DNA from: Microbacteriaceae bacterium
GTDB lineage: Bacteria > Actinomycetota > Actinomycetes > Actinomycetales > Microbacteriaceae
Direction of reading: 5' to 3'
DNA length: 64,000 nucleotides
NCBI GenBank assembly: GCA_044338315.1
Contig: JBIILU010000002.1
Span: forward strand, 15,987-79,986
The notes beneath the pieces were generated by a model. It was not told the DNA's origin. It did not search any database and was given only the letters and a program-made list of their open reading frames with translations. Position numbers and translations under genes: made by a program. This document shows, piece after piece, positions 1-64,000 of the stretch; positions within the stretch are counted from its first letter, which is position 1; every line of letters begins with the position of its first letter.

Positions 1-770
1 GAACCAAGAAGCAGGCCCAGGAAGCGATTGCGTCAGAAGCCGGCCGCGTCGGCCAGCCCTACGTCAACCAGCGTTGGCTCGGTGGACTTCTCACGAACTT
101 CCAGACCGTCCTCGGCCGCCTCGAGCGCATGAAGGAACTGGAACAGGTCGACTTCGACGACACGACCAAGGGCTTCACCAAGAAAGAACTGCTCATGAAG
201 CGCCGCGAGCTCATCAAGCTCCACAAGTCGCTCGGTGGAATCCGTAACCTCACCAAGACCCCCAGCGCGCTGTGGGTTGTCGACGCCAAGCGCGAACACC
301 TCGCGATGAGCGAAGCAGCCAAGCTCGGCATCCCCGTCGTCGGAATTCTCGACACCAACGCGGACCCGGATGACATCGCTTACCCGATTGCGGGTAATGA
401 CGATGCAATTCGTTCGGTCGGACTGCTGACTCGTGTCATCGCGGACGCCGTTGCCGAAGGTCTCGTCATTCGCCACGACAAGCCCGCCGAGGGTGGAAAC
501 GTGTCTGCCGTCGAGCCGCTCGCCGCATGGGAGAAGGAACTTCTCGGAGAGGCTGCTGTCGCAGCTGCTGACAAGACTCCTGCCGACGAGACTCCTGCCG
601 ACGAGAGCGCGACAGAAGAGAAGGCACCCGCGGCCAAGAAGGCCCCCGCGGCAAAGAAGGCTCCGGCCAAGAAGTCCGACGCCGACGCAGAAAAGCCCGC
701 AAAGGCTCCTGCTGCAAAGAAGCCAGCAGCCGCTAAGAAGCCAGCGGTCAAGAAGCCAGCAGCCGAATAA
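1..770 (+). CDS. rpsB: 30S ribosomal protein S2, 5'-truncated by the window edge, with Ala/Pro/Lys-rich C-terminal tail
   Basis: Frame 3 is open from the window edge (..[17 protein letters not shown]..). [50 protein letters not shown] is the S2 core. It lies directly upstream of tsf. The last ~65 aa are [17 protein letters not shown]-type low complexity. Confidence 0.95.
573..767 (+). repeat. Coding low-complexity region: PAKK/PAAKK-type tail of S2
   Basis: Translation [65 protein letters not shown]. Short degenerate tandem units are visible at the nucleotide level (gcccccgcggcaaagaaggc..). Confidence 0.8.
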
Positions 771-803
771 CACCCACCACACCAATCACGAAAGTAATCA
801 CTC

Positions 804-1631
804 ATGGCAAACTTTTCGCTCGAGGATGTCAAGGTGCTCCGTGAGCGCCTCGGCACCGGAATGATCGACACCAAGAACGCGCTCGTTGAGGCCGATGGTG
901 ACATGGAGAAGGCAGTCGAGATTCTCCGACTTAAGGGAGCAAAGGGCAACGCGAAGCGTGCCGACCGTTCCACCAGTGAGGGACTTGTTGTCGCTAAGGA
1001 GACCGCTGGAGCGGTCTACCTCATCGAACTCGCGTGCGAGACCGACTTTGTCGCCAAGAACGAGAAGTTCATCGCCCTTGCCGAGGTCGTCGCCGATGCG
1101 ATTGCTGCTGCAGGCGCCGATTCACTCGACGCGGCCCTCGCCGCTTCGGTTGGCAGCCAGTCCGTTGCCGACCGCATTTCGGACGACGCCGCCATCATCG
1201 GCGAGAAGGTTGAACTTCGCCGCGTGGCCAAGGTTGCCGGCGAGAAGTTCGCCGTCTACCTGCACCGCACCTCGAAGGATCTTCCCCCGCAGGTCGGCGT
1301 TGTCGTTGCGTACACGGGTTCCGACGAAGAGACCGCTCGCGCAATCGCGCAGCACATCTCGTTCGCCGACCCCCAGTACCTCGCCAAGTCGGATGTACCC
1401 CAGTCGGAGGTCGACAACGAGCGTCGTATCGTCGAGGAAATTTCTCGCGGCGAAGGCAAGCCCGACGCGGCTCTGCCGAAAATCGTTGAAGGGCGCCTCG
1501 GCGGATTCTTCAAGCAGGTTGCCCTGCTCGAGCAGGATTACGCGCGCGATAACAAGTTGACCGTGCAGCAGGTTCTTGACCAGGCCGGACTCGCCGTCAG
1601 TGGCTTTGTTCGGTACAAGGTCGGCGCCTAA
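804..1631 (+). CDS. tsf: Translation elongation factor Ts
   Basis: 275-aa ORF. It has the N-terminal UBA-like MANFSLEDVKVLRERLGTGMIDTKNALVEADGDMEKAVEILR and CETDFVAKNEKF. rpsB-tsf order. Confidence 0.96.
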   Translation: MANFSLEDVKVLRERLGTGMIDTKNALVEADGDMEKAVEILRLKGAKGNAKRADRSTSEGLVVAKETAGAVYLIELACETDFVAKNEKFIALAEVVADAIAAAGADSLDAALAASVGSQSVADRISDDAAIIGEKVELRRVAKVAGEKFAVYLHRTSKDLPPQVGVVVAYTGSDEETARAIAQHISFADPQYLAKSDVPQSEVDNERRIVEEISRGEGKPDAALPKIVEGRLGGFFKQVALLEQDYARDNKLTVQQVLDQAGLAVSGFVRYKVGA

Positions 1632-1642
1632 AAACCGTAGTT

Positions 1643-1675
1643 GAAGGGCGGTTCGCTACACGCGAGCCGCCCTTC
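1643..1675 (+). terminator. GC-rich hairpin after tsf (terminator/attenuator candidate)
   Basis: GAAGGGCGGTTCGC-TACAC-GCGAGCCGCCCTTC forms a ~14-bp stem (one G.U) starting 12 nt after the tsf stop. It is followed by GCTGTTTCCC, which is only weakly T-rich. Confidence 0.5.
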
Positions 1676-1724
1676 GCTGTTTCCCGTGGTTTCTCGGTAC
1701 TCTGGAACTCGAAAGTGAGGTTCC

Positions 1725-2429
1725 ATGACTACGCGCCGCGTCCTTCTGAAACTGTCCGGTGAAGCGTTTGGCGGAGGAACCCTCGGGGTCAACCCCGACA
1801 TCGTCAGCGCCATCGCTCGTGAAATTGCCGATGCGGCGAAGGACGTGCAGGTCGCCATCGTGGTTGGTGGCGGTAACTTCTTCCGCGGCGCCGAGTTGAG
1901 CCAACGCGGCATGGACCGCTCGCGCGCTGACTACATGGGAATGCTGGGCACGATGATGAACGCCCTCGCCCTCCAGGACTTTCTCGAGCAGGCTGGTCAG
2001 CCGGTGCGGGTGCAGTCGGCGATCGAGATGACCCAGGTCGCCGAGCCCTACATCCCGCTGCGCGCGATCCGCCACCTCGAAAAGGGTCGTGTTGTCATCT
2101 TCGGAGCGGGCGCGGGTCTTCCATACTTCTCAACCGACACGGTTTCCGCTCAGCGCGCTCTCGAAATCGGTGCGACGGAGGTTCTCGTCGCGAAGAACGG
2201 TGTCGACGGCATCTACGACGACGACCCGAAAAAGAATCCCAAGGCCGTCCTGCTCGACACGGTCACGTACTCGGCGGCTCTCGAAAAGGGGCTCAAGGTA
2301 ATCGACGCGACGGCCTTCGCGCTTTGTCGTGACAACAATCTTCCGATGCGCGTGTTCGGTATGGAACCGGGCGGCAACATCACCAGAGCAATTCTCGGCG
2401 AGAACATCGGAACGGTCGTCAGCAATTAG
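1725..2429 (+). CDS. pyrH: UMP kinase
   Basis: 234 aa with [13 protein letters not shown] and [10 protein letters not shown] motifs. Conserved tsf-pyrH-frr order. Confidence 0.96.
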
Positions 2430-3279
2430 TTCGCTGGTCCTGCTGCTTATTGCGGGAGGTGCCGTCGCGCACGCCAGCTGGAACCTCATCCTCAAGCGGT
2501 TGGGCTCGTCCACTCCGACGCTCCTCTGGTGGGTCCACGTTGTCGGGGCAGTGCTCATCGCGCCACTCGGCGTTTCCACTCTCGCTGCTGCCGGGTTTGA
2601 GTGGCACTGGATTATTATCGCGGCGGTCTGCGGAGCGTTCGAGGTTGTCTATTTTCTCTTGCTGCAGCGCGGCTATCGCGACGGAGACGTCTCACTCGTC
2701 TATCCGCTCGCGCGGGGAACCGGCCCGACACTTTCTGTTCTCGGTTCCATCGTCATCCTCGGTGAGCGGCCTTCTGCGCTCGCGCTCGTCGGCGTCGCCG
2801 TCATCGTGACCGGGATCGCCGTCATCTCGACGGCCGGATCCAGAACGGGAACGCGGGCACCGCTGAGTTCCGTGCTCTACGGACTGGGCGTCGGCGTGAT
2901 GATCGCGTGCTTTACCGTGTGGGACGGTTGGGCGGTCGGCACGCTCGAGCTGCCCCCCATCGGGTATTTCTGGATGGCCATCGTCGTCCAGGCAATTCTG
3001 TTCACGCCGATGGCGTTGCGTGGACACAATATCGGGGCATCGATTCGCACCAACCCGATCTCCATCGTCGCCATTGCACTCCTTGGACCGGCGTCGTACA
3101 TGCTCGCACTGACCGCGATTCAACTGAGTTCGGTCTCGCTCGTTGCGCCGGCGCGTGAAGTCTCGGTCATCCTCGTTGCGCTGGGTGGCGCGTTCTTTTT
3201 CGGCGAGAAGCACGTCGTTCAGCGCGTAATCGGTTCCGCCATTGTCGTGTCGGGAGTCGCACTGCTCGCGGTCGGTTGA
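2329..3279 (+). CDS. EamA/DMT-family transporter (start uncertain)
   Basis: Hydrophobic multi-TM profile with two EamA-like halves. The only canonical in-frame start is GTG 2329, which overlaps pyrH by 101 nt. The hydrophobic core starts near 2431 ([19 protein letters not shown]), so a non-canonical start (ATT 2425 or CTG 2434) is possible. Confidence 0.75.
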
Positions 3280-3312
3280 CGGATAGACTCAAGGAAAACC
3301 GAGGAGGACCCT

Positions 3313-3864
3313 GTGATTGCCGAGACCATTGCCGAAGTATCGGAAAAAATGAACAAGGCCGTGGACATCATCAAGGATGACTTCCAAACGGTGCGAACGG
3401 GTCGCGCAAACCCCGCGCTGTTCCAAAAAATCTTGGTGGATTATTACGGAACCCCAACCCCGCTCGGTCAACTTGCCGGTTTGCAAAATCCAGAGGCGCG
3501 GACTCTCGTCATTCAGCCCTACGACAAGGGTGCTCTCAAAGAGATCGAAAAGGCGATTGTCAACTTTCCCAACCTTGGCGCAACCCCCACGAACGATGGC
3601 GACATTATCCGTGTGACCATGCCGGAATTGACCGAGGAGCGCCGCAAGGAATACGTCAAGATTGTGAAAGCGAAGGCCGAGGATGGCCGAGTGGCGATTC
3701 GCAACATTCGTCGCAAGGGCATTTCCGACGTCGAAGCGCTGAAAGACACCTCCGAAGACGAGGTTTCGCGCGCGGAGAAGGAAATCGAGCACTTGACCAA
3801 ACAGCACATTGAGGCGCTCGATGACGCGCTGAAAAAGAAGGAAGCCGAGCTTCTCGAGGTCTAG
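3313..3864 (+). CDS. frr: Ribosome recycling factor
   Basis: 183 aa, [27 protein letters not shown] start preceded by GAGGAGG. pyrH-frr-cdsA order. Confidence 0.96.
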
Positions 3865-4722
3865 ATGGACATCGACCACGTCATTCGCGACGCGGGCGCC
3901 AAGGTGGAGGCCCGCACGGGTCGCAATCTTTTCGCCGCGCTCACAATTGGTATTGGCCTCGGCGTCGTCTTCATTTTCAGCCTGATTTTTGACAAGCAGT
4001 GGTTCATCCTGTTCCTCGGGTTGTTCGTTGGTTTCGGAACCTGGGAACTTGCCACCATTTCGCGCACCGCAAAGCGCCACGTACCGAGAATCCCCGTACT
4101 CATTTCTGCTTTAGCAATGCTGCCCGCAACGTACTATTTCGGTTATCTCGGGCAAGTGCTAACGCTCGCCGCTGGAATCATCTTCGCAATCGTGTGGCAC
4201 GTGGTGCAGCGCTGGCTGTCGCGGTCCGACATCACCGACCGCGACGTACTCATGTCGGCATTCACGCTTGCCTACGTTCCTTTCCTCGCGTCGTTTGCTG
4301 TCCTCATGACCGCTCGCGACGGCGGTGAGTGGTGGACCCTGGGAACGATGATCATCATCGCGAGCGTCGACACCGGTGCTTTCGCCACAGGGGTTCTGTT
4401 CGGAAAGACGCCGATGGCACCGAAGATTTCGCCGAAGAAAACGTGGGAGGGCTTCGTCGGTTCGGCAATCTTTGCGTTACTGGCGGGCTATTTCGTTGCC
4501 ACTCTCGCGGTGCACATCGACTGGTGGTGGGGAGTCCTTCTCGGCCTCATCATCCTCGGCGTTGCGACGGTCGGTGACCTCATTGAGTCACTGATTAAGC
4601 GGGACCTGGGAACCAAAGACGCATCGCAATTGATTCCCGGTCACGGCGGGTTCCTTGACCGGCTCGATTCGGTTCTGCCATCGATGTTTGCCGCTTCGGT
4701 TTTCGCCATCCTCTTTTCCTAG
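3865..4722 (+). CDS. cdsA: Phosphatidate cytidylyltransferase
   Basis: 285-aa multi-TM protein with the C-terminal signature KRDLGTKDASQLIPGHGGFLDRLDS. The ATG abuts the frr stop. Confidence 0.93.
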   Translation: MDIDHVIRDAGAKVEARTGRNLFAALTIGIGLGVVFIFSLIFDKQWFILFLGLFVGFGTWELATISRTAKRHVPRIPVLISALAMLPATYYFGYLGQVLTLAAGIIFAIVWHVVQRWLSRSDITDRDVLMSAFTLAYVPFLASFAVLMTARDGGEWWTLGTMIIIASVDTGAFATGVLFGKTPMAPKISPKKTWEGFVGSAIFALLAGYFVATLAVHIDWWWGVLLGLIILGVATVGDLIESLIKRDLGTKDASQLIPGHGGFLDRLDSVLPSMFAASVFAILFS

Positions 4723-4736
4723 GGCACAATAGAGAG

Positions 4737-5273
4737 GTGACTTTCCCTCTCGCAGAATCCAAGTCCCTCGGTTACGACCAGGGAGTGGTCGACTCATTTC
4801 TTGCCAGCGCCCGAGAGTCGTTTCAGTCCGGCGACAAGACCGTAACCAGCGCTAGTGTGCGGTCGGTCGTGTTTCCGCTCGTCAAGAGTGGCTACGCCCC
4901 CGCCGAGGTCGATTCCGCTATCGACCGGCTCGAAGACACTTTTGCCGAACGTGAACGCGATGCGCGCATTGCCGAAGTCGGAATTGACGCGTGGAACGCG
5001 GAAGCCCGCGAAATCGCTCAAGACATTCTCAACAGAATTGCTCGCCCCAAGGGAACACGTTTCCGTCGTTCCGGTTTGTTTGCGTACGGCTACAACGTCT
5101 CCGATGTGGACGCTTTTACCCAGCAAATTCACGGCTACTTCACCGAGGGTGGGAACCTGTCGCGCAACGACGTGCGAGCCACGGTGTTCCGACCTCAACT
5201 ACGCGGGTATGACGAAGCACAAGTCGACTTCCTGCTCGACGAGCTGGTTCGCGTCATGCTCGCTGTGAGGTAG
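4737..5273 (+). CDS. DivIVA-domain protein with four tandem DivIVA N-terminal motifs
   Basis: Four copies of the F..x..GY-x4-VD-xF/L motif: FPLAESKSLGYDQGVVDSFL, FPLVKSGYAPAEVDSAIDRL, FAYGYNVSDVDAFTQQI, FRPQLRGYDEAQVDFLLDEL. Confidence 0.8.
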   Translation: MTFPLAESKSLGYDQGVVDSFLASARESFQSGDKTVTSASVRSVVFPLVKSGYAPAEVDSAIDRLEDTFAERERDARIAEVGIDAWNAEAREIAQDILNRIARPKGTRFRRSGLFAYGYNVSDVDAFTQQIHGYFTEGGNLSRNDVRATVFRPQLRGYDEAQVDFLLDELVRVMLAVR

Positions 5274-5809
5274 TGAAAACTTCCGCGCGTTCTCTGACAC
5301 GCGCGGTGGTGTCGATCGCCGCAGTGGTTGGAATCTCCGCTCTCGTTCTCGGTCCGCTGATTGCCCCGTTTGCGGTGAACGCATTGGGGGGTTCGTCCTC
5401 GGCGGAGGGTGCAGACGGCCAGAACTTCACCGCGATTGACGGCGCGGGGGTAAAGGTCGAGCGAGACGCCTGGGGCATCAAGTCGGGCTTCCTCGCATCG
5501 ACAGACGTTGGCGCCGCCCAAGAATACGCGCGCACTCAACTGCAGGACGCGGGTGCCGGAGAGGGCGAATTTCAGTGCCTCGTCGATCTGTGGACACGAG
5601 AATCCCGCTGGAATCATCGAGCTCTGAACAAGAGCAGCGGTGCTTACGGGATCCCGCAGTCGTTGCCGGGCAAGAAGATGGCGTCGGCCGGCGCGGATTG
5701 GGAAACGAACCCTGAAACCCAGATTGACTGGGGACTGGGCTACATCAAACAGCGTTACAAGACCCCGTGCCGTGCCTGGAAGCACTCCGAAGACAACGGG
5801 TGGTACTGA
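5273..5809 (+). CDS. Secreted lytic-transglycosylase-like protein
   Basis: N-terminal signal/TM (SIAAVVGISALVLGPLIAPFAV). C-terminal CLVDLWTRESRWNHRALNKSSGAYGIPQSLPG..WGLGYIKQRYKTPC resembles an SLT-type domain. The GTG overlaps the upstream stop (TAGTG). Confidence 0.7.
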   Translation: MKTSARSLTRAVVSIAAVVGISALVLGPLIAPFAVNALGGSSSAEGADGQNFTAIDGAGVKVERDAWGIKSGFLASTDVGAAQEYARTQLQDAGAGEGEFQCLVDLWTRESRWNHRALNKSSGAYGIPQSLPGKKMASAGADWETNPETQIDWGLGYIKQRYKTPCRAWKHSEDNGWY

Positions 5810-6093
5810 TGGCTCGACGAAACAAGCCGAAGCGCGAGGAGCACGTGCCGCTTGACCTCAACCGGACGATGGGTTCCCGCCGCGTTGAAACACGCCGTGG
5901 CGAGGCGTACATCGTGCAGGACATTCCCGCGGCAAATGCGCAGAAGGAATATTCCTGTCCCGGTTGCGTCATCCCCATTGCAATCGGAATGGTGCACCTC
6001 GTGGCGTGGCGCGAAGAGGGTCTTTTCGGCGAAGAGGCAGCGTTGCGCGACCGTCGCCACTGGCACATCCCGTGTTGGAAGTCGGGTCGATGA
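5809..6093 (+). CDS. Small conserved Cys/His protein (zinc-ribbon-like), function unknown
   Basis: 94 aa, MARRNKPKREEH.., with CPGC ... HWHIPC. The start overlaps the upstream stop (TGATG) and its own stop overlaps the next start (ATGA). Confidence 0.6.
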   Translation: MARRNKPKREEHVPLDLNRTMGSRRVETRRGEAYIVQDIPAANAQKEYSCPGCVIPIAIGMVHLVAWREEGLFGEEAALRDRRHWHIPCWKSGR

Positions 6094-6800
6094 ACGAGAT
6101 CCGCTCGATGTCGGTCCTGCCGGCAATCCGTCAAGACGTTGAATTCCTGACGACGGATGGTCTGACGCTGGTCGGTGAACTCGCGCTCCCCGAATCCGGG
6201 CACCCCGTGGCGACAATTCTTTTTCTTCATCCGCTGCCCACCGCCGGCGGCTTTATGGATTCGCACATCCTCCGCAAGGCGGCCAACCGATTGCCCGCTT
6301 TGGCCAACATCGCGGTACTTCGCTTCAACTTTCGCGGCGTGTCCAGCCCGCGAGGAACCTCCGAGGGTCAATTCGGTGAGGGCATCGACGAACGTCTCGA
6401 CTTCGAGGCAGCGCTGGCCTTCATCCGTGAACGCGGGCTGCCAACCCCGTGGGTCATCGGGTGGTCGTTCGGAACCGAAGTCGCGCTTCAACACGCGGCT
6501 GGCCACGACGTTGCGGGGCTGATTCTGTTGTCACCCCCGCTGCACCGCACGTCTGCCGAGGCGTTGGCGCGGTGGAACGCACACGATGTTCCGATCGTTG
6601 CGCTAGTGCCCGAGCACGACGACTATCTGAAGCCAGCAGAGGCGCGCGACAGATTTGCCACGGTTCCGCGCGTCGAGGTGGTCGAGGTCGAGGACGGAAA
6701 ACACCTGTGGGTCGGCGAGCAGCAAACGTTCCGGGTGCTCAGTGAAATCGTCAAACGGCTAAACCCGGCGGCGCTTCCGTTACCGACGCACTTCGCCTAA
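6090..6800 (+). CDS. Alpha/beta hydrolase
   Basis: 236 aa from ATG 6090 (MNEIRSMSVLPAIRQDVEF..) with nucleophile elbow GWSFG. The longer ORF from 5964 would overlap the upstream gene. Confidence 0.8.
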   Translation: MNEIRSMSVLPAIRQDVEFLTTDGLTLVGELALPESGHPVATILFLHPLPTAGGFMDSHILRKAANRLPALANIAVLRFNFRGVSSPRGTSEGQFGEGIDERLDFEAALAFIRERGLPTPWVIGWSFGTEVALQHAAGHDVAGLILLSPPLHRTSAEALARWNAHDVPIVALVPEHDDYLKPAEARDRFATVPRVEVVEVEDGKHLWVGEQQTFRVLSEIVKRLNPAALPLPTHFA

Positions 6801-7858
6801 CGCTTTTCCTGTGCGGGGACGATCACTTCGCGCAGGATGATGAGCACGGATGCGGCGACCGGAATCGCGACGATTGCGCCGAGGACACCCATGAGCGCGC
6901 CGCCCGCTAGTGCCGAAATAATCACGACGACGCCGGGCACCTTGACGGCGCGATTCATGATCATCGGGCCGATCACGTACGCCTCGATCTGTGTGTAGAC
7001 AAGGTAGTAAATCGCCACGGTCAGTGTCAGCCCTGGATTGTCGGGCGCAATCAAAAATTGAGTGAGGACGATGATGATCGACCCTGTGATTGTTCCCACC
7101 AACGGGATGAGCGAGAACATCAGGGCGATGATCGCGAATAGTGCAGGGTATTGCGCGCCGATCAGCGACAGCGCGACGAAACTGAGAATTCCGTTCGTCA
7201 TTCCCTGCGAGCCCTGGCCAATCACGTATTGGCCCACAGCTTTGATGACCTGCTCAGCTAACCGAATGAAGGTGTCGCGCTTCGAGGCGGGAACGACGGA
7301 GTAGACGGCAGAGGTGATGGACGGGAGCGACACAACCAAATAGATGGTCAGCATGACCGTAAGAAACGCACCGAGCGCAGCATTGGCGAACCCGGCTCCG
7401 ACCGAGAGCACGCCGCCACCGATGCTGCCGATGTTGGCGGGGTTCGACAGGAAGTCGATGATGCCCTGAACGGTCGCGTGAACATCGAGTGATTCCAGCG
7501 GGATGATCGATTGAATCGCGGTTTCCAACTCGGTGAGAGAGCCGTAGGACGTCAGGAACGTCAGAACCGTGTCGTACAGAAGCGTCATCTGTTCAACGAG
7601 CACGGGCACAATTGCGAGAGCAAATCCTGCGAACACGCCGAGCAAGGCGACAACGACGGTGACGACGGCGAGCCAGCGCGGAAACGCCTTCGTAACCAGG
7701 TACCGAACGATCGGGTCAAGGCCGAGGGCGAGGAACAGCGCAAACCCAACATAGGTGATGACCGAACCGAGGGTGACGACGGCTCCGCCGATCAGAATCG
7801 CGGTGAGAACACCGAGTCCGCCGAGCAGGCCGATTCGGAACGCACCGTGGACAGTCAC
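6797..7858 (-). CDS. AI-2E (PerM) family transporter
   Basis: 353-aa polytopic membrane protein with typical AI-2E family layout and length. The GTG start overlaps the upstream stop by 1 nt. Confidence 0.82.
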   Translation of the reverse strand: MTVHGAFRIGLLGGLGVLTAILIGGAVVTLGSVITYVGFALFLALGLDPIVRYLVTKAFPRWLAVVTVVVALLGVFAGFALAIVPVLVEQMTLLYDTVLTFLTSYGSLTELETAIQSIIPLESLDVHATVQGIIDFLSNPANIGSIGGGVLSVGAGFANAALGAFLTVMLTIYLVVSLPSITSAVYSVVPASKRDTFIRLAEQVIKAVGQYVIGQGSQGMTNGILSFVALSLIGAQYPALFAIIALMFSLIPLVGTITGSIIIVLTQFLIAPDNPGLTLTVAIYYLVYTQIEAYVIGPMIMNRAVKVPGVVVIISALAGGALMGVLGAIVAIPVAASVLIILREVIVPAQEKR

Positions 7859-9198
7859 TACTTGCCCGCGGATTTACGTGTTTGTTTTGCTCCCTGTGCC
7901 GGTTTGGCGGGCGCTGCAGTTGCGGGCTTCGCGGGTGCAGCTTTGGGTGCTGGTTTAGCTGGTGCCGGTTTGGCTGGCGCAGCAGATGCGGGCTTCGCCG
8001 GTGTTGCTTTGGGTGCTGGCTTGGTTGGCGCTGCAGCTGCAGGTTTTGCGGGTGCTGGTTTCGAGGGGTCAGCATCGCGCTTGACGACGTTGGCGGTTGG
8101 CGCGGCCTTGACCTTGGGTCCGTTGGATGCTCGAATCGCCGACGAGAAGTGCTTGTTGAGATCACCGATGTACGCGGCAATGACATCGCGTTCGGATTGG
8201 AGATGCAATAGTCGCTTTTCCGAATCTTCGACGATGGACTTCGCTTCCGAGCGGGCGCGCACAAGAATCTTCCTCGCGCGGGCCTCGGCGTCGGTTACGA
8301 GGTGGCGTGATTGTTCTTTCGCCGCGATCTCGACACGTTCACGCGTCTTGAGGATTTCGGATTCGAGGCGGTGGTGTTCCTTCTTTAGCGACCCCAGCGA
8401 CTTCTGAAGTGCCGTGAATTCCTCGTTTGCCTTCTTAAGATACATTTCGTTCTGAGCCACGGCGTCGCGGTGGTGATCGAGGAGCTTTTCTTCTTCTTCG
8501 TGGCGACGCGCGGTCACCTCAGCGGCGAGATCAAGCTTGGCACGGTCGGCCTCGGCGAGAAGTTTTGCGATTTCCGCCCGCTTTTCCTGAAACTCTTTGT
8601 CCATCACGAGTCGCGCCTCGGCCATTTCACGGTCGAATGCAGCTTGCTTTTCCGCGAGCTCGCGCCGGGTCGTTGCGCGCAATTCGGCCGCTTCGGTGGA
8701 CGCGCTGCCGCGAATTCGAACGCCTTCGCGAACCGCTTCGTCATTCATTGACTTGATGTCGCGCTCCGCAATCGTCATCATGTTTCCGGAGTCGATTGTT
8801 GCGGAATTTGTTGCGTACGTAGCCCGTTCGTTGGCGGATGCCAAAATTGCGTCGGCTCGGGCTGTTGCATCGGACACGATCTGGTCGGCCTCGATGCGGG
8901 CGTCGGTCAGAATTCGCTGGGAGTTGACATCTGACGTGGATACGAGTGCTGTTGCTTGTTCCTCGGCGGTGCGTAAAACCATTTCGAGTTTGGTTCCCAG
9001 GACGGCGTATGACGGCGATCCCGATTCGGCTGCCGTGACGTCCGGGTTGGTTCCGGAAAGACGGGCGAGCTCCGCGGCCAGCTCGTTGCGTTCAGCGTTC
9101 GCGGCGATAATCTCGCGGCGCAGGTTGTTTATGGCTTTATCGACGTCCTCGCGCGCATAGCCACGTATCGCCAAGGGGAACTGTCCGTCGTTAGCCAT
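7858..9198 (-). CDS. DivIVA-domain coiled-coil protein with PAKPA-repeat tail
   Basis: ATG at 9198 is preceded by AAGGAGAG. The N-terminus MANDGQFPLAIRGYAREDVDKAINNL is a DivIVA motif. About 330 aa of Ala/Glu/Arg-rich coiled coil follow, then a 69-aa (K)PAPAKPA tail. Only this part of the 1300-aa ORF 7858..11760 is credible. Confidence 0.82.
   Translation of the reverse strand: MANDGQFPLAIRGYAREDVDKAINNLRREIIAANAERNELAAELARLSGTNPDVTAAESGSPSYAVLGTKLEMVLRTAEEQATALVSTSDVNSQRILTDARIEADQIVSDATARADAILASANERATYATNSATIDSGNMMTIAERDIKSMNDEAVREGVRIRGSASTEAAELRATTRRELAEKQAAFDREMAEARLVMDKEFQEKRAEIAKLLAEADRAKLDLAAEVTARRHEEEEKLLDHHRDAVAQNEMYLKKANEEFTALQKSLGSLKKEHHRLESEILKTRERVEIAAKEQSRHLVTDAEARARKILVRARSEAKSIVEDSEKRLLHLQSERDVIAAYIGDLNKHFSSAIRASNGPKVKAAPTANVVKRDADPSKPAPAKPAAAAPTKPAPKATPAKPASAAPAKPAPAKPAPKAAPAKPATAAPAKPAQGAKQTRKSAGK
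7861..8067 (-). repeat. Coding low-complexity repeat (PAKPA units)
   Basis: PSKPAPAKPAAAAPTKPAPKATPAKPASAAPAKPAPAKPAPKAAPAKPATAAPAKPAQG. Degenerate tandem units (gctggtttagctggtgccggtttggctggc..) are visible on the plus strand. Confidence 0.8.
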
Positions 9199-9318
9199 AA
9201 AATCTCTCCTTGAAGGTTGCTCGCTCAGTTTACCCGTAGGGGCGGACAGGCGACAACTGAGTGCACGGGCTCTGGTGCGTCGGCTAAACTGGAGCCTTGC
9301 CGTTGTGAGGGGGTCTGA

Positions 9319-11055
9319 ATGCGATTCTTCTATGCCATCGTCATCTTCGTCATCTCTCTTGCACTGTTTGCGGGCAGCATCGCCATCCGCTACGGATTTT
9401 CGGCCCCGGACACGCTGACACAAACAATCACGCTGGATGGCACGGCCCCCGTCACGGTCATCGACGCGAAAGAACTTCGTCGAATTTCTGGCTCGGAGAC
9501 AATTGTCGCCTCGGTCACGGAGGCGCAGACGGATGGAGCAGAGGCCACTCCCGTCACGATGGCCTGGGGACGCACCCCGGATGTGCTTGCGTGGGTGGGC
9601 AGTGCCCCCTACCAGCTCCTCACCGTGAACGCGACGACGGGCGAGCTCACCGCGTCTCCGGTCTCGGGGCTCGAACCGAGTGTGCCAAGCCCGGTTGGAT
9701 CCGACCTGTGGCTTGAGGAATGGAGCGGGGACGGCACCGCGAGCGCGGATTTCTCGTTGCGCAAGGGTCAGTCGATCATCATCGCGACGGACGGCACACT
9801 GCCGGCGCCCGCCTCGGTCACGGTGATTTGGAAAATTGCCGTCGACCGGACCATTCCGACGGTCCTGCTGTATCTCGCGGCCTTCACCGGCTTCGCCGGT
9901 CTCATCGTTTTCGCATGGGGGGTGTGGCGCGAGCGGCGACTTCGCCGGCACCGCCAGCGGCCCATGCCCCGCGTTCCCAAGCCACGCAGGTGGCGGCCGA
10001 CGCGTCCGGTCTTGGGGGCCGGCCGGCCGGCCCGTCGTCGTGGACGCCGAATGACGGCGGTCATCGCTGGTTTCGCGGTAATTCCCGCGCTGCTCGTCGG
10101 CTGCACCGGCGCCGCAACCGTTCAGCCCACACCGACTCCTGTGGCACCGGAGAAGCTCCCGTTCGTTGCCGTCTCGAATCAGCAGTTTGAGAAAATTCTT
10201 ACCCGAATCGTCGGAGCGCTTGAAGCTGCCGATGAAAAACGGGCGGAAAACGTTGCGGCGACCCGGCTCCAGGGTGCCGCGCTGCGCTTCCGGACCTCGA
10301 CGTACCGCATCAAAGCTGCCAACCCGAAGCTCGGCACGCTGTTCGAAATTCCCAACGGAACCGTTAGCCTCATGCTGCCCCAACAGACAACGGGTTGGCC
10401 TCGGTCGGTGTTTGCGATCATCGATGACACCACCAATGCTGACGCGTCTTCGGTCGCCATCGTCTTGACTCAGGACGGTCCCCGCTCTAACTATTTGGTG
10501 GACTACACGTTTGCGCTGGAGCCCGGTGTCGTCATGCCCGAAGTTCCGTCCGCCGATTACGGAACCGCGGTTCTGGCGGGTGAGACCGAGTTGCTGTCGT
10601 CGACACCCTCGCAGGTTGCCGAACAGTACGGCGATCTTCTCATCAATGGCGACCAGAGCCCCTTTGCTTCGCTTTTCGAGACCGACACTCTTCAAGAGCA
10701 GATTGGAGCCACGGCCAAAGCGAAACGCGTCGCGGACATGAAGGGCTCGATGGCGTTTTCCTGGGTTGACACGCTCACCGATGACGCACCCATCGTTTTT
10801 GCGACCACCGATGCGGGGGCACTGGTTGGCTTGACAATCAACGAAGCGGAAACGGTCAAGCCCGCGCGGGGCAGTTCCGCAATTTCCACCGAGGGTGCCG
10901 TCAAGATTTTGTCGGGGCGTCCCAGTTCTCTCCGGGGAATCGTCGCCAATTATCAATACCAACTGCTCTTTTACGTTCCCGCGATTGGTTCGTCCGAGAA
11001 GCTGCGCCTTCTCGGCTATTCCTACGCGCTCGTCTCGGCAAAAGAAGTTCGCTAA
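9319..11055 (+). CDS. Hypothetical two-module membrane protein with an internal lipoprotein-type signal peptide
   Basis: 578-aa ORF with GAGGGGG upstream. TM1 is AIVIFVISLALFAGSIAI and TM2 is TVLLYLAAFTGFAGLIVFAWGVW. An Arg/Pro-rich linker follows, then MTAVIAGFAVIPALLVGC at codon 245 (ATG 10051). Confidence 0.7.
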   Translation: MRFFYAIVIFVISLALFAGSIAIRYGFSAPDTLTQTITLDGTAPVTVIDAKELRRISGSETIVASVTEAQTDGAEATPVTMAWGRTPDVLAWVGSAPYQLLTVNATTGELTASPVSGLEPSVPSPVGSDLWLEEWSGDGTASADFSLRKGQSIIIATDGTLPAPASVTVIWKIAVDRTIPTVLLYLAAFTGFAGLIVFAWGVWRERRLRRHRQRPMPRVPKPRRWRPTRPVLGAGRPARRRGRRMTAVIAGFAVIPALLVGCTGAATVQPTPTPVAPEKLPFVAVSNQQFEKILTRIVGALEAADEKRAENVAATRLQGAALRFRTSTYRIKAANPKLGTLFEIPNGTVSLMLPQQTTGWPRSVFAIIDDTTNADASSVAIVLTQDGPRSNYLVDYTFALEPGVVMPEVPSADYGTAVLAGETELLSSTPSQVAEQYGDLLINGDQSPFASLFETDTLQEQIGATAKAKRVADMKGSMAFSWVDTLTDDAPIVFATTDAGALVGLTINEAETVKPARGSSAISTEGAVKILSGRPSSLRGIVANYQYQLLFYVPAIGSSEKLRLLGYSYALVSAKEVR

Positions 11056-11058
11056 TCC

Positions 11059-12216
11059 GTGCCATATTTTGATTTTGCGGCCACCGCACCAATGCCGGCC
11101 GCGGTAATCGACGCCTGGACCGAGGCCGTCCATCAGCGCGGAAACGCCTCGGCCACTCACCGTGACGGGCAAAAATCTCGGCTTGTGTGGGAGGCGGGTC
11201 GGGACAAGATCGCCGCCGCCATCGGTGCGGCGCCTTTCGATGTGACGTTGACCGGTAGCGGGACCGAAGCGATCAACCTCGCCATCAAGGGTTTGTTCGA
11301 GGGACGCAACGGGCCGCGCGCCACACGGGATAAAGACACCCCGCTTCCGTTTCCGCGAATCCTGTTGACTCGCGCGGAACACCAGGCGGCTCTGGACGCC
11401 GTTCACTGGTTGGGGGCGTCCGAGGGCGCAATCGTCGAGTTTGTTCGCGTCGATGAGCGGGGAACGATCGACCTCGATGACCTTGCCGCCAGGTTGGGGC
11501 CGGATGTTGCACTTGTGACCGCACTGTGGACGAACAACGAGGTCGGAACGATTCAGCCGGTCGCCGAGATCGTCGCGGCGGCGGCCGTTCACGACGTTCC
11601 CGTGCACCTCGATGCTGTTGCGACGCTCGGGTACACCGTCATTGATTTCCGAACCAGCGGGCTCGCCGCGCTGTCCATCTCGGCGCACAAGGTTGGCGGG
11701 CCGGTAGGCGTCGGCGCACTCGCCGTTTCGCGCACCGCACCGATCGTTCCGATGATTCACGGTGGTTCCCAGCAGCGCCTGCGCAGCGGTTCACTCGATG
11801 CGGCGGGGGTGTTTGCCGCTGGGTGTGCGGTCGAAATCGCAACCGCCGACATCACGGCGAAGGCTGCCCGGCTGAGAACGTTGCGAGACCGACTCGCCGA
11901 CGGAATTCTCGCGACAGTTCCCGGCGCGTCGATTCGAGGACACCTCGAACAGCGTTCCCCCGGAAACGTGCACGTCACGGTGCCGGGGCTCGAATCGGCG
12001 TCGGCCCTTTTTCTGCTGGACGAAGCCGGGTTCGCCGTCAGCGCCGGCAGCGCGTGCGAGGCCGGGGTTGAAGCTCCATCTCACGTCCTTCTCGCGATGG
12101 GGTTGTCGGAGAAGGACGGGCCGTTGCGGTTCACGCTCGGGCTGTCTAACACCGAGGACGAGATAGATGCTCTGCTCGACGTCTTGCCGGCTATCGTCGC
12201 CCGCACAACTCGCTGA
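11059..12216 (+). CDS. Cysteine desulfurase (class V aminotransferase, NifS/IscS-like)
   Basis: 385 aa. PLP-lysine context LSISAHKVGGPVGVGAL and active-site Cys loop SAGSACEAG. Immediately upstream of mnmA. Confidence 0.9.
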   Translation: MPYFDFAATAPMPAAVIDAWTEAVHQRGNASATHRDGQKSRLVWEAGRDKIAAAIGAAPFDVTLTGSGTEAINLAIKGLFEGRNGPRATRDKDTPLPFPRILLTRAEHQAALDAVHWLGASEGAIVEFVRVDERGTIDLDDLAARLGPDVALVTALWTNNEVGTIQPVAEIVAAAAVHDVPVHLDAVATLGYTVIDFRTSGLAALSISAHKVGGPVGVGALAVSRTAPIVPMIHGGSQQRLRSGSLDAAGVFAAGCAVEIATADITAKAARLRTLRDRLADGILATVPGASIRGHLEQRSPGNVHVTVPGLESASALFLLDEAGFAVSAGSACEAGVEAPSHVLLAMGLSEKDGPLRFTLGLSNTEDEIDALLDVLPAIVARTTR

Positions 12217-12237
12217 CGGCTCGCCTAGACTTAAGCC

Positions 12238-13368
12238 ATGAAGGTTTTGGCAGCGATGAGCGGCGGAGTGGACTCCGCGGTTGCTGCTGCGCGCGCTGTT
12301 GAAGCGGGCCACGACGTCACCGGGGTTCATCTTGCACTGTCGCGCATGCCGGGATTGTTCCGCTCGGGCTCTCGCGGGTGCTGCACCGTCGAAGATTCAC
12401 TCGATGCTCGCCGTGCCGCCGGATTGCTGGGAATCCCGTTTTACGTCTGGGACTTCAGCGCACAGTTCACCGAAGCGGTCGTGGATGACTTCGTCGCCGA
12501 ATATGCGGCGGGTCGCACACCGAACCCGTGTATGCGCTGCAATGAGCGAATCAAGTTCGCCGCTCTGCTCGATCGCGCCCTCGAACTGGGGTTTGATGCC
12601 GTCGCAACCGGCCACTATGCGAATGTCGAGTGGGCAGCGGATGGCACTCCCGAGCTGCATCGCGCTAGCGCGTGGGCTAAAGACCAGTCGTATGTGCTGG
12701 GAGTGTTGACGACCGAGCAGTTACGTCACGCAATCTTCCCGCTGGGGGACACCCCTTCCAAGGATCTCGTTCGTGCCGAGGCCGAGCGCCGCGGGCTTTC
12801 GGTGGCAAACAAACCCGACAGCCACGACATCTGTTTCATTCCCGAAGGCGATACGCGCGATTGGTTGGCTGACCGCATTGAGATGGAGCCGGGCGAGATC
12901 GTTGACACGGATGGTCAGGTTATCGGCCAGCACGATGGCGCTCTGGCGTATACGGTCGGACAGCGCAAGGGGCTCAACCTCGGAGTCCCGGCGGCGGACG
13001 GTCGCCCACGATTCGTGGTCACGGTAAAGCCCGCGACAAATCAGGTGGTCGTTGGTTCGCGGGCCGATCTCGACATTGTGGAAATTGCTGGTGCGCGATT
13101 CTCGTGGGCCGGAAACGACCCCGTGATCAGCGGAATCGCCGAGACCACGGATGGTGGATTCACCTCGTTTGACTGCGAGGTGCAAATCCGCGCACACGCG
13201 GACCCCGTACCCGCAATCGCCGAAAACATCGACGGCGAAATCATCGTTCGACCGAACGTGCCGCTCAGCGGCGTTGCCACCGGGCAAACCGCTGTGCTGT
13301 ATGTCGGCACGCGTGTGCTCGGACAATTCACGATTGACCGGACCGTCGGCGCTACCGCGCTCGTCTAA
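12238..13368 (+). CDS. mnmA: tRNA 2-thiouridine(34) synthase
   Basis: PP-loop [17 protein letters not shown] and [12 protein letters not shown]. 376 aa. Confidence 0.95.
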
Positions 13369-13393
13369 CGAACACGGCTGGCAGACTGAGTCC

Positions 13394-14473
13394 ATGCGCG
13401 ACGTCATCGTCCTCGGCAGCACCGGGTCCATCGGAACCCAGGCGCTCGACGTCATTCGCGACAACCCCGACCGTTTCCGGGTCGTTGGGCTTTCCGCAGG
13501 ACGCAACCGTGAACTCGCCGAAGCGCAAGCGGCCGAATTCGGGGTGTCCGAGGTTGCCTACGGTGCTGCCGACGCCGTCACGCTCGTCCAATCGGTCCGC
13601 GCAGACGTCATTCTCAACGGAATCACCGGTGCGGTCGGCCTCGAACCAACCCTCGCGGCGCTCGCCACGGGCTCGACGCTGGCGCTCGCTAATAAAGAGT
13701 CGCTCATCATCGGCGGGTCGCTCGTTACCTCGGTTGCGGCGCCGGGCCAGATTGTCCCCGTCGATTCGGAACACTCCGCAATCGCCCAGGCGCTGCTCGG
13801 CGGCGCGCACACCGAGGTCGCAAAACTTGTGCTGACCGCCAGTGGCGGACCGTTCCGCGGGTTCACCCGCGAACAACTCGCGACCGTCACCCCCGAGCAG
13901 GCGTCGAAGCACCCGACGTGGAACATGGGACCGGTCATCACGACGAACTCGTCGACACTCGTGAACAAAGGGCTTGAGGTCATCGAGGCGCACCTGCTGT
14001 TCGACATCCCGTTCGACCGCATCGAGGTTACGGTTCACCCGCAGTCCGTGATTCATTCGATGGTCGAGTTCGTTGACGGGTCGACCATCGCCCAGTGTTC
14101 CCCGCCCGACATGCACCTGCCGATTGCGTTGGGACTCGACTGGCCGAACCGTGTGCACGGCGCAACGACTCCCGTCGATTGGTCGAAGGCCCACGAATGG
14201 ACGTTTGCCCCGCTCGACGAGGACGTCTTCGGCGCCATTCGACTCGCTCGTCAGGTCGGAATGGCCGGGGCGACATTCCCGGCCGTATACAACGCGGCGA
14301 ACGAGGTTGCGGTCGACGCCTTCGCCTCGGGTGCGATCGGGTTCCTCGACATCGTCGACACCATCGAGCGGGTCGTCGGGGAACACGCTGCGCCGCCATC
14401 GATCACTCTGGAATCCGTGCTCGAAGCCGATGCCTGGGCGCGCACCGCCGCTATGAAGTTCCTGAGCAAGTAG
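13394..14473 (+). CDS. dxr: 1-deoxy-D-xylulose 5-phosphate reductoisomerase
   Basis: ATG 13394, [33 protein letters not shown]. The upstream part of ORF 13151.. overlaps mnmA and is rejected. Confidence 0.95.
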
Positions 14474-14518
14474 CCGTTCGCGCTCGGACCGTCAGACCTC
14501 GCGGGTACCCTTAGACAC

Positions 14519-15829
14519 ATGGATGTAGTGCTGTCGATTCTCGGGATTCTCTTCGTCGCTCTCGGTATCGGGGTGTCGATCGGTCTTCACGAACTCGGGC
14601 ACTTCTATCCCGCCCGTAAATTCGGCGTGTACGTCGGCAAGTTCATGGTCGGTTTCGGACCAACTCTCTGGTCACGCAAATTCGGCGAGACGGAATTCGG
14701 AATCAAGGCCATTCCACTGGGTGGTTACGTGTCGTTGTCTGGCATGTACCCGCCCACGGCGACCCCGAACCGCGGGTTCCGACTTTTCCGCTCGCTCGTT
14801 CAGGACGCCCGGGACGCATCGGCCGAAACCATCACCGACGAAAGCCGCACGTTCTACCGACTCGGCACCTTCAAGCGAATCGTCATCATGCTCGGCGGTC
14901 CCGTGATGAATCTGCTCATCGCAGCGGTGCTGTACCTATTCCTGTTTTCCGGTCTGGGCATTCAGGCACCCACAACCACAATCGGGTCCATCGCCGAATG
15001 CGTCAAGCCGATTGCAGCGGCCGACCAAACCTGCGCGGCGTCCGACCCAGATGCCCCGGCTACCGCAGACGGGCTCCAACTCGACGACACGATTGTGTCG
15101 ATCGATGGAACCCCGTTCACCGACTGGACCAGCCAGATTTCCATCATCCGCGACCACGCGAACGACCCGATTGACTTTGTGGTCGACCGTGGCGGCAAAA
15201 CCATCACCCTGACCGTAACCCCCATCGAGACCGAGCGGTATGTCATTGATGCGACGGGCGCCCCCGTGAAAAACGCAGACGGTACCTATGAGACAGCGCC
15301 CGTCGGTTACGTCGGTATCGGGCCGGAATACGCCCGTCAGCAGCAGTCACCGGGTGTCGCGCTCAGCAGCCTCGGCACAAACGTCGTCGACGTCGGCCGC
15401 ATCATCATCGATCTGCCCAACCGTCTGGGGCAGGTCTGGGACGCCGCCTTCGGCACCGCCGAGCGCGATATGAACGGTCCCGTCTCCGTCGTCGGCGTCG
15501 GTCGCATTGCGGGGGAGGTCGCCAGCCTCGACGGAATCGATGTCGTTTCCCGCATTTCGGCGCTAATCGGAATCCTCGCGTCGCTCAACGTCGCGCTGTT
15601 CGTATTCAACCTCATCCCACTGTTGCCACTGGATGGCGGTCACGTCGCGGTCGCCCTCATTGACTGGATTCGCCTCAGAATCGCCCGACTGTTCGGGCGA
15701 CCAGCACCCGCGCCAATTGACACAGCACGGCTTGTTCCCATCACGGTTATCGCGACTGTACTTCTCATCGCGATGAGTGCATTGCTCATTTACGCGGACA
15801 TCGTCAAACCGATTACTCTCGGTCCGTAG
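14519..15829 (+). CDS. M50 site-2 protease (RseP/Rip1-like)
   Basis: 436-aa membrane protein with HELGH zinc motif near the N-terminus and a central PDZ-like region. Conserved dxr-rip-ispG order. Confidence 0.9.
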
Positions 15830-15846
15830 CGAGGTACGCTGGAACC

Positions 15847-16995
15847 GTGGCCGCAGTCAATATTGGAACTCCGCGAGTAGTTGAGACACTCGCCCCGCGT
15901 CGTAAGTCCCGCCAGATCAAGGTCGGCAAGGTTCTCGTCGGGGGTGACGCTCCCGTTTCCGTTCAGTCGATGACGACGACAAAGACAACGGACATCAACG
16001 GCACTCTGCAACAGATCGCCGAACTCACCGCGACCGGTTGTGACATTGTTCGTGTCGCCGTTCCGACACAGGACGATGCCGATGTGCTGCACATCATCGC
16101 GAAAAAGAGCCAGATTCCCGTCATCGCGGACATCCACTTCCAGCCCAAATACGTTTTCCAGGCAATCGACGCCGGGTGTGCCGCGGTTCGCGTGAACCCG
16201 GGCAACATCAAGCAGTTCGATGACAAGGTCGGCGAAATTGCAAAGGCCGCCAAGGCCGCCGGGGTTTCCATTCGCATCGGCGTCAACGCCGGTTCGCTTG
16301 ACCCTCGCCTGCTGCAAAAGTACGGTCGCCCGTCGCCCGAGGCGCTGGTCGAATCGGCAGTCTGGGAGGCGGGCCTCTTCGAGGAACACGACTTTCACGA
16401 CTTCAAGATCTCGGTGAAGCACAACGACCCGGTCGTCATGGTCAAGGCGTACCGTCAGCTCGCCGAACGCGGTGACTGGCCGCTGCACCTCGGGGTAACC
16501 GAAGCCGGCCCGGCATTCCAGGGAACCATCAAGTCGGCAACGGCCTTTGGAATTCTGCTCGCCGAGGGAATCGGCGACACCATCCGTGTCTCGCTGTCCG
16601 CGCCGCCCGCCGAAGAAATCAAGGTCGGGCTCAAGATTCTCGAATCGCTCAACCTGCGCGAACGCAAGTTGGAAATCGTTTCGTGCCCATCGTGTGGTCG
16701 CGCTCAGGTCGACGTTTACACGCTGGCCGAAGACGTCACCAAGGGGCTCGAGGGCATGACCGTTCCGCTGCGCGTCGCTGTCATGGGCTGTGTCGTCAAC
16801 GGACCGGGCGAGGCCCGCGAAGCAGACCTCGGTGTCGCATCGGGTAACGGCAAGGGCCAGATTTTCGTCAAGGGCGAGGTCATCAAGACCGTCCCCGAAG
16901 CCGACATCGTCAAGACCCTCATCGAGGAAGCGAATCGTTTGGCCGCCTCGATGCCCGCCAGCACCACGGGCAGCCCCGAGGTCACCGTCTCCTAA
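15847..16995 (+). CDS. ispG: 4-hydroxy-3-methylbut-2-en-1-yl diphosphate synthase
   Basis: 382 aa, [11 protein letters not shown] and Fe-S Cys motif [10 protein letters not shown]. Confidence 0.95.
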
Positions 16996-17020
16996 CCCGC
17001 CGAAACGGTAGGGTTGACGC

Positions 17021-18793
17021 GTGGTGACCCGACTTTCTCAACTGTTTGTCCGCACGCTTCGCGAGGACCCCTCCGATGCGGAAGTGACATCGCACCGCCT
17101 GCTGGTTCGCGCCGGTTACATCCGTCGCCAGGCCCCCGGGGTGTTTGCGTGGTTGCCGCTGGGGCTTAGGGTTCGCCGCAAGATCGAACAGGTCATCCAC
17201 GAGGAGATGGAACGCGCCGGCGCGCAGAACGTTCATTTCCCGGCCCTCTTGCCGCGTGAACCCTACGAAACGACCGGTCGTTGGACCGAATACGGTGACG
17301 GAATCTTCCGCCTCAAAGACCGCAAGGACGCGGATTACCTGTTGGCACCGACCCACGAAGAGGTTTTCACCCTGCTGGTGAAGGACCTGTACTCGTCGTA
17401 TAAAGACCTTCCCGTCACGCTGTATCAAATCCAGGACAAATACCGCGACGAAGCTCGCCCGCGTGCCGGCCTCTTGCGCGGACGCGAGTTCTCGATGAAG
17501 GACGCGTATTCGTTCGATTACACCGACGAGGGGTTGGACGCGTCGTACCAGTCGCAGCGTGACGCGTACGAGCGCATCTTTACGCGCCTCGGTCTTGATT
17601 ACGTGATCGTGTCTGCCGACGCGGGTGCGATGGGCGGCAGCAAGTCGGAAGAATTCCTGCACCCGACCCCGATCGGTGAAGACACCTTTGTTCAGTCGGA
17701 CGGCGGGTATGCGGCGAACGTCGAGGCGTATCGAACGACCGCCCCCGACGCGATCGCGATCGACGGGCAACCCACCGCGACGGTGTTCGATTCCCCGAAC
17801 ACTCCGACAATTGACACACTCGTCGCGCTGGCCAATGACCGCCACCCCCGCACCGACCGCCCCTGGACGGCGGCCGACACGCTCAAGAACGTTGTGCTCG
17901 CCTTGACTAGCCCGACGGGTGACCGCACACTGGTCGCTGTCGGAATTCCCGGTGACCGCGAAGTCGACATGAAACGCGCGGAAGCGTGGTTTTCGCCCAA
18001 CGCGGTCGAGCCCGCCACCGAAGCCGATTTCGCCACGAACAAGGCGCTGGTGAAGGGATACATCGGCCCGTGGAGTCCCGCAGGTGCGGTTTTGGGCGAG
18101 AAGTCCGCGTCAAAGGTCCGATTCCTCGTCGACCCTCGCGTTGTCGAGGGCACCGACTGGGTGACCGGTGCCAACGAAGACCAGAAGCACGTGTTCAATC
18201 TTGTTGCCGGCCGTGATTTCACCGCCGACGGTGTCGCCGACATTGCCGAGGTTCGCGACGGCGATCCCGCCCCCGACGGGTCCGGCCCGATTCACGCGGC
18301 CCGCGGAATGGAAATCGGACACGTTTTCCAACTGGGTCGCAAATACGCCGAGGCGCTGGGTCTGCAGGTGCTCGACGAAAACGGCAAGCTCGTCACCGTC
18401 ACGATGGGGTCCTACGGAATTGGTGTCACTCGAATCCTCGCCGTTATCGCCGAAACAAACAACGACGACCGCGGGCTGATTTGGCCGATTCACGTTGCGC
18501 CATTCCACGTTCACGTCGTCGCAACGGGCAAAGAAGATGCGGCCCTCGCCCTTGCCGAAGGTCTCGCCGCCGAATTCGAGACGGCGGGGTTCGAGGTCGC
18601 ACTCGACGATCGTCCGAAGGTTTCGCCGGGTGTCAAGTTCGGTGATGCCGAACTCATTGGTGTTCCCCTCATCGTCATCGCGGGTCGCGGCGCGGCCGAC
18701 GGTGTAGTCGAAGTCTGGGACCGCCGAACGGGGGAGCGGAACGAAGTGCCCGCCACCGAGGCGCTCACGTGGCTGCGCTCAGTCGCAAAATAG
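17021..18793 (+). CDS. proS: Proline--tRNA ligase
   Basis: 590 aa. N-terminus [36 protein letters not shown], with class II synthetase core and insertion domain. Confidence 0.95.
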
Positions 18794-18876
18794 TCGGCGC
18801 TTCGCTAACCTAGAACGTACGGAGCTTTCACTCGGGCGCCGATAACCGAATACCGATATCTGAATAGGGGCACCCC

Positions 18877-19911
18877 ATGCACATCGAGATTAAGAATCTG
18901 CGCGATGTTGAAGCCGAAAAGGAAATCCCGTTCGACGAACTCGTCGACATTGTGGAGGACGCTATTGAGCGCGCGTATGTGAAACACATCACCCCGGTGC
19001 CCGCAGAACTCGGCGATCGACCCGTTCCCCCCAAGATGGAGGACGACCACGGTAACAAGCGTGCGCGGGCGACTCTTGACCGCAAAACGGGTGACGTGAC
19101 AATTTTTGCGCCGACCTACAATGACGACGACGAACTGACCGGTGAAGAGGAAATCGTCGACACCGATTTTGGGTACATCGCCGCGAACGAGGCTAAGCGG
19201 GTTCTCATTCAGCGAATCCGTGCGATTGACGACGAGAAGATTCTGGGGGAGTTCAGCCACAAAAAGGGAGACCTCATTTCGGGAATCATCCAGCAGTCGT
19301 CGAACTCGAAGATGGTTCAGGTGCTCATCGGCAAGAACCTCGAAGCCGTCATGCCCTCGGCCGAGCAGGTTGCCGGCGAAGAATACGCGCACGGCAAGCG
19401 AATCCGCGTTGTCATCACCGACGTGAAAAAGGGGCTCAAGGGCCCGTCGATCACGGTCAGCCGCCACCACCCCGACCTCGTCAAGCGCCTGTTCGAACTC
19501 GAAGTTCCCGAAATCAATCAGGGACTCGTCAAGATCGCCGCAATTTCGCGCCACCAGGGTCACCGCACCAAGATTGCGGTGTTCTCGATGGAACCCGGGT
19601 TCAACGCCAAGGGTGCGTTCATCGGCGAGCTCGGTGCGCGCGTTCGCAACGTCTCCAAGGAACTCGGTGACGAGAAAATCGACATCGTCGACTACTCAAC
19701 CGACATCGCGCAGTTCGTCGCCCACGCACTCTCGCCCGCGAAGGTCACCAAGGCGATTCTTGTGGACGAAGCAACCAACGCGGTCCGCGCCTACGTCCCC
19801 GAATACCAGCTCTCGTTGGCGATCGGCAAGGACGGTCAGAACGCTCGACTCGCGGCAATGCTCACGCGCGCCAAGATTGACGTCAAGAGCGACACCCTGC
19901 TGGACGAGTAA
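18877..19911 (+). CDS. nusA: Transcription termination/antitermination factor NusA
   Basis: 344 aa with an S1-like segment (ISGIIQQSSNSKMVQVLIG..) and a KH motif (LSLAIGKDGQNARLAAMLT). Confidence 0.95.
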   Translation: MHIEIKNLRDVEAEKEIPFDELVDIVEDAIERAYVKHITPVPAELGDRPVPPKMEDDHGNKRARATLDRKTGDVTIFAPTYNDDDELTGEEEIVDTDFGYIAANEAKRVLIQRIRAIDDEKILGEFSHKKGDLISGIIQQSSNSKMVQVLIGKNLEAVMPSAEQVAGEEYAHGKRIRVVITDVKKGLKGPSITVSRHHPDLVKRLFELEVPEINQGLVKIAAISRHQGHRTKIAVFSMEPGFNAKGAFIGELGARVRNVSKELGDEKIDIVDYSTDIAQFVAHALSPAKVTKAILVDEATNAVRAYVPEYQLSLAIGKDGQNARLAAMLTRAKIDVKSDTLLDE

Positions 19912-19929
19912 TCGGATTGTCGGGGTAGA

Positions 19930-20190
19930 ATGGAACCCGTAAGAACCTGTATCGGTTGTCGCGCACGCGATGATCGGGCCTCTCTCCTGAGAGTTGTCCT
20001 GACTGGAAACACGGTGGTGGTCGATTCGTCGGCAACCGCATCCGGTCGCGGGGCGTGGGTCCACCCCACAGCGAATTGCGTCAACAACGCGATTTCGCGG
20101 GGCGGATTGGCTCGGTCTTTTCGTCGCAGCGGATCGTTCGATACAGACGGGCTCACTGCCCACATCATCACGGAAAAGGTTGAAGGCTGA
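19930..20190 (+). CDS. ylxR: YlxR/DUF448 family RNA-binding protein
   Basis: 86 aa, RTCIGCRARDDRASLLRVV. Located between nusA and infB. Confidence 0.85.
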   Translation: MEPVRTCIGCRARDDRASLLRVVLTGNTVVVDSSATASGRGAWVHPTANCVNNAISRGGLARSFRRSGSFDTDGLTAHIITEKVEG

Positions 20191-20274
20191 TGGACTACTA
20201 ATGAGCGGCTCGAAATGAGTACCTCGCACTAGTGGCGTGCCCTGTTTTGGGGGTTCGCCCCGGACAGGAGAATT

Positions 20275-22896
20275 GTGGCTGGAAAACCACGCGTACACGA
20301 GATTGCCTCGGAGTACGGTATCGAAAGCAAGCAGGTTATCGAGAAACTCGGTAGCCTCGGCGAATTCGTCAAGTCGTCGTCTTCGACGATCGAACCGCCC
20401 GTAGCTCGCAAACTGCGCACAGCGCTGGAAAAAGACGGTCTGACCCGTCAGGAAGCGTCCGCCGCAACGGCGAAGGCGCCCGCCAGGCCGCGCACGACCG
20501 CTCAGGTTGATTTGCCGACGATTCCCTCCGCGGCCGAAGCGGCAGCCCGGGCCGCTGCCCCACCTGCTCCTCCCGTGTCGTCAGACCCGGATGACCCCGA
20601 CGCACCTCCGGCAACCGCGCCTCCGCGCCCGGGTGGTAACAACCCGTTCCAGACGACTCCGTCGATGCCGCGTCCTCCGCGTCCGGGTAACAACCCGTTC
20701 ATGACAACAGGTGCTCAGCGCACGACCGGCGGGCCTCGACCCGTCGGCGGTCCCGGTGGTCCCGGTCGCCCAGCGGGCGGCCCGGGCGGACGCCCCACTG
20801 CTCCGTTCCAATCCCGCACGGGTGGTCCCGGCGGACGACCCGCTACAGGTGGATTCCAGCGTCCCGGCGGTCCCGGTGGCGCACCCGGTACGCCCGGTGG
20901 CGGACCCAGCCGACCCGGCGGAGGCCCGTCGGGTGCTCGCGGCCGTGGCGGAAACACCGCTGGTGCGTTCGGTAAGGGCGGGGGCAAGAACAAGGCCCGC
21001 AAGTCGAAGCGCACGAAGCGCCAAGAGTTTGAAATGCGCGAGGCGCCGTCACTCGGTGGCGTTAAGATTCCCCGTGGTGACGGCGCAACCGTCATTCGCC
21101 TCCGACAGGGTTCATCGATCGCGGACTTCGCCGACAAGATCGAAACAATGTGGGGCATCCCGGTTCCCCCCGGAAACCTCGTCACCGTTCTCTTCCAGTT
21201 GGGCGAGATGGCGACCGCAACCGAATCGCTCGACGCCGCAACGTTCGAGGTGCTCGGCGCGGAACTCGGTTACACCATCGACATCGTCAGCCCCGAGGAC
21301 GAGGACAAGGAAATCCTCGGCTCGTTCTCGATCGACCTCGACGAGGAAGACGACGAAGCCGACCTCGTCATTCGACCCCCCGTTGTCACGGTCATGGGTC
21401 ACGTTGACCACGGTAAGACCCGCCTTCTTGACGCGATTCGTCGCGCCGATGTCGCCGCGGGCGAAGCCGGTGGAATTACCCAGGCGATTGGTGCCTACCA
21501 GGTGTGGACCGAACACGACGGTAACGAACGTGCCATCACCTTCATTGACACCCCGGGCCACGAGGCGTTTACTGCCATGCGTGCCCGTGGTGCACAGGTC
21601 ACCGACATCGCGATCCTCGTGGTCGCCGCCGATGACGGAATCATGCCCCAGACGATCGAGGCGTTGAACCACGCCCAGGCCGCCGGGGTTCCGATTGTCG
21701 TCGCCGTCAACAAGATTGACAAGGAAGGTGCCAACCCTGACAAGGTCCGTCAGCAGCTGACCGAGTACGGACTCGTCACCGAGGAGTACGGCGGAGACAC
21801 GCTGTTTGTCAACGTCTCCGCGCTCACGGGCGTCGGTGTCGCCGAATTGCTCGAGGCCGTTCTGCTCACCGCAGACGCCGGTCTCGACCTCACCGCCAAC
21901 CCAAACAAGGATGCTCGCGGTATCGCCATCGAAGCGAAGCTCGACAAGGGACGCGGTTCGGTTGCGACCGTTCTCATCCAGTCGGGAACGCTGCGCGTCG
22001 GAGACGCCATCGTTGCCGGTACCGCCTACGGTCGCGTCCGCGCGATGGTGGACGAGCACGGCGAAAAGGTCGACGAGGCCTACCCGAGCCGCCCGGTTCA
22101 GGTTCAGGGGCTCTCATCGGTTCCTCGCGCCGGTGACTCGTTCATCGTCACCGACGATGACCGTACCGCCCGTCAGATCGCCGAAAAGCGTGAAGCCGCC
22201 GAACGTAACGCCCTGCTGGCCAAGGCCCGCAAGCGCATCTCGCTCGAAGACTTCTCGAAGGCAATCGAAGACGGCAAGGTCCAGTCGCTCAACCTCATCC
22301 TCAAGGGTGACGTTTCCGGTGCCGTCGAGGCGCTCGAAGAGTCGGTTCTCAAGATCGAGGTGGACGACAGCGTGCAACTGCGCATCATCCACCGCGGTGT
22401 TGGTGCGATCACCGAGAGCGACATCAACCTCGCGACCATCGACAACGCGATCGTCGTCGGATTCAACGTTCGCCCCGACACGAAGGCGCGCGAACGCGCG
22501 CAGCGTGAAGGCGTCGACGTGCGTTTCTACAACGTCATCTACAGCGCCCTCGAGGAGATCGAACAGAGCCTCAAGGGAATGCTCAAGCCGGAATTCGAAG
22601 AGATTCAGAGCGGTGTCGCGGAAATCCGCGAGATCTTCCGCTCGAGCAAGCTCGGAAACATCGCCGGTTGTATCGTGCGCTCGGGAACCATCACCCGCAA
22701 CTCGAAGGCCCGCGTCATTCGCGAAGGCGTTGTCATCGCGGATGGTTTGGCCATCGAGTCGCTGCGCCGCTTCAAGGACGACGTCACCGAAGTCAAGACC
22801 GACTTCGAGTGCGGTATCGGTCTGGGCAAGTTCAACGACCTCCAGTTGGGCGACGAAATCGAAACGATTGAAATGAAGGAGAAGATCCGCGCCTAA
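20275..22896 (+). CDS. infB: Translation initiation factor IF-2
   Basis: 873 aa. Gly/Pro-rich N-terminal region, then GTPase motifs [16 protein letters not shown] and NKIDK. Confidence 0.96.
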
Positions 22897-23339
22897 TGTC
22901 GGCACCCGATCGCGCTCGCAAGATGGCGGAACGAATCAAAGAGATCGTTGCTCGCCGTCTAGAAAAAGGTATGCGTGACGACCGAATTGGTTTCGTCACC
23001 ATCACTGACGTGCGCATGACCGGTGACCTGCAACACGCGACCGTCTTCTTCACGGTGTACGGCTCTGACGAAGAGCGTCAGAATTCGTGGGATGCCCTCA
23101 AATCAGCGACGGGAATGTTGCGTTCGGAAGTCGGACGCAACATCACCGCCCGCTTGACCCCGTCGCTCGAGTTCGTGCTCGACGCACTGCCGGAAACATC
23201 CGCGCACCTTGAAGACTTGCTCATCAAGGCAAAAATGCACGACGACGAGGTCACCAAAGCCTCCGCCGGTGCGGAGTACGCCGGCGACGAAGACCCGTAT
23301 GTTCGCCCGCGTGAAGACGAGGATGACGACGAGGAATAG
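22896..23339 (+). CDS. rbfA: Ribosome-binding factor A
   Basis: 147 aa, RARKMAERIKEIVARRLEKG..FVTITDVRMTGDLQHATVFF. The start overlaps the infB stop (TAATG). Confidence 0.93.
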   Translation: MSAPDRARKMAERIKEIVARRLEKGMRDDRIGFVTITDVRMTGDLQHATVFFTVYGSDEERQNSWDALKSATGMLRSEVGRNITARLTPSLEFVLDALPETSAHLEDLLIKAKMHDDEVTKASAGAEYAGDEDPYVRPREDEDDDEE

Positions 23340-24216
23340 TGGCCGCGAGCGGGCGCTGGTTTCGACCGTCGCGCGCTGGTTTCGCCGCACCGCGCGTCCG
23401 CTCCCGTGGCGGAATTCCGAGACGACACCCTGGGGAGTCCTGCTTTCCGAGGTCATGGCGCAACAGACACCCGTCGCTCGCGTTGCACCGATGTGGCTCG
23501 AATGGATCGAACGCTGGCCGACCGCGACACACCTGGCGGACGCGAGCCCTGCTGATGTTGTGCGCGCGTGGGGCCGGCTCGGTTATCCGCGTCGCGCGCT
23601 GAATCTGCACGCCGCCGCCACCCGCATTCGTGATGATTTCGGGGGAGAGGTGCCCACCACCGTCGACGAGCTCGAATCGTTGCCGGGAATCGGTTCCTAC
23701 ACCGCCCGCGCGGTCGCCGCCTTTGCCCTCGGACAGCGCGTTCCCGTGGTCGACACCAACATCCGCCGGGTGCTGGCCCGTGCCGTTCTCGGCATTGCCG
23801 AACCGGAACCACCTCGCGTCAAGGCCGACATGGACCTGATGGAGTCGGTCCTGCCGTCGTCGGCGAAGGAGTCGGTCGCCGTCAACGCGGGAATCATGGA
23901 GCTCGGTGCGGTCATGTGCACCGCGCGAACGCCGAACTGTGCGGAGTGTCCTATCGCCCAACACTGCGCGTGGGCGCTAGCGGGGTTCCCCGCTAATGCG
24001 GGCCGTACGCGCACTCCGCAGGCAAAATACGAAGGGTCGGTTCGCCAGGCGCGCGGCGCGATCCTCGCGCTCGCTCGAACACGCAGTACCGTGTCGTCCA
24101 GCGACATCGCAATCGCCGTCCCCGATACCGCGAAACGGGACCGCGCGTTAGAGGGTCTGTTGTCGGACGGGCTTCTCGTCAATACCGAGCAGGGCTTTGG
24201 GTTACCGGAATCCTGA
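23323..24216 (+). CDS. mutY: A/G-specific adenine glycosylase (MutY-like HhH-GPD glycosylase)
   Basis: PWGVLLSEVMAQQTPVARV plus the 4Fe-4S cluster loop CTARTPNCAECPIAQHC (C-x6-C-x2-C-x5-C). ATG 23323 overlaps the rbfA end by 17 nt. Confidence 0.85.
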   Translation: MTTRNSGRERALVSTVARWFRRTARPLPWRNSETTPWGVLLSEVMAQQTPVARVAPMWLEWIERWPTATHLADASPADVVRAWGRLGYPRRALNLHAAATRIRDDFGGEVPTTVDELESLPGIGSYTARAVAAFALGQRVPVVDTNIRRVLARAVLGIAEPEPPRVKADMDLMESVLPSSAKESVAVNAGIMELGAVMCTARTPNCAECPIAQHCAWALAGFPANAGRTRTPQAKYEGSVRQARGAILALARTRSTVSSSDIAIAVPDTAKRDRALEGLLSDGLLVNTEQGFGLPES

Positions 24217-24262
24217 ACCCGGAACACCCCAATCGCGTGTCCGCACGAGTTACGCTGGCAAC

Positions 24263-26002
24263 GTGAAGAAGATTCTCGGTCTATTCGTCTTGCTTTTCGC
24301 TTTCTGGTCGCCCACAATCGCCAGCGCGTCCGTCGATGATTTCACCTTTGACCGCTTCGATGGCGTGTACGAGTTGTCGCGCGATGATCGGGGGCACTCC
24401 GTCCTTACGGTTCACGAAGTGCTCGTCGCGCGATTCCCGGATTTTGACCAGAATCGCGGCATCAAACGCGCAATCCCCGAGCGGTATCTCGACAGTCCGC
24501 TCGAAATCGAGATCGTCAGCGTGACCGACGAGTCGGGAGCAGATCGACCTTTCGAAACCGAGTCGGACGGCGCGTTCATGGTTGTGACGATTGCCGTCCC
24601 CGAAGGCGAGTTCGTTCGGGGCGTTCAGACGTATGAAATCACGTACGTTGCCCACAACGTCATCCTCGACGACACGGCGAATGGCGCGCAAGAGTTCTAT
24701 TGGGATATCAACGGCGACGGATGGTCACAACCCTTTGGCCGTGTGTCCGCCGAGGTGAGATTCGATGCCAGCATCGCCAGCGCATTCACCGGCCAAGTCT
24801 CCTGTTACGCAGGGGTGTCGGGTAATTCGACCTCGTGTTCCGAACTGAACTCGACGGCAACCGCCGTCACCGCCGCGCACGACAACCTGGGCGCGAACCA
24901 GACCCTGACGGTTGCGGCGCAATTCACAGCCGGCACCTTCACTCCTCGCGACAATTCCTACTGGGCGTCGGTGTTGTGGCCGTTCCATTCGGGCGCCGTT
25001 CTTGCCGTCACCGCCCTGCTGCTGATCAGCGTTACCCGTCGATTCACCGTTGCGCGCAGCGCCCCCGGCCGGCCGACGATCATCGCCGAGTACGGCCCAC
25101 CACCTGGGGTCTCGCTCTACACGGTCTCGGCCCTGTTGGCCAAGCCCCAGCGCGTCTTTGCGGCCGCCATCGTTGATTTGGCCGTTCGGGGAGTCATCGT
25201 CATCGAAGAATTCAACCCGCCCGGTTTCGGCAAGCGCGCCTGGGCGGTGCGGTTGATCACACTGCCGACGGCAGCGGACAAGGAATTCGTTTCGGCACTG
25301 CTCGGCGTCGATGCGGCGGTCGGTGCCCGCGCAACCGTGTCGGACCCGTCCAGGGGTGTGACGCAACGCGTCGTCGCTCTCGCGCGCCGTGCGGGAACCG
25401 CCCTCGTTTCCCTCGGCTTGAAGCGGACGCCACCCGGTCGCCGCCTGTTCGGCGCGCTGGCGATCCTCGTCACTATCGCCAACACCGTTGCCAGCGTCGG
25501 AATGCTGTCCGACTCGCGCGGCGGTTGGATTCCCGCCGTCACGCTGTTCACGGGGTTCATCGCCGGCATCGTGAGCCTGATGCTGTCGATGCACACTCCC
25601 CTCACGGCGGAGGGCGCCGAGGTGCGCGATCACGTGGCCGGCCTCGATCTGTACATCCGCGTCGCCGAAGCCGACCGGTTGCGCGTTCTGCAATCTCCCG
25701 ACGGCGCGCTCAAGAAACCGATCGACACATCGAACCCGCGAACGGTCATTCACCTTTACGAGTTGGTTTTGCCGTGGGCAATCCTATTGGGGCGCGAAAA
25801 GGACTGGGCGCGCGTGATGGAGATCGCGTACTCCGGCGATTCCCCGACGTGGTACGCCGGCTCTGTCCCCTTCACCGCTTCCAGCTTCAGTTCATCCCTG
25901 TCGTCGCTCACGTCGGCCGCATCCGCTTCCTCCGCCGGTGGTTCCGACGGAGGAGGCTCAGCGGGTGGCGGAGGTGGTGGCGGGGGCGGCGGTGGTGTCT
26001 AG
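24263..26002 (+). CDS. DUF2207-like membrane protein
   Basis: GTG 24263 gives the signal peptide VKKILGLFVLLFAFWSPTIASASV. A large ectodomain and several TMs follow, with a poly-Gly C-terminus (SAGGGGGGGGGGGV) as I recall for DUF2207. Confidence 0.72.
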   Translation: MKKILGLFVLLFAFWSPTIASASVDDFTFDRFDGVYELSRDDRGHSVLTVHEVLVARFPDFDQNRGIKRAIPERYLDSPLEIEIVSVTDESGADRPFETESDGAFMVVTIAVPEGEFVRGVQTYEITYVAHNVILDDTANGAQEFYWDINGDGWSQPFGRVSAEVRFDASIASAFTGQVSCYAGVSGNSTSCSELNSTATAVTAAHDNLGANQTLTVAAQFTAGTFTPRDNSYWASVLWPFHSGAVLAVTALLLISVTRRFTVARSAPGRPTIIAEYGPPPGVSLYTVSALLAKPQRVFAAAIVDLAVRGVIVIEEFNPPGFGKRAWAVRLITLPTAADKEFVSALLGVDAAVGARATVSDPSRGVTQRVVALARRAGTALVSLGLKRTPPGRRLFGALAILVTIANTVASVGMLSDSRGGWIPAVTLFTGFIAGIVSLMLSMHTPLTAEGAEVRDHVAGLDLYIRVAEADRLRVLQSPDGALKKPIDTSNPRTVIHLYELVLPWAILLGREKDWARVMEIAYSGDSPTWYAGSVPFTASSFSSSLSSLTSAASASSAGGSDGGGSAGGGGGGGGGGGV

Positions 26003-27126
26003 GCGCGCTGTGCGCGGCGGCGTGCGACGGTGATCGCCACACCCGTTCCGGCTAGTGCGAGTCCGGTCCACAGACCGAAGGCTGGGTCAACACCGGTGTC
26101 AGCCAAACCGAGAACCAGGCCGCCTTCTGGGCCCCACATTTCGTAGGTCATGCTGGCCTCAGTTACTTCGGCATCGTCGAGGTTAGTCAGCCATTCGCTC
26201 TCGCTGTATTCTTCGTAAAGGGTACCCACCATCGTGTACTGCCCAGGCTGCAGAGTCGCCGTGAACCAGGCAAACTGGTCGTCGAGCATGTAGCCGGTCG
26301 TCGTGTGGATGTTTGCATCGTTCTGGCCACGCAAATCTGCCGCGGTTCGGGCAATAGCCCAAAGGTCACCTGCTACGGCGCCTGCGTCGTCGGCGTCGTC
26401 ATTGCAACCGATGACACCCGAATCGATGTCTGTTGGGTCAAACTCGGAATACAGCGCGAGGAAATTATCGCCGACCGGCGAGAAGTCGCTGCCGATTCCA
26501 AAGTACATGTCTTCTTCGACCGGGTCGGTGTCGACTAAGCGGAAGGTGTACGTGCCAGCCTCGGTTATCGTGAGGTCAACGGTGGCGTAAGGGTGAGACC
26601 CAACTTCAACATCACACTGAACGATCCCGCCAATGAGGGCGTCCTCGTCGAGAATCGCTGCATCGTCAGGAGTAGTGAAGAATTCCGGGTCCGACGTGAG
26701 AGTGGCCGAAGTTGTTGCAAGCAGTTCACCGGCCGGATCAGCCGTCACAGTCGCGAGGTTGATGATGATGTCTTCGGTGATGCTGTTCGTGTCTTCAAAA
26801 TCCAACCAGGCAAATTCATCGACGACAATCGTTGCAGGGTCGGTGGTGATGGCCAACGGGGTCGCGGTGATTTCAGTTGCCCCCAGGGTCGCATTACCGG
26901 TGCCGTAGGAATCACTGATTTCCCATGCGGGATCATCACAATTGAGGAGCGTAATGGTGACGGATTCGCCGGGCGCGAGCGCGTGATCTTCTTCACCAGC
27001 GTTTCCCAGGTCGCAGTCGAACGTGAAAGCATTACGTGGGATTGCGGCAGATGCCGGGGCAACCGCGATGAGGGGGAGTGCCGAGACCGCGAGAAGTGCT
27101 AGGGCGGATTTGAGTGCTTTATGCAT
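25999..27126 (-). CDS. Acidic cell-wall-anchored surface protein (LADTG sorting signal)
   Basis: Signal peptide MHKALKSALALLAVSALPLIAVAPASA. The body is Asp/Glu/Thr-rich. The C-terminus has LADTG, a hydrophobic stretch and RRRAQRA. Confidence 0.75.
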   Translation of the reverse strand: MHKALKSALALLAVSALPLIAVAPASAAIPRNAFTFDCDLGNAGEEDHALAPGESVTITLLNCDDPAWEISDSYGTGNATLGATEITATPLAITTDPATIVVDEFAWLDFEDTNSITEDIIINLATVTADPAGELLATTSATLTSDPEFFTTPDDAAILDEDALIGGIVQCDVEVGSHPYATVDLTITEAGTYTFRLVDTDPVEEDMYFGIGSDFSPVGDNFLALYSEFDPTDIDSGVIGCNDDADDAGAVAGDLWAIARTAADLRGQNDANIHTTTGYMLDDQFAWFTATLQPGQYTMVGTLYEEYSESEWLTNLDDAEVTEASMTYEMWGPEGGLVLGLADTGVDPAFGLWTGLALAGTGVAITVARRRAQRA

Positions 27127-27295
27127 GTCTAAGGTTCCTTTTCGGAGGGGTGATGAGTTTAGTAAAGCCTACTAGTAAAAGTGCGGTAAACTGAAGCAAC
27201 GCCCGCCGCGAATAGCGCAGTGAGGGCACATCTCCACCGCAACGAATCGGCCTCTTGTCGAATCGAACGGGGTGGTTGATTAGTCAAGGAGAACC

Positions 27296-29404
27296 ATGGC
27301 CCAAACCGGCCGCAACAATTCGAACGCTCGGACGAAGCGTCGTCGACCTCTTGACGAGGAAGGCATCATCCCGATCTTGGCCCGTGCGGTGCGCGAGGTC
27401 GAGAACGCGGTGAACCGCGATGGCAAGGTTAACGCGACAAACCGGACAAAGTTTCACGCTGCTGGCCTGCTGATTCGTGAAGAGAAGCAGCGCATGTCCG
27501 AGGATCGGTCGATTCCGCAGAAGGATCGCGAAGACGTCAACAAGCGTTTGGACGGACTCGCCATGATCATGGTCAAGTGCCTGGCCAAGGATCAGTCGCT
27601 CGGCAGCCTGCTCGACGCGAATGCCCCGGTGTCGGCGGCGACCCAGAAGCTGCGCCGCGACATGTTGCTGGCCAGTGGCCAGGAATTGGACATTGACGAA
27701 ATCCTGATTGTCGACGAGTCGCCCGCCGAGGTTGCCGACAAGTCGAAGTCGGTGTTGCCGCCCAGTGTTCGGCGTGCCGAATTGGCGAACCCGTTTCTGA
27801 CTCCCGTGTTTGCGCCGGGTGCCCGCGTGACGGGCCGCCTTCAGAACTGGGAACTGATCGACCCGCTGTTCCGTGCCTTTGAACAGGGCGGTCAGGCGGC
27901 CAGCATGGATTTGCCCGAGGCCCGCAGCCTGCACACCCCCGGCGGCATGGATTTGATGCGCCACCAGGCGCGGTTCGTTGAATCGGCGAAGGCCGGACAC
28001 CGCTCGTACCTCCTGGCCGACGAGCCCGGTCTGGGCAAGACCGCCCAGGCGCTTCTTGCAGCCGAGGCAACCAAATCATTCCCGCTGCTCGTCGTCGTTC
28101 CCAACGTGGTCAAGCGCAACTGGGAGCGCGAGGTTGACCGCTGGATCCCTCACCGCATCTCGTCGGTGGTTCACGGCGACGGCGACGATCTCGACGCGTT
28201 TGCCGATGTCATCATCGTCAATTACGACATTCTCGAACGACACGCAGGATGGGCGAGTCGGTTCGGCTTTGCCGGCATGGTCGTCGACGAGGCACACTTC
28301 ATCAAAAACCGTGATTCGCAGCGGTCGCTGAACGTTCAAAAGATTGCCACCGCGATTCGCACGCGCCACGGAAACCCGTTGCTCATCGCGCTCACGGGAA
28401 CACCCCTTATCAACGAGGTCGAAGACTTCCGCATGATTTGGAAGTTCCTGGGCTGGATCGACGACGACAAGCCGACCACCGCTCTGATGGCGAAACTCGA
28501 GTCACTGGGGCTGTCGCCCGCCGACAGCGGGTTCTTCCCCGAAGCGCGCCAGTGTGTCATCGACATGGGAATCGTGCGCCGACGCAAGGCCGATGTCGCC
28601 AAAGACATCCCCGCACGTCGCGTCGCCGACATCCCCGTCGAGCTCGACGACGAATACGGACGGTCGATTCGCCAATCCGAGGCGCTGCTTATGCAACGAC
28701 TCGTCGAACGGTATGACCGCATCATCGCCGGGCGCGGCGATCGCGCCGCGGGAATTGACGAGGACATCGTGCGCCTTGTTGCGCACAGCGAGGTCGAGGA
28801 ATCAAAGTCGTCGGACACCGGCGACAACGTGTTCGCCATGGTTCGCCGAATTGGCCAGGCAAAGGCAACTCTCGCTGCCGACTACACCGCCCAGTTGGCG
28901 GCGAACGTCGGCAAGGTCGTGTTCTTCGCCAAGCACATCGACGTGATGGACACCGCCGAGGCGTTCTTCGCCAAGGCGGGAATCACGACGAGGTCGATCC
29001 GCGGGGATCAGTCGGCGACGGCACGAACCGCGGCCATCGACGACTTCACCAACGACCCCGACGTCAAGGTCATCGTCTGTTCACTGACCGCCGCGGGTGT
29101 GGGCATCAACCTGCAGGTCGCGTCCAACGTCGTGCTCGCCGAACTGTCGTGGACCAGCGCCGAACAGACCCAAGCAATTGACCGTGTTCACCGCATCGGT
29201 CAGGAACTACCCGTCACGGCGTGGAGAATTCTCGCGGCGCAAACAATCGATTCACGCATCGCTGACCTCATCGATTCCAAGGCCGGTATTGCCGCACGAG
29301 CACTGGACGGCAGCGACTCAGAAGTCGATCAGAGCGAAACGGTGCAGATGGCTGCGTTGATGGCGTTGTTGTCCGACGCGCTCAAAGCCCGCATCGACGC
29401 CTAG
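27296..29404 (+). CDS. SNF2-family helicase
   Basis: 702 aa with AAGGAGA upstream. Motifs LLADEPGLGKTAQAL (I), VVDEAHFIKN (II), LTGTPLINEVEDF (III) and GVGINLQ..QAIDRVHRIGQ (V/VI). A ~230-aa N-terminal extension has no recognisable motif. Confidence 0.88.
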   Translation: MAQTGRNNSNARTKRRRPLDEEGIIPILARAVREVENAVNRDGKVNATNRTKFHAAGLLIREEKQRMSEDRSIPQKDREDVNKRLDGLAMIMVKCLAKDQSLGSLLDANAPVSAATQKLRRDMLLASGQELDIDEILIVDESPAEVADKSKSVLPPSVRRAELANPFLTPVFAPGARVTGRLQNWELIDPLFRAFEQGGQAASMDLPEARSLHTPGGMDLMRHQARFVESAKAGHRSYLLADEPGLGKTAQALLAAEATKSFPLLVVVPNVVKRNWEREVDRWIPHRISSVVHGDGDDLDAFADVIIVNYDILERHAGWASRFGFAGMVVDEAHFIKNRDSQRSLNVQKIATAIRTRHGNPLLIALTGTPLINEVEDFRMIWKFLGWIDDDKPTTALMAKLESLGLSPADSGFFPEARQCVIDMGIVRRRKADVAKDIPARRVADIPVELDDEYGRSIRQSEALLMQRLVERYDRIIAGRGDRAAGIDEDIVRLVAHSEVEESKSSDTGDNVFAMVRRIGQAKATLAADYTAQLAANVGKVVFFAKHIDVMDTAEAFFAKAGITTRSIRGDQSATARTAAIDDFTNDPDVKVIVCSLTAAGVGINLQVASNVVLAELSWTSAEQTQAIDRVHRIGQELPVTAWRILAAQTIDSRIADLIDSKAGIAARALDGSDSEVDQSETVQMAALMALLSDALKARIDA

Positions 29405-29610
29405 AGCGACCCAAACGAGGTGCCGCACTCACCGTTGCTGCAACGGTAAGCGGGCGATTCGGGTTCGATGATGCAACCACCGAGTTCGATCAAACCTTCC
29501 GCCTGAGCACTCGACATTTCGGCGCTCGGCAGTCCGTAGATGATCTCGACGGGTTCTGGCGTCCCGCATTCAGGGCACGCAATCGACGAGGGGTCGTCAA
29601 ACAGGTTCAT
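29401..29610 (-). CDS. Small zinc-ribbon protein
   Basis: 69 aa from ATG 29610 (GGAAGGA 5-6 nt upstream). CPEC ... CSNGEC is a four-Cys arrangement. The stop overlaps the SNF2 stop (CTAG). Confidence 0.55.
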   Translation of the reverse strand: MNLFDDPSSIACPECGTPEPVEIIYGLPSAEMSSAQAEGLIELGGCIIEPESPAYRCSNGECGTSFGSL

Positions 29611-29672
29611 AGGGTTCCTTCCGGCCAAGGGTGGATTTTTCTCAGGTTATGAGACACCACCGACACGGAACC

Positions 29673-30398
29673 CTAGAGGCGGGGGCGATCCAACCCGACA
29701 CCGACGAAAATGCGAGCGTGAACTCGTTCAACGCCGACGGCAAGTGCACAAAGCCCAATGATGAACGCCGCAATCGCCAGCACGTAGGCAACGACCCCAC
29801 CGACGCCCATCTCACCCGGATTGAGGAAGAAGTAGGGGAACCAGCCGTCTCCGGCGAGACCACGAACCAGCGAGCCAGCGACCCACAGAAGCGGGTAGAC
29901 GGCGGCAATCCACAGCACGCTCCAGCGAAGACGCGAACGGCCGGGCATCAACAACCACTCGATCGCGATGAAGATGGGCATCCACACGTGTTGGATGAGA
30001 TTCGGGAACTCGAACGAGGCGACATAACCGTCGTTCGACGAAAGGCCGGCGAGAAGCAGGTTGTAAACAACACCGACAACAATCGCGTACGACACGGTAC
30101 ACGCGCGAACGACGGTGTACCAGCGCGCATCGACATCGCGCATCAGCCCGAACAGTCCGCCCATCGTGAGTACAACAATGTTGATGATGCACGTCTGGAT
30201 AGTGAAGTACTGGAAGTAGTGGCTCGGGTCGAAAATGCCTTGAACAAGGCGGTCAGAAATGTTGACCGACAGCGCAACAACAACCGCGGCCGCGGCAGCA
30301 AGGTTGAGGAAACCAAAAGTTCGGCGAAGCACGACGGCCAACCGAATCGGTCGAGCGCCCGTGCGCGTAGTTGTTGCGGGTTCGAAGAGGGCGTTCAT
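29673..30398 (-). CDS. Integral membrane protein (possibly Pr6Pr/FAR-17a-AIG1-like family)
   Basis: 241 aa with ~6 hydrophobic helices. It is preferred over the antisense 304-aa ORF (29631..30545), which is Arg/Asn/His-rich with no structure. Confidence 0.68.
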   Translation of the reverse strand: MNALFEPATTTRTGARPIRLAVVLRRTFGFLNLAAAAAVVVALSVNISDRLVQGIFDPSHYFQYFTIQTCIINIVVLTMGGLFGLMRDVDARWYTVVRACTVSYAIVVGVVYNLLLAGLSSNDGYVASFEFPNLIQHVWMPIFIAIEWLLMPGRSRLRWSVLWIAAVYPLLWVAGSLVRGLAGDGWFPYFFLNPGEMGVGGVVAYVLAIAAFIIGLCALAVGVERVHARIFVGVGLDRPRL

Positions 30399-30471
30399 GT
30401 GTCGTCCTTGACATATCGGGCCGTCAACGCGACGGCGGCAAACCCCAGACTACTGGCGTGCTGGGCGTACG

Positions 30472-30948
30472 GTGGGATACGTGTACGACGTGTGTGTGGT
30501 TTATTTGGTGCGAAGCCGCCAAACGCTGTTCGGCACCCGTACTGAGATCTTGCTCGGCGAAAAACTGACCGGCCTCGGCACTGGAAAGTTCGTCGGCGCC
30601 GGCGGCAAACTCGAATCGGGGGAGAGCGCGGTGGATGCAGCGGTTCGAGAAGTCGCTGAAGAGCTCGGGGTGCTAGTTGCCCCCGCCGACCTCGAACCCA
30701 TCAGCGTCATCACCTACCCGTTCGTCGATCGCGACGAGTGGAGTCAACGCAGCTTCGGATTCGTTGCCCGACAGTGGACGGGCACACCTCGAGCCAGCGA
30801 CGAACTCGCTCCGCGGTGGTTCGACACTCGTCGCATTCCGTTCCACCGAATGTGGGCCGATGCTGAGTTGTGGTTGCCGCGGGCCCTCAACGGTGAATTC
30901 ATTGAGGAGACTTTTTCGTTCCGCGCCGACGGCACACTCGTCGGTTAA
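30472..30948 (+). CDS. NUDIX hydrolase (MutT-like)
   Basis: Perfect Nudix box GKLESGESAVDAAVREVAEELGV (G-x5-E-x7-REUxEExGU). 158 aa. Confidence 0.85.
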   Translation: MGYVYDVCVVYLVRSRQTLFGTRTEILLGEKLTGLGTGKFVGAGGKLESGESAVDAAVREVAEELGVLVAPADLEPISVITYPFVDRDEWSQRSFGFVARQWTGTPRASDELAPRWFDTRRIPFHRMWADAELWLPRALNGEFIEETFSFRADGTLVG

Positions 30949-31100
30949 CGAGCGAAGGGCCGAGCTTTCGCCCGACCCTTCGCTGCAGAACTGACTAGTT
31001 CTTGGCTCGTGCGCGTCGCACAGCGGCCACTGCACCGAGTGCCACTCCACCGGCGAGCAGCGCGCCAGCGCCGATGCCGATCGCGGTTGCGTCGACACCA
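30943..31100 (-). repeat. Direct repeat copy 1: sorting-signal codons plus 3' hairpin cassette
   Basis: About 158 bp aligning by eye with 32326..32483, with most positions identical. It covers the last ~35 codons of surface protein B, its stop and the downstream hairpin. Confidence 0.85.
30951..30984 (-). terminator. 15-bp hairpin with GAAA loop downstream of surface protein B
   Basis: Minus-strand RNA AGCGAAGGGUCGGGC-GAAA-GCUCGGCCCUUCGCU, 10 nt after the stop. No clear U-tract. It also lies 3 nt after the convergent NUDIX stop. Confidence 0.55.
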
Positions 31101-32185
31101 GTGTTACCAAGGTCGGTTGCTAACGAGTTCACGGGTTCACCGAGCGGGTCGAGGAACGTGACTCCCGATTCGGGGTCGTAGTAGGTGTTCATGAAGACGA
31201 GACGAGCGTCTGTTGGATCGTCGACATCGTCAAGCATGAGCATGAGGATCAGGTAGTTCCCTGCTTCAGGGGCATCCGCTGGATTGTCAGACGCGGGTTC
31301 GATGATGAAGGGGAAGTCGCCATCGAGAGATACTCCATTCGGAAAAGTGACCTCAAACAAAGGCTCAACTGGGCCAAGAGCCGGAATTGCCTGGAACCAC
31401 AATTCCCTGAACGAATTGTTAGGTATCGAAGGATCGTCAGGGAACATAAACGCTCCACCGCTGCTTACATCTAAGGGTACGAAGTCACCGAACAACGAAT
31501 CACTACCCGCAGCAAATCGTGCATCGCCTGCAAAACCGTTACCAAACGTTTCCTGGTTGGAAATTTCAAACGGCTCCAGCAGGACGTGGTTGGGGATCAG
31601 TTCGACGGCTGCCTGGATAGTGATGTCGTCAATGAATCCGTCGGCAGTGGGTGTGGTGTCCTCCACATAGCTAGTAGTGAACGTCGCGTCACAAACGACA
31701 CCAACGAGGTGCGGCATGATCGATTCAAACACGTAGTCATCTAGCCAAGCATCGCCAAGGAGCATACGGAATGAGCCCTCGAACGAGTAGGTCGTGGCAG
31801 CGCCAGAACCGCTAGTGGCCCAGCCGTCACCGGTTGTGTCGAATTTGAGCAAACCCATCTCATTACTGTCACCACTTGGCGTAAATGCGGCAAAATAAGC
31901 CGAGCCTTCAGGAACAAGATCCATGCCGCTAAACACATTTGTGACTTCCTCAGTTGCGTCTTCGAGATAAAAACCAGGTGACAAAACCAATGACACATCT
32001 GAAGGGCCTGTGTAGTCGACTGTGTAGGTTGAGGCATCCTCTGAAACTGTTGCCGCAATAGTGAACGGGGAGCTATCGCACGAGCCAGCGCCACCGGCCT
32101 CGGCGACGATGAGTTCACCACAACCAGCGATGAGCGCAACCGGAAGGGTGATCCCTGCGACGGTCAGGAGTTTCTTTGAAAACAT
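30995..32185 (-). CDS. Acidic surface protein with N-terminal lipobox and C-terminal LGNTG sorting signal
   Basis: MFSKKLLTVAGITLPVALIAGC (lipobox LIAGC). The 396-aa body is Asp/Thr/Gly-rich. The C-terminus has LGNTG, hydrophobic AIGIGAGALLAGGVALGAVAAV and RRARAKN. Confidence 0.75.
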   Translation of the reverse strand: MFSKKLLTVAGITLPVALIAGCGELIVAEAGGAGSCDSSPFTIAATVSEDASTYTVDYTGPSDVSLVLSPGFYLEDATEEVTNVFSGMDLVPEGSAYFAAFTPSGDSNEMGLLKFDTTGDGWATSGSGAATTYSFEGSFRMLLGDAWLDDYVFESIMPHLVGVVCDATFTTSYVEDTTPTADGFIDDITIQAAVELIPNHVLLEPFEISNQETFGNGFAGDARFAAGSDSLFGDFVPLDVSSGGAFMFPDDPSIPNNSFRELWFQAIPALGPVEPLFEVTFPNGVSLDGDFPFIIEPASDNPADAPEAGNYLILMLMLDDVDDPTDARLVFMNTYYDPESGVTFLDPLGEPVNSLATDLGNTGVDATAIGIGAGALLAGGVALGAVAAVRRARAKN

Positions 32186-32325
32186 GTTTACCTCTCGAAG
32201 TTTGATTCGTCGACGCGAATCAGTTTCTGCTACTCTATCGAATTCATGTGAGCTGACTCAAGGCAACGCGCAGCACTTAATCAGTTGGCGCAACACTTCC
32301 GTACCGCCCCAACGGCACGATGGTT

Positions 32326-32483
32326 GGTTAAACGAGGAAGGGCCGAGCTTTCGCCCGACCCTTCCTCGTTAGAACTGACTAGTTCTTGGCTCGTGCGCGT
32401 CGCACAGCGGCAACTGCACCTAGTGCAACTCCACCGGCGAGCAGTGCACCAGCACCGACGCCGATCGCGGATGCGTCAACACC
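32326..32483 (-). repeat. Direct repeat copy 2: sorting-signal codons plus 3' hairpin cassette
   Basis: Aligns with 30943..31100. It covers the last ~35 codons of surface protein C, its stop and the downstream hairpin. Confidence 0.85.
32332..32369 (-). terminator. 17-bp hairpin with GAAA loop downstream of surface protein C
   Basis: Minus-strand RNA ACGAGGAAGGGUCGGGC-GAAA-GCUCGGCCCUUCCUCGU, 9 nt after the stop. The base of the stem differs from copy 1 but stays complementary. Confidence 0.55.
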
Positions 32484-33215
32484 GGTCGAGGCCAGGTTGC
32501 CGAGGCTCCAACGAATGATGACGGCACCGGACGCGCCGTCTTGGTAGGTCGTCCCGCAGACACTGCCACCTGCACCGTACGTGGGTGTTGGGCATTCACC
32601 TGCGGTGGCATAGATTCTGCCGCTGGGAGCATAAAGTGGCTCGCCGTCAGTCACGGGGAAGAGTGGATTGTTCGCACCAGCCACGTTGACATCACTCAGC
32701 GGAAAGCCAGCGTAAGCCATGATGTTGTCGTCAAATCCGGAACCTAATCCGTCGGCTGAGTCCTCTCCGAGCTCCGAAGCTTCGCCGTCTAATCCGTCGA
32801 TCACCGTATCGACGATTGAGTTTGTCCAGAGGAGTTCCTCGTAGGTCCCTCCTTCACCAACGGTGACGGCTAGCGCGCCCGTGACGTCCTCATAGGAATA
32901 GTGTTCCATGTAGGCTCCGTAGCCGAAGAACTTCCTTAAGGAGGTTGGGTCTTCTGTCACGGTCTCTTTTTCTGACCCAGCGCCACCACCGATGAGCACT
33001 GCTTCAAATGCGGTCACGCCCGCAGGTGCATCGAACGAGTAATCACCGGCAGTTCCGTAAATGACCTGACAAATGCTGCCGTTGATGAGGCTGACGGTTG
33101 CGCCTGTGTGCGTTCCGCAGTCTGCGGCCGTTGCGGCCTGTGCTGCGGTTGCGCCAAGCAGCGAGCCTGCACCCATCAGGGCAACGGATCCGGCTGCAAG
33201 AATTTTGTTCGTCAT
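32379..33215 (-). CDS. Wall-anchored glycine-rich-domain surface protein (LASTG sorting signal)
   Basis: Signal peptide MTNKILAAGSVALMGAGSLLGATAAQA. Contains YSFDAPAGVTAFEAVLIGGGAGS..VTVGEGG..GAGGSVCG..GAVIIRW. The C-terminus has LASTG, a hydrophobic stretch and RRARAKN. The ATG overlaps the upstream stop (ATGA). Confidence 0.78.
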   Translation of the reverse strand: MTNKILAAGSVALMGAGSLLGATAAQAATAADCGTHTGATVSLINGSICQVIYGTAGDYSFDAPAGVTAFEAVLIGGGAGSEKETVTEDPTSLRKFFGYGAYMEHYSYEDVTGALAVTVGEGGTYEELLWTNSIVDTVIDGLDGEASELGEDSADGLGSGFDDNIMAYAGFPLSDVNVAGANNPLFPVTDGEPLYAPSGRIYATAGECPTPTYGAGGSVCGTTYQDGASGAVIIRWSLGNLASTGVDASAIGVGAGALLAGGVALGAVAAVRRARAKN

Positions 33216-34669
33216 GATTTGCCTTTCGAGGGGGTGATGTTGTTGGAAATAATTGTTCGGTCTACTTTACCAAGTTGATTGCGCGGAATCTCCGCCATTC
33301 GAACGAGCGCACCGAAGGCCAGGTCGGGTAGGAATTCCTTGACGCGGGCGGCCAAAATCGCCGGTTCGGGCGGGTGCTTGGTGACAAATGCGATTCCGAC
33401 CGATGTTGCGCCGGTGGCGTTGGTGAATTGGAAACTTGCCGCGTCCAGAAACAAGCCCGATTCCACAAGCCACTGGTCCAGGTCCAGCAGGTTGAATTTT
33501 GCCCCACCCGCATTCACCAGGTCGTCGCGGCGCCCCGCCAACCACAATCGGTTCTGGTCATCGATTCGCCCGTAATCTCCGGGATAGAACCAGCCGTCTC
33601 GAAATCCGGAGAATCCGGTGGTGACGGGGTTTTTCCAATAACCGCTGGGCATGCCGTCTTTCCGGAAGCGCAGAATTCCTTCGGTGTGGGCGGGCAGGGC
33701 CGCGCCGTTCTCATCCACAATTTCCGCGTCGATTTCGTCCACAATCTCGCCCACCATGGACGGGCTGAGCGTGTCGACCGTCCCGCGCGTGACGGTGCCG
33801 ACTTCGGTGGATCCGTAAAGGTAGGTGGGGGTCACACCGAAGAACATCTGGCATTCGGTCACCGTCTTTGACGGGATGAGGCTGCCGGCCACTTCGACGA
33901 TTTCGAGTGCCGTTTGTGGTTTGCCCGCGCGCTCCGCTTCGACCAGCACATCCGCCAGTCGTGCGGGTGAGGTCTTGATCGCCGCCACGCGATTCTGTGA
34001 AATGAGGCTGAAGTTCTCAGCCGCCCCCGCCACGGCGAAGTAGGTTTCACCGTTCATCATCGCCCACATAAATGTTTGGTATCCGGTCACCGTGTCGAGC
34101 CCCAGAAGAGACATGAACGGGACGCGGGGAATCCAGTTGCGGTGGGCGGAGTCGACTCGCGCCGTCAAGTAGTCGCTGGTGAACGGCACCCCTTTGGGTG
34201 TGCCGGTTGTGCCGCTGGAGAAAACGACCCGCACGACATCGTCGCCACCGAGCTCCACAATTCCGGCCCGAGGCGCCGCCCCAGCCAACGACCGCACAAA
34301 ATCGAGCGACAGTTCGACGACGGGAAGGTCGCCCGCACCGCGCGCCATTCCATCCGTCAGGACCAGGTCAATCGAGTCGCGGTATCCGCGCAGAATTGTT
34401 TCGGAAACGCGCATCGACACGGCACCCAGTTGCAGCAGCGCGAGCATTGCCACAGCCTCCATCTCTGGCCGAGCATTCACGCCCACAACGGAACCTTGCC
34501 GCACACCGGATTGCTCCAGCTTGCTCGCCATGCGCCTGACCGTGTCGGCAATGTCCCCAAACTTCAGCGTGCCACCGACGCTGACGACCGCCGGTGAGTC
34601 GGGCGTGCGGTCGGCGCACTCAAAGAATTGGACGACGGGGTTCACGTCTCTATCCAACCGCAGTTGCAC
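33212..34669 (-). CDS. Stand-alone adenylate-forming enzyme (AMP-dependent synthetase/ligase)
   Basis: 485 aa with core motifs FSSGTTGTPKG, YGSTEVG, YPGDYGRID, GRRDDLVNAGGAKF and PRNQLGKVDR. The GTG follows the upstream TGA directly. Confidence 0.85.
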   Translation of the reverse strand: MQLRLDRDVNPVVQFFECADRTPDSPAVVSVGGTLKFGDIADTVRRMASKLEQSGVRQGSVVGVNARPEMEAVAMLALLQLGAVSMRVSETILRGYRDSIDLVLTDGMARGAGDLPVVELSLDFVRSLAGAAPRAGIVELGGDDVVRVVFSSGTTGTPKGVPFTSDYLTARVDSAHRNWIPRVPFMSLLGLDTVTGYQTFMWAMMNGETYFAVAGAAENFSLISQNRVAAIKTSPARLADVLVEAERAGKPQTALEIVEVAGSLIPSKTVTECQMFFGVTPTYLYGSTEVGTVTRGTVDTLSPSMVGEIVDEIDAEIVDENGAALPAHTEGILRFRKDGMPSGYWKNPVTTGFSGFRDGWFYPGDYGRIDDQNRLWLAGRRDDLVNAGGAKFNLLDLDQWLVESGLFLDAASFQFTNATGATSVGIAFVTKHPPEPAILAARVKEFLPDLAFGALVRMAEIPRNQLGKVDRTIISNNITPSKGKS

Positions 34670-35497
34670 TCACGGCAGATCCAGCGAACCGTTTTTCACC
34701 CGTTTCGGGTAATCCGTCGGGTACGCCTTCTGCTTGGGGCAGGTCGCCAGCACTTCCTTCATCGCCACCTTCTCGTCGGGGGTGACCCACAACTTGTAAG
34801 CGGCCTTCACCGAAACCTGGCGTGACACATACCAACACCACACCTTCCGGCGCGGGGGCAACCACCAATCGGCGCTGTCGTCACCCTTCGAACTGTTCGT
34901 CGGGCCGTCCACTGCGACCAGGTTGAGCGGGTCGTTCGCTAACGCAACCCGCAAATCGTAACTGATTTTCCGAGCCCCCGTCTTCCAGGCATTCGACAGG
35001 GCGACGATGTGGTCGATCTGCACCGCGTTCGACGTGCCCCTGCCGCGTTTGAACGAGATGGTCTCGCCCGTGTACGGGTCGTCGATGACCCCCGTGTACA
35101 CCAGACACCAATCCGCACGGGTGATGTCCTCAAAGTCGCGGCGCAAAATATCGTTGCGAGTGTCGCACCCGTTGCCGTCCACGTCATACCAACTCGGCCC
35201 GAAACCGCCTTCGCGGTCATACCCCGACTGCGGCCCCAACGCCTTCACCGGCAACGTGTTCAACAGCGCAAGGGCTGTTCCCGCCGGTGCCGTGACGTCC
35301 TCGGTCGGGGTGGGCGTCGGCGTGGGCGTTTCGGTCGCGGCGGGGGAAGGCTGGGCGCTGGCCGAGTACGTCGGCCGCGCATCCGGCGTCTGCTCGTTGT
35401 CCGGCGCGAACGCGCTGTTAATCGACCCGATCACCCACAACACGAAGATAACTCCAAGCCCAATGGGCGTGAGGGTGAACTTGCGAGCCATGCTCAC
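34670..35497 (-). CDS. Membrane-anchored/secreted DUF1524-type His-Me (HNH-like) nuclease
   Basis: N-terminal TM (LTPIGLGVIFVLWVIGSI) and a Pro/Thr linker (TETPTPTPTPTED). Contains GYDREGGFGPSWYDVDGNGCDTRNDIL, IDHIVALSNAWKTGA and DPLNLVAVDGPTNSSKGD. The start may be ATG 35491. Confidence 0.8.
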   Translation of the reverse strand: MSMARKFTLTPIGLGVIFVLWVIGSINSAFAPDNEQTPDARPTYSASAQPSPAATETPTPTPTPTEDVTAPAGTALALLNTLPVKALGPQSGYDREGGFGPSWYDVDGNGCDTRNDILRRDFEDITRADWCLVYTGVIDDPYTGETISFKRGRGTSNAVQIDHIVALSNAWKTGARKISYDLRVALANDPLNLVAVDGPTNSSKGDDSADWWLPPRRKVWCWYVSRQVSVKAAYKLWVTPDEKVAMKEVLATCPKQKAYPTDYPKRVKNGSLDLP

Positions 35498-35525
35498 AGC
35501 CTATGAGCGGCCTGCGACGTAGACG

Positions 35526-36413
35526 TTATGACGCCATAAACAATTCAAACCGTTGGGCCAGCTTGTCTCGGTCGGGTTTGTTGGCCTTCGATGTCGGTGT
35601 CGTGATTTCAGTCAGGTGCATGTCTTTGAGTCCGTGTTGAAGCATCGGCCCGTCGATTTCCTCGAGCAATGCTGCATCGATATGAACCGTGTAATCGGGA
35701 TCGATGCCCAGAAGGTTCCGGTCGTACGCGGCATGGTGAATCTTGCAAAGCGACAGACCGTTGGGGACAGAGGCCGATCCGCCCTCGTCCGCGTCGGGGA
35801 TGATGTGTGCCGCATCAAGCAGATCCGCGTGGTTGAGGCGACAGATTGCGCACCGACGGTCGTATGCGCTCAAAACCCTTGCGCGAAAGAGGGGCTGGTG
35901 GACACGGCGGCGAACTTCAACAGTTGCGTATCGCCTTTCAACCTCGGACATCCCCACTTCGACCTGTGCCTTGATCGTTGCGTCCACGGCGATTTCGACG
36001 TGCCCGGCTTCGAAGTCCGCTTTGAGGAGGAAAGCCCCAACGTATGGCACATAAAGGTTCGAGATGGGGCGTTCAAAAAGAATTATGGGAGTCCGGGTCT
36101 CCATCGCAACCAACATTTTTCTATTCGAGCCGGCTCGTGGATCTCCCGCCTCAAACTTGTAGCGCAGGATCCCGTTCTCGTCGAAGTGGTCGTCATAGGG
36201 GCCTTCGGCCGCACTGGTCACCGTGAGTGTCGCGTCAAACAACTGTGGGTTGATAATTCCGCGTTGACCAACCAGCGCAATTCGCTGACCATCAATCTCG
36301 AAATTCATGAGTTGGTTGTAGGTGAGTGCCCCACCGAACTCCGTCGCCATCTCGCGAACCTTGGCGAAAATTTTTTCGCGGAGCAGGTCTTGCTCCATCT
36401 GCGTAAGTGCCAT
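35526..36413 (-). CDS. HNH_2-type endonuclease with SRA/PUA-like N-terminal domain (type IV restriction-like)
   Basis: C-terminal CAICRLNHADLLDAAHIIP..NGLSLCKIHHAAYD (HNH). N-terminal GIINPQ..GPYDDHFDENGILRYKFEAGDPRAGSNRKMLVAMETRTPIILFE resembles SRA/YDG-type base-flipping readers; this domain assignment is inference. Confidence 0.78.
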   Translation of the reverse strand: MALTQMEQDLLREKIFAKVREMATEFGGALTYNQLMNFEIDGQRIALVGQRGIINPQLFDATLTVTSAAEGPYDDHFDENGILRYKFEAGDPRAGSNRKMLVAMETRTPIILFERPISNLYVPYVGAFLLKADFEAGHVEIAVDATIKAQVEVGMSEVERRYATVEVRRRVHQPLFRARVLSAYDRRCAICRLNHADLLDAAHIIPDADEGGSASVPNGLSLCKIHHAAYDRNLLGIDPDYTVHIDAALLEEIDGPMLQHGLKDMHLTEITTPTSKANKPDRDKLAQRFELFMAS

Positions 36414-36538
36414 GTGTCCTGGCTACCAGCTAAAGCGAGTTTGGGCAAGGGCATAATGCTCAATATAAGCAATTGATGGTCGATGCCCCACGGGGTAACC
36501 CATAGCGAAACCCAAGAAACATTTCCTAAACTGAGTAC

Positions 36539-36904
36539 ATGACAGAAACAACAAAGGCCGCGGGCACGCCCGCGGCGACGCAACCAATCAACCAGGTCGC
36601 CCTCTGGGCGATGATCACCGGCATCGCCGGACTAACCGTCGGATGGATGGTGCCACTGCCGTTTAGTATCGCGGCCGTCGTCCTCGGACACATCGGGCTC
36701 TCCCAACTCAAGCGCGGTCAGGGCACGGGCCGTGGTTATGCCATCGCCGGTCTCGCGACCGGGTACACCGGCATCGCGATTGCCATCCTGTTCATCGGCT
36801 TGATCATCCTCGCGTTCGTCACCCTCGGGTTCGACGGAGTCGCGCAGTTGTTCTTCGACGAAGGCGGCAGCTGGCGGGACATGCCCGGCATGATGTACCC
36901 CTAA
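36539..36904 (+). CDS. DUF4190-like small membrane protein
   Basis: 121 aa with two long hydrophobic segments (LWAMITGIAGLTVGWMV.. and YAIAGLATGYTGIAIAILFIGLIILAF). Confidence 0.68.
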   Translation: MTETTKAAGTPAATQPINQVALWAMITGIAGLTVGWMVPLPFSIAAVVLGHIGLSQLKRGQGTGRGYAIAGLATGYTGIAIAILFIGLIILAFVTLGFDGVAQLFFDEGGSWRDMPGMMYP

Positions 36905-36920
36905 GCCTCAACGAATCACC

Positions 36921-36952
36921 GGTGACGGCCGTTCCGCGGGGCGGTCGTCACC
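36921..36952. terminator. Hairpin between convergent genes (bidirectional terminator candidate)
   Basis: GGTGACGGCCG-ttccgcgggg-CGGTCGTCACC (11-bp arms, one mismatch). It lies between the DUF4190 stop (36904) and the glutaredoxin-like stop (36956). Confidence 0.45.
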
Positions 36953-36955
36953 TCG

Positions 36956-37201
36956 TTAAAGGAGGTTGTTCGCGGTGAGGCGCTCTTCCAACTGCGGGTT
37001 GGACGGCTCTGAGAGGAACGAACCGTCGGGGAAGACGATCACGGGGATCTTGGCCAGGCCGCTGATTTCGCGAGCTTTCGCCTGGTCCTCCTCAGATGCG
37101 TCGGTGTCGTGCCATTCATAGGCGACCCCGTGGCGGTCGAGAAGCATTTTTGCTCGTGTGCAGTCGCCGCACCAGTCGGCTCCGTAAACATCAATAGTCA
37201 T
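36956..37201 (-). CDS. Glutaredoxin/NrdH-like small redoxin
   Basis: 81 aa, MTIDVYGADWCGDCTRAKMLLDRHGV (CxxC = CGDC). The thioredoxin-fold pattern includes IPVIVFPDG. Confidence 0.75.
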   Translation of the reverse strand: MTIDVYGADWCGDCTRAKMLLDRHGVAYEWHDTDASEEDQAKAREISGLAKIPVIVFPDGSFLSEPSNPQLEERLTANNLL

Positions 37202-37232
37202 GTTTTCAGTCTATTTCAGTTGAGGGAAATCC

Positions 37233-38672
37233 GTGTCTGTCCTCGCCCGTAAAATTGGCTCAACAACGGGAGGCGGCGGCGACATGGTTTCGGTAACGGG
37301 CACGTTCAAGAGCGTCAGCGATGGCGTCGTCGGGTTCGTTCCCGATCGCAACGCGCCGTCGTCGGTTCCGCCAACCGTCATGTTGTCTGGTTTCCGTCAG
37401 TTCCCCGGGGTCGCACCCGAACTGGTTGCGCCACTGGGGGAAACAGTCACCGTCGATTACGACACCGCCGCAAAGCACATCATGTTCCCCGTCGATCGGT
37501 GGCTCGATGCTGACCTGCTTCATGCGTATCCGGAGGGCACGGTCACGCTGGCTCTGGTTCAGACCGTCACACGACAGAGCGCCACCGTGTTCATCCACCC
37601 GACGATGCCCATCGTCATGAACCGCGAAGATTTCTCGTCGAACGCGAAGGACGTCGTCGACCGCCTGCTGACCGACGGCGATGTCATCCCGGTGCGCATC
37701 GCGCACAACGCCAAAGGCGCTGTCAGGCTGCGCGCGCACGATATCAACGACGACGAAACGGTTCTGGCCGCCCCCGAGTTGTTCCCCGGCCGAGGGCCGT
37801 GGTTGGCCGCGATGTCGCTGACGACAGTCGACGAGATTCGCGAGCGCTACCTGGCCGAGAAACGCCAGCGCGACGAATTCAACGACGCGATGGAGAAACT
37901 CGCCGCGCAGCTGGACACCGACATTCACGAACTGCGCGAAGTGCTGGCCGGAATCGGCACGGGCACGGGCGAAATCCCGGTCGCTACGACCACCGCCCCC
38001 AAGAGCGAAAAAGAGAAGGTTGCCGACGCCGTTCGCGACATGGCGACCTCGCACATCACCAAGGTGCTGTTGGCCTACAAGAGCCAGATCACGACGCTGA
38101 TTACCCAGAACAAGGCGCTCGTCGCCGACGTCGAAGAGAAGACCGAGAACGACCGCACGCTACGCGCCGAACTGTCAACCGCCCGCCAGCGCATCCAGGA
38201 ACTCGACAAACAACTGGGCAGTGCACGCGGGTCCGATTCGATGCCCGACCGCCGACACCACTTCACGACCGCCACGGAATGGATCATCGAAGAGGTTCGC
38301 CGGTTCTGGCTCGACAACTACACCCCCGCCGACCGCGCGTCCTTCCCGCTCAACGTCGACCAGTGGCGCGTGCTGCCATCGTTTGCCACGACGTTCGAGG
38401 CCCTGACCGACGACGGCATGGACAAGGCAATCAAGACCGCGACCCACATCGTCACCGGACGCAACGCTGTCGAACACATTTTCGAAGACCACCCGCTTCG
38501 CGAAGGCGACGAAACGAGCAAACCCGAAGTCGTCCGCGACGACGGCGCCGCGTCGAGGCGCGCGTACATCGAATCGCACACCGCCCAGTCGCGCCGTCTG
38601 CACTATTGGCGCCTGCGCGACGGGTCGATCGAACTGTCACGGGTCGGTTTGCACGACGACTTCACGCCGTAA
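37233..38672 (+). CDS. Hypothetical 479-aa protein (OB-like N-terminus, coiled coil, RelE/ParE-like C-terminus?)
   Basis: Long ORF with coding-like composition. Two candidate starts each have an SD: GTG 37233 (GAGGGA) and ATG 37284 (GGGAGG). I recognise no confident family. See findings. Confidence 0.62.
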   Translation: MSVLARKIGSTTGGGGDMVSVTGTFKSVSDGVVGFVPDRNAPSSVPPTVMLSGFRQFPGVAPELVAPLGETVTVDYDTAAKHIMFPVDRWLDADLLHAYPEGTVTLALVQTVTRQSATVFIHPTMPIVMNREDFSSNAKDVVDRLLTDGDVIPVRIAHNAKGAVRLRAHDINDDETVLAAPELFPGRGPWLAAMSLTTVDEIRERYLAEKRQRDEFNDAMEKLAAQLDTDIHELREVLAGIGTGTGEIPVATTTAPKSEKEKVADAVRDMATSHITKVLLAYKSQITTLITQNKALVADVEEKTENDRTLRAELSTARQRIQELDKQLGSARGSDSMPDRRHHFTTATEWIIEEVRRFWLDNYTPADRASFPLNVDQWRVLPSFATTFEALTDDGMDKAIKTATHIVTGRNAVEHIFEDHPLREGDETSKPEVVRDDGAASRRAYIESHTAQSRRLHYWRLRDGSIELSRVGLHDDFTP

Positions 38673-38752
38673 CCGTTTTCCGCACAAAAACTGCGCAAAC
38701 ACGCACAAAACCCTTTGGGGTCAAACGATTTCGCCAGAGTAATGTGAACAAC

Positions 38753-40237
38753 ATGGTGCAAACGACGGGGCCAGCGCCCTCCTTTGGATTCAATGACGAC
38801 GACCCGACGGCTTTCGGGCTCGATGCGAACCGCGGATACGATGGGCCGACCCGCACCGAACACGACTCACTCGGCACGATGGAAGTTCCGGCCGACGCGT
38901 ACTGGGGAATCCACACCGCTCGCGCGCTGCACAACTTTCCCATCACCCGCCGCGCCCTCTCGAACTATCCCGACCTCGTGCGCGCGCTGGTGCGCGTCAA
39001 GCACGCGGCGGCCCTCGCCAACAAAGAAATCGGTGTTCTCGATGCCGCGAAGGCCGACCTCATCGTCGAGGTCTGCGAAGAAATTTATGGCGGAATGTTG
39101 CACGACCAATTCGTGCTGGGGGTCCTTCAGGGTGGTGCCGGAACATCGACCAACATGTCGACCAACGAAATCATCGCCAACCGCTGCCTCGAAAAGATGG
39201 GTCACGTCAAGGGCGACTACCAACACATGCACCCCATCGACGACGTCAACCGGTCACAGTCGACCAACGACACCTACCCCACATCGATCAAACTGGCGAT
39301 GGTGTACGGACTGCAAAAACTGCTGGTCGAACACGACCTGCTGACCAAAGCCTTCGACGCCAAGGGCACCGAGTTCGCACACATCATGAAGATCGGCCGC
39401 ACCCAGATGCAAGACGCCGTGCCCATGACCCTCGGTCAGGAATTCCACGGCTGGGGAACGACCATGCGCGAAGACCAAGACCGACTGTCGGAAATCATCC
39501 CGTGGCTGTGCGAAACGAACCTGGGCGCAACCGCCATCGGCACAGGTATCACCGCCGACCCCGGCTACACCAAAGCCGCCGCGAAGCACCTTGCGGCCAT
39601 CACCGGCCTTCCTGTCGTAACAGCACCCGACCTCATCGAGGCCACCAGCGACACGGGAATCTTCATGACCGTGTCCGGAACGCTGAAGCGCGCAGCGGTC
39701 AAACTGTCAAAAATCTGTAACGACCTGCGCCTGCTGTCGTCCGGCCCGCAGGCGGGCTTCGGCGAGATTCGTCTGCCCGCCAAGCAGGCCGGGTCCAGCA
39801 TCATGCCCGGCAAGGTCAACCCCGTCATCCCCGAGGTCGTCAACCAGGTCGCCTACGCCGTCATCGGTGCCGACGCGACGGTGACCGCCGCTTCCGAAGC
39901 TGGCCAGTTGCAGTTGAACGCGTTCGAGCCCGTCATCGCCTCCAGCATTCTGCAGTCACTCGCGTGGATGACGAACGCCTGCCGCACCCTGCGCATCAAC
40001 TGTGTTGACGGCATCGAAGCGAACGAAGATCGCCTCGCCGCCATGGTCGCCTCGAGCGTTGGTGTCATCACCGCATTGATTCCGGTTATCGGATACGAAG
40101 AGGCCGCCAAGCTAGCGAAGAAGGCCCTCGAAACCGGCGCACCGATTCGCGATTTGGTTGTCGACGCAGGCTTGATGTCGGCAGACGAGGTCGATGCTGC
40201 TCTCGCCCCCGAGAAACTCAGCAACTCAAAAATCTAA
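38753..40237 (+). CDS. aspA: Aspartate ammonia-lyase (class II fumarase/aspartase family)
   Basis: ATG 38753, RTEHDSLGTMEVPADAYWGIHTARALHNFPIT, signature GSSIMPGKVNP. The 318-codon Arg/Pro-rich upstream extension of ORF 37799.. is rejected. Confidence 0.9.
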   Translation: MVQTTGPAPSFGFNDDDPTAFGLDANRGYDGPTRTEHDSLGTMEVPADAYWGIHTARALHNFPITRRALSNYPDLVRALVRVKHAAALANKEIGVLDAAKADLIVEVCEEIYGGMLHDQFVLGVLQGGAGTSTNMSTNEIIANRCLEKMGHVKGDYQHMHPIDDVNRSQSTNDTYPTSIKLAMVYGLQKLLVEHDLLTKAFDAKGTEFAHIMKIGRTQMQDAVPMTLGQEFHGWGTTMREDQDRLSEIIPWLCETNLGATAIGTGITADPGYTKAAAKHLAAITGLPVVTAPDLIEATSDTGIFMTVSGTLKRAAVKLSKICNDLRLLSSGPQAGFGEIRLPAKQAGSSIMPGKVNPVIPEVVNQVAYAVIGADATVTAASEAGQLQLNAFEPVIASSILQSLAWMTNACRTLRINCVDGIEANEDRLAAMVASSVGVITALIPVIGYEEAAKLAKKALETGAPIRDLVVDAGLMSADEVDAALAPEKLSNSKI

Positions 40238-41016
40238 GGGCTGCGCTCTCGAAGTCGGCGAGAACGCTCGTTCACGTCAGCCGAATCGCCAAAACAGGCA
40301 TCGAGTGCATCAGCCACGGTTGAAGCACCGTGGGTTCGAGCAGCGTCGTCGTCAGCGGCGAGTTCTGTGCTAATTCTCATCGCTTGAGCAAACTTTCGGC
40401 TCGCGGGGATTCCTGCGGCCGCCACCATAGCCAAGTGAGCTGCCGCGAGCAGTGCGTGGTGTCGATTGGAAATGTGTGATTGCTCGTGCGACAGTGCTGC
40501 TCGTTGAAGTCGTTCGGGGACGGAGTTGACGAAACCCGTGCTGACAATGATGTCGTTAGTGTGGGGGATTGCGGTCACGACGATCGACGGTTCGTCGACG
40601 ATATTGACGGGTCGACCAGCGACGATACCTGATGCACTTGTTTCCAGGAATTTGGAGAGCGCTCGTTGGCCTTCTCGCTGTTCTCCTTGAATTGCTGAAA
40701 CCCCGGCACCGAGCCGGAAAATGATGATTCCGAGAAAAGCGACAGCGGCCCACGCGAGCAGTGTTTGTGTGACGCTACTGAGCCATTCATCGGAGCGTGT
40801 AGTCGAGCCGTATCCCGTTAGTCCATCTGCAATTAGTAGTCCAGAGCCGACAGTCAGCGTGAACAATGCGGTGACGAGTGCATCGAGCCAGATAAAAATG
40901 TGGAACCTCGGATATCTTGAGATGAGGTGAGGTGAGTTGAGAATCCTCGGTGCTGTAACAGTGATTGCAAAGTAGAGCACGAGTAAGGCGATCCCGCCCC
41001 ATTCGATGTCTAGCAC
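40234..41016 (-). CDS. M56-family (BlaR1-like) membrane metalloprotease without sensor domain
   Basis: 260 aa with several TMs and an HEQSH (HExxH) motif. Located immediately downstream of the BlaI-family repressor. Confidence 0.8.
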   Translation of the reverse strand: MLDIEWGGIALLVLYFAITVTAPRILNSPHLISRYPRFHIFIWLDALVTALFTLTVGSGLLIADGLTGYGSTTRSDEWLSSVTQTLLAWAAVAFLGIIIFRLGAGVSAIQGEQREGQRALSKFLETSASGIVAGRPVNIVDEPSIVVTAIPHTNDIIVSTGFVNSVPERLQRAALSHEQSHISNRHHALLAAAHLAMVAAAGIPASRKFAQAMRISTELAADDDAARTHGASTVADALDACFGDSADVNERSRRLRERSP

Positions 41017-41023
41017 GGTCTAG

Positions 41024-41377
41024 TTAGCTGTCAAGTGCCGCGCGGAGAAGTGCACGGTCCTCGTCAGTGAGGTTCCCCGCGAAGTTCAGGAGAAGCAATT
41101 CGCGGTTGCTAGCGTTATGTAACGAGCGGGACATCGCTCCTGCAAGGGTCTCTTCTCGCGGATACGCAGCCTCATACCGGTACCCTCTACCGTCGTTCTT
41201 TTCCCGAATGACCATTCCCTTCTCGCGCATGCGTTCAAGGACCGTAACAACTGTCGTAGCCACCGGAATGGGTTCGTTGAAACAACCTCTAATCTCGGTG
41301 GACGTCAACCCAGCGGGGTTGTCCCAAATGATGTCCATAAGTTCGGCTTCGAGTTCGCCGCGCTTTCGTTGGGCCAC
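41024..41377 (-). CDS. BlaI/MecI/CopY-family transcriptional repressor
   Basis: 117 aa. Winged-helix MAQRKRGELEAELMDIIWDNPAGLTSTEIRGCF..VATTVVTVLERMREKGMV. Confidence 0.88.
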   Translation of the reverse strand: MAQRKRGELEAELMDIIWDNPAGLTSTEIRGCFNEPIPVATTVVTVLERMREKGMVIREKNDGRGYRYEAAYPREETLAGAMSRSLHNASNRELLLLNFAGNLTDEDRALLRAALDS

Positions 41378-41390
41378 GCGTGCCTCCTGT

Positions 41391-41441
41391 TTCTACATTC
41401 CGTAGAATGAGTGTATTCTCTACGTGATGTAGAAATTCTAC
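41391..41441. promoter_or_regulatory. Cluster of TTCTAC/GTAGAA inverted repeats (candidate BlaI-family operators) in the divergent promoter region
   Basis: TTCTAC-ATTCC-GTAGAA (41391-41407), TCTAC-GTGAT-GTAGAA (41419-41434) and GTAGAA-A-TTCTAC (41429-41441). This gives five half-sites in 51 bp, starting 14 nt upstream of the repressor start. Confidence 0.5.
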
Positions 41442-41464
41442 ACAATAGTCAGAATAGGAATGCT

Positions 41465-42001
41465 ATGTTTCGTAAACTCATCGCCAGCGGTGTTGCTGCT
41501 GTCGCACTCATCGCAACGCTGACAGCGTGTGCTGCCCCAGTCGACGATCACGCGGGCCACGACCACGCCTCAGCGTTGACCGTCACCGATGTCTGGGTGA
41601 AGGCAGTCCCCGACCTCGGTGAGATGCCCATGACCGGAGCTTTCATGGTCATCGAAAACACGAGCGACGAAGACCTCTACATCACCGGTGGAACCGATTC
41701 ATCGGGAATCACCGAGATGCCCCTTGAAGCACACGAAGTTGTGATGGACGACTCTGGTGAGATGGTGATGCAGGTTGTCGACGGAGGCATCAAGATTCCC
41801 GCTGGCGAAAGCGTCCAACTAATGCCAGGTGGCTACCACATCATGTATCTCATGATGATGAAGCCCATTGCAGTAGGCGACACAATCACCTTTACGCTCA
41901 ATGTCAGCGACGGAAGCACCCTGGAACTTAGTGCAATCGCGATGACCCTCGAAGGCGGCGTAGAAGAATACGTGCCCGAGGGCGAAGGCATGGACGGCTA
42001 A
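41465..42001 (+). CDS. PCu(A)C-type (DUF461) extracytoplasmic copper chaperone lipoprotein
   Basis: MFRKLIASGVAAVALIATLTAC (lipobox), a His-rich HAGHDH and the Met/His motif LMPGGYHIMYLMMMKP. Confidence 0.8.
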   Translation: MFRKLIASGVAAVALIATLTACAAPVDDHAGHDHASALTVTDVWVKAVPDLGEMPMTGAFMVIENTSDEDLYITGGTDSSGITEMPLEAHEVVMDDSGEMVMQVVDGGIKIPAGESVQLMPGGYHIMYLMMMKPIAVGDTITFTLNVSDGSTLELSAIAMTLEGGVEEYVPEGEGMDG

Positions 42002-42006
42002 AACTC

Positions 42007-43224
42007 GTGACAAACGACACCGGCTCTCACGCAGGAATTTCGCGACGCGATCTTTTCGTGGGGGCCGGTGTTGCCGTCGGGGCGACCGCCGTAACCGCCG
42101 CATCCGCATCCGCAATTGCTGCCGAGACTGCCCGGATGGCAGCAACTTCCGTCGGTGACGCAACCGAACCCTTTTACGGTCCGAATCAGGCGGGTATCCG
42201 CACCGACCATCAATCGCACGGCACTTTCGCAGCGTTTACGCTCACCGACGAAGCTAATCGAAACTCACTCGCGGGGGTCATGAAGGTCGCCACAATTGAA
42301 GCGTCACGGTTGTGTAAAGGTCAAGCGGGAATGTCCGACACCGACCCAACTCTCGCTGGGCACCCGGCACGTCTCACAATTACGTTCGGCTTTGGACATG
42401 GATTTTTCGAGCGTGCAGGACTGACGAGTCTCACGCCCGCAGGTTTTGAAAAACTGCCCGCCTTCAGGATCGACGAACTTGTGCCTGAATACAGCGGTGG
42501 CGACTTGCTCATACACATTGGAACAGACGATCCAATGACAATGGCACACGCTCTACGCCATATGAGCAGAGTTGTCGCATCGGTCGCTGTGCCTCACTAC
42601 TCGCAGGTGGGATTCGTCCGAGCGAACGGTTCATCCCCTCGCGGCGAAACGCCTCGCAACCTTATGGGGCAAAAAGACGGCACAGAAAACCCACGCGACG
42701 ATGTCGCATTCGATTCCCGGGTCTGGGCAGGTTCCGATGCGGGGTGGTTCGAAGGCGGAACTCAGCTCGTTATTCGTCGAATCGCCATGGCGCTGGACAC
42801 GTGGGATCTTCTAGGGCCCTCGGATAAAGAAGCGGCAATTGGTAGACGGCTTGAGTCAGGCGCACCGTTGACCGGAAACAAAGAATTTGATGCACCGGAT
42901 TTCTCAGCAAGTCTCGACAACGGGTTGCCGGTGATTCCCGACTTTTCCCACATTCGTCGCGCACATTCACCCGACGAAGCGTTCAAGATACTGCGACGCC
43001 CGCTCAACTACAACGACGGTTTTAAGCCTGACGGTTCACCCGATGCAGGCCTCATTTTCGCGGCTTACACGACCAACATCGCGACACGATTCGTTCCTCT
43101 GCAACAACGACTTGCCGACATGGACATACTCAATGTGTGGACAACCCCCATCGGATCATCCGAATTTGTCATCCCGCCCGGCTGCCTTCGCGGTGGCTAC
43201 ATCGGAGAGACGCTGCTTGACTAG
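42007..43224 (+). CDS. Tat-exported DyP-type peroxidase (EfeB/DtpA-like)
   Basis: Twin-arginine signal SRRDLFVGAGVAVGATAVTAASASA. 405 aa with DyP-family layout. Follows the copper chaperone by 5 nt. Confidence 0.87.
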   Translation: MTNDTGSHAGISRRDLFVGAGVAVGATAVTAASASAIAAETARMAATSVGDATEPFYGPNQAGIRTDHQSHGTFAAFTLTDEANRNSLAGVMKVATIEASRLCKGQAGMSDTDPTLAGHPARLTITFGFGHGFFERAGLTSLTPAGFEKLPAFRIDELVPEYSGGDLLIHIGTDDPMTMAHALRHMSRVVASVAVPHYSQVGFVRANGSSPRGETPRNLMGQKDGTENPRDDVAFDSRVWAGSDAGWFEGGTQLVIRRIAMALDTWDLLGPSDKEAAIGRRLESGAPLTGNKEFDAPDFSASLDNGLPVIPDFSHIRRAHSPDEAFKILRRPLNYNDGFKPDGSPDAGLIFAAYTTNIATRFVPLQQRLADMDILNVWTTPIGSSEFVIPPGCLRGGYIGETLLD

Positions 43225-43336
43225 GGCGTTTGCTCTGAATCTGCTAAGGTTGTGAAGTTGCCGTGAATCGGCCGCGGATTGAGAGAGTTCGACCACACCG
43301 GTTGGACGCCGCGCAGCGAACCGAAGGGACTGAACA

Positions 43337-43606
43337 ATGGCACTTGATCTTGCTATCAAGAACGAAATCATCAAAGAGTACGCAACTCACGACGGTGACA
43401 CCGGTTCACCCGAGGTTCAGGTTGCCATGCTCACCAAGCGCATCCAAGACTTGACCGAGCACCTCAAGGAGCACAAGCACGACCACCACTCGCGTCGTGG
43501 ACTTCTGCTGCTCGTCGGTCGTCGTCGTCGTCTGCTCGGCTACCTTTCCGGTGTCGACATCAGCCGTTACCGTGCGCTCATCGAGCGCCTCGGCATCCGA
43601 CGCTAA
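43337..43606 (+). CDS. rpsO: 30S ribosomal protein S15
   Basis: 89 aa, [57 protein letters not shown]. Confidence 0.97.
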
Positions 43607-43616
43607 GTTTTCACCC

Positions 43617-43644
43617 GAAAAGGTCCGGTTCGCCGGGCCTTTTC
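43617..43644 (+). terminator. rpsO terminator / start of pnp leader hairpin
   Basis: GAAAAGGTCCGG-TTCG-CCGGGCCTTTTC (12-bp stem, one G.U, UUCG loop), 11 nt after the rpsO stop. Confidence 0.6.
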
Positions 43645-43890
43645 GCATTTACCGACGAAAAGTCGACCCGTCTGTTACCCTTTAAGTGAGCACGGCGCAT
43701 ATGCGTTGGTTTCCGGTGGTGATTTCCCGAACGTTTCGGTCGGTGAATTTCTACTGGTGGCCAGCTAGCCGGACTCCCACATGGGGAGTGTGCGCTATGT
43801 ATGTTGGTCCGTTTGCTCGAAGTGAAGTAAAAACCCACGCCCACACGGGGTGCGGGTTGCAGGTATGTATATGTAGAGGAGTAAAGACCT
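43645..43890 (+). promoter_or_regulatory. Structured pnp 5' leader (candidate autoregulatory region)
   Basis: A 246-nt non-coding gap before pnp with several hairpins (e.g. ACTCCC-ACAT-GGGAGT, ACCCACGCCC-ACAC-GGGGTGCGGGT). The only ORF here (43686..43904) is Cys/Trp-rich and implausible. Confidence 0.4.
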
Positions 43891-46149
43891 ATGGAAGGTC
43901 CTGAAATCAAGTTCGCCGAGGCCGTTATCGATAACGGCAAGTTCGGTAAGCGAATCGTCCGTTTTGAAACGGGCCGTTTGGCGCAGCAGGCACAGGGTGC
44001 CGTTGCCGCCTACCTCGATGAGGAAACAATGATCCTGAGCGCAACGAGCGCCAGCAAGCAGCCGCGCGAAGGGTTTGACTTCTTCCCGCTCACGGTGGAC
44101 GTCGAAGAGCGTTCATACGCCGCGGGAAAAATCCCGGGCTCGTTCTTCCGTCGCGAAGGTCGCCCGTCGACCGAAGCGATCCTCGTCTGCCGTCTGATCG
44201 ACCGCCCGTTGCGTCCGTCGTTCGTCGACGGCCTGCGTAACGAGGTCCAGATCGTCATCACCGTTTTGTCGATTGCACCGGGTGAGTACTACGACGCCCT
44301 TGCAATCAACGCCGCGTCGGCATCGACCCAGATTTCGGGCCTCCCGTTCTCGGGACCGATCGCCGGTGTCCGCATGGTTCTCATCGACGGAAACTGGGTC
44401 GCATTCCCCAACGCCACGCAGGTGTCCGAAGCCGTCTTCGACCTCGTCGTCGCCGGCCGTTTGGTCAAGGACAAGAACGGCGTCGAAGACGTCGCCATCA
44501 TGATGGTGGAAGCGGAAGCGACCGAAGGGTCGTGGAACCTCATCCAGGCCGGTGGCATCAAGCCCGACGAGGCAATCGTCGAGCAGGGCCTCGAAGCGTC
44601 GAAGAAGTACATCACCGAACTCGTTCGCGCCCAGGAGAAGCTCGCCGCACAGTCGGCGAAGGAAATCCAGCCGTACCCCGTGTTCTCGGACTACAGCGAC
44701 GCAACGCTTGCCGCCGTCAAGGAACTCGCGGAAAAGGAACTGACCGCGGTTTACCAGATCGCCGACAAGGTCGAACGACAGAACGCCGACGACGCACTGA
44801 AGGACCGCGTCAAGGTTGCCGTCGCCGCCAAGGTCGAGGCTGGCGACTTGCCCGCCGAATCCAACGGTCAGGTTTCCGCAGCGTACAAGTCAGTCACCAA
44901 GAAGATTGTGCGAAACCGCATCCTCACCGACGGCATTCGCATCGACGGCCGCAACAAGACGCAGATCCGTTCGCTCGACGCCGAAGTTTCGGTCATCCCG
45001 CGCGTCCACGGCTCGGCGATCTTCCAGCGCGGAGAAACCCAGATCCTGGGAATCACCACACTGAACATGCTCAAGATGGAACAGCAGATCGATTCGCTGA
45101 ACCCCATCACGTCCAAGCGCTACATGCACCACTACAACTTCCCGCCATATTCGACCGGTGAAACGGGTCGCGTCGGTTCGCCGAAGCGTCGCGAGATCGG
45201 GCACGGCTTCCTCGCCGAGCGCGCACTCGTCCCCGTTCTGCCCACGCGTGAAGAGTTCCCCTACGCGATTCGTCAGGTCTCGGAAGCTCTGAGCTCCAAC
45301 GGTTCGACGTCGATGGGTTCGGTGTGTGCGTCAACGCTCGCGCTGCTTAACGCCGGTGTGCCGCTGCGCGCACCAGTTGCCGGAATCGCGATGGGTCTCG
45401 TCTCTGACGAGGTCGACGGCGAAACCCGTTACGCAACGCTGACCGACATCCTCGGAGCCGAAGACGCCCTCGGCGACATGGACTTCAAGGTCGCCGGAAC
45501 GAAGGACTTCATCACCGCGATTCAGCTCGACACCAAGCTCGACGGAATCCCGGCATCGGTTCTGGCCGGTGCGTTGACTCAGGCGCGCGATGCTCGCCTC
45601 GAGATCCTCGACGTCCTCAACGAAGCAATCGACGGACCCGACGAGATGGCCCCGACCGCGCCCCGCGTGATCTCGGTGCAGATCCCCGTCGACAAGATCG
45701 GTGAACTCATCGGACCGAAGGGCAAGACGATCAACTCCATCCAGGACGAGACCGGTGCCCAGATTTCGATCGAGGAAGACGGAACCGTTTACATCGGTTC
45801 GAACGACGGCCCCTCGGCCGAAGCCGCTCGTGATCGCGTCAACCAGATCGCCAACCCGATCAACCCCGAGGTTGGTGAGCAGTTCCTCGGAACCGTCGTC
45901 AAGCTCGCGACGTTCGGTGCGTTCGTCTCCCTGCTCCCGGGCAAGGACGGCCTGCTGCACATCTCCGAGCTGCGCAAGCTCGCCGGTGGCAAGCGCGTCG
46001 AAAACGCCGAGGACGTCCTCTCGGTCGGCCAGAAGGTGCTCGTCGAAATCGCCAAAATCGATGACCGTGGCAAGCTCTCGCTTGTTCCAGTCGTCGAAGG
46101 CGACGAGGGCGCTGCAGCCGACGATGACGGCGAAGGCGAAGACGCTTAA
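43891..46149 (+). CDS. pnp: Polyribonucleotide nucleotidyltransferase (PNPase)
   Basis: 752 aa with two RNase PH-like halves plus C-terminal KH ([20 protein letters not shown]) and S1 ([27 protein letters not shown]) domains. Confidence 0.97.
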
Positions 46150-46164
46150 GTAATGCTCAAAGAG

Positions 46165-46203
46165 TTTGGGGCGGGTCTTCGGACTCGCCCCAAATTTTTT
46201 TTT
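46165..46203 (+). terminator. Intrinsic terminator of pnp
   Basis: TTTGGGGCGGGTC-TTCG-GACTCGCCCCAAA followed by a run of nine T (46195-46203). Confidence 0.85.
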
Positions 46204-46336
46204 GCGCGCGATATTTAGTTTTCGAAATGTTTGCGCTATGTTCGGAATGCACGGGGAAAGGTTTCCGTGTTAGGGGGTCACCCCGCTGGGCTTGACGCCA
46301 CCAGGCGACCTGCTCCGCTAAACCGAAAGGTTATTT
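46204..46336 (+). promoter_or_regulatory. AT-rich promoter region upstream of the rhodopsin gene
   Basis: Locally AT-rich sequence (gatatttagttttcgaaatgtttgcgctatgttcggaatg) with the palindrome TTTCGAAA at 46220-46227. SD-like AAAGG lies 7 nt before GTG 46337. No promoter elements are assigned with confidence. Confidence 0.3.
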
Positions 46337-47122
46337 GTGAACACTCTGTCATCACTGTTGGACAACAACCAGTTCAACCTTGTCTACAACATGTTGTCGC
46401 TGGGTATCGCGAGCATGCTCTTCACGACGGTTTTCCTCTTCGTCGCGCGTGAGCGTGTAGCACCCCGCTACCGCATGGCCGTTATGGTGTCGGGAACGGT
46501 TACCGCAATTGCTGCGTACCACTACTTCCGCATGTTCGATTCCTTTAACCACGCATTCGCTGGCCTCGAAGGAAACAACGCTGACGCCTACAACGTTGGA
46601 TACCGTTACGTCGACTGGCTCCTCACGGTGCCGCTGCTTCTCGTCGAAATCGTTGCCGTTCTCGGCCTGGCCCGTGCGATTCAAGCATCGTTGCTGAACC
46701 GCCTCGTTCCTGCCGCTGCTGCGATGATCCTCCTGGGTTACCCCGGAGACGCAAAGCTCGACATCTTCGGCCTTGCACCCAGCATTTGGGGCGCACTGTC
46801 GACGATTCCTTTCCTCTACATCCTGTACGTGCTCTTCGTTGAGATGGGCAAGAGCCTCTCGCGTCAGTCCGCACCGGTCCAGAAGAAGATCAAGCAGCTC
46901 CGCCTGTTGCTCCTCGCAACATGGGGCGTTTACCCCATCACGTTCATCCTCGCGATGAACAGCACCGGGTTCAACGCTGACGAGGTTGTTGCTCGCGAAA
47001 TCGGTTACTCCATTGCCGACATCCTCGCGAAGTGCCTCTTCGGTCTCGTCATCTTCTCGATCGCCCGCATCAAGTCGGCCGAGGATGACAAGGAATTCGC
47101 CAAGGCTGAATTCCGCGACTAA
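46337..47122 (+). CDS. Actinorhodopsin / xanthorhodopsin-like light-driven proton pump
   Basis: 261 aa, 7 TM. RYVDWLLTVPLLLVE matches proteorhodopsin RYIDWLLTVPLLICE (D-T-E motif, Leu at the spectral-tuning position). Schiff-base Lys in SIADILAKCLFG. Confidence 0.92.
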   Translation: MNTLSSLLDNNQFNLVYNMLSLGIASMLFTTVFLFVARERVAPRYRMAVMVSGTVTAIAAYHYFRMFDSFNHAFAGLEGNNADAYNVGYRYVDWLLTVPLLLVEIVAVLGLARAIQASLLNRLVPAAAAMILLGYPGDAKLDIFGLAPSIWGALSTIPFLYILYVLFVEMGKSLSRQSAPVQKKIKQLRLLLLATWGVYPITFILAMNSTGFNADEVVAREIGYSIADILAKCLFGLVIFSIARIKSAEDDKEFAKAEFRD

Positions 47123-47135
47123 ATCGCACAAGTTG

Positions 47136-47159
47136 GGGGCGGGCCTTCGGGTCCGCCCC
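47136..47159. terminator. Bidirectional hairpin terminator between rhodopsin and the convergent peptidase gene
   Basis: GGGGCGGGCC-TTCG-GGTCCGCCCC followed by TTTCTTCG. Arms and loop closely resemble the pnp terminator. Confidence 0.7.
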
Positions 47160-47176
47160 TTTCTTCGTTAAAGGGG

Positions 47177-48313
47177 CTAGGCAGAAAATGCGGGACGAAT
47201 TTCGTCGTGCGGAATCGCGAATGATTGATGTCCATCGCGACCAGTCATATCTTCAGCTGCGACCATCGCGTTGACGACCGCTTCTTCCGTTGCGTGGACC
47301 ACTGCGTCGAATAGCGGATCCATAAATCCCCAGGGAACGAACGCGAGTGTTTCTAGATCGTCCGTCGAAAAATCGTGGGCTGGAAATTCCGACGTAATCG
47401 AGCCAGTGTTTGCGGTGCTGAACCCGAGGAAGATGTCGCCTGAGAAATGACTTCCCGTTGTCCCGTTGCGGGCGAGGCCGAGGGGGATTCGGCGAGTCAT
47501 CGATTCGAGTTGTGTTGACAAAAGTGGAGCATCGGTGGCGATGACGACGATGACCGACCCGGCGCCGCCCGGCACGGTCACGTTCGCACGGTCTTTATCG
47601 AGCCACGCGGTGTCAGCAATTGGGCAGGGTGCGCTCGACGCCTGGCCAAGGTTGTGGCCACGAATCTGAAACTCGTGTCGGCTGCCGTGATTCGCCTGAA
47701 CGAGAATGCCCACCGTGTATGTTTCGGAACCGAACGAGACGATTCGCGACGAAGTGCCTGTTCCGCCTTTGAAGCCGTAACAATTCATTCCGGTTCCTCC
47801 GCCAACGTTGCCTTCAGCAAGAGGTCCGGACGATGCGTTCTCGAACGCCTCGAATCCGTGCTGTTCGGTGACGTGGAAGCCGTTGATGTCGTTGAGGTAG
47901 CCGTCCCAGGTCTCGGCCACAACCGGCAGGGCCCACTGCGCCAGTGTTCCGGGGGAGTTGTGGTGAACCCAACTCAAGAGCCCGGCGTGGACTCGCCCAA
48001 CCGAGTGGGTATTCGTGATGGCGATTGGCATTGACAATGAACCTGATTCTTCGATCCACGCGCGGCCCGTCATTTCGCCGTTCCCGTTGAGCGTGTGGGT
48101 TGCGGCCGCGCACGGAATTCCGACGCCGTCTCGGCCGCGCGGAAGAATCGCGGTGACGCCTGTTCGGATTGAACCAGAGCGAGGAACCGATTGCCCGTCC
48201 TCCGAGATGAGGGTGACGTATCCGACTTCGACACCCGGGACGTCCGTTATGGCATTCCATTGACCGGGAACACCGTCGAAGGGGATGTTGAGGTCGCGAG
48301 CTCTGGTCGTCAT
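47177..48313 (-). CDS. P1/S58-family peptidase (DmpA-like aminopeptidase)
   Basis: 378 aa. The N-terminus MTTRARDLNIPFDGVPGQWNAITDVPGVEVGY.. and Gly-rich core (GGGTGMNCYGFKGGTGTSS) are as I recall for DmpA/BapA-type Ntn hydrolases. Confidence 0.78.
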   Translation of the reverse strand: MTTRARDLNIPFDGVPGQWNAITDVPGVEVGYVTLISEDGQSVPRSGSIRTGVTAILPRGRDGVGIPCAAATHTLNGNGEMTGRAWIEESGSLSMPIAITNTHSVGRVHAGLLSWVHHNSPGTLAQWALPVVAETWDGYLNDINGFHVTEQHGFEAFENASSGPLAEGNVGGGTGMNCYGFKGGTGTSSRIVSFGSETYTVGILVQANHGSRHEFQIRGHNLGQASSAPCPIADTAWLDKDRANVTVPGGAGSVIVVIATDAPLLSTQLESMTRRIPLGLARNGTTGSHFSGDIFLGFSTANTGSITSEFPAHDFSTDDLETLAFVPWGFMDPLFDAVVHATEEAVVNAMVAAEDMTGRDGHQSFAIPHDEIRPAFSA

Positions 48314-48423
48314 GTGTTCATTGTGTCTGAGCGGTGTGCACTAGTCAACTTTTTCTGAACAAATGTTTGATAATTCTCGATTTCGCCCTACTCTTGTCGC
48401 AAGACGTCAATCAACGGAGATCG

Positions 48424-49875
48424 ATGTCACGAAAGGAGCCAACTATGTCTCGCAGTTCAACGGAACAACGCGCACTCAAATCAGGGCAGATTGGTACGTG
48501 GGGAATTTTCTTCATGGTCATCTCAGCTGCCGCACCACTCACCGTCGTCGCAGGCTCATTCCCGCCGGCATTCGCGTTCGGTGGCATCGGCGTTGCCGGC
48601 GCGATGGTTTTTGCTGGGCTGGTTTTGATGGCGTTCGCCTCGGGATTCACCGCCATGGGAAAATACGTCAAAAATGCCGGTGCGTTTTATGCGTACGCAG
48701 GTAAAGGCTTAGGCAAGCCGCTCGGTGTTGGCGTCTCGTTCGTCACAATCATTTCGTACCTCGTATTGTCCATTAGCTTCTATGGGCTGATCGGATTCTT
48801 CGGAAACCTCACCGGCAACATCGTTTTCGCAACCGATGTCCCCTGGTGGGTTTACTCGGTTGTTGCCCTCGTAGCAATCTTCCTGCTGGGACGACGTCAA
48901 GTAGAAGTTGGAGCGAAGGTCCTCGCGGTCTTGCTCACGGCAGAGGTCACCGTGGTACTCGTTCTCATCGTTGCCATCCTTGTTCAGGGCGGGCCCGAGC
49001 CGCTCTCGTTCGCGCCACTCGACCCGTCGAATGCTCTCCTCGCGCCCGGCGCCGGAATCCTCTTGGTTTTCGCATTCGGTGCGTTCCTCGGGTTTGAGGG
49101 AACCGCGGTCTATGCCGAAGAGGCGCGAGACGCAGAGCGCTCCATCCCGCGCGCAACCTACGGTGCGGTCGCATTCCTCGCGGTGTTCTACGCCATCGCG
49201 GCTTTCGCCTTCGTGTATGGATTCGGGGTTGAAGGAATCATCGGATTCGTGACAACGGAAGATTTCACATCCTTGCCTTATGCCGTCGCCAGCACATTCG
49301 TTGGAGACTGGCTTGTCAACGCGATCTTCATCCTCCTCGTCACGTCGTTCTTTGCCTGTCTGCTCGCGTTCCACAACGCGAGTGCTCGATACATGTTCTC
49401 GCTCGGACGTGAACGAATTCTTCCCAATTCGTTGGCAAAGGTTGCCCCTTCAGGTGCACCCGTTGTTGCGAACTCTGTACTCGTTGCAATCGCCGGAGCG
49501 GCAATCCTTGCGACCGTCGTCATGAACGGGGACCCGTACGCGGTTCTGGCAATTGCACCATACGCCTCAGGAACCTCGGGTCTTGTCTTTGCCCAGGCAA
49601 TTGCGTCGGTATCTGTCGTCGCATTCTTCCTTCGCGACCGTCGCGGGCACAGCGTCTGGCGCGTGTTGGTGTTCCCGATTCTCGGTGCCGCCGGACTCAT
49701 CTTCGGCTGGGTCAGCATCGTCACCAACTTCGATATCCTTACCGGTTGGGGTGAGTCGGGCAACATGTGGCTCATCGCCGCTGCACCAGTGCTTCTCGCC
49801 GCGGGTGCGGTGTGGGCTCTGGTGATCAAGGGCCGTGACCCGAAGCGCTATGACGGCTTAATTGTCACGCACTAA
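48424..49875 (+). CDS. APC-family amino acid permease
   Basis: About 483 aa with 12 predicted TMs. ATG 48424 (MSRKEPTMSRSSTEQ..); the alternative start is 48445. Confidence 0.85.
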   Translation: MSRKEPTMSRSSTEQRALKSGQIGTWGIFFMVISAAAPLTVVAGSFPPAFAFGGIGVAGAMVFAGLVLMAFASGFTAMGKYVKNAGAFYAYAGKGLGKPLGVGVSFVTIISYLVLSISFYGLIGFFGNLTGNIVFATDVPWWVYSVVALVAIFLLGRRQVEVGAKVLAVLLTAEVTVVLVLIVAILVQGGPEPLSFAPLDPSNALLAPGAGILLVFAFGAFLGFEGTAVYAEEARDAERSIPRATYGAVAFLAVFYAIAAFAFVYGFGVEGIIGFVTTEDFTSLPYAVASTFVGDWLVNAIFILLVTSFFACLLAFHNASARYMFSLGRERILPNSLAKVAPSGAPVVANSVLVAIAGAAILATVVMNGDPYAVLAIAPYASGTSGLVFAQAIASVSVVAFFLRDRRGHSVWRVLVFPILGAAGLIFGWVSIVTNFDILTGWGESGNMWLIAAAPVLLAAGAVWALVIKGRDPKRYDGLIVTH

Positions 49876-49901
49876 ACCGTCACGGAGATAGAGTCGAACC
49901 C

Positions 49902-50498
49902 ATGTCGACTCACAAGACACACGGTCAAAAGAAGGAGTCCATCCTCGCGGCAGCAACCAAGGTTGCGCGCGAGGGTGGACTTCGTTCTGCCAACGTGCGC
50001 GCGGTCGCGCACGAAGCGGGAACATCACCGGCATCGGTCTTGTACTACTTCAATTCGATGGACGAGTTGATGAATCGAGCACTCGAGCACGTCATGGACC
50101 AGTTTTATGTTGACCGACGCATTCAGATACAGGATCTGCAAAGCCCGCCGCAGAAAATCGCCGAGCTTATTCGGTTGGGAGTCCCGGACGAAGTGACGGA
50201 AGACATGCGACTCTTGTACGAGATTTCGGTCTCGCTCGCCCAGTTTCCGCAATTCGGTCCGAGACTTCGGGCTATTCACGACGAACAACTCGAAATGTAC
50301 CGAGAGGTGATCGCACAGGGCGTGCTGACGGGAGACTTCCGTCCGTTACCCGATGTGCCAACGGTTTCGCGAAATCTGCTGGCGATTGAAGACACGTACG
50401 ACTTTTATCCCATCATCGGCATGACCGTCGATCGAGCCGAGCTGAGACAAAACCTCCGCGCCTACGCGGAAGTCGCGCTTCAGTGCACGTTGCCGTAG
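49902..50498 (+). CDS. TetR-family transcriptional regulator
   Basis: 198 aa. N-terminal HTH KKESILAAATKVAREGGLRSANVRAVAHEAGTSPASVLYYFNS. Confidence 0.88.
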   Translation: MSTHKTHGQKKESILAAATKVAREGGLRSANVRAVAHEAGTSPASVLYYFNSMDELMNRALEHVMDQFYVDRRIQIQDLQSPPQKIAELIRLGVPDEVTEDMRLLYEISVSLAQFPQFGPRLRAIHDEQLEMYREVIAQGVLTGDFRPLPDVPTVSRNLLAIEDTYDFYPIIGMTVDRAELRQNLRAYAEVALQCTLP

Positions 50499-50514
50499 GT
50501 AGGCTCAAACTCTC

Positions 50515-51837
50515 ATGACGTATATGCCCCTTCCGCTCACCGCACCCGACGTTTCGTTCCAGTCAACGGGGGAGTGCATCGTTCGCCGCACCGTTCACTC
50601 GAGCGGTTTGCGGGTTCTGACGGAACGAGTCCCCGGCTCACGTACCGTCACGATCGGGTTCTGGATCGGCGCGGGTTCGCGCGACGAGGACGCCGGTCAC
50701 CACGGGTCGACCCACTTCCTCGAGCACTTGTTGTTCAAGGGCACGTCGACGATGTCGGCGTTTGAAATTTCCGAGACGTTCGACGCGATGGGCGCTTTCC
50801 ACAACGCGCTCACCGCAAAAGAGAACACGTGTTACTTGTCGCGCGTTCGCGCGGCCGACCTGCCGACCGCCGTCCGTGTGCTGGGGGACCAGGTATCGAA
50901 CTCGTTGCTGCGCGCCAAAGATTTCGATATGGAACGCACCGTCATTCTCGAAGAATTGGCCATGGCCGCCGACGACCCCGACGACGTGTGCGGTGAACAG
51001 TTCTTCACGGCGATGTTTGGCGATTCTGCGCTCGCCCGACCCATCGGCGGAACCGTCGCCGACATCGAGGGCGCCGACCGGACGTCGGTCATCGAGCACT
51101 ATCGCGACCGGTACCAGCCGCGCGACCTGATCGTCACCGCCGCGGGGGACGTCGACCACGACGAGCTGGTGCGAATGGTCCTCGACTCGCTCGTCGGGTG
51201 GGACATCGTCGACGGCGAACCCGAAGCCCGCCGAGCTCAAGTAGAAGCACCCGTTTCGGGTCGAACGCCGGTCGCGGTCACCACGCGCGACCTCGAACAG
51301 GTCGCCCTGATCGTCGGGGTTCCCGGGGTCATCGCCAACGACGACCGTCGCACCGACCTCGGTGTGTTGACGGCAATCCTCGGTGGCGGCTCGTCTTCCC
51401 GCCTGTTCCAGGAAATCCGCGAAAAGCGTGGTCTCGCCTATTCCGTTGATGCATTCCCCGTGACGTATTCCGACGCGGGAGCCTTCGGAGTTGGTGCGGG
51501 ATGTTCGCCCAAGGCGCTGGGTGACGTCCTCGGGCTCATCCGGGAAGGCATGGCGGGAATGTCAACGATCACCCCGCACGAACTGAGCCGCGCCCGCGGT
51601 CAGATTCTCGGTTCGGCGACGCTCGCCCTCGAATCGATGGATTCGCGCATGAACCGCCTCGCCCGCGCCGAATTTCTCGGCGAATACCGTGACCTTGACG
51701 AAACCGAGCGCCTGCTCGACCTCGTCACCGTCGAATCCGTCGGCGCACTCGCGACCGAACTCGCTGCCGGCCCGCTCGTGATTTCGGCTGTTGGCGCGGT
51801 CAGTGCCGAGCAGGTCGCAGGCTACGCCAGCGCGTAG
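50515..51837 (+). CDS. M16-family zinc metallopeptidase (PepR-like)
   Basis: 440 aa with the inverted zinc motif HFLEHLLFKG (HxxEH). Confidence 0.9.
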   Translation: MTYMPLPLTAPDVSFQSTGECIVRRTVHSSGLRVLTERVPGSRTVTIGFWIGAGSRDEDAGHHGSTHFLEHLLFKGTSTMSAFEISETFDAMGAFHNALTAKENTCYLSRVRAADLPTAVRVLGDQVSNSLLRAKDFDMERTVILEELAMAADDPDDVCGEQFFTAMFGDSALARPIGGTVADIEGADRTSVIEHYRDRYQPRDLIVTAAGDVDHDELVRMVLDSLVGWDIVDGEPEARRAQVEAPVSGRTPVAVTTRDLEQVALIVGVPGVIANDDRRTDLGVLTAILGGGSSSRLFQEIREKRGLAYSVDAFPVTYSDAGAFGVGAGCSPKALGDVLGLIREGMAGMSTITPHELSRARGQILGSATLALESMDSRMNRLARAEFLGEYRDLDETERLLDLVTVESVGALATELAAGPLVISAVGAVSAEQVAGYASA

Positions 51838-51886
51838 GGTTAACTGATGCCGCGCGCAGCGGCCTCGACCACACGATAGGAATCCG

Positions 51887-52297
51887 ATGAAACAGACCCG
51901 CACGATTATCGGTGTCGCCGTCATGGCGGTGCTGCTGGTTCTGTACATCGCCTTCGCGGGGTACGAGGCGGTTCTGCTCATCTCGACGGGCGAACCCATC
52001 GCCCTGGTCTTCGGGCTCGCGCTTTTTGTCGCCCCCGCGATCGGTATCTGGTCGCTCTTTCGCGAACTGAAATTCGGGCGGGACGCCGGTGCACTGATGA
52101 ATCGGTTCGTCGCCGAGTTCGGCCCGATCGCGATTCCCGTGCTGGACAAGGGTTCCGACGTTCCCGAACCCGCCGACCCGACGTGGGACGACATGCTCAT
52201 TCACGGGCTCACCCTCGACTCGGTCGGCAAACGACGCGAGGCGCGTGCTGCCGTTCGCCGAGCGATTGTCCTCGCAAAGGTAAACTCGATTCCATGA
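51887..52297 (+). CDS. Small two-TM membrane protein
   Basis: 136 aa with hydrophobic segments IIGVAVMAVLLVLYIAFAGY and IALVFGLALFVAPAIGIWSLF. The stop overlaps the next start (ATGA). Confidence 0.55.
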   Translation: MKQTRTIIGVAVMAVLLVLYIAFAGYEAVLLISTGEPIALVFGLALFVAPAIGIWSLFRELKFGRDAGALMNRFVAEFGPIAIPVLDKGSDVPEPADPTWDDMLIHGLTLDSVGKRREARAAVRRAIVLAKVNSIP

Positions 52298-53322
52298 CGA
52301 AGGCGCATGCATCCAAGCTCACCGTCGCCTACGTAATGCCCGTTCGAAATGATGCATCGTATTTGCGCGCAGCGGTCGAAAGCATCATCGCTCAAGAAAA
52401 CCCGCCCAAAACGGCGATCGTGTTGTCGGTCGGTCCGTCTCTCGACAACACCCGCGAAGTCGCGGACGAGTTGGCGCAGGAATACGGCGTCACCGTGGTC
52501 GACAACCCGCAGGGCAACACGCCCGCGGCTCTGAACATCGCCCTGCTCGCTACTGACGCCGACGTCGCTGTTCGCGTCGATGCCCACTCGGAACTGTCAC
52601 CCGGCTACGCGCAAAACGCCGTTCGCATTCTCGCCGAAACGGGCGCGTCGAACGTTGGCGGAATCATGGAGGCACGCGGCCGCACCAACATTCAGAAAGC
52701 CGTCGCGTGGGCCTACGGAAACTTCATCGGCCTCGGCGGTGGCCCGATTCACACGGGTGGAACCCCCGGACCCGCCGACACTGTCTATCTCGGGGTGTTT
52801 CGTCGACTCGACGTATTGGAAATCGGTGGATTCAACGAACAACTGATTCGCGGACAGGACTGGGAACTCAACGCCCGCCTGCGCGAAAACGGCCGAACCG
52901 TCTGGTTCGACCCCTCGCTGCGGGTCGGGTATTACCCGCGCCGAGACATCGCCTCGCTCGCAACGCAGTTCTTTGGCACCGGCGTCTTTCGCGCCTACAT
53001 CCTCATGGCGAACCCGAAGCGGACGCGCATCAAGTACCTCGTGCCGCCCACGTTTCTCGCGTCGCTCCTCATCGGGGCCGTCGCCCTCGCGGTCTCGGGG
53101 AACTGGTGGATGCTGCTCCCGGGTTACGCCTACAGTGCGCTCGTCCTCGGTGGCGCGCTCACCGCAAAGGGGCTCAGCCTCAAGTCGCGGATCGCGTTGA
53201 TGGCGGTGTTGCCAACAATGCACCTGTCGTGGGGCGCCGGATTCTGGAAGGGCATCTTCACGTTCTCAAACCGTGGCGACGACGTCGTGCTCAACACAGC
53301 AGCCATCTCGGTCCATTCCTAA
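52294..53322 (+). CDS. Family 2 glycosyltransferase with C-terminal TM segments
   Basis: ATG 52294, LTVAYVMPVRNDASYLRAAVESIIAQ (GT2 N-terminus) and RVDAHS. C-terminal hydrophobic helices. Confidence 0.85.
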   Translation: MTKAHASKLTVAYVMPVRNDASYLRAAVESIIAQENPPKTAIVLSVGPSLDNTREVADELAQEYGVTVVDNPQGNTPAALNIALLATDADVAVRVDAHSELSPGYAQNAVRILAETGASNVGGIMEARGRTNIQKAVAWAYGNFIGLGGGPIHTGGTPGPADTVYLGVFRRLDVLEIGGFNEQLIRGQDWELNARLRENGRTVWFDPSLRVGYYPRRDIASLATQFFGTGVFRAYILMANPKRTRIKYLVPPTFLASLLIGAVALAVSGNWWMLLPGYAYSALVLGGALTAKGLSLKSRIALMAVLPTMHLSWGAGFWKGIFTFSNRGDDVVLNTAAISVHS

Positions 53323-53367
53323 ACCCGTGACCGATAAACTCTCCCTGAGTCCCAGGGGAAGGCCATC

Positions 53368-55116
53368 ATGAGCGATATTGTCGTGTGTTCGTTTTACACC
53401 GACGACGCGTATTACCGTAAAGAGGCCAAAGCCCTTCGAGCGGACCTTGACAAGCTCGGTGTCGAATACGTTCTCGAAGAAATTCACAAGGTCGACGGTC
53501 AGGACTGGGCGGACATGTGCCGTCAGAAGGTTCCGTTCCTTAATTCCGTCTGCCAGCGTTTCCCGGACAAAAAGGTTTTCTGGATCGACGTCGATTGCCG
53601 ACTGCTGAGCCTTCCCGATTTCGTGCGCGAATCGAGCGCCGACATCATCGGTTTCCAGCGTGGATTCGGCTCGTCGTTGACGATCGGATATCAAAACCGG
53701 ACTCGTTTCTGGGAACCGTGCTTTTGGGGTGTCGGCACCGGGGCGAACGCGCGCAAGATGATGGCGGATGCCGCCGCACTCGAATCGACGAGCTCGCTCA
53801 AAGCCACCGACGATTACTTCTTCGAGGACGCGTGGCGCCACAACGCCGACTCGCTGACGTTCCAGTTGATCCCCGGCGCGTGCGTCGTGGGCAAAGGCGA
53901 CGCGTCACTCAACCTCGAATCGTTCTTTGTCTTTGGATCGTCGGGAAACGTCGCCGACTTCAAGGGCAAGGTCGAGCAGCACAAGGGTATGACCAAGCCA
54001 ACGGGTCGTCAGCGGATCACCAACCTGGGCAAGAGCGTCCTTCGTCGCCTTCCCCCGCCCGTCGCTCGTCGCGTCGTCAACATTGCCGACCGCACCGGCG
54101 TGACCGCCATCCTGACGGGCAAGGGGTCGGTCGGGGAGTCGCTCTCGCGTCGCGCACTTGTTCACAAAGTTCTGCGCGCCGGGTTCGACGGCAACCTGCC
54201 CGAATTGGAAACCTTCTCCAGCCGACTGAACACGTCCGGCGTTACCACGTCGGAAGAGCGCGCCACGATCGCGGCGGCCCGAACGTTTGCCCACTACTCC
54301 AGCCGTGACAGCGCGAACACCGTCACACTGACGTGGTGGGCCCGGCCGTTCCCCGGAAACTTCGGCGACTGGCTCAGTCCGCTCATCATCGGCAATTACA
54401 CGGACGACCGAATCGTCTTCCATTCGCCGACCGCCCCGATTGTCGAACCGCACCTCATTTCGACGGGGTCCATCGGGCGATTCATCACGCCGTCCTCGAT
54501 CGTTGTCGGCACGGGAATTTCGGCCGACGACGTCGAACTTCACCCAAAGGCCGACTACGTGTCGGTGCGCGGTCCGTTGACGGCACAGCACGTTGTCGCG
54601 TGCGGCGGCCCCGACGTCGAATCGTTCGGTGACCCCGGCGCGATCATGTCGCGCATTTTCCCGCTGAACCGCGGCAAAACCAACGGCAAGACGGCGTTCG
54701 TTCGACACTTCACGCACGCCCAAATCCCGATGCGCCTGCCCGACCACTTCGAAGAACTGTCGGTGCTGATGTCCGCTCCGGCGCAGATCGCCGAGTTCCT
54801 CGGCGCGCTCGTCACGTATGACCGAGTCGTCACCAGCGCGATGCACGTCTTCATCGTCTGCCAGTCCTACGGCATTCCGTGTTCCCTCGTCACGTTCGAA
54901 GGTTTCGAAGACAACGTCCACGGAACCGGCCTCAAGTACGGCGACTACGCGCTGGGTGTCGGCCTCGATACCATCAACCCCTCCGTCGTGCCGCTGGACC
55001 TCCTGAAGTTCTCGTTCGCCAGCATCGAACGCGGCGACGCGGTGAGCGAAAAGAAGAAGGACGAGATCGTCGATGCGATTCGCCTCGGCCTTTCCAACCT
55101 GGAAAGTCGACGCTAG
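53368..55116 (+). CDS. Two-domain enzyme: GT-A-like N-terminal domain fused to a polysaccharide pyruvyl transferase domain
   Basis: 582 aa. The N-terminal IVVCSFYTDDAYY.. carries a DxD-like FWIDVDCRLL. The C-terminal half has WWARPFPGNFGDWLSPLIIG, the NFGD motif of CsaB/WcaK-type pyruvyl transferases. Confidence 0.75.
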   Translation: MSDIVVCSFYTDDAYYRKEAKALRADLDKLGVEYVLEEIHKVDGQDWADMCRQKVPFLNSVCQRFPDKKVFWIDVDCRLLSLPDFVRESSADIIGFQRGFGSSLTIGYQNRTRFWEPCFWGVGTGANARKMMADAAALESTSSLKATDDYFFEDAWRHNADSLTFQLIPGACVVGKGDASLNLESFFVFGSSGNVADFKGKVEQHKGMTKPTGRQRITNLGKSVLRRLPPPVARRVVNIADRTGVTAILTGKGSVGESLSRRALVHKVLRAGFDGNLPELETFSSRLNTSGVTTSEERATIAAARTFAHYSSRDSANTVTLTWWARPFPGNFGDWLSPLIIGNYTDDRIVFHSPTAPIVEPHLISTGSIGRFITPSSIVVGTGISADDVELHPKADYVSVRGPLTAQHVVACGGPDVESFGDPGAIMSRIFPLNRGKTNGKTAFVRHFTHAQIPMRLPDHFEELSVLMSAPAQIAEFLGALVTYDRVVTSAMHVFIVCQSYGIPCSLVTFEGFEDNVHGTGLKYGDYALGVGLDTINPSVVPLDLLKFSFASIERGDAVSEKKKDEIVDAIRLGLSNLESRR

Positions 55117-55124
55117 GCGCGATC

Positions 55125-55898
55125 ATGTGGACTCTCATCCGGGAACTCAGGGCGGCGCTGACCGAGCTCTTTCCGACGAGGCGCGACGGGCTCATCGTCG
55201 CCGGACTTGTTATGTTCGGTGCGGTTGTTTCGGCGGCCGAGATGCTCACCGCGAAACTGTTTTCCGACATCATCCTGCCCGGTGAATCGTCGGCACGCCC
55301 GATGTCCGACACCATCGCACTCGCCGTTCTTTTCCTCGTCGTTTTCGGCGGTCTGCGCGTGGTGAACTACGGGCAAAACTTGTATCGGGTCAACGTGTTC
55401 GAAAAGGCATTCAACGGTCGCAATGACAAGTCCGGTTCCGAAGAATCGTGGCGCTGGGCGACCGCGATGGAACTGACCACCATCCTCACCATGACCGCCC
55501 GTATCGCTGTCATTGCGGCCATCCTATTCATCCTCTCGCCGCTGTTCGGGTTGGCCAACGTGGTCCTCTTCTTGCTCATCGCCGAAATCTTTGGGGCGGC
55601 TGTTCGACGCCAGTTCCTGACTCAGCAGGGGTTCCGCGATCGTCAAAAGGCGAAAGCGCCCGCGTCTCCCGCCGAGAAGGTTCGCGCACGCATCCGGGCG
55701 GGCGAGGCATCCTCGCTGTTGGCCAGCCTCGGCGTGATGGTGCTGATGGGGTTGCTCATCGTTCTTGCCGTGACCGGTGCCGTCGCCGCGGGCGATGCCC
55801 TGGTGCTCTTCCTCGCCGTGCGCATGATCGGTCAGATGTATTCGGGAATCTCCAGCGGTCTCATGCGGTTCACGCGCGCTCGGGTCAATGGCCGCTAG
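55125..55898 (+). CDS. Polytopic membrane protein resembling an ABC-exporter transmembrane domain without an ATPase domain
   Basis: 257 aa from ATG 55125 with ~5-6 TMs. The family resemblance is a weak visual impression only. Confidence 0.55.
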   Translation: MWTLIRELRAALTELFPTRRDGLIVAGLVMFGAVVSAAEMLTAKLFSDIILPGESSARPMSDTIALAVLFLVVFGGLRVVNYGQNLYRVNVFEKAFNGRNDKSGSEESWRWATAMELTTILTMTARIAVIAAILFILSPLFGLANVVLFLLIAEIFGAAVRRQFLTQQGFRDRQKAKAPASPAEKVRARIRAGEASSLLASLGVMVLMGLLIVLAVTGAVAAGDALVLFLAVRMIGQMYSGISSGLMRFTRARVNGR

Positions 55899-56637
55899 CC
55901 CGAAGCTGACGATCGCTTACTCGGTGCTCGCCGGCGGGTTGGGTAGTGTCGTCCTGCCCGAACAGCGCGACGACACGGAAATCCTCGTGCTCGTGCAGGG
56001 CAGCGGCGGTTCGGTGCCTCGCCGCGAGGACGTGCGCGAAATCCGACTCGATTCGACCGGGGTCACGCGTAGTCGCAACGACGCCATTCGTCAGGCGCGT
56101 GGCGAGGTACTCGTCTTTGGCGAAGAAACCGCCGAGTGGATTCGCGGGGGACTCGACGAGGTCGTCGCGCTCTTTGCCGACAACCCGCGGCTGGCGGTTT
56201 TCCTCGGTCGTGCCGAGGACGAATCGGGCGCCCTGCGCAAGCGATACCCGGAATTCCGTGAACCCGCGACGATGTGGAATTCGGCGCGAGTGGGAACCAT
56301 CGAACTGGCGGTTCGCCCCGCGATGCTCATCAAGGCGGGAGTCCTGTTCGACGAAAAGTTTGGCGCGGGAACCGACAACTACCTCGGGGACGAATACATC
56401 CTGGTGGCCGATGCCAATCGCGCGGGCCTTAGGTGTGAGTATTTTCCCATCACGATTTCACGCCACCCGCGCGAATCGTCGGGAACGGCGTTCGGCACCG
56501 CGGCCGATGCCCGTGCCCGGTCGCGCGTGTTTGACCGCGTCTTCGGCTGGTTCGCACCCGTGCCGCGCCTGCTGGTGTGGGCGCGAAACCCTCGTCGTTT
56601 CGGCGCGAACGGGTTCCGGTTCGTTATCGGCTACTGA
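55888..56637 (+). CDS. GT-A-like glycosyltransferase-related protein
   Basis: 249 aa, LTIAYSVLAGG..RSRNDAIRQARGEVLVFGEE. The usual DxD position reads GEE. Overlaps the upstream gene by 11 nt. Confidence 0.6.
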   Translation: MAASPKLTIAYSVLAGGLGSVVLPEQRDDTEILVLVQGSGGSVPRREDVREIRLDSTGVTRSRNDAIRQARGEVLVFGEETAEWIRGGLDEVVALFADNPRLAVFLGRAEDESGALRKRYPEFREPATMWNSARVGTIELAVRPAMLIKAGVLFDEKFGAGTDNYLGDEYILVADANRAGLRCEYFPITISRHPRESSGTAFGTAADARARSRVFDRVFGWFAPVPRLLVWARNPRRFGANGFRFVIGY

Positions 56638-57514
56638 TCGCCCAGCGCAGGGCGGCTTCCGCTGTTGCGTGTTCGAACACGAAACCGTCGTTCACCAGCG
56701 CGGTCGGTTCGATTCGCTGCGACGATTGCAACAGTTCCTGACCAGCGTCGCCCAAGAGCTTGAGCGCCAGTGACGGAATTCCGATCAGGTGCGGCCGGCG
56801 AACAATTCGCGCAAGCGTTGTCGTGATGGTGAGTGACGTCGCAGGTTCGGGCCCGACCAGGTTGACCGGCCCGCTGACCCTGGAATCGATGAGGTGAATG
56901 ATGGCGCGAACCTCGTCGCGCAGGGAAACCCACGGCCACCACTGAGTTCCCGTGCCGACTCGTCCACCGGCGAACAACATGGTCGACAGCAGCAGTGGCG
57001 TGAGCGCGCCGCCGCGACCCAGCACCAGCCCGGTGCGCACGAGCACGGTTCGAACCGTCGAGCTACTCGTCCATTTTTCCCAGTCAACCGTGACATCGGC
57101 AAGAAAACCTGTCCCGCGAGGCGACTTCTCGGTCAGGGCTTCGTCGCCGCGGTCCCCGTAAAACCCAACCGCCGATGCGTTGATGAGAACCTTCGGGGCA
57201 GTGCCCGCCTGATTAACGGCGTCGACGATCGTGGTCGTGGCCGCTCGACGGGATTCGACGATGTCGGCCCTAATCGCCGTGGTCCACGGCATCCGCGAAA
57301 TGCTTGATCCCGCAAGGTTGATGACGGCGTCGGCACCCGACAGCACCGCGGGATCCAGGTCGCCCGTCGTCGGATTCCACTGAACTTCGGTTTCGCTCGT
57401 GGGCGACCGTCGGACCAGTGTCGTCACCGACCAACCGAGGGCGCGAAGGTCGTGAACCAGTGCTCGTCCGATGAACCCCGAACCACCCGCAACAACTGCG
57501 TGCCTGACTGACAT
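56624..57514 (-). CDS. TIGR01777/YfcH-like NAD-dependent epimerase-family protein
   Basis: Rossmann motif VVAGGSGFIGRAL and a C-terminal DUF1731-like region. ATG 57514 has GGGAG 6 nt upstream; GTG 57520 is also possible. Confidence 0.83.
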   Translation of the reverse strand: MSVRHAVVAGGSGFIGRALVHDLRALGWSVTTLVRRSPTSETEVQWNPTTGDLDPAVLSGADAVINLAGSSISRMPWTTAIRADIVESRRAATTTIVDAVNQAGTAPKVLINASAVGFYGDRGDEALTEKSPRGTGFLADVTVDWEKWTSSSTVRTVLVRTGLVLGRGGALTPLLLSTMLFAGGRVGTGTQWWPWVSLRDEVRAIIHLIDSRVSGPVNLVGPEPATSLTITTTLARIVRRPHLIGIPSLALKLLGDAGQELLQSSQRIEPTALVNDGFVFEHATAEAALRWAISSR

Positions 57515-57543
57515 GTGCACCTCCCGCTTCGGTGCTTCGAAGT

Positions 57544-58065
57544 CTAGATGCTCGGGTCGATGCCGGGACGGCTCGGTGCAGCGTCTCCGCGCTTTTCAAG
57601 GCCGAACGTGATTCCGCGCCGAGCGAAGAGCAGGTAGATCTCGCAGCCTAGGCAATACCCGAAAGCCGCGTTGAGGAACGCGGCGATGAACGCTGCGGCC
57701 GCTGCGATGGGCAACGCGATGGCGACGCCAGCCAGGTACAGCAGCACACCGACGATGGTGACGACGAATCCGACTCCCTGGGCGAAGGTGGGCCCGGCGG
57801 GTGACTCAACGTACTCGGGAGCCTTCAGTCGCGGTTGAATAAATCTGCGGAAGAACAGCGCGTAGGGGTGATTCTGGACTCCGCCGAGGAAGCCCCACAG
57901 GAAGATCGCGGAAATGATGACGAGCAACAGATACCCCGGTGCCTCCAAGTCTATGGGCGCTGATGCGAGTCCGATGCCCAGCCAGACGGCGACGAGCAAA
58001 AGTACTGCGGTGATAGCTGCGCCGAAACGCGGGCCGCGTGGGTCGATTCCTGCTGTGGCACTCAT
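57544..58065 (-). CDS. DUF4395-like membrane protein
   Basis: 173 aa, four TMs, C-terminal FGYCLGCEIY motif. The ATG overlaps the upstream stop (ATGA). Confidence 0.72.
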   Translation of the reverse strand: MSATAGIDPRGPRFGAAITAVLLLVAVWLGIGLASAPIDLEAPGYLLLVIISAIFLWGFLGGVQNHPYALFFRRFIQPRLKAPEYVESPAGPTFAQGVGFVVTIVGVLLYLAGVAIALPIAAAAAFIAAFLNAAFGYCLGCEIYLLFARRGITFGLEKRGDAAPSRPGIDPSI

Positions 58066-58481
58066 ATGGTGATCTCCTCGGTCGGTTTGACGGTCTTTCC
58101 GTCGATCGCGTTGATGAAAACTTCGGCGGGGGCAACGCCGTGGATGCGCGCAAGAATGTGGCCGTCGGGGTCGACGATAAACGTGGTTGGCGTCGACCGC
58201 ACCGACAGGTTGTTCGCCAGATCGAGGTGCTCGACGGCGTCGACAACCACGTGCGCAACGTCACTGCGAAACAGTGCGATTTTTTCGAGGCGCGGTTTCA
58301 GTTGTGCGCACGGAGCGCACAGCTCCGTCGTGAATTGCAGGAGAGTCGTTTTGCCAGCAGCGCGGTAGTTCAACGAGATCGTTTGGCCCGCCACACCGAC
58401 GACGCGACCCTGGCCGCGCCTCCATAACAGCCCGAACACCGTCGCAACAGCGACGAGACCGGCGACAATAGCGAACTCCAT
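58062..58481 (-). CDS. Membrane-anchored thioredoxin-fold protein
   Basis: 139 aa. N-terminal TM MEFAIVAGLVAVATVFGLLW and CxxC in TTELCAPCAQLKP. Confidence 0.8.
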   Translation of the reverse strand: MEFAIVAGLVAVATVFGLLWRRGQGRVVGVAGQTISLNYRAAGKTTLLQFTTELCAPCAQLKPRLEKIALFRSDVAHVVVDAVEHLDLANNLSVRSTPTTFIVDPDGHILARIHGVAPAEVFINAIDGKTVKPTEEITI

Positions 58482-58588
58482 GACTCCACGGTATGCGTCA
58501 CGGCCTCCGTGCGCACATTCCGTTTCACAGTGTTACAGCGCCCGTGTGCCCCCAGAATCTAACGCCGTCGAATCGGTAGGCTAGGGGC

Positions 58589-59308
58589 ATGACCGATGTT
58601 CAATTCCGCAGTGATGTCACTGTTGAGCTCGTTCGTTCGTCCGCCCACGACAGCGATGTTCTGTTTGCCGCCCGCGTGTCCACCCAGGGCGAGCAGTCGC
58701 TCGCCGGCGCCGAGGACGAAGCCGGCGAACGCGACAGAGGGCTCATCAACTACCTCATGCGCGACCGCCACGGTTCGCCCTTCGAGCACAACTCGATGAC
58801 GTTTTATGTGCAGGCGCCGATCTTTGTTTTCCGCGAGTTCATGCGCCACCGCATGGCGTCCTACAACGAAGAGTCGGGCCGATACCGCGAACTGCGTCCC
58901 GTTTTCTATGTTCCCAACACCGACCGCAACCTCGTGCAAATCGGCAAGACCGGTCACTACGAGTTCATTCCCGGCAGCCCGGAACAATACGAGCTGGTCG
59001 ATCGCGAAGTTCGCCAGTCGTGTGAAAACGCCTACGAGTCTTACCAACGCATGCTCGAGGCCGGAATCGCTCGCGAGGTTGCCCGCGTTGTGCTTCCCGT
59101 CACCATCTATTCCTCGATGTACGTCACAATGAACTCCCGCGCACTGATGAACTTCCTGTCGCTGCGGACCATGCGCGAAGGAACACACTTTCCGTCGTTC
59201 CCGCAGCGCGAAATCGAAATGGTCGCCGAGAAAATGGAAAAGTTCTGGGAAGAACTTATGCCGATGACGGCCGAGACGTTCAACGCGAACGGTCGCGTAG
59301 CCCCCTAG
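58589..59308 (+). CDS. thyX: FAD-dependent thymidylate synthase
   Basis: ThyX signature RHRMASYNEESGRY. 239 aa. Confidence 0.93.
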   Translation: MTDVQFRSDVTVELVRSSAHDSDVLFAARVSTQGEQSLAGAEDEAGERDRGLINYLMRDRHGSPFEHNSMTFYVQAPIFVFREFMRHRMASYNEESGRYRELRPVFYVPNTDRNLVQIGKTGHYEFIPGSPEQYELVDREVRQSCENAYESYQRMLEAGIAREVARVVLPVTIYSSMYVTMNSRALMNFLSLRTMREGTHFPSFPQREIEMVAEKMEKFWEELMPMTAETFNANGRVAP

Positions 59309-59323
59309 CCAGAAGGAGGCGCA

Positions 59324-61000
59324 ATGCCTCGTTTTATCAGTGAACCTCGCCCGCTGGAATCGGGCTCACTTCGCATCATCCCGCTTGGCGGACTCGGCGA
59401 AATTGGTCGCAACATGACCGTATTCGAGTTCGACGGTCGGCTTCTGATCGTCGACTGCGGGGTGCTCTTCCCCGAAGAGACCCAACCCGGTGTCGACCTC
59501 ATCCTCCCCGACTTCTCGCCCATCAAAGACCGTCTCGACGACATCGTCGGTATAGTCCTCACCCACGGCCACGAAGACCACATCGGCGCTGTGCCGTACC
59601 TGCTTCGCCTGCGCAGTGACATCACGCTGTACGGCTCACGCCTGACCCTCGCCCTCATCGAGGCGAAATTGGCCGAGCACAAGATTCGCCCCGACCTCAA
59701 ACGCGTCGAAGACGGTCAGCGACTCAACGTTGGCCCGTTCGACCTGGAATTCATCGCCGTCAACCACTCCATCCCCGATGCGCTGGCCGTCGCAATTCGC
59801 ACGCCGGCCGGTCTGGTCATTGGCACGGGCGACTTCAAGATGGACCAGTTGCCGATGGATGGGCGACTGACCGACCTGCGCGCCTTCGCTCGTTTGGGTG
59901 AAGAGGGCGTCGACGTCTTCATGACCGACTCGACCAATGCTGACGTCCCCGGGTTCACGCCACTGGAAAAAGACATCGGTCCCGTCATCGAACAGGTGAT
60001 GCACCGCACCAAGGGCAAGGTCGTGGTCGCCTCCTTCGCCAGTCACGTGCACCGCGTGCAGCAGGTCATCGATGCGTCGGTAGCCAACGGTCGTCACGTC
60101 GTGTTCGTCGGCCGATCGATGGTTCGCAACATGGGCATTGCCAAAGAGCTCGGATACCTAACCATCCCCGACGGTGTCATCGTCGACCTCAAACAAGCCC
60201 TCGAAATGCCCGACGACCGCGTTGTCTTCATGTCGACGGGGTCACAGGGCGAGCCGATGGCCGTCCTCTCGCGCATCGCCAACAAGGAACACCAGATTGA
60301 AATAGGCGAAAGTGACACGGTCATCCTCGCGTCCTCGCTGATTCCCGGGAACGAGAACGCGGTGTATCGCGTGATCAACGGACTCATCGCCATCGGCGCG
60401 CACGTCGTCCACAAGGGCAACGCCAAGGTGCACGTTTCCGGGCACGCCGCCGCGGGGGAGTTGCTGTACTGCTACAACATCGTCAAGCCGCGCAACGTGT
60501 TCCCCATCCACGGCGAGACGCGCCACCTGTACGCCAACGCCGAACTGGCGATGCAAACGGGGGTTCCCAAGCAGAACACGATCATCGCCGAAAACGGTAC
60601 CGTCGTCGACCTTGCCGGGGGCGTAATGACGGTTGCCGGTCAACTCGACCTGGGATTCGTCTACGTTGACGGGTCCAGTGTTGGCGAAATCACCGAAGCC
60701 GACCTGAAAGACCGACTCATCCTCGCCGAAGAAGGATTCATCTCCATCTTCCTCGCGGTCGACAAGAACACGGGTGGCGTAGTTGTCGGCCCCGAAATTC
60801 ACGCGCGCGGATTCGCCGAAGACGACTCCGTGTTCGACGACGTCAAACCGCAGATCGTGCAGGCGCTCGCCGAAGCGGCCGCCAGCGGGGTGCGCGACAC
60901 CCAGCAGTACCAACAAGCGGTTCGCCGAGTCGTCGGGCGCTGGGTCAACACGCAACACCGTCGACGCCCCATGATCGTGCCCGTCGTCATCGAAGCGTAG
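59324..61000 (+). CDS. rnj: Ribonuclease J
   Basis: 558 aa with GAAGGAGG upstream and the metallo-beta-lactamase motif THGHEDHIGAVPYL. Confidence 0.95.
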   Translation: MPRFISEPRPLESGSLRIIPLGGLGEIGRNMTVFEFDGRLLIVDCGVLFPEETQPGVDLILPDFSPIKDRLDDIVGIVLTHGHEDHIGAVPYLLRLRSDITLYGSRLTLALIEAKLAEHKIRPDLKRVEDGQRLNVGPFDLEFIAVNHSIPDALAVAIRTPAGLVIGTGDFKMDQLPMDGRLTDLRAFARLGEEGVDVFMTDSTNADVPGFTPLEKDIGPVIEQVMHRTKGKVVVASFASHVHRVQQVIDASVANGRHVVFVGRSMVRNMGIAKELGYLTIPDGVIVDLKQALEMPDDRVVFMSTGSQGEPMAVLSRIANKEHQIEIGESDTVILASSLIPGNENAVYRVINGLIAIGAHVVHKGNAKVHVSGHAAAGELLYCYNIVKPRNVFPIHGETRHLYANAELAMQTGVPKQNTIIAENGTVVDLAGGVMTVAGQLDLGFVYVDGSSVGEITEADLKDRLILAEEGFISIFLAVDKNTGGVVVGPEIHARGFAEDDSVFDDVKPQIVQALAEAAASGVRDTQQYQQAVRRVVGRWVNTQHRRRPMIVPVVIEA

Positions 61001-61076
61001 GTTTGCCCGCCCCGAAACAGGCGTAACACCTGTGTCGCGCCGTATTGGCGGGGTAGTTCGCGGGTAATCTCGGGGC

Positions 61077-63824
61077 ATGGCTCGTCCAACGCGCCCCAAG
61101 GCGGGTAATTCGAGAGGCTCCGGCGGAACACGCCCGATGCCTCGCGTTTCGGCGAACCCCAAACCCCGCGGACCGAGCATTCTCTCGCGCATCTGGATGG
61201 GTCTTGCCCACGGAGCGGGAGCGACTTTCCGAATTTTTATGACCAACACGGTTGCCCCGGATGAGCGACGCGACGGCCTGCCGTTCGCGCTCATTGTGTT
61301 CGCCATCGTCGGTGCCCTGACCGAATGGTTCATGCCCGCCGTCGAATGGTTGCAGACGGTCGAGAACTACACCATTGGCGGATTCCTCGGTCGAATCGCG
61401 TATGGCATGCCCATTCTGCTCGTGTTGCTGGCCGCGCGGTTGTTCCGCCACCCGGTCGAGGAAGTCGACAACCGACGGATCGCACTCGGGCTCAGCGTGT
61501 TTGTGTTGTCGGCGTCGGCACTGGCGCACATCGCCGGGTCCACGCCTCAACCGTCCGACGGCGCGAAGGCGCTCGCCGGTGCTGGCGGTCTGCTCGGTTG
61601 GGTCGCCGCCGACTGGTTGACGCACGCGGCCACTCCGTGGACAAGCGTTCCCCTCTTCGTGCTCCTCATCGGTCTGGCTGCACTTATTGTCACCAAGACG
61701 CCGCCGTCGCGCATCCTCGACCGAATCCGCGAACTGTGGGCTCACCTGTTCCCGCACCGACCGCGCCCCGAGCCGGCTTCCGCATCGACGAGTGACCTGT
61801 CGGGAATGTCGAGCCACAGCGACCTGGGCGATGGCAAGCCGTGGTGGACGATTCGCAAGAACAAAGACAAGCCCTTTGACTCTCCGGTCGAACCAGACAA
61901 ATCGGCGACGGGAATCATTGCGGATATGTTCCGCGCTGAAGAGGCCGCCCGTCAGTTCAACGGAACCGGCGATGTGCCCGACGACGAAGCGCCGACCGAG
62001 GTTATCGCGCCGGCCGCGACCGAACCCGGCAACGACGTTGCCACGGGAACCCGGGTCACCCCCATCCGCAGCGGCCGCCCCTACGCACTTCCCAAAGACG
62101 CGATCCTCGGCAAGGGCGCACCGCCGAAGGGATCATCGCCCGTCAACGACACCGTCATCGCCGCCATCACCGAAGTCCTCAAACAGTTCGAGGTCAACGC
62201 GGCCGTCACCGGTTTCACGCGCGGCCCGTCCGTCACTCGGTACGAGGTCGAACTTGCCCCCGGCGTCAAGGTGGAACGTGTCACCGCGCTGACCCGAAAC
62301 ATCGAGTACGCGGTCGCGTCCAACGAGGTCACTTTCCTCACTCCTATTCCGGGCAAATCGGCCATCGGAATCGAAATTCCCAACCTCGACCGTGACATCG
62401 TGACCCTCGGTGACGTTCTGCGGTCGCCCGCCGCCATCGCGGCAACCCACCCGATGTCAATCGGTGTCGGTAAGGACGTCGAAGGTCAGTTCGTCGTCGC
62501 CAACCTCGCCAAGATGCCCCACCTACTTGTCGCGGGTGCGACGGGCGCCGGAAAGTCGTCGTTCGTCAATTCGATGATCACGTCCATCCTCATGCGGTCG
62601 ACCCCCGCCGAGGTTCGGCTAATCCTCGTCGACCCCAAGCGCGTCGAGCTGTCGGCGTACCAGGGTGTCCCGCACCTCATCACGCCGATCATCACGAACG
62701 CCAAGAAAGCCGCCGAAGCGTTGCAGTGGGTCGTCAAAGAGATGGACATGCGCTACGACGACCTGCACTCGTTCGGGTTCAAGCACGTCGATGATTTCAA
62801 CAAGGGCGTTGCGGACGGAACACTGAAACCCCTTCCCGGCTCCGAGCGCGTGCTGCGCGCCTACCCCTACCTCCTCGTCGTTGTCGACGAGCTCGCCGAC
62901 CTGATGATGGTCGCACCGCGTGACGTCGAAGAATCCGTGGTTCGCATCACCCAGCTCGCGCGCGCTGCCGGCATCCACCTCGTGTTGGCCACACAGCGCC
63001 CGTCCGTCGACGTCGTCACCGGGCTGATCAAGGCGAACGTTCCGTCGCGACTCGCGTTCGCGGTGTCGTCGATGACCGACTCGCGTGTCATCCTCGACAC
63101 TCAGGGTGCCGAGAAGCTCATCGGCCAGGGTGACGGGCTTTTCTTGCCGATGGGTGCGGCGAAGCCGATTCGTGTTCAGGGCGCGTGGGTTTCAGAGGAC
63201 GAGATTCGCGCGGTCGTCGAACACGTCAAGAAGCAAGCAGACCCCGACTATCGCGATGACGTGCAGGCCACTGTCGCCAAGCGTGAGGTGGACGCCGACA
63301 TCGGTGACGACCTCGACATCCTGTTGCAGGCCGTCGAGCTGGTTGTTGGCAGCCAGTTCGGGTCGACGTCGATGCTGCAGCGCAAACTGCGTGTTGGTTT
63401 CGCAAAGGCCGGTCGCTTGATGGACCTCATGGAATCCCGTGGCATCGTTGGCCCGTCCGAAGGGTCAAAGGCGCGCGAGGTGCTCGTGTTGGCCGACCAG
63501 TTGGCAACCGTCCTGGGGTCGCTTCGTGGCGATGTGGCGGCAACCCCGCCCGCCGTGGAATCTCCCGTCCGCTTTGAGGAACCGGCCGACAACCAGCCGA
63601 AGGTTTCGTTTGGCGACGAGGACGACCTTCCCGCACCGAAGCCGGCGAAAGAGAACGCCAACTATGAGCACGACTTCACCCTCAACGTCGATGACACACC
63701 GACAAAACGAACCAAGCGGTCCAGCAAGAAGGTGGACGACCCCATCGCGTCGCAGACGGATGGGTATCCTGAGGTTGAGGGCGAATCCGACGAGGACGCC
63801 TGGAACCTGACTGACCGGGAGTAG
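61077..63824 (+). CDS. ftsK: DNA translocase FtsK
   Basis: 915 aa with N-terminal TMs, a linker, Walker [12 protein letters not shown], Walker [11 protein letters not shown] and a C-terminal gamma-like domain ([22 protein letters not shown]). Confidence 0.95.
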
Positions 63825-63827
63825 ACC

Positions 63828-64000
63828 GTGACCGAATCGCGCCGCGTGGCTCGCCCCGGCGACTCGCTCGTTTCGAATTGGAACATCGCCAACCTCATCA
63901 CGATCGGTCGAATCCTGTTCGCCCCGATATTTGTCTGGCTGATTGTGATCGACCCGAGCGGGCCGTGGCGCTGGCTGGCGCTCGTCCTGTTTATCGCGGC
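63828..64000 (+). CDS. pgsA: CDP-diacylglycerol--glycerol-3-phosphate 3-phosphatidyltransferase, 3'-truncated by the window edge
   Basis: GTG 63828, 3 nt after the ftsK stop. NIANLITIGRILFAPIFVWL matches the CDP-alcohol phosphatidyltransferase N-terminus. ftsK-pgsA order. Confidence 0.8.
   Translation, partial: MTESRRVARPGDSLVSNWNIANLITIGRILFAPIFVWLIVIDPSGPWRWLALVLFIA

Follow-up and report, generated by a model that had tools for sequence, protein, structure and literature searches.

A stand-alone adenylate-forming ligase and a predicted wall-anchored glycine-rich protein form a conserved two-gene module in Microbacteriaceae

Four open reading frames are tightly packed on the minus strand of a 64-kb window of Microbacteriaceae DNA (the whole stretch analyzed here), and the question is which of them belong together and what joins them. 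They code for an HNH_2 endonuclease (35526..36413; Pfam HNH_2, 6.5e-11), a membrane-anchored or secreted DUF1524/GmrSD_C nuclease-like protein (34670..35497; Pfam GmrSD_C, 1.1e-16), a stand-alone ANL (class I adenylate-forming) ligase (33212..34669; Pfam AMP-binding, 6.1e-36) and, from a reading of its sequence, a protein of the Gly_rich_2 type predicted to be secreted and LASTG-anchored (32379..33215). The original prediction regarded them as one operon with a possible nuclease or defence role. All four ORFs were found in the sequence where they had been placed, and so were the 28 nt that separate the HNH gene from the DUF1524 gene and the ATGA overlap between the ligase and Gly-rich genes. 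The DUF1524 TGA abuts the ligase GTG, as had been proposed, when the ligase starts at 34669, but not when the start in public gene calls is taken (GTG 34645, 477 aa), which leaves 24 nt between the two genes. The hairpin anticipated at the end of the unit is a stem-loop directly 3′ of the Gly-rich gene (32330..32371, minus strand) with a folding energy of -36.5 kcal/mol (z -7.4; 0/200 shuffles fold as well), and is likely a terminator.

If the HNH endonuclease, the secreted DUF1524 nuclease, the ligase and the surface protein made up one surface-exposed nuclease/defence operon, tight spacing on one strand with no hairpin before the end of the fourth gene would be expected, and this is the arrangement found. 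The same gene order is present in the related loci L001 and L008, and defence-type genes (full-length GmrSD, Fic) accumulate at the site in relatives. However, this four-gene reading was largely refuted by the neighbourhood survey and is hardly credible. Homologues of all four genes had been expected to be co-located elsewhere, but outside the genus only the ligase and Gly-rich genes are; no ligase/Gly-rich locus there has either nuclease. GmrSD_C was seen only in same-genus syntenic loci, and HNH in some of those only. Even within the genus, the DUF1524 gene is parted from the ligase by Fic in L009, by GmrSD, a surface protein and Fic in L010, by a surface protein in L055 and L091, and by other genes in L089. 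The nucleases also evolve as backbone genes do (87-98% identity), whereas the ligase and Gly-rich genes turn over (68% and 36%, respectively), and PADLOC returned only a generic HNH match for the HNH protein and left the other three proteins without a hit. Both nuclease genes belong to the well-conserved backbone of this genus (65-98% identity in the closest relatives); in this strain they merely abut the module, and they lie outside it.

Both nuclease-like proteins were characterized further. The HNH protein is 97.6% identical in L001 and 90% in L008. It had been described as an SRA-like/HNH endonuclease; the HNH_2 part of that description stands, but the N-terminal 150 aa had no Pfam match even at E≤10 and matched no PDB chain by sequence, and the NCBIfam model PT-DNA_restrict matched only in part (residues 141-283, 71 bits vs 180). 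Assignment as an SRA-HNH or SBD-HNH endonuclease was rejected, the N-terminal SRA or sulfur-binding domain being unsupported. The DUF1524 protein is 65-87% identical among relatives, in same-genus loci only. As predicted, an N-terminal hydrophobic/TM segment and a Pro/Thr-rich linker precede its GmrSD_C domain (residues 113-248). It was not classified as a GmrSD type IV restriction enzyme since it has GmrSD_C only and no N-terminal DUF262 (GmrSD_N); a full-length GmrSD is encoded by a separate gene in L010 and L089.

The association between the ligase and the surface protein, on the other hand, extends far beyond chance. In other genomes, a gene for a secreted Gly_rich_2 (PF21722) protein adjoins the ligase gene in 56 of 63 informative loci, at ligase identities of 28-93%; a shared-flank-ORF test puts the number of different flanking contexts at about 20 or more. 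Informative loci were those of the ligase clade with adequate flanks, and adjacency was taken as a stop-to-stop ORF gap of ≤90 nt or an overlap. Seven clade loci had no adjacent Gly-rich gene despite adequate flanks (L034, L040, L042, L046, L059, L064 and L065), and none of the outgroup ANL ligases had one. The pair is co-directional with a spacing of -8 to +35 nt in six gene-called close relatives, and is convergent in distant relatives (Gly_rich_2 and Flg_new by Pfam in L041-L069). Since the pair is kept in convergent orientation, shared transcription cannot explain the adjacency. No third gene is conserved: no family is common to more than three contexts, and those three are mutually related. 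Nor was a carrier, condensation or acyltransferase partner found in the window, in agreement with the original prediction, or in any related locus. In L003, L012, L013 and L014 the whole unit is duplicated in tandem and both members have co-diverged (ligase and Gly-rich distance matrices correlate with r=0.76; permutation maximum 0.10). One ligase is accompanied by two to three tandem Gly-rich genes in L005, L009 and L011. The ligase and the Gly_rich_2 protein are a self-contained two-gene module, with one cytoplasmic and one extracellular member, closed by a strong hairpin. Across Microbacteriaceae and some Acidimicrobiia, its two genes have been passed on, duplicated and relocated together; cultured carriers include Pseudolysinimonas kribbensis JCM 16015, Protaetiibacter mangrovi, Schumannella soli and Antiquaquibacter soli. 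A literature search found no description of a ligase linked to a wall-anchored glycine-rich protein, as the original prediction had also held for any pathway joining such a ligase to a sortase substrate and an extracellular nuclease, and this is apparently an undescribed conserved gene pair.

In this genus the module is found within a hypervariable island of surface-protein and defence genes, bounded by the conserved gene for the secreted DUF1524 protein and by a NUDIX gene. Between strains, identity of the flanking genes is 95-98%, and cassette order varies. Comparison with L001 gave identities of 95% for SNF2, 97.6% for HNH, 68% for the ligase and 36% for the Gly-rich protein. The terminal stem-loop is one arm of a direct repeat of ~190 nt (32297-32486 matches 30914-31102), and a second hairpin copy lies at ~30.95 kb (-35.2 kcal/mol). 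The repeat, which consists of sorting signal plus hairpin, flanks a cassette for a 396-aa surface protein (30995..32185, minus strand) with a lipobox-like LIAGC and an LGNTG sorting signal. This fifth gene (32185-30995), left out of the original prediction, has a sorting signal and hairpin near-identical to those of the Gly-rich gene. L001 and L093 have no copy at this position, and in L007, L055, L089 and L091 the gene is found upstream of the ligase; it is a mobile island resident outside the conserved pair.

These features bear on whether the two genes are functionally linked at all. The ligase could be a metabolic enzyme whose 3′ side is a preferred landing site for surface-protein cassettes, with co-inheritance a result of linkage. 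The recombinogenic nature of the island, the repeat that flanks a cassette and the seven clade members with no partner are all compatible with this explanation, as is L007, where a recombination breakpoint lies between the two genes and the ligase is 92% identical to that of the window while the Gly-rich allele is only 35% identical. We nevertheless consider it decidedly improbable, because the adjacency is maintained across all those contexts, survives changes of orientation and whole-unit duplication, and still holds at 28% ligase identity, and the partner is always Gly_rich_2; other LAxTG proteins in the same genomes (for example, the 396-aa protein or that at 27168-26002) are not consistently paired. 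What the L007 alleles do indicate is that recognition between the two proteins, if any, is not allele-specific.

The Gly-rich protein has 278 aa (16% Gly) and the features that had been predicted, namely a signal-peptide-like N-terminus, a glycine-rich region and a wall-anchor signal. Its C-terminus, LASTG-VDASAIGVGAGALLAGGVALGAVAAV-RRARAKN, has a hydrophobic stretch followed by a basic tail, as in sortase substrates of the LPXTG type (class E LAxTG variant). Most family members have an LAxTG sorting signal. No credible sortase signature was detected within the 64-kb window, the sole TLxTC match being in an ORF with no other sortase-like feature. Of the families expected from profile searches, HNH_2, DUF1524 and AMP-binding were recovered, but the window Gly-rich protein itself fell below the Gly_rich_2 threshold (PF21722, 9.4 bits vs 24.3; E=1.3), while its homologues in L001, L003 and L005 exceed it (37-53 bits). 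It is 35-40% identical, over its full length, to the proteins of L001, L009 and L010, and a family profile retrieves it at 1.7e-76. Membership in Gly_rich_2 can be assigned to it from this full-length homology and a matching predicted fold. Family-conserved glycines are substituted at A101, E104, A196 and S198, and the window copy belongs to a divergent allele group that has lost several of them. Conserved positions in the family comprise glycines, Tyr99, Asp110, Arg235 and an N-terminal Cys pair resembling a disulfide.

An AF2 model of the protein (pLDDT 83) suggests that the Gly-rich domain resembles phage tail fibres. Phage fibre and tail-tip proteins were its best and only significant structural matches, namely the cyanophage Pam3 fibre (7ypx, E 2.5e-5) and chains of the mycobacteriophage Bxb1 tail tip (9d93, E 7.4e-4), with TM-scores of just ~0.4. 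Distant Gly_rich_2 sequence relatives also lie in phage tail modules. However, the phage versions have no ligase, and the window protein is encoded by the cell and has, besides a Sec signal peptide and a wall-anchor signal, an N-terminal Cys-x(n)-Cys hairpin. The key feature of the link to the ligase is the Gly_rich_2 domain and not sortase anchoring, because some partners keep Gly_rich_2 but carry a different C-terminus, OmpA-like (peptidoglycan-binding) in L027 and L053 and fn3 in L070.

The original prediction considered the ligase a complete adenylate-forming enzyme, and the data were in accord. Its Pfam AMP-binding score (PF00501, 124.5 bits vs a gathering threshold of 29.9) places it in the ANL superfamily, and the motifs SSGTTGxPK, YGSTE, PGD, GRxDD and the A10 Lys (K468), covering A3, A5, A7, A8 and A10, are invariant in 28 homologues (columns S151-K159, G286-E289, G364-D365, G379-R380 and K468). 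Judged by these motifs, the enzyme looks catalytically intact. No NCBIfam model reached its cutoff among the 25 best-scoring of 95 matched families; the best was PRK06187 (128 bits vs 476), and menE scored 93 bits vs 330. Named acyl-CoA ligase equivalogs (FadD types, MenE, cyclohexanecarboxylate-CoA ligase, malonyl-CoA synthase and others) were rejected on these cutoffs. An NRPS-type amino-acid adenylation domain was also rejected (TIGR01733, 94.7 vs 317.4; no A4 Asp): the invariant T193 aligns to the FD-I-S Asp of LgrA, the amino-group-binding position (GrsA D235). LgrA came up as the top PDB match as an artefact of adding the scores of two A domains, its best single domain reaching 110 bits vs 153 for M. 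tuberculosis FadD5, the best single-sequence match (4.9e-23). The GW-F-x-PGD and GYW motifs align to FadD5-type acyl-CoA synthetases. The AF2 model (pLDDT 87) matches MenE, MatB, benzoate-CoA ligase and DltA at 18-21% identity. With compact acyl/aryl-CoA ligases (MenE, MatB, benzoate-CoA ligase, FadD5) the enzyme shares the ANL fold, a length of ~480 aa and all core motifs, but identity is 18-24%, no equivalog cutoff is reached, Thr replaces the His typical of their A4 position, and the neighbourhood is neither menaquinone-related nor catabolic. As far as sequence can tell, it is a complete, deep-branching ANL enzyme with no specific family assignment.

Resemblance to FadD5 raises the possibility of capture and activation, in which the wall-anchored fibre-like protein would bind an exogenous organic or fatty acid, or an acid-releasing polymer, and the ligase would trap the imported acid as a CoA thioester. 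Vectorial acylation of this sort is exemplified by fadD5 with the mce1 operon and by FadL with FadD. The FadD5 match and the acyl-CoA-synthetase-like motifs point in this direction, and a scheme that requires no carrier or transferase suits a two-gene module. The carriers of the pair are presumably freshwater Microbacteriaceae with small genomes, in which uptake modules would be at a premium. Yet no transporter is linked, the predicted fold is that of a phage receptor-binding fibre and not of a known lipid or acid binder, and the ligase matches no catabolic equivalog. Moreover, identity as low as 36% between strains that are otherwise 95% identical is hypervariability of a kind usual for surface antigens, not for nutrient binders. 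We rate capture and activation as rather improbable.

Taken as a whole, the explanation toward which we lean, if only slightly, is a module devoted to decoration. Our best guess is that the ligase activates an acid that would decorate the Gly-rich protein or its wall ligand. The substrate would be a carboxylic acid, adenylated by an enzyme that is acyl-CoA-synthetase-like rather than of the amino-acid type. Tentatively, the activated acyl group may land on the Gly_rich_2 protein itself before Sec export; the family alignment has no conserved Lys, Ser or Thr acceptor, which counts against protein acylation. Slightly less likely is that the group lands instead on a wall polymer bound by the fibre-like domain, which would need transferases or flippases, none of which is linked to the pair. 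In both versions the ligase would supply a decoration required by the adjacent surface protein. Pressure from phages or grazers on the cell surface is the probable reason for cassette replacement between strains. A more specific proposal, which we see as unlikely, is that the ligase directly acylates the adjacent pre-protein in the cytoplasm with no carrier or separate transferase, and that, once exported and anchored to the wall, the modified protein acts as a surface determinant that varies between strains. We know of no ANL enzyme that acylates a non-carrier protein directly; if true, the reaction would represent a new type of ATP-dependent protein modification, carried out by an ANL enzyme, and the modified fibre-like protein could, for example, mask or mimic phage receptors.

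Known systems offer partial parallels to the decoration proposed here. The Dlt pathway (DltA, DltC, DltB, DltD) also has a cytoplasmic ANL adenylating enzyme dedicated to decoration of the Gram-positive envelope, a role only proposed for the window ligase, and DltA (3lgx) is among the structural neighbours of its model. However, no carrier protein, MBOAT or DltD is linked to the window ligase, which has the invariant Thr (T193) in place of the amino-group-binding Asp of amino-acid activators and whose partner is a protein with a predicted phage-fibre fold. The exosortase A-associated acyl-CoA ligase (TIGR03098, PEP-CTERM) is likewise an ANL ligase genomically tied to proteins with C-terminal sorting signals. 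TIGR03098 systems occur in Gram-negative bacteria as EPS loci of several genes, an ACP and a decarboxylase among them. With 78.8 bits vs a cutoff of 592.35, the window ligase falls outside that family, and what it is tied to is the Gly_rich_2 domain of its partner rather than the sorting signal. In serine-rich-repeat glycoproteins, which are LPXTG adhesins of the accessory Sec system, cytoplasmic glycosyltransferases encoded next to the adhesin modify it before export through a dedicated SecA2/Y2. The likeness is conceptual, a cytoplasmic enzyme encoded beside a wall-anchored protein that it may modify, and the module differs in that its only enzyme is an ANL ligase and its signal peptide is of the ordinary kind.

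The four minus-strand open reading frames that the original prediction had read as one tightly coupled operon were found exactly at the coordinates proposed, and Pfam searches bore out the domain families expected of the first three: HNH_2 (36413-35526), GmrSD_C/DUF1524 (35497-34670, where the domain follows a hydrophobic N-terminal segment and a Pro/Thr-rich linker) and AMP-binding (34669-33212, hereafter the ligase). The SRA-like N-terminus suggested for the HNH protein found no support. The fourth frame (33215-32379) encodes a 278-amino acid protein with a signal-peptide-like N-terminus, 16% glycine and a C-terminal sorting signal composed of the motif LASTG, a hydrophobic segment and RRARAKN. 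In the public annotation the ligase is an "acyl-CoA synthetase/AMP-(fatty) acid ligase" and the Gly-rich protein a "hypothetical protein". The junction sequences were as described, except that the direct abutment of the DUF1524 TGA and the ligase GTG becomes a gap of 24 nt with the ligase start used in public gene calls (GTG 34645, 477 amino acids). Folding recovered the terminal hairpin 3′ of the Gly-rich gene (-36.5 kcal/mol, z = -7.4), and a near-identical copy lies about 1.4 kb beyond it. A fifth minus-strand gene, for a protein of 396 amino acids (32185-30995), has the sorting signal and the hairpin in common with the Gly-rich gene. Scans for promoter and terminator consensus sequences gave counts not above those of shuffled-sequence controls.

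The nucleases did not hold up as members of the unit. In a survey of the DUF1524-ligase-surface protein triad, the ligase and the Gly-rich gene recurred widely, but GmrSD_C homologues were limited to syntenic loci of the same genus and HNH homologues to some of those loci. In sister strains, insertions part the DUF1524 gene from the ligase: a Fic gene in locus L009; a full-length GmrSD gene, a surface-protein gene and a Fic gene in L010; and a surface-protein gene in L055, L091 and L092. Locus L089 has a full-length GmrSD gene and, directly upstream of the ligase, a surface-protein gene, with no separate DUF1524 gene in the fetched flank; the same surface-protein gene stands directly upstream of the ligase in L007. 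The GmrSD (DUF262 + DUF1524, about 600 amino acids) and Fic (HPFxxGNGR) genes lie at L010:1705-3537, L010:4872-5987, L009:4873-5988 and L089:1-1316. The presence of such genes between the secreted DUF1524 gene and the ligase marks this site as a hotspot for the integration of defence and accessory genes. Since the ligase/Gly-rich junction is the sole invariant adjacency, the TGA/GTG abutment is best seen as a strain-level juxtaposition. Co-transcription is plausible in the window strain. The four-gene nuclease operon is essentially refuted. PADLOC returned just a generic HNH match and SNF2-helicase similarities for a neighbouring gene.

To define the extent of the ligase/Gly-rich association, contigs with ligase homologues were collected and one genome per species was then scanned with the ligase alignment, yielding 79 loci, mostly on MAG contigs; the scan used two peptide patterns and is thus biased towards this ligase clade. 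Every stop-to-stop ORF in these loci was then searched iteratively with an HMM of the Gly-rich protein. The ligase was present at phmmer E ≤ 1e-44 (28-93% identity) in 67 loci, 63 of which had sufficient flanking DNA, and a Gly-rich gene directly adjoined it in 56 of the latter. This neighbour was absent from the more distant ANL (adenylate-forming) ligase loci, L073-L085, whose ligases formed the outgroup in a rough NJ tree. Among the closer relatives the Gly-rich gene lies downstream of the ligase on the same strand, with a spacing of -8 to +35 nt in six gene-called relatives. In distant relatives the two genes converge or diverge, and Pfam assigned the partners to proteins combining Gly_rich_2, Flg_new and LAxTG. 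Among these relatives are three cultured species with a convergent pair, Antiquaquibacter soli, Protaetiibacter mangrovi and Schumannella soli. A fourth carrier available in culture, Pseudolysinimonas kribbensis JCM 16015, has a co-directional pair. Freshwater Microbacteriaceae have the module in abundance, and a single locus can comprise as many as two pairs or three Gly-rich genes.

By a shared-flank-ORF test, the flanking contexts of the pair number about 20 or more and are unrelated to one another. When all ORFs of at least 70 amino acids within 3 kb of the pair were clustered across 59 loci, no third partner recurred beyond related contexts; a prepilin peptidase gene (Peptidase_A24) found between two tandem pairs (L003:7469-7933 on the minus strand, and L004 and L012-L014) was limited to one context group. 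The unit also occurs as tandem duplicates of both genes together: ligases and Gly-rich proteins sort into orthologous groups that match, and their distance matrices are correlated (r = 0.76; permutation maximum, 0.10). Mere linkage of the two genes is improbable. Some loci have a single ligase gene ahead of two or three Gly-rich genes, and the partner C-terminus can instead be an OmpA-like peptidoglycan-binding domain (L027 and L053) or an fn3 domain (L070). What stays the same in the partner is its Gly_rich_2 domain and not its attachment by sortase. The idea that the ligase supplies the sortase acceptor was rejected on these alternative C-termini and on the existence of other LAxTG proteins unpaired with a ligase. 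These results showed that the ligase and the Gly_rich_2 protein form a self-contained, long co-inherited module, which in the window lies inside a hypervariable surface island.

The ligase is a compact, complete ANL enzyme, and all of the core motifs were invariant across 28 aligned homologues. No NCBIfam equivalog came near its cutoff. The best single-sequence PDB match was FadD5, at about 24% identity. The AF2 model (pLDDT 87) matched MenE, MatB, benzoate-CoA ligase, DltA and stand-alone A domains equally, at 18-21% identity, so that the fold search gave generic ANL neighbours, none of them discriminating. In its GW-F-x-PGD and GYW motifs the ligase is similar to acyl/aryl-CoA synthetases. 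At A4, where these synthetases have His and amino-acid activators have Asp, the residue is an invariant Thr. LgrA, whose second A domain activates Gly, ranked first in a PDB profile search (184.9 bits), but this score sums two A domains; the best single LgrA A domain scored 110 bits, below FadD5 at 153 bits. On these scores and the Thr residue, a glycine-activating enzyme was rejected. A phage origin was likewise discarded, as tblastn against 50,697 phage records returned generic ANL matches only, at no more than 24% identity; the Gly-rich protein of L001 had no matches in the same records.

The model of the Gly-rich protein (AF2, pLDDT 83) had only two matches at E ≤ 0.001, both from phages, the cyanophage Pam3 fibre and a Bxb1 tail-tip chain, with TM-scores of about 0.4; two further Bxb1 chains matched at 2-3e-3. 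Distant Gly_rich_2 relatives occur in phage tail modules without a ligase; secreted Gly_rich_2 genes without a ligase were sampled within the same lineage and phages only. A Parcubacteria Gly_rich_2 protein, P0168, has a type IV pilin N-terminus. The window protein scores under the PF21722 (Gly_rich_2) threshold, which its homologues exceed, and in its allele group several family-conserved glycines are replaced (A101, E104, A196 and S198); this group may form a derived subclass within the domain. The ligase-associated family has, outside the Pfam domain, an extra N-terminal hairpin, C-G...C-[QE]-L-x-F, in 58 of the 75 ORFs scanned. Its first Cys could be taken for an acyl acceptor or a lipobox. 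This reading is not supported: the residue ahead of the Cys is often D or N, which argues against a lipobox, and the paired second Cys suggests that the hairpin is probably a disulfide.

The region from DUF1524 to the NUDIX gene behaves as a flexible island. Identities between the window and the close relative L001 were 97.6% for the HNH protein, 95% for an SNF2 helicase and 87% for DUF1524, against 68% for the ligase and 36% for the Gly-rich protein, which points to a replaceable cassette set in a conserved backbone. A direct repeat of about 190 nt (30914-31102 and 32297-32486, 81-91% identity) brackets the gene for the 396-amino acid protein. It takes in the 3′ end coding for the sorting signal, the strong hairpin and what is left of a NUDIX 3′ end. 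Its structure suggests cassette insertion or shuffling by homologous recombination. In L007 (L007:2953-5279) the ligase shares 92% identity with the window ligase, and the Gly-rich protein shares 35% with the window protein and 79% with the L001 allele, indicating a recombination breakpoint at the ligase/Gly-rich junction.

We infer that the ligase would activate a carboxylic acid for a decoration required by its partner. The acyl group could be placed directly on the Gly-rich pre-protein before Sec export. We favour this slightly, and tentatively, because no other dedicated gene would be needed, the pair duplicates as a unit and most co-directional pairs overlap or abut. However, the partner has no conserved nucleophile except the Cys pair and Tyr99, the alleles are interchangeable in L007, and we know of no ANL enzyme that acylates a protein other than a carrier. 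Alternatively, and somewhat more doubtfully, the ligase could decorate a wall polymer to which the fibre-like domain binds. Capture and activation of an exogenous acid is unlikely.

The closest analogues are the Dlt pathway, exosortase-associated ligases (TIGR03098), phage Gly_rich_2 fibres and compact acyl-CoA ligases, and the module belongs to none of them past the superfamily level; LPXTG adhesins modified before export are analogous in concept only. Literature searches on PF21722/Gly_rich_2, on LAXTG with acyl-CoA synthetase and on glycine-rich, adenylate-forming and sortase terms found no description of the pairing, and a search on Microbacteriaceae islands with sortase found nothing relevant. 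We place the module among envelope proteins that have a cytoplasmic enzyme dedicated to them; that it represents new protein-modification chemistry is rather unlikely. If the link is functional, an ATP-dependent adenylating enzyme would be dedicated to one family of wall-attached phage-fibre-like proteins, an uncharacterised means of building or decorating a surface protein in Gram-positive actinobacteria. The large clade of orphan ANL "acyl-CoA synthetases" and Pfam Gly_rich_2 gain a concrete, testable context. Because its island varies between strains, the module is a candidate for determining how susceptible abundant uncultured lineages are to phages or grazers, and its presence in cultured strains opens the question to direct study.

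Several other genes of the region are of note. The 396-amino acid protein (30995-32185, minus strand) matched no Pfam family. A lipoprotein-like box, LIAGC, stands close to the N-terminus, and the C-terminal sorting signal (LGNTG, a TM segment and RRARAKN) is nearly identical to the one in the Gly-rich protein; both ends may serve as anchors. In sister strains its homologues can lie to one side of the ligase or to the other. A 479-amino acid protein without family assignment (37233-38672, plus strand; 91% identity in L001) is encoded between a mycoredoxin gene and an aspartase/fumarase-like gene. A third LAxTG-type protein (LADTG; 26002-27168, minus strand), with no Pfam family and no ligase pairing, is encoded beside the SNF2-family helicase gene (27296-29404, plus strand, 702 amino acids). 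PADLOC likened this helicase to the defence helicases DrmD, DpdE and ZorD; its 95% conservation between strains suggests that it is probably a RapA/HepA-like housekeeping enzyme.

Follow-up and report, generated by a model that had tools for sequence, protein, structure and literature searches.

RelE-type mRNA interferases are known from textbook two-gene toxin-antitoxin systems. The RelE fold also occurs in Cami1 (PDB 8phb), a CARF-RelE effector of type III CRISPR, whose CARF sensor binds cyclic oligoadenylate. HEC-07 (Hma-embedded candidate 07; PADLOC PDLC04158-04161) is described as joining an AdoMetDC-like and a thioredoxin-like domain to a RelE-like RNase, and was among the seven of nine candidates that lowered plaquing in E. 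coli (bioRxiv 10.1101/2024.01.29.577857). Fused and multidomain RelE/ParE toxins have been surveyed by Gerdes, who discusses them as possible defence toxins (bioRxiv 10.1101/2025.01.28.635273).

Here we analyse a gene in a 64,000-nucleotide stretch of Microbacteriaceae DNA (the window) that was originally predicted to encode an orphan 479-aa protein in three parts, an S1/OB-like N-terminus, a coiled-coil middle and a RelE/ParE-like C-terminus. The reading frame is real and runs uninterrupted for 479 codons from GTG 37233 to the stop codon at 38670-38672. Its translated length is probably 462 aa, however, and the gene extent we favour is 37284-38672. We take the start to be ATG 37284 because homologue alignments begin at residue 18 of the 479-aa frame and none begins earlier (query coverage is 96-97% for most full-length matches), and because a GGAGG (37269-37273) lies 10 nt upstream. 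The alternative GTG start is also preceded by a GAGGGA, 5 nt upstream. Scanning for promoters and terminators gave no promoter-like site and no convincing terminator. None of the 24 sequencing runs listed as containing this DNA is an RNA run. The features of the locus are as follows, with residue numbers here and below referring to the 462-aa protein.

36956..37201, minus strand: mycoredoxin/glutaredoxin-like gene with a CGDC active site, a divergent neighbour and not a dedicated partner (Pfam Glutaredoxin E 4.9e-13; TIGR02200 E 3e-20)
37221..38664, no strand assigned: segment of 1,444 bp that relatives in the genus lack at their empty sites (blastn comparison with G319 and G317)
37233..37283, plus strand: possible 17-codon N-terminal extension from the GTG, probably untranslated leader (absent from all 26 aligned homologues)
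37269..37273, plus strand: Shine-Dalgarno-like GGAGG (direct sequence reading)
37284..38672, plus strand: coding sequence, 462 aa and stop (homologues align from this Met; dN/dS 0.14 against L010)
37284..37487, plus strand: S1/OB domain 1, residues 1-68 (AlphaFold2 strands 2-12, 15-20, 32-35, 54-60 and 65-67; Foldseek to the tandem S1 domains of bS1)
37506..37748, plus strand: S1/OB domain 2, residues 75-155 (AlphaFold2; profile to bS1 and PNPase S1; Foldseek)
37740..37805, plus strand: conserved acidic stretch and P-W-L motif, residues 153-174, linking the S1 domains to the helices (alignments)
37827..37961, plus strand: long helix 1, residues 182-226 (AlphaFold2; residues 210-221 touch the partner chain in the dimer model)
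38007..38225, plus strand: long helix 2, residues 242-314, predicted parallel homodimeric coiled coil (AlphaFold2 and dimer model)
38241..38342, plus strand: three-helix subdomain before the nuclease fold, residues 320-353, with a near-invariant W342 (AlphaFold2)
38346..38669, plus strand: RelE/ParE-fold domain, residues 355-462 (start approximate), with conserved H403, R426, R438, H440 and H457
38753..40237, plus strand: aspartate ammonia-lyase gene (aspA), 80 bp past the stop codon (NF008909 E 7e-210)

All three predicted segments are present. The full-length AlphaFold2 model (pLDDT 91) begins with two S1 domains, and a five-stranded OB barrel in this model superposes on known S1 domains. 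A Foldseek search with the model reached the tandem S1 domains of bS1 at E 3.5e-6 over 169 columns, with nearly all of the top 50 rows being S1- or related OB-domain proteins, and the family profile searched against the PDB found bS1 at E 5.6e-4, with matches to bS1 and the PNPase S1 domain ranging from 5.6e-4 to 7.5e-4. The Pfam S1 model (PF00575) leaves the window protein unmatched even at E <= 0.1; it does match the PNPase encoded in the same window (E 3.5e-13). In the segment that joins the S1 domains to the helices, D153, D156, D157, P172, W173 and L174 vary little or not at all among 27 sequences, and W173 occurs without exception in 145.

The coiled-coil middle is modelled as two long helices. 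For helix 2, the prediction is a homodimer held in a parallel coiled coil, with an ipSAE of 0.47 against 0.00 for the best control. As a benchmark, 20 of 30 proteins whose solved structures are pairs attain this mark, as does 1 of 23 whose solved structures are single chains; since coiled coils resemble many solved structures, this pass may reflect that likeness. Between runs, at least 63% of contacts recur, and the partner pLDDT is at least 74. The model has in-register parallel, heptad-spaced i-to-i contacts over residues 251-315 (272, 276, 279, 283, 286, 293, 297, 300, 304 and 307), and its interface takes in residues 323-348. The three-helix subdomain lies outside the region that aligns with RelE toxins (residues 40-146 of the C-terminal model).

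At the C-terminus, the resemblance to RelE/ParE toxins holds at the level of the fold. A separate AlphaFold2 model of this domain (pLDDT 96) has a beta-alpha-alpha-beta-beta-beta topology and is compact and superposable on solved RelE/ParE toxins, which places it in the RelE/ParE superfamily. Sequence searches gave no such match: RelE/ParE-type Pfam models hit none of 42 family C-terminal domains at E <= 10, a C-terminal profile hit no solved PDB chain at E <= 10, and hhalign against single E. coli YoeB and YafQ sequences gave non-significant probabilities below 1%. The Pfam families of canonical YoeB and YafQ have no match in this genome (91.6% complete).

Conservation within the family picks out a set of candidate active-site residues, H403, R426, R438, H440 and H457. 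Across 145 sequences with a mean column identity of 18%, R426 and R438 never vary, and conservation is 90% or higher at H403, R406, R418, H440 and H457. Their mapping onto known toxins comes from a MAFFT alignment and pattern matching rather than from residue-level superposition. With the YoeB residues taken as E46, R65 and H83, pattern matching also puts an Arg at the R65 position. The alignment places H403 under YafQ H50, within a shared D-H-P-L motif, and H457 under YafQ H87, two residues reported to participate in acid-base catalysis in YafQ (PMC4652777). Relative to YafQ-type toxins, an insertion of ~12 residues follows the D-H-P-L motif. The domain is also acidic (net charge -5, pI 5.6; family median charge -0.5; pI 9.5 for YafQ and 8.0 for YoeB), which fits poorly with unaided rRNA binding.

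The label "orphan" is apt in that no curated family covers the protein, and misplaced in that it has 869 matching cluster representatives at E <= 1e-3, of which 67 reach E <= 1e-30. These counts and the dN/dS of 0.14 against the closest relative put the gene far above what chance would give. The family is large, uncurated and found in Actinomycetota. Scans of the window protein against Pfam, NCBIfam and PADLOC returned only weak coiled-coil-type matches, the best in PADLOC having an E of 0.0018 to coiled-coil models, with nothing significant. Over the RelE-like part, PADLOC reported PDC-M15B (E 0.013 and 0.026), a match that we set aside because only 1 of 42 family members has it. Because the family has no Pfam, NCBIfam or PADLOC match, it escapes present annotation pipelines for toxin-antitoxin and defence genes, also in such well-studied groups as Microbacterium, Curtobacterium and Streptomyces plasmids. 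The literature collection searched had no paper joining a RelE-like domain, an S1 domain and a coiled coil, and nothing relevant to RelE / S1 domain toxin fusions was among the matches listed.

Most relatives bear an additional N-terminal domain that is not present in the window protein. In 13 of 14 long forms tested, all more distant than those at the locus of the window gene, this domain matches the middle of PADLOC HEC-07 profiles, at positions ~140-300 of 553, with E values down to 3e-25; by position, the matched part should be the thioredoxin-like second domain of HEC-07. The window protein does not match the HEC-07 profiles at E <= 0.1, and the long forms found at the same locus (L104 and L102) do not match at E <= 0.01. 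Our own HMM of the family N-terminal domain detects it in these same-locus long forms (E 1e-19) and finds nothing in the window protein. Pfam left 15 of 16 long forms without a match at E <= 0.01 and gave two weak coiled-coil-type matches in the remaining one (P0058), and an ESM Atlas search with the N-terminal domain of one long form gave no usable match.

Matches to the family occur in 8 of 301 genomes of the class and in 14 of 30 other genomes of the same genus, and the gene is kept in seven of the nine same-genus genomes that are at least 90% complete. Relatives are also found on 10 large actinobacterial plasmids, and no record in the phage collection searched contains one. The lack of the HEC-07-like domain in the window protein and the lack of phage records with a relative both count against a role in defence.

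The gene lies between a mycoredoxin gene and aspA, whose ATG at 38753 is the sole in-frame start ahead of its conserved region. The divergent glutaredoxin-like neighbour had been noted earlier, as had the lack of an adjacent antitoxin-sized gene. Neither the 82-bp gap upstream nor the 80-bp gap downstream has room for an antitoxin-sized ORF, and a comparison of 69 loci brought out no conserved partner gene, with no neighbour cluster exceeding 9 of 69 and the largest being closely related Promicromonospora-type loci. Because this clustering used GC3-filtered ORFs of at least 90 aa, very small partners at other loci could be missed. The locus thus has no adjacent co-transcribed cognate antitoxin gene of the kind that makes a type II toxin-antitoxin system. 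Neighbours are heterogeneous in 39 diverse loci and most are ordinary metabolic genes; a defence, toxin-antitoxin or transposase gene is among the nearest two neighbours per side in 12 of these 39, a count that has no matched control. In the window, a PT-DNA-restriction-like HNH gene and a GmrSD_C gene lie 0.8-1.8 kb from the gene.

Within the genus, the mycoredoxin-aspA slot has three states: the short form seen in the window, a long form of 661-677 aa (G302, G310 and G324), and empty. At the empty sites of G319 and G317, mycoredoxin and aspA are adjacent and the gene is gone; the left flank aligns by blastn to 37220 (G319) or 37186 (G317) and the right flank from 38665/38666, leaving 29 or 64 bp between flanks, respectively. 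No repeat pair, as direct repeats or a target-site duplication, brackets the gene (the four-way junction alignment is weak), and no tRNA gene that could mark an island occurs in positions 15000-50000 of the window. We considered whether the mycoredoxin might be the detached thioredoxin-like domain of the long forms and rejected this, because its CGDC site is intact and it is retained at gene-less sites.

Within the genus, copies of the gene share 45-54% identity, against 84-88% for the flanking aspA, and the gene diverges 3-4 times faster than its flanks. Its omega against the closest relative is 0.14, a value indicating purifying selection (0.05 for aspA, 0.09 for the mycoredoxin and 0.01 for the HNH gene). 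The gene is thus an accessory, fast-diverging cassette that is still under purifying selection. Being kept under such selection in streamlined genomes of 1.2-1.6 Mb would also suit a cellular function.

The explanation we favour, with about an even chance of being correct, is that the protein is an accessory, antitoxin-less, homodimeric RNA endonuclease, likely for defence against phages or mobile elements. The two N-terminal S1 domains of each chain would bind RNA, either mRNA or the ribosome. The parallel coiled coil of ~70 residues would join two chains and serve as a stalk, at the end of which the RelE/YafQ/YoeB-type domain would cleave RNA through His/Arg acid-base chemistry, perhaps in a ribosome-dependent manner. 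Defence would then operate by translation shutdown (abortive infection) upon some trigger, which we infer along with the activity itself. Restraint of the nuclease may reside within the same polypeptide, for example in the three-helix segment 320-353 or the S1 domains, and not in a separate antitoxin. The family is specific to Actinomycetota, its full-length members share a domain with the single-gene anti-phage system HEC-07, and the window copy is read as a short allele that has lost the HEC-07-like N-terminal domain. The pointers to defence are this HEC-07-like domain of the long forms, the HNH and GmrSD_C genes near the window gene and the 12 of 39 loci with defence, toxin-antitoxin or transposase neighbours. 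A bolder form of this explanation, which we offer tentatively and consider somewhat more apt to fail than to hold, is that these proteins make up a previously undescribed, Actinomycetota-specific single-gene immune family of dimeric RelE-type RNases on a coiled-coil stalk, with the mycoredoxin-aspA slot of streamlined freshwater Microbacteriaceae serving as a hot spot for one defence gene and cycling through long, short and empty states. Here the S1 domains would aim the RNase at translating ribosomes or phage RNA, and no antitoxin would be needed because the enzyme would be autoinhibited in cis.

The same architecture could belong to a cellular, ribosome-associated mRNA endonuclease whose S1 domains dock on mRNA or the 30S subunit, and which cuts mRNA on stalled ribosomes in stress or quality control and has no immune role. 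The chromosomal, syntenic site between housekeeping genes, the retention in seven of nine near-complete genomes of the genus, the purifying selection, the closeness of the S1 domains to ribosomal bS1 and the absence of relatives from phage records are all consistent with such an enzyme. We nevertheless consider it unlikely, as the sites in G319 and G317 are cleanly empty, matches are confined to 8 of 301 class genomes, divergence is 3-4 times that of the flanks, plasmid copies exist, and the long forms have a domain in common with HEC-07.

Plasmid-borne relatives would also suit a single-chain toxin-antitoxin (addiction) module, in which helices 320-353 or the coiled coil act as the antitoxin and the gene persists selfishly without benefit to the host. 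This reading draws on the RelE/ParE fold at the C-terminus, on the additional helices that immediately precede it outside the toxin-aligned region, and on the fused mono-gene toxin-antitoxin modules of the superfamily that are reported in the Gerdes survey (bioRxiv 10.1101/2025.01.28.635273). Pfam finds no antitoxin-type DNA-binding domain in the protein, though, and relatives survive clean deletion of the gene, making an addiction module improbable. Finally, the RelE/ParE fold may be non-nucleolytic, a binding module or a ParE-like inhibitor within a structural or regulatory RNA-binding dimer. The domain is acidic and lacks sequence similarity to any active toxin family, and ParE-type members of the fold are not RNases according to the same survey (bioRxiv 10.1101/2025.01.28.635273). 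Against this, the sequence positions that are catalytic in YafQ and YoeB are occupied by near-invariant His, Arg and His, and we judge it very unlikely.

A family that combines S1 domains, a stalk and a RelE fold with no antitoxin raises the questions of what restrains such a nuclease and what directs it to its target. The long, short and empty states of the slot in abundant freshwater bacteria with 1.2-1.6-Mb genomes offer a natural test of what carrying such a gene costs and what it brings.

With bS1, PNPase, Tex and eIF2-alpha, all S1-domain RNA-binding proteins, the window protein has tandem S1/OB domains in common, but it has two repeats only, which continue into a coiled coil and a nuclease fold and escape the Pfam S1 model. 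With regard to the type II, ribosome-dependent mRNA interferases YafQ, YoeB and RelE, the MAFFT alignment puts candidate catalytic His residues at the positions of YafQ H50 and H87. Unlike in these toxins, the domain makes up the last quarter of a 462-aa protein, is acidic instead of basic, carries the ~12-residue insertion, and has neither a Pfam match nor an adjacent or conserved antitoxin gene. Cami1 differs in having CARF in place of S1 domains and a coiled coil, and the window protein has no CRISPR context. As in the proteins surveyed by Gerdes, a BECR fold lies inside a larger protein, but that survey began from 13 Pfam families, none of which detects the window domain, and its main text has no mention of S1 domain, OB-fold, coiled, thioredoxin, Actinobacteri or Actinomycet (bioRxiv 10.1101/2025.01.28.635273).

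A fusion of this kind had been expected to be unusual, but HEC-07 is a precedent: it is a single polypeptide that ends in a RelE-fold RNase bearing a conserved His at the C-terminus, and its description includes no antitoxin gene and neither S1 domains nor a coiled coil (bioRxiv 10.1101/2024.01.29.577857). The window protein has both of the latter and opens with S1 domain 1, without the AdoMetDC-like and thioredoxin-like domains of HEC-07. The C-terminal domains of the two have no detectable sequence similarity (hhalign probability 0.3% against the C-termini of actinobacterial HEC-07 homologues). HEC-07 and the window family both occur in Actinomycetes, and one genome (G219) has both. If the defence role is true, the family would offer a tractable sensor-stalk-effector architecture for structural work and would extend HEC-07-type RNase defence to Actinomycetota.

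The open frame runs without interruption from GTG 37233 to the stop at 38670-38672, as the original prediction had it. Between the two starts considered there, ATG 37284 is now favoured: the best relatives, of 460-472 aa, align only from residue 18 of the longer frame, and GGAGG at 37269-37273 lies 10 nt 5' of this ATG. We therefore take the gene as 37284-38672, encoding 462 aa; GTG 37233, which has its own GAGGGA 5 nt upstream, is the less likely start. Several homologues have predicted N-terminal extensions with K-G-G or similar directly ahead of the aligned Met, which look like translated ribosome-binding sites rather than genuine protein.

The AlphaFold2 model, for which 145 family sequences were used, reaches a mean pLDDT of 91; its pTM of 0.53 makes relative domain placement uncertain. 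Its parts are as follows.

Parts of the protein in the AlphaFold2 model
Residues 1-68 and 75-155: two beta-barrel (S1) domains
Residues 153-174: conserved acidic stretch with an invariant P-W-L at its end
Residues 182-226 and 242-314: two long helices, with a low-confidence linker between
Residues 320-353: three-helix unit
Residues about 355-462, at the C-terminus: beta-alpha-alpha-beta-beta-beta domain

The suggestion of an S1/OB-like N-terminus is borne out. The top Foldseek match of the model is the tandem S1 domains of ribosomal protein bS1 (E 3.5e-6, 169 columns), S1- or related OB-domain proteins fill nearly all of the top 50 rows, and the family sequence profile also picks out bS1 and the S1 domain of PNPase, with E values of 5.6e-4 (bS1) to 7.5e-4; the Pfam S1 model has no match in the window protein. 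The coiled coil proposed for mid-protein is also recovered, in the two long helices and in a homodimer prediction that passed the tool's mark (ipSAE 0.47, best control 0.00). Of proteins with solved structures, 20 of 30 pairs and one of 23 single chains reach this mark. Runs shared no fewer than 63% of contacts and partner pLDDT was 74 or more; the contacts are parallel, in register (i to i) and heptad-spaced from 251 to 315 and on into 323-348. Because coiled coils resemble many solved structures, the score says that the pair looks like a parallel dimeric coiled coil and is no measure of binding. In the predicted dimer, each chain carries an S1 pair, a stalk and a RelE-fold domain.

Across the 145 sequences (mean column identity 18%), R426 and R438 of the C-terminal domain are invariant, and conservation reaches 90% or more at H403, L405, R406, R418, H440, W442, E450, L451, H457 and D458. 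By pattern, R438 and H457 would match R65 and H83 of YoeB. In a MAFFT alignment E. coli YafQ shows the same D-H-P-L motif as the family at the corresponding position, which pairs H403 with H50, and the C-terminal His falls under H87; the account of catalysis in PMC4652777 gives YafQ H50, H63, D67 and H87 a part in acid-base catalysis. This residue mapping is without statistical support, since hhalign of the domain against single YafQ and YoeB sequences was not significant, none of the 42 C-terminal domains scanned had a Pfam RelE/ParE-type match up to E 10, and solved chains gave no match to the domain profile. The window's RelE-fold domain is also acidic (net -5, pI 5.6; family median -0.5; YafQ pI 9.5, YoeB pI 8.0), which counts against unaided rRNA binding. 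The RelE/ParE-like C-terminus suggested earlier is supported at the level of the fold. As aligned, these His and Arg appear to be conserved at positions where ribosome-dependent toxins keep catalytic residues, and a non-catalytic use of the RelE fold seems quite improbable to us.

The label of orphan did not survive. An exhaustive HMMER scan matched 869 cluster representatives at E <= 1e-3 (449 at E <= 1e-10, 67 at E <= 1e-30), and a genome scan confirmed 202 loci. All 79 loci kept are labelled Actinomycetota (Micrococcales, Propionibacteriales, Actinomyces and one Microthrixaceae MAG). Ten large actinobacterial plasmids carry relatives, called 'hypothetical protein' in eight records and unannotated in two, and none was found in the phage records searched. 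Two plasmid relatives, from Streptomyces (L092 5491-6561, 356 aa) and Glaciihabitans (L091 5158-6534, 458 aa), cover just the C-terminal 40% of the query, so the coil-plus-nuclease module may be joined to other N-termini. Segment HMMs sorted 200 collected proteins, a sample skewed to close relatives of the query.

Architectures among the 200 family proteins
Long form, carrying one or more additional N-terminal domains of ~140 aa: 125
Short form, to which the window protein belongs: 64 (63 S1-S1-coil-C-terminus and one without a detected coil)
Pieces: 11

The gene is an accessory, rapidly diverging, single-gene cassette without a partner gene. It is matched in 8 of 301 sampled class genomes (one match covers the coiled coil only). 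Elsewhere in the genus, 14 of 30 genomes have a match or, counting just those of 90% completeness or more, 7 of 9; in the genus the gene always lies between mycoredoxin (36956-37201, minus strand) and aspA. In three species (G302, G310, G324) a long form of 661-677 aa occupies this slot; the N-terminal domain of the two scanned (G302, G324) matches the family HMM at E 1e-19. In seven more distant syntenic species loci (eight are listed, one at 91%) the gene is 45-54% identical, against 84-88% for aspA, 76-81% for mycoredoxin and 88% for the upstream HNH gene; identity to the L011 relative is uneven, at 78% in the C-terminal third, 37% in the S1 pair and 30% in the coil. Its dN/dS against the closest relative (91% identical) is 0.14, compared with 0.09 for mycoredoxin, 0.05 for aspA and 0.01 for the HNH gene, which argues that it is functional yet less constrained than its flanks.

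In two species, G319 and G317, mycoredoxin adjoins an aspA 94% identical to the window's, with 29 bp in place of window 37221-38664 and 64 bp in place of 37187-38665, respectively. In these empty sites (L105 6905-6975, L106 2265-2335), TTTGC followed by CGCCGTAA aligns with window 38640-38680, the gene's last codons and stop, with a 10-bp gap; little sequence is matched, and the alignment of all four junctions is weak. This stretch could be a 3' remnant, the empty sites having arisen by deletion. The 80-bp spacer 3' of the stop is conserved in the empty-site genomes and so probably holds aspA's own promoter; the apparent aspA start, ATG 38753 (38753-40237), adds a ~32-aa N-terminal extension ahead of the aspartate ammonia-lyase model region.

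The segment upstream, at 27296-36413, has the look of a small island, either of defence genes or variable.

Genes of the upstream segment
27296-29404: SNF2 helicase, with strong PADLOC matches to DrmD, DpdE and ZorD
29631-30545, 30995-32185 and 32379-33215: three ORFs without a Pfam or PADLOC match
33212-34669: AMP-binding enzyme
34670-35497: GmrSD_C nuclease
35526-36413: HNH_2 / phosphorothioated-DNA-restriction-like endonuclease

Tblastn found no HNH, GmrSD_C or AMP-binding gene in the 8-9 kb around the two empty sites. Across 39 diverse loci the nearest flanking genes, two per side, are of mixed kinds, and in 12 of these loci, a count without a matched control, they include a clear defence, toxin-antitoxin or transposase gene (GmrSD_C, PIN, HipA, SLFN-type helicase, AAA_21/AAA_15 ATPase, AEP-TOTE, DUF222, IS481). 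The whole segment, gene included, sits between infB-rbfA (20275-23339) and pnp (43891-46149), usually one conserved translation-related cluster, with ~20 kb of unrelated genes intervening. Within 40234-43224, genes for a BlaR/M56-like peptidase and a BlaI-family repressor form a pair on the minus strand (40234-41377); next come a PCuAC copper chaperone and a DyP peroxidase. The host genome is a 1.26-Mb assembly, 91.6% complete; the closest loci are labelled freshwater Microbacteriaceae MAGs, at least 24 metagenome runs from lake water contain DNA of the gene, and a bacteriorhodopsin-family gene (46337-47122, Pfam E 5.7e-40) fits a light-using freshwater actinobacterium of very small genome.

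We give an even chance to the reading of the gene as a defence nuclease. The protein would cleave RNA, its S1 domains aiming it at mRNA or ribosomes, would be autoinhibited in cis, and would serve defence. A cellular ribosome-associated endonuclease would also sit well beside the bS1-like domains; the presence/absence polymorphism counts against an essential function, and we regard this alternative as unlikely. The lack of an adjacent antitoxin, noted from the start, holds more widely: among neighbour genes in 69 loci none is conserved with the family, the largest clusters being nine loci of closely related genomes, and mycoredoxin is ruled out as a dedicated antitoxin since it persists where the gene is absent. 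A selfish toxin-antitoxin contained in a single chain would be compatible with the RelE/ParE fold and the plasmid-borne relatives, and strikes us as improbable.

The defence reading has its closest counterpart in HEC-07, a single-gene candidate defence protein of PADLOC. The extra domain of the long forms has no Pfam match and matches HEC-07 model PDLC04161 in 13 of 14 long forms tested (E down to 3e-25), at positions roughly 140-300 of 553; eight of the 200 proteins (P0135, P0195, P0184, P0167, P0176, P0174, P0175, P0191) have two copies. In the preprint's description, HEC-07 is one polypeptide in which an AdoMetDC-like domain and a thioredoxin-like domain without CxxC accompany a C-terminal RelE-family, HP0892-like RNase domain with a conserved His, and was among the seven of nine candidates that lowered plaquing in E. 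coli (bioRxiv 10.1101/2024.01.29.577857). Its model is matched in 25 of 301 Actinomycetes genomes, with five listed matches spanning most of it, to position 544-550. The actinobacterial HEC-07 C-termini have no detectable profile similarity to the family C-terminus (hhalign probability 0.3%), so the likeness is confined to one domain in long forms and a parallel overall design, and the family is linked to HEC-07, not a member of it. One genome, G219, holds both a near-full-length HEC-07 homologue (C28:60212-61738) and a long form (C127:223-1989), making these separate, co-existing families.

Gerdes, surveying multidomain RelE/ParE toxins, does not mention in the main text an S1 domain, OB-fold, coiled coil, thioredoxin or Actinobacteria/Actinomycetes. 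We found no description of the S1-S1-coiled-coil-RelE design in the papers searched. RelE-fold domains within larger, antitoxin-less proteins are already known, as in HEC-07 and in Cami1.
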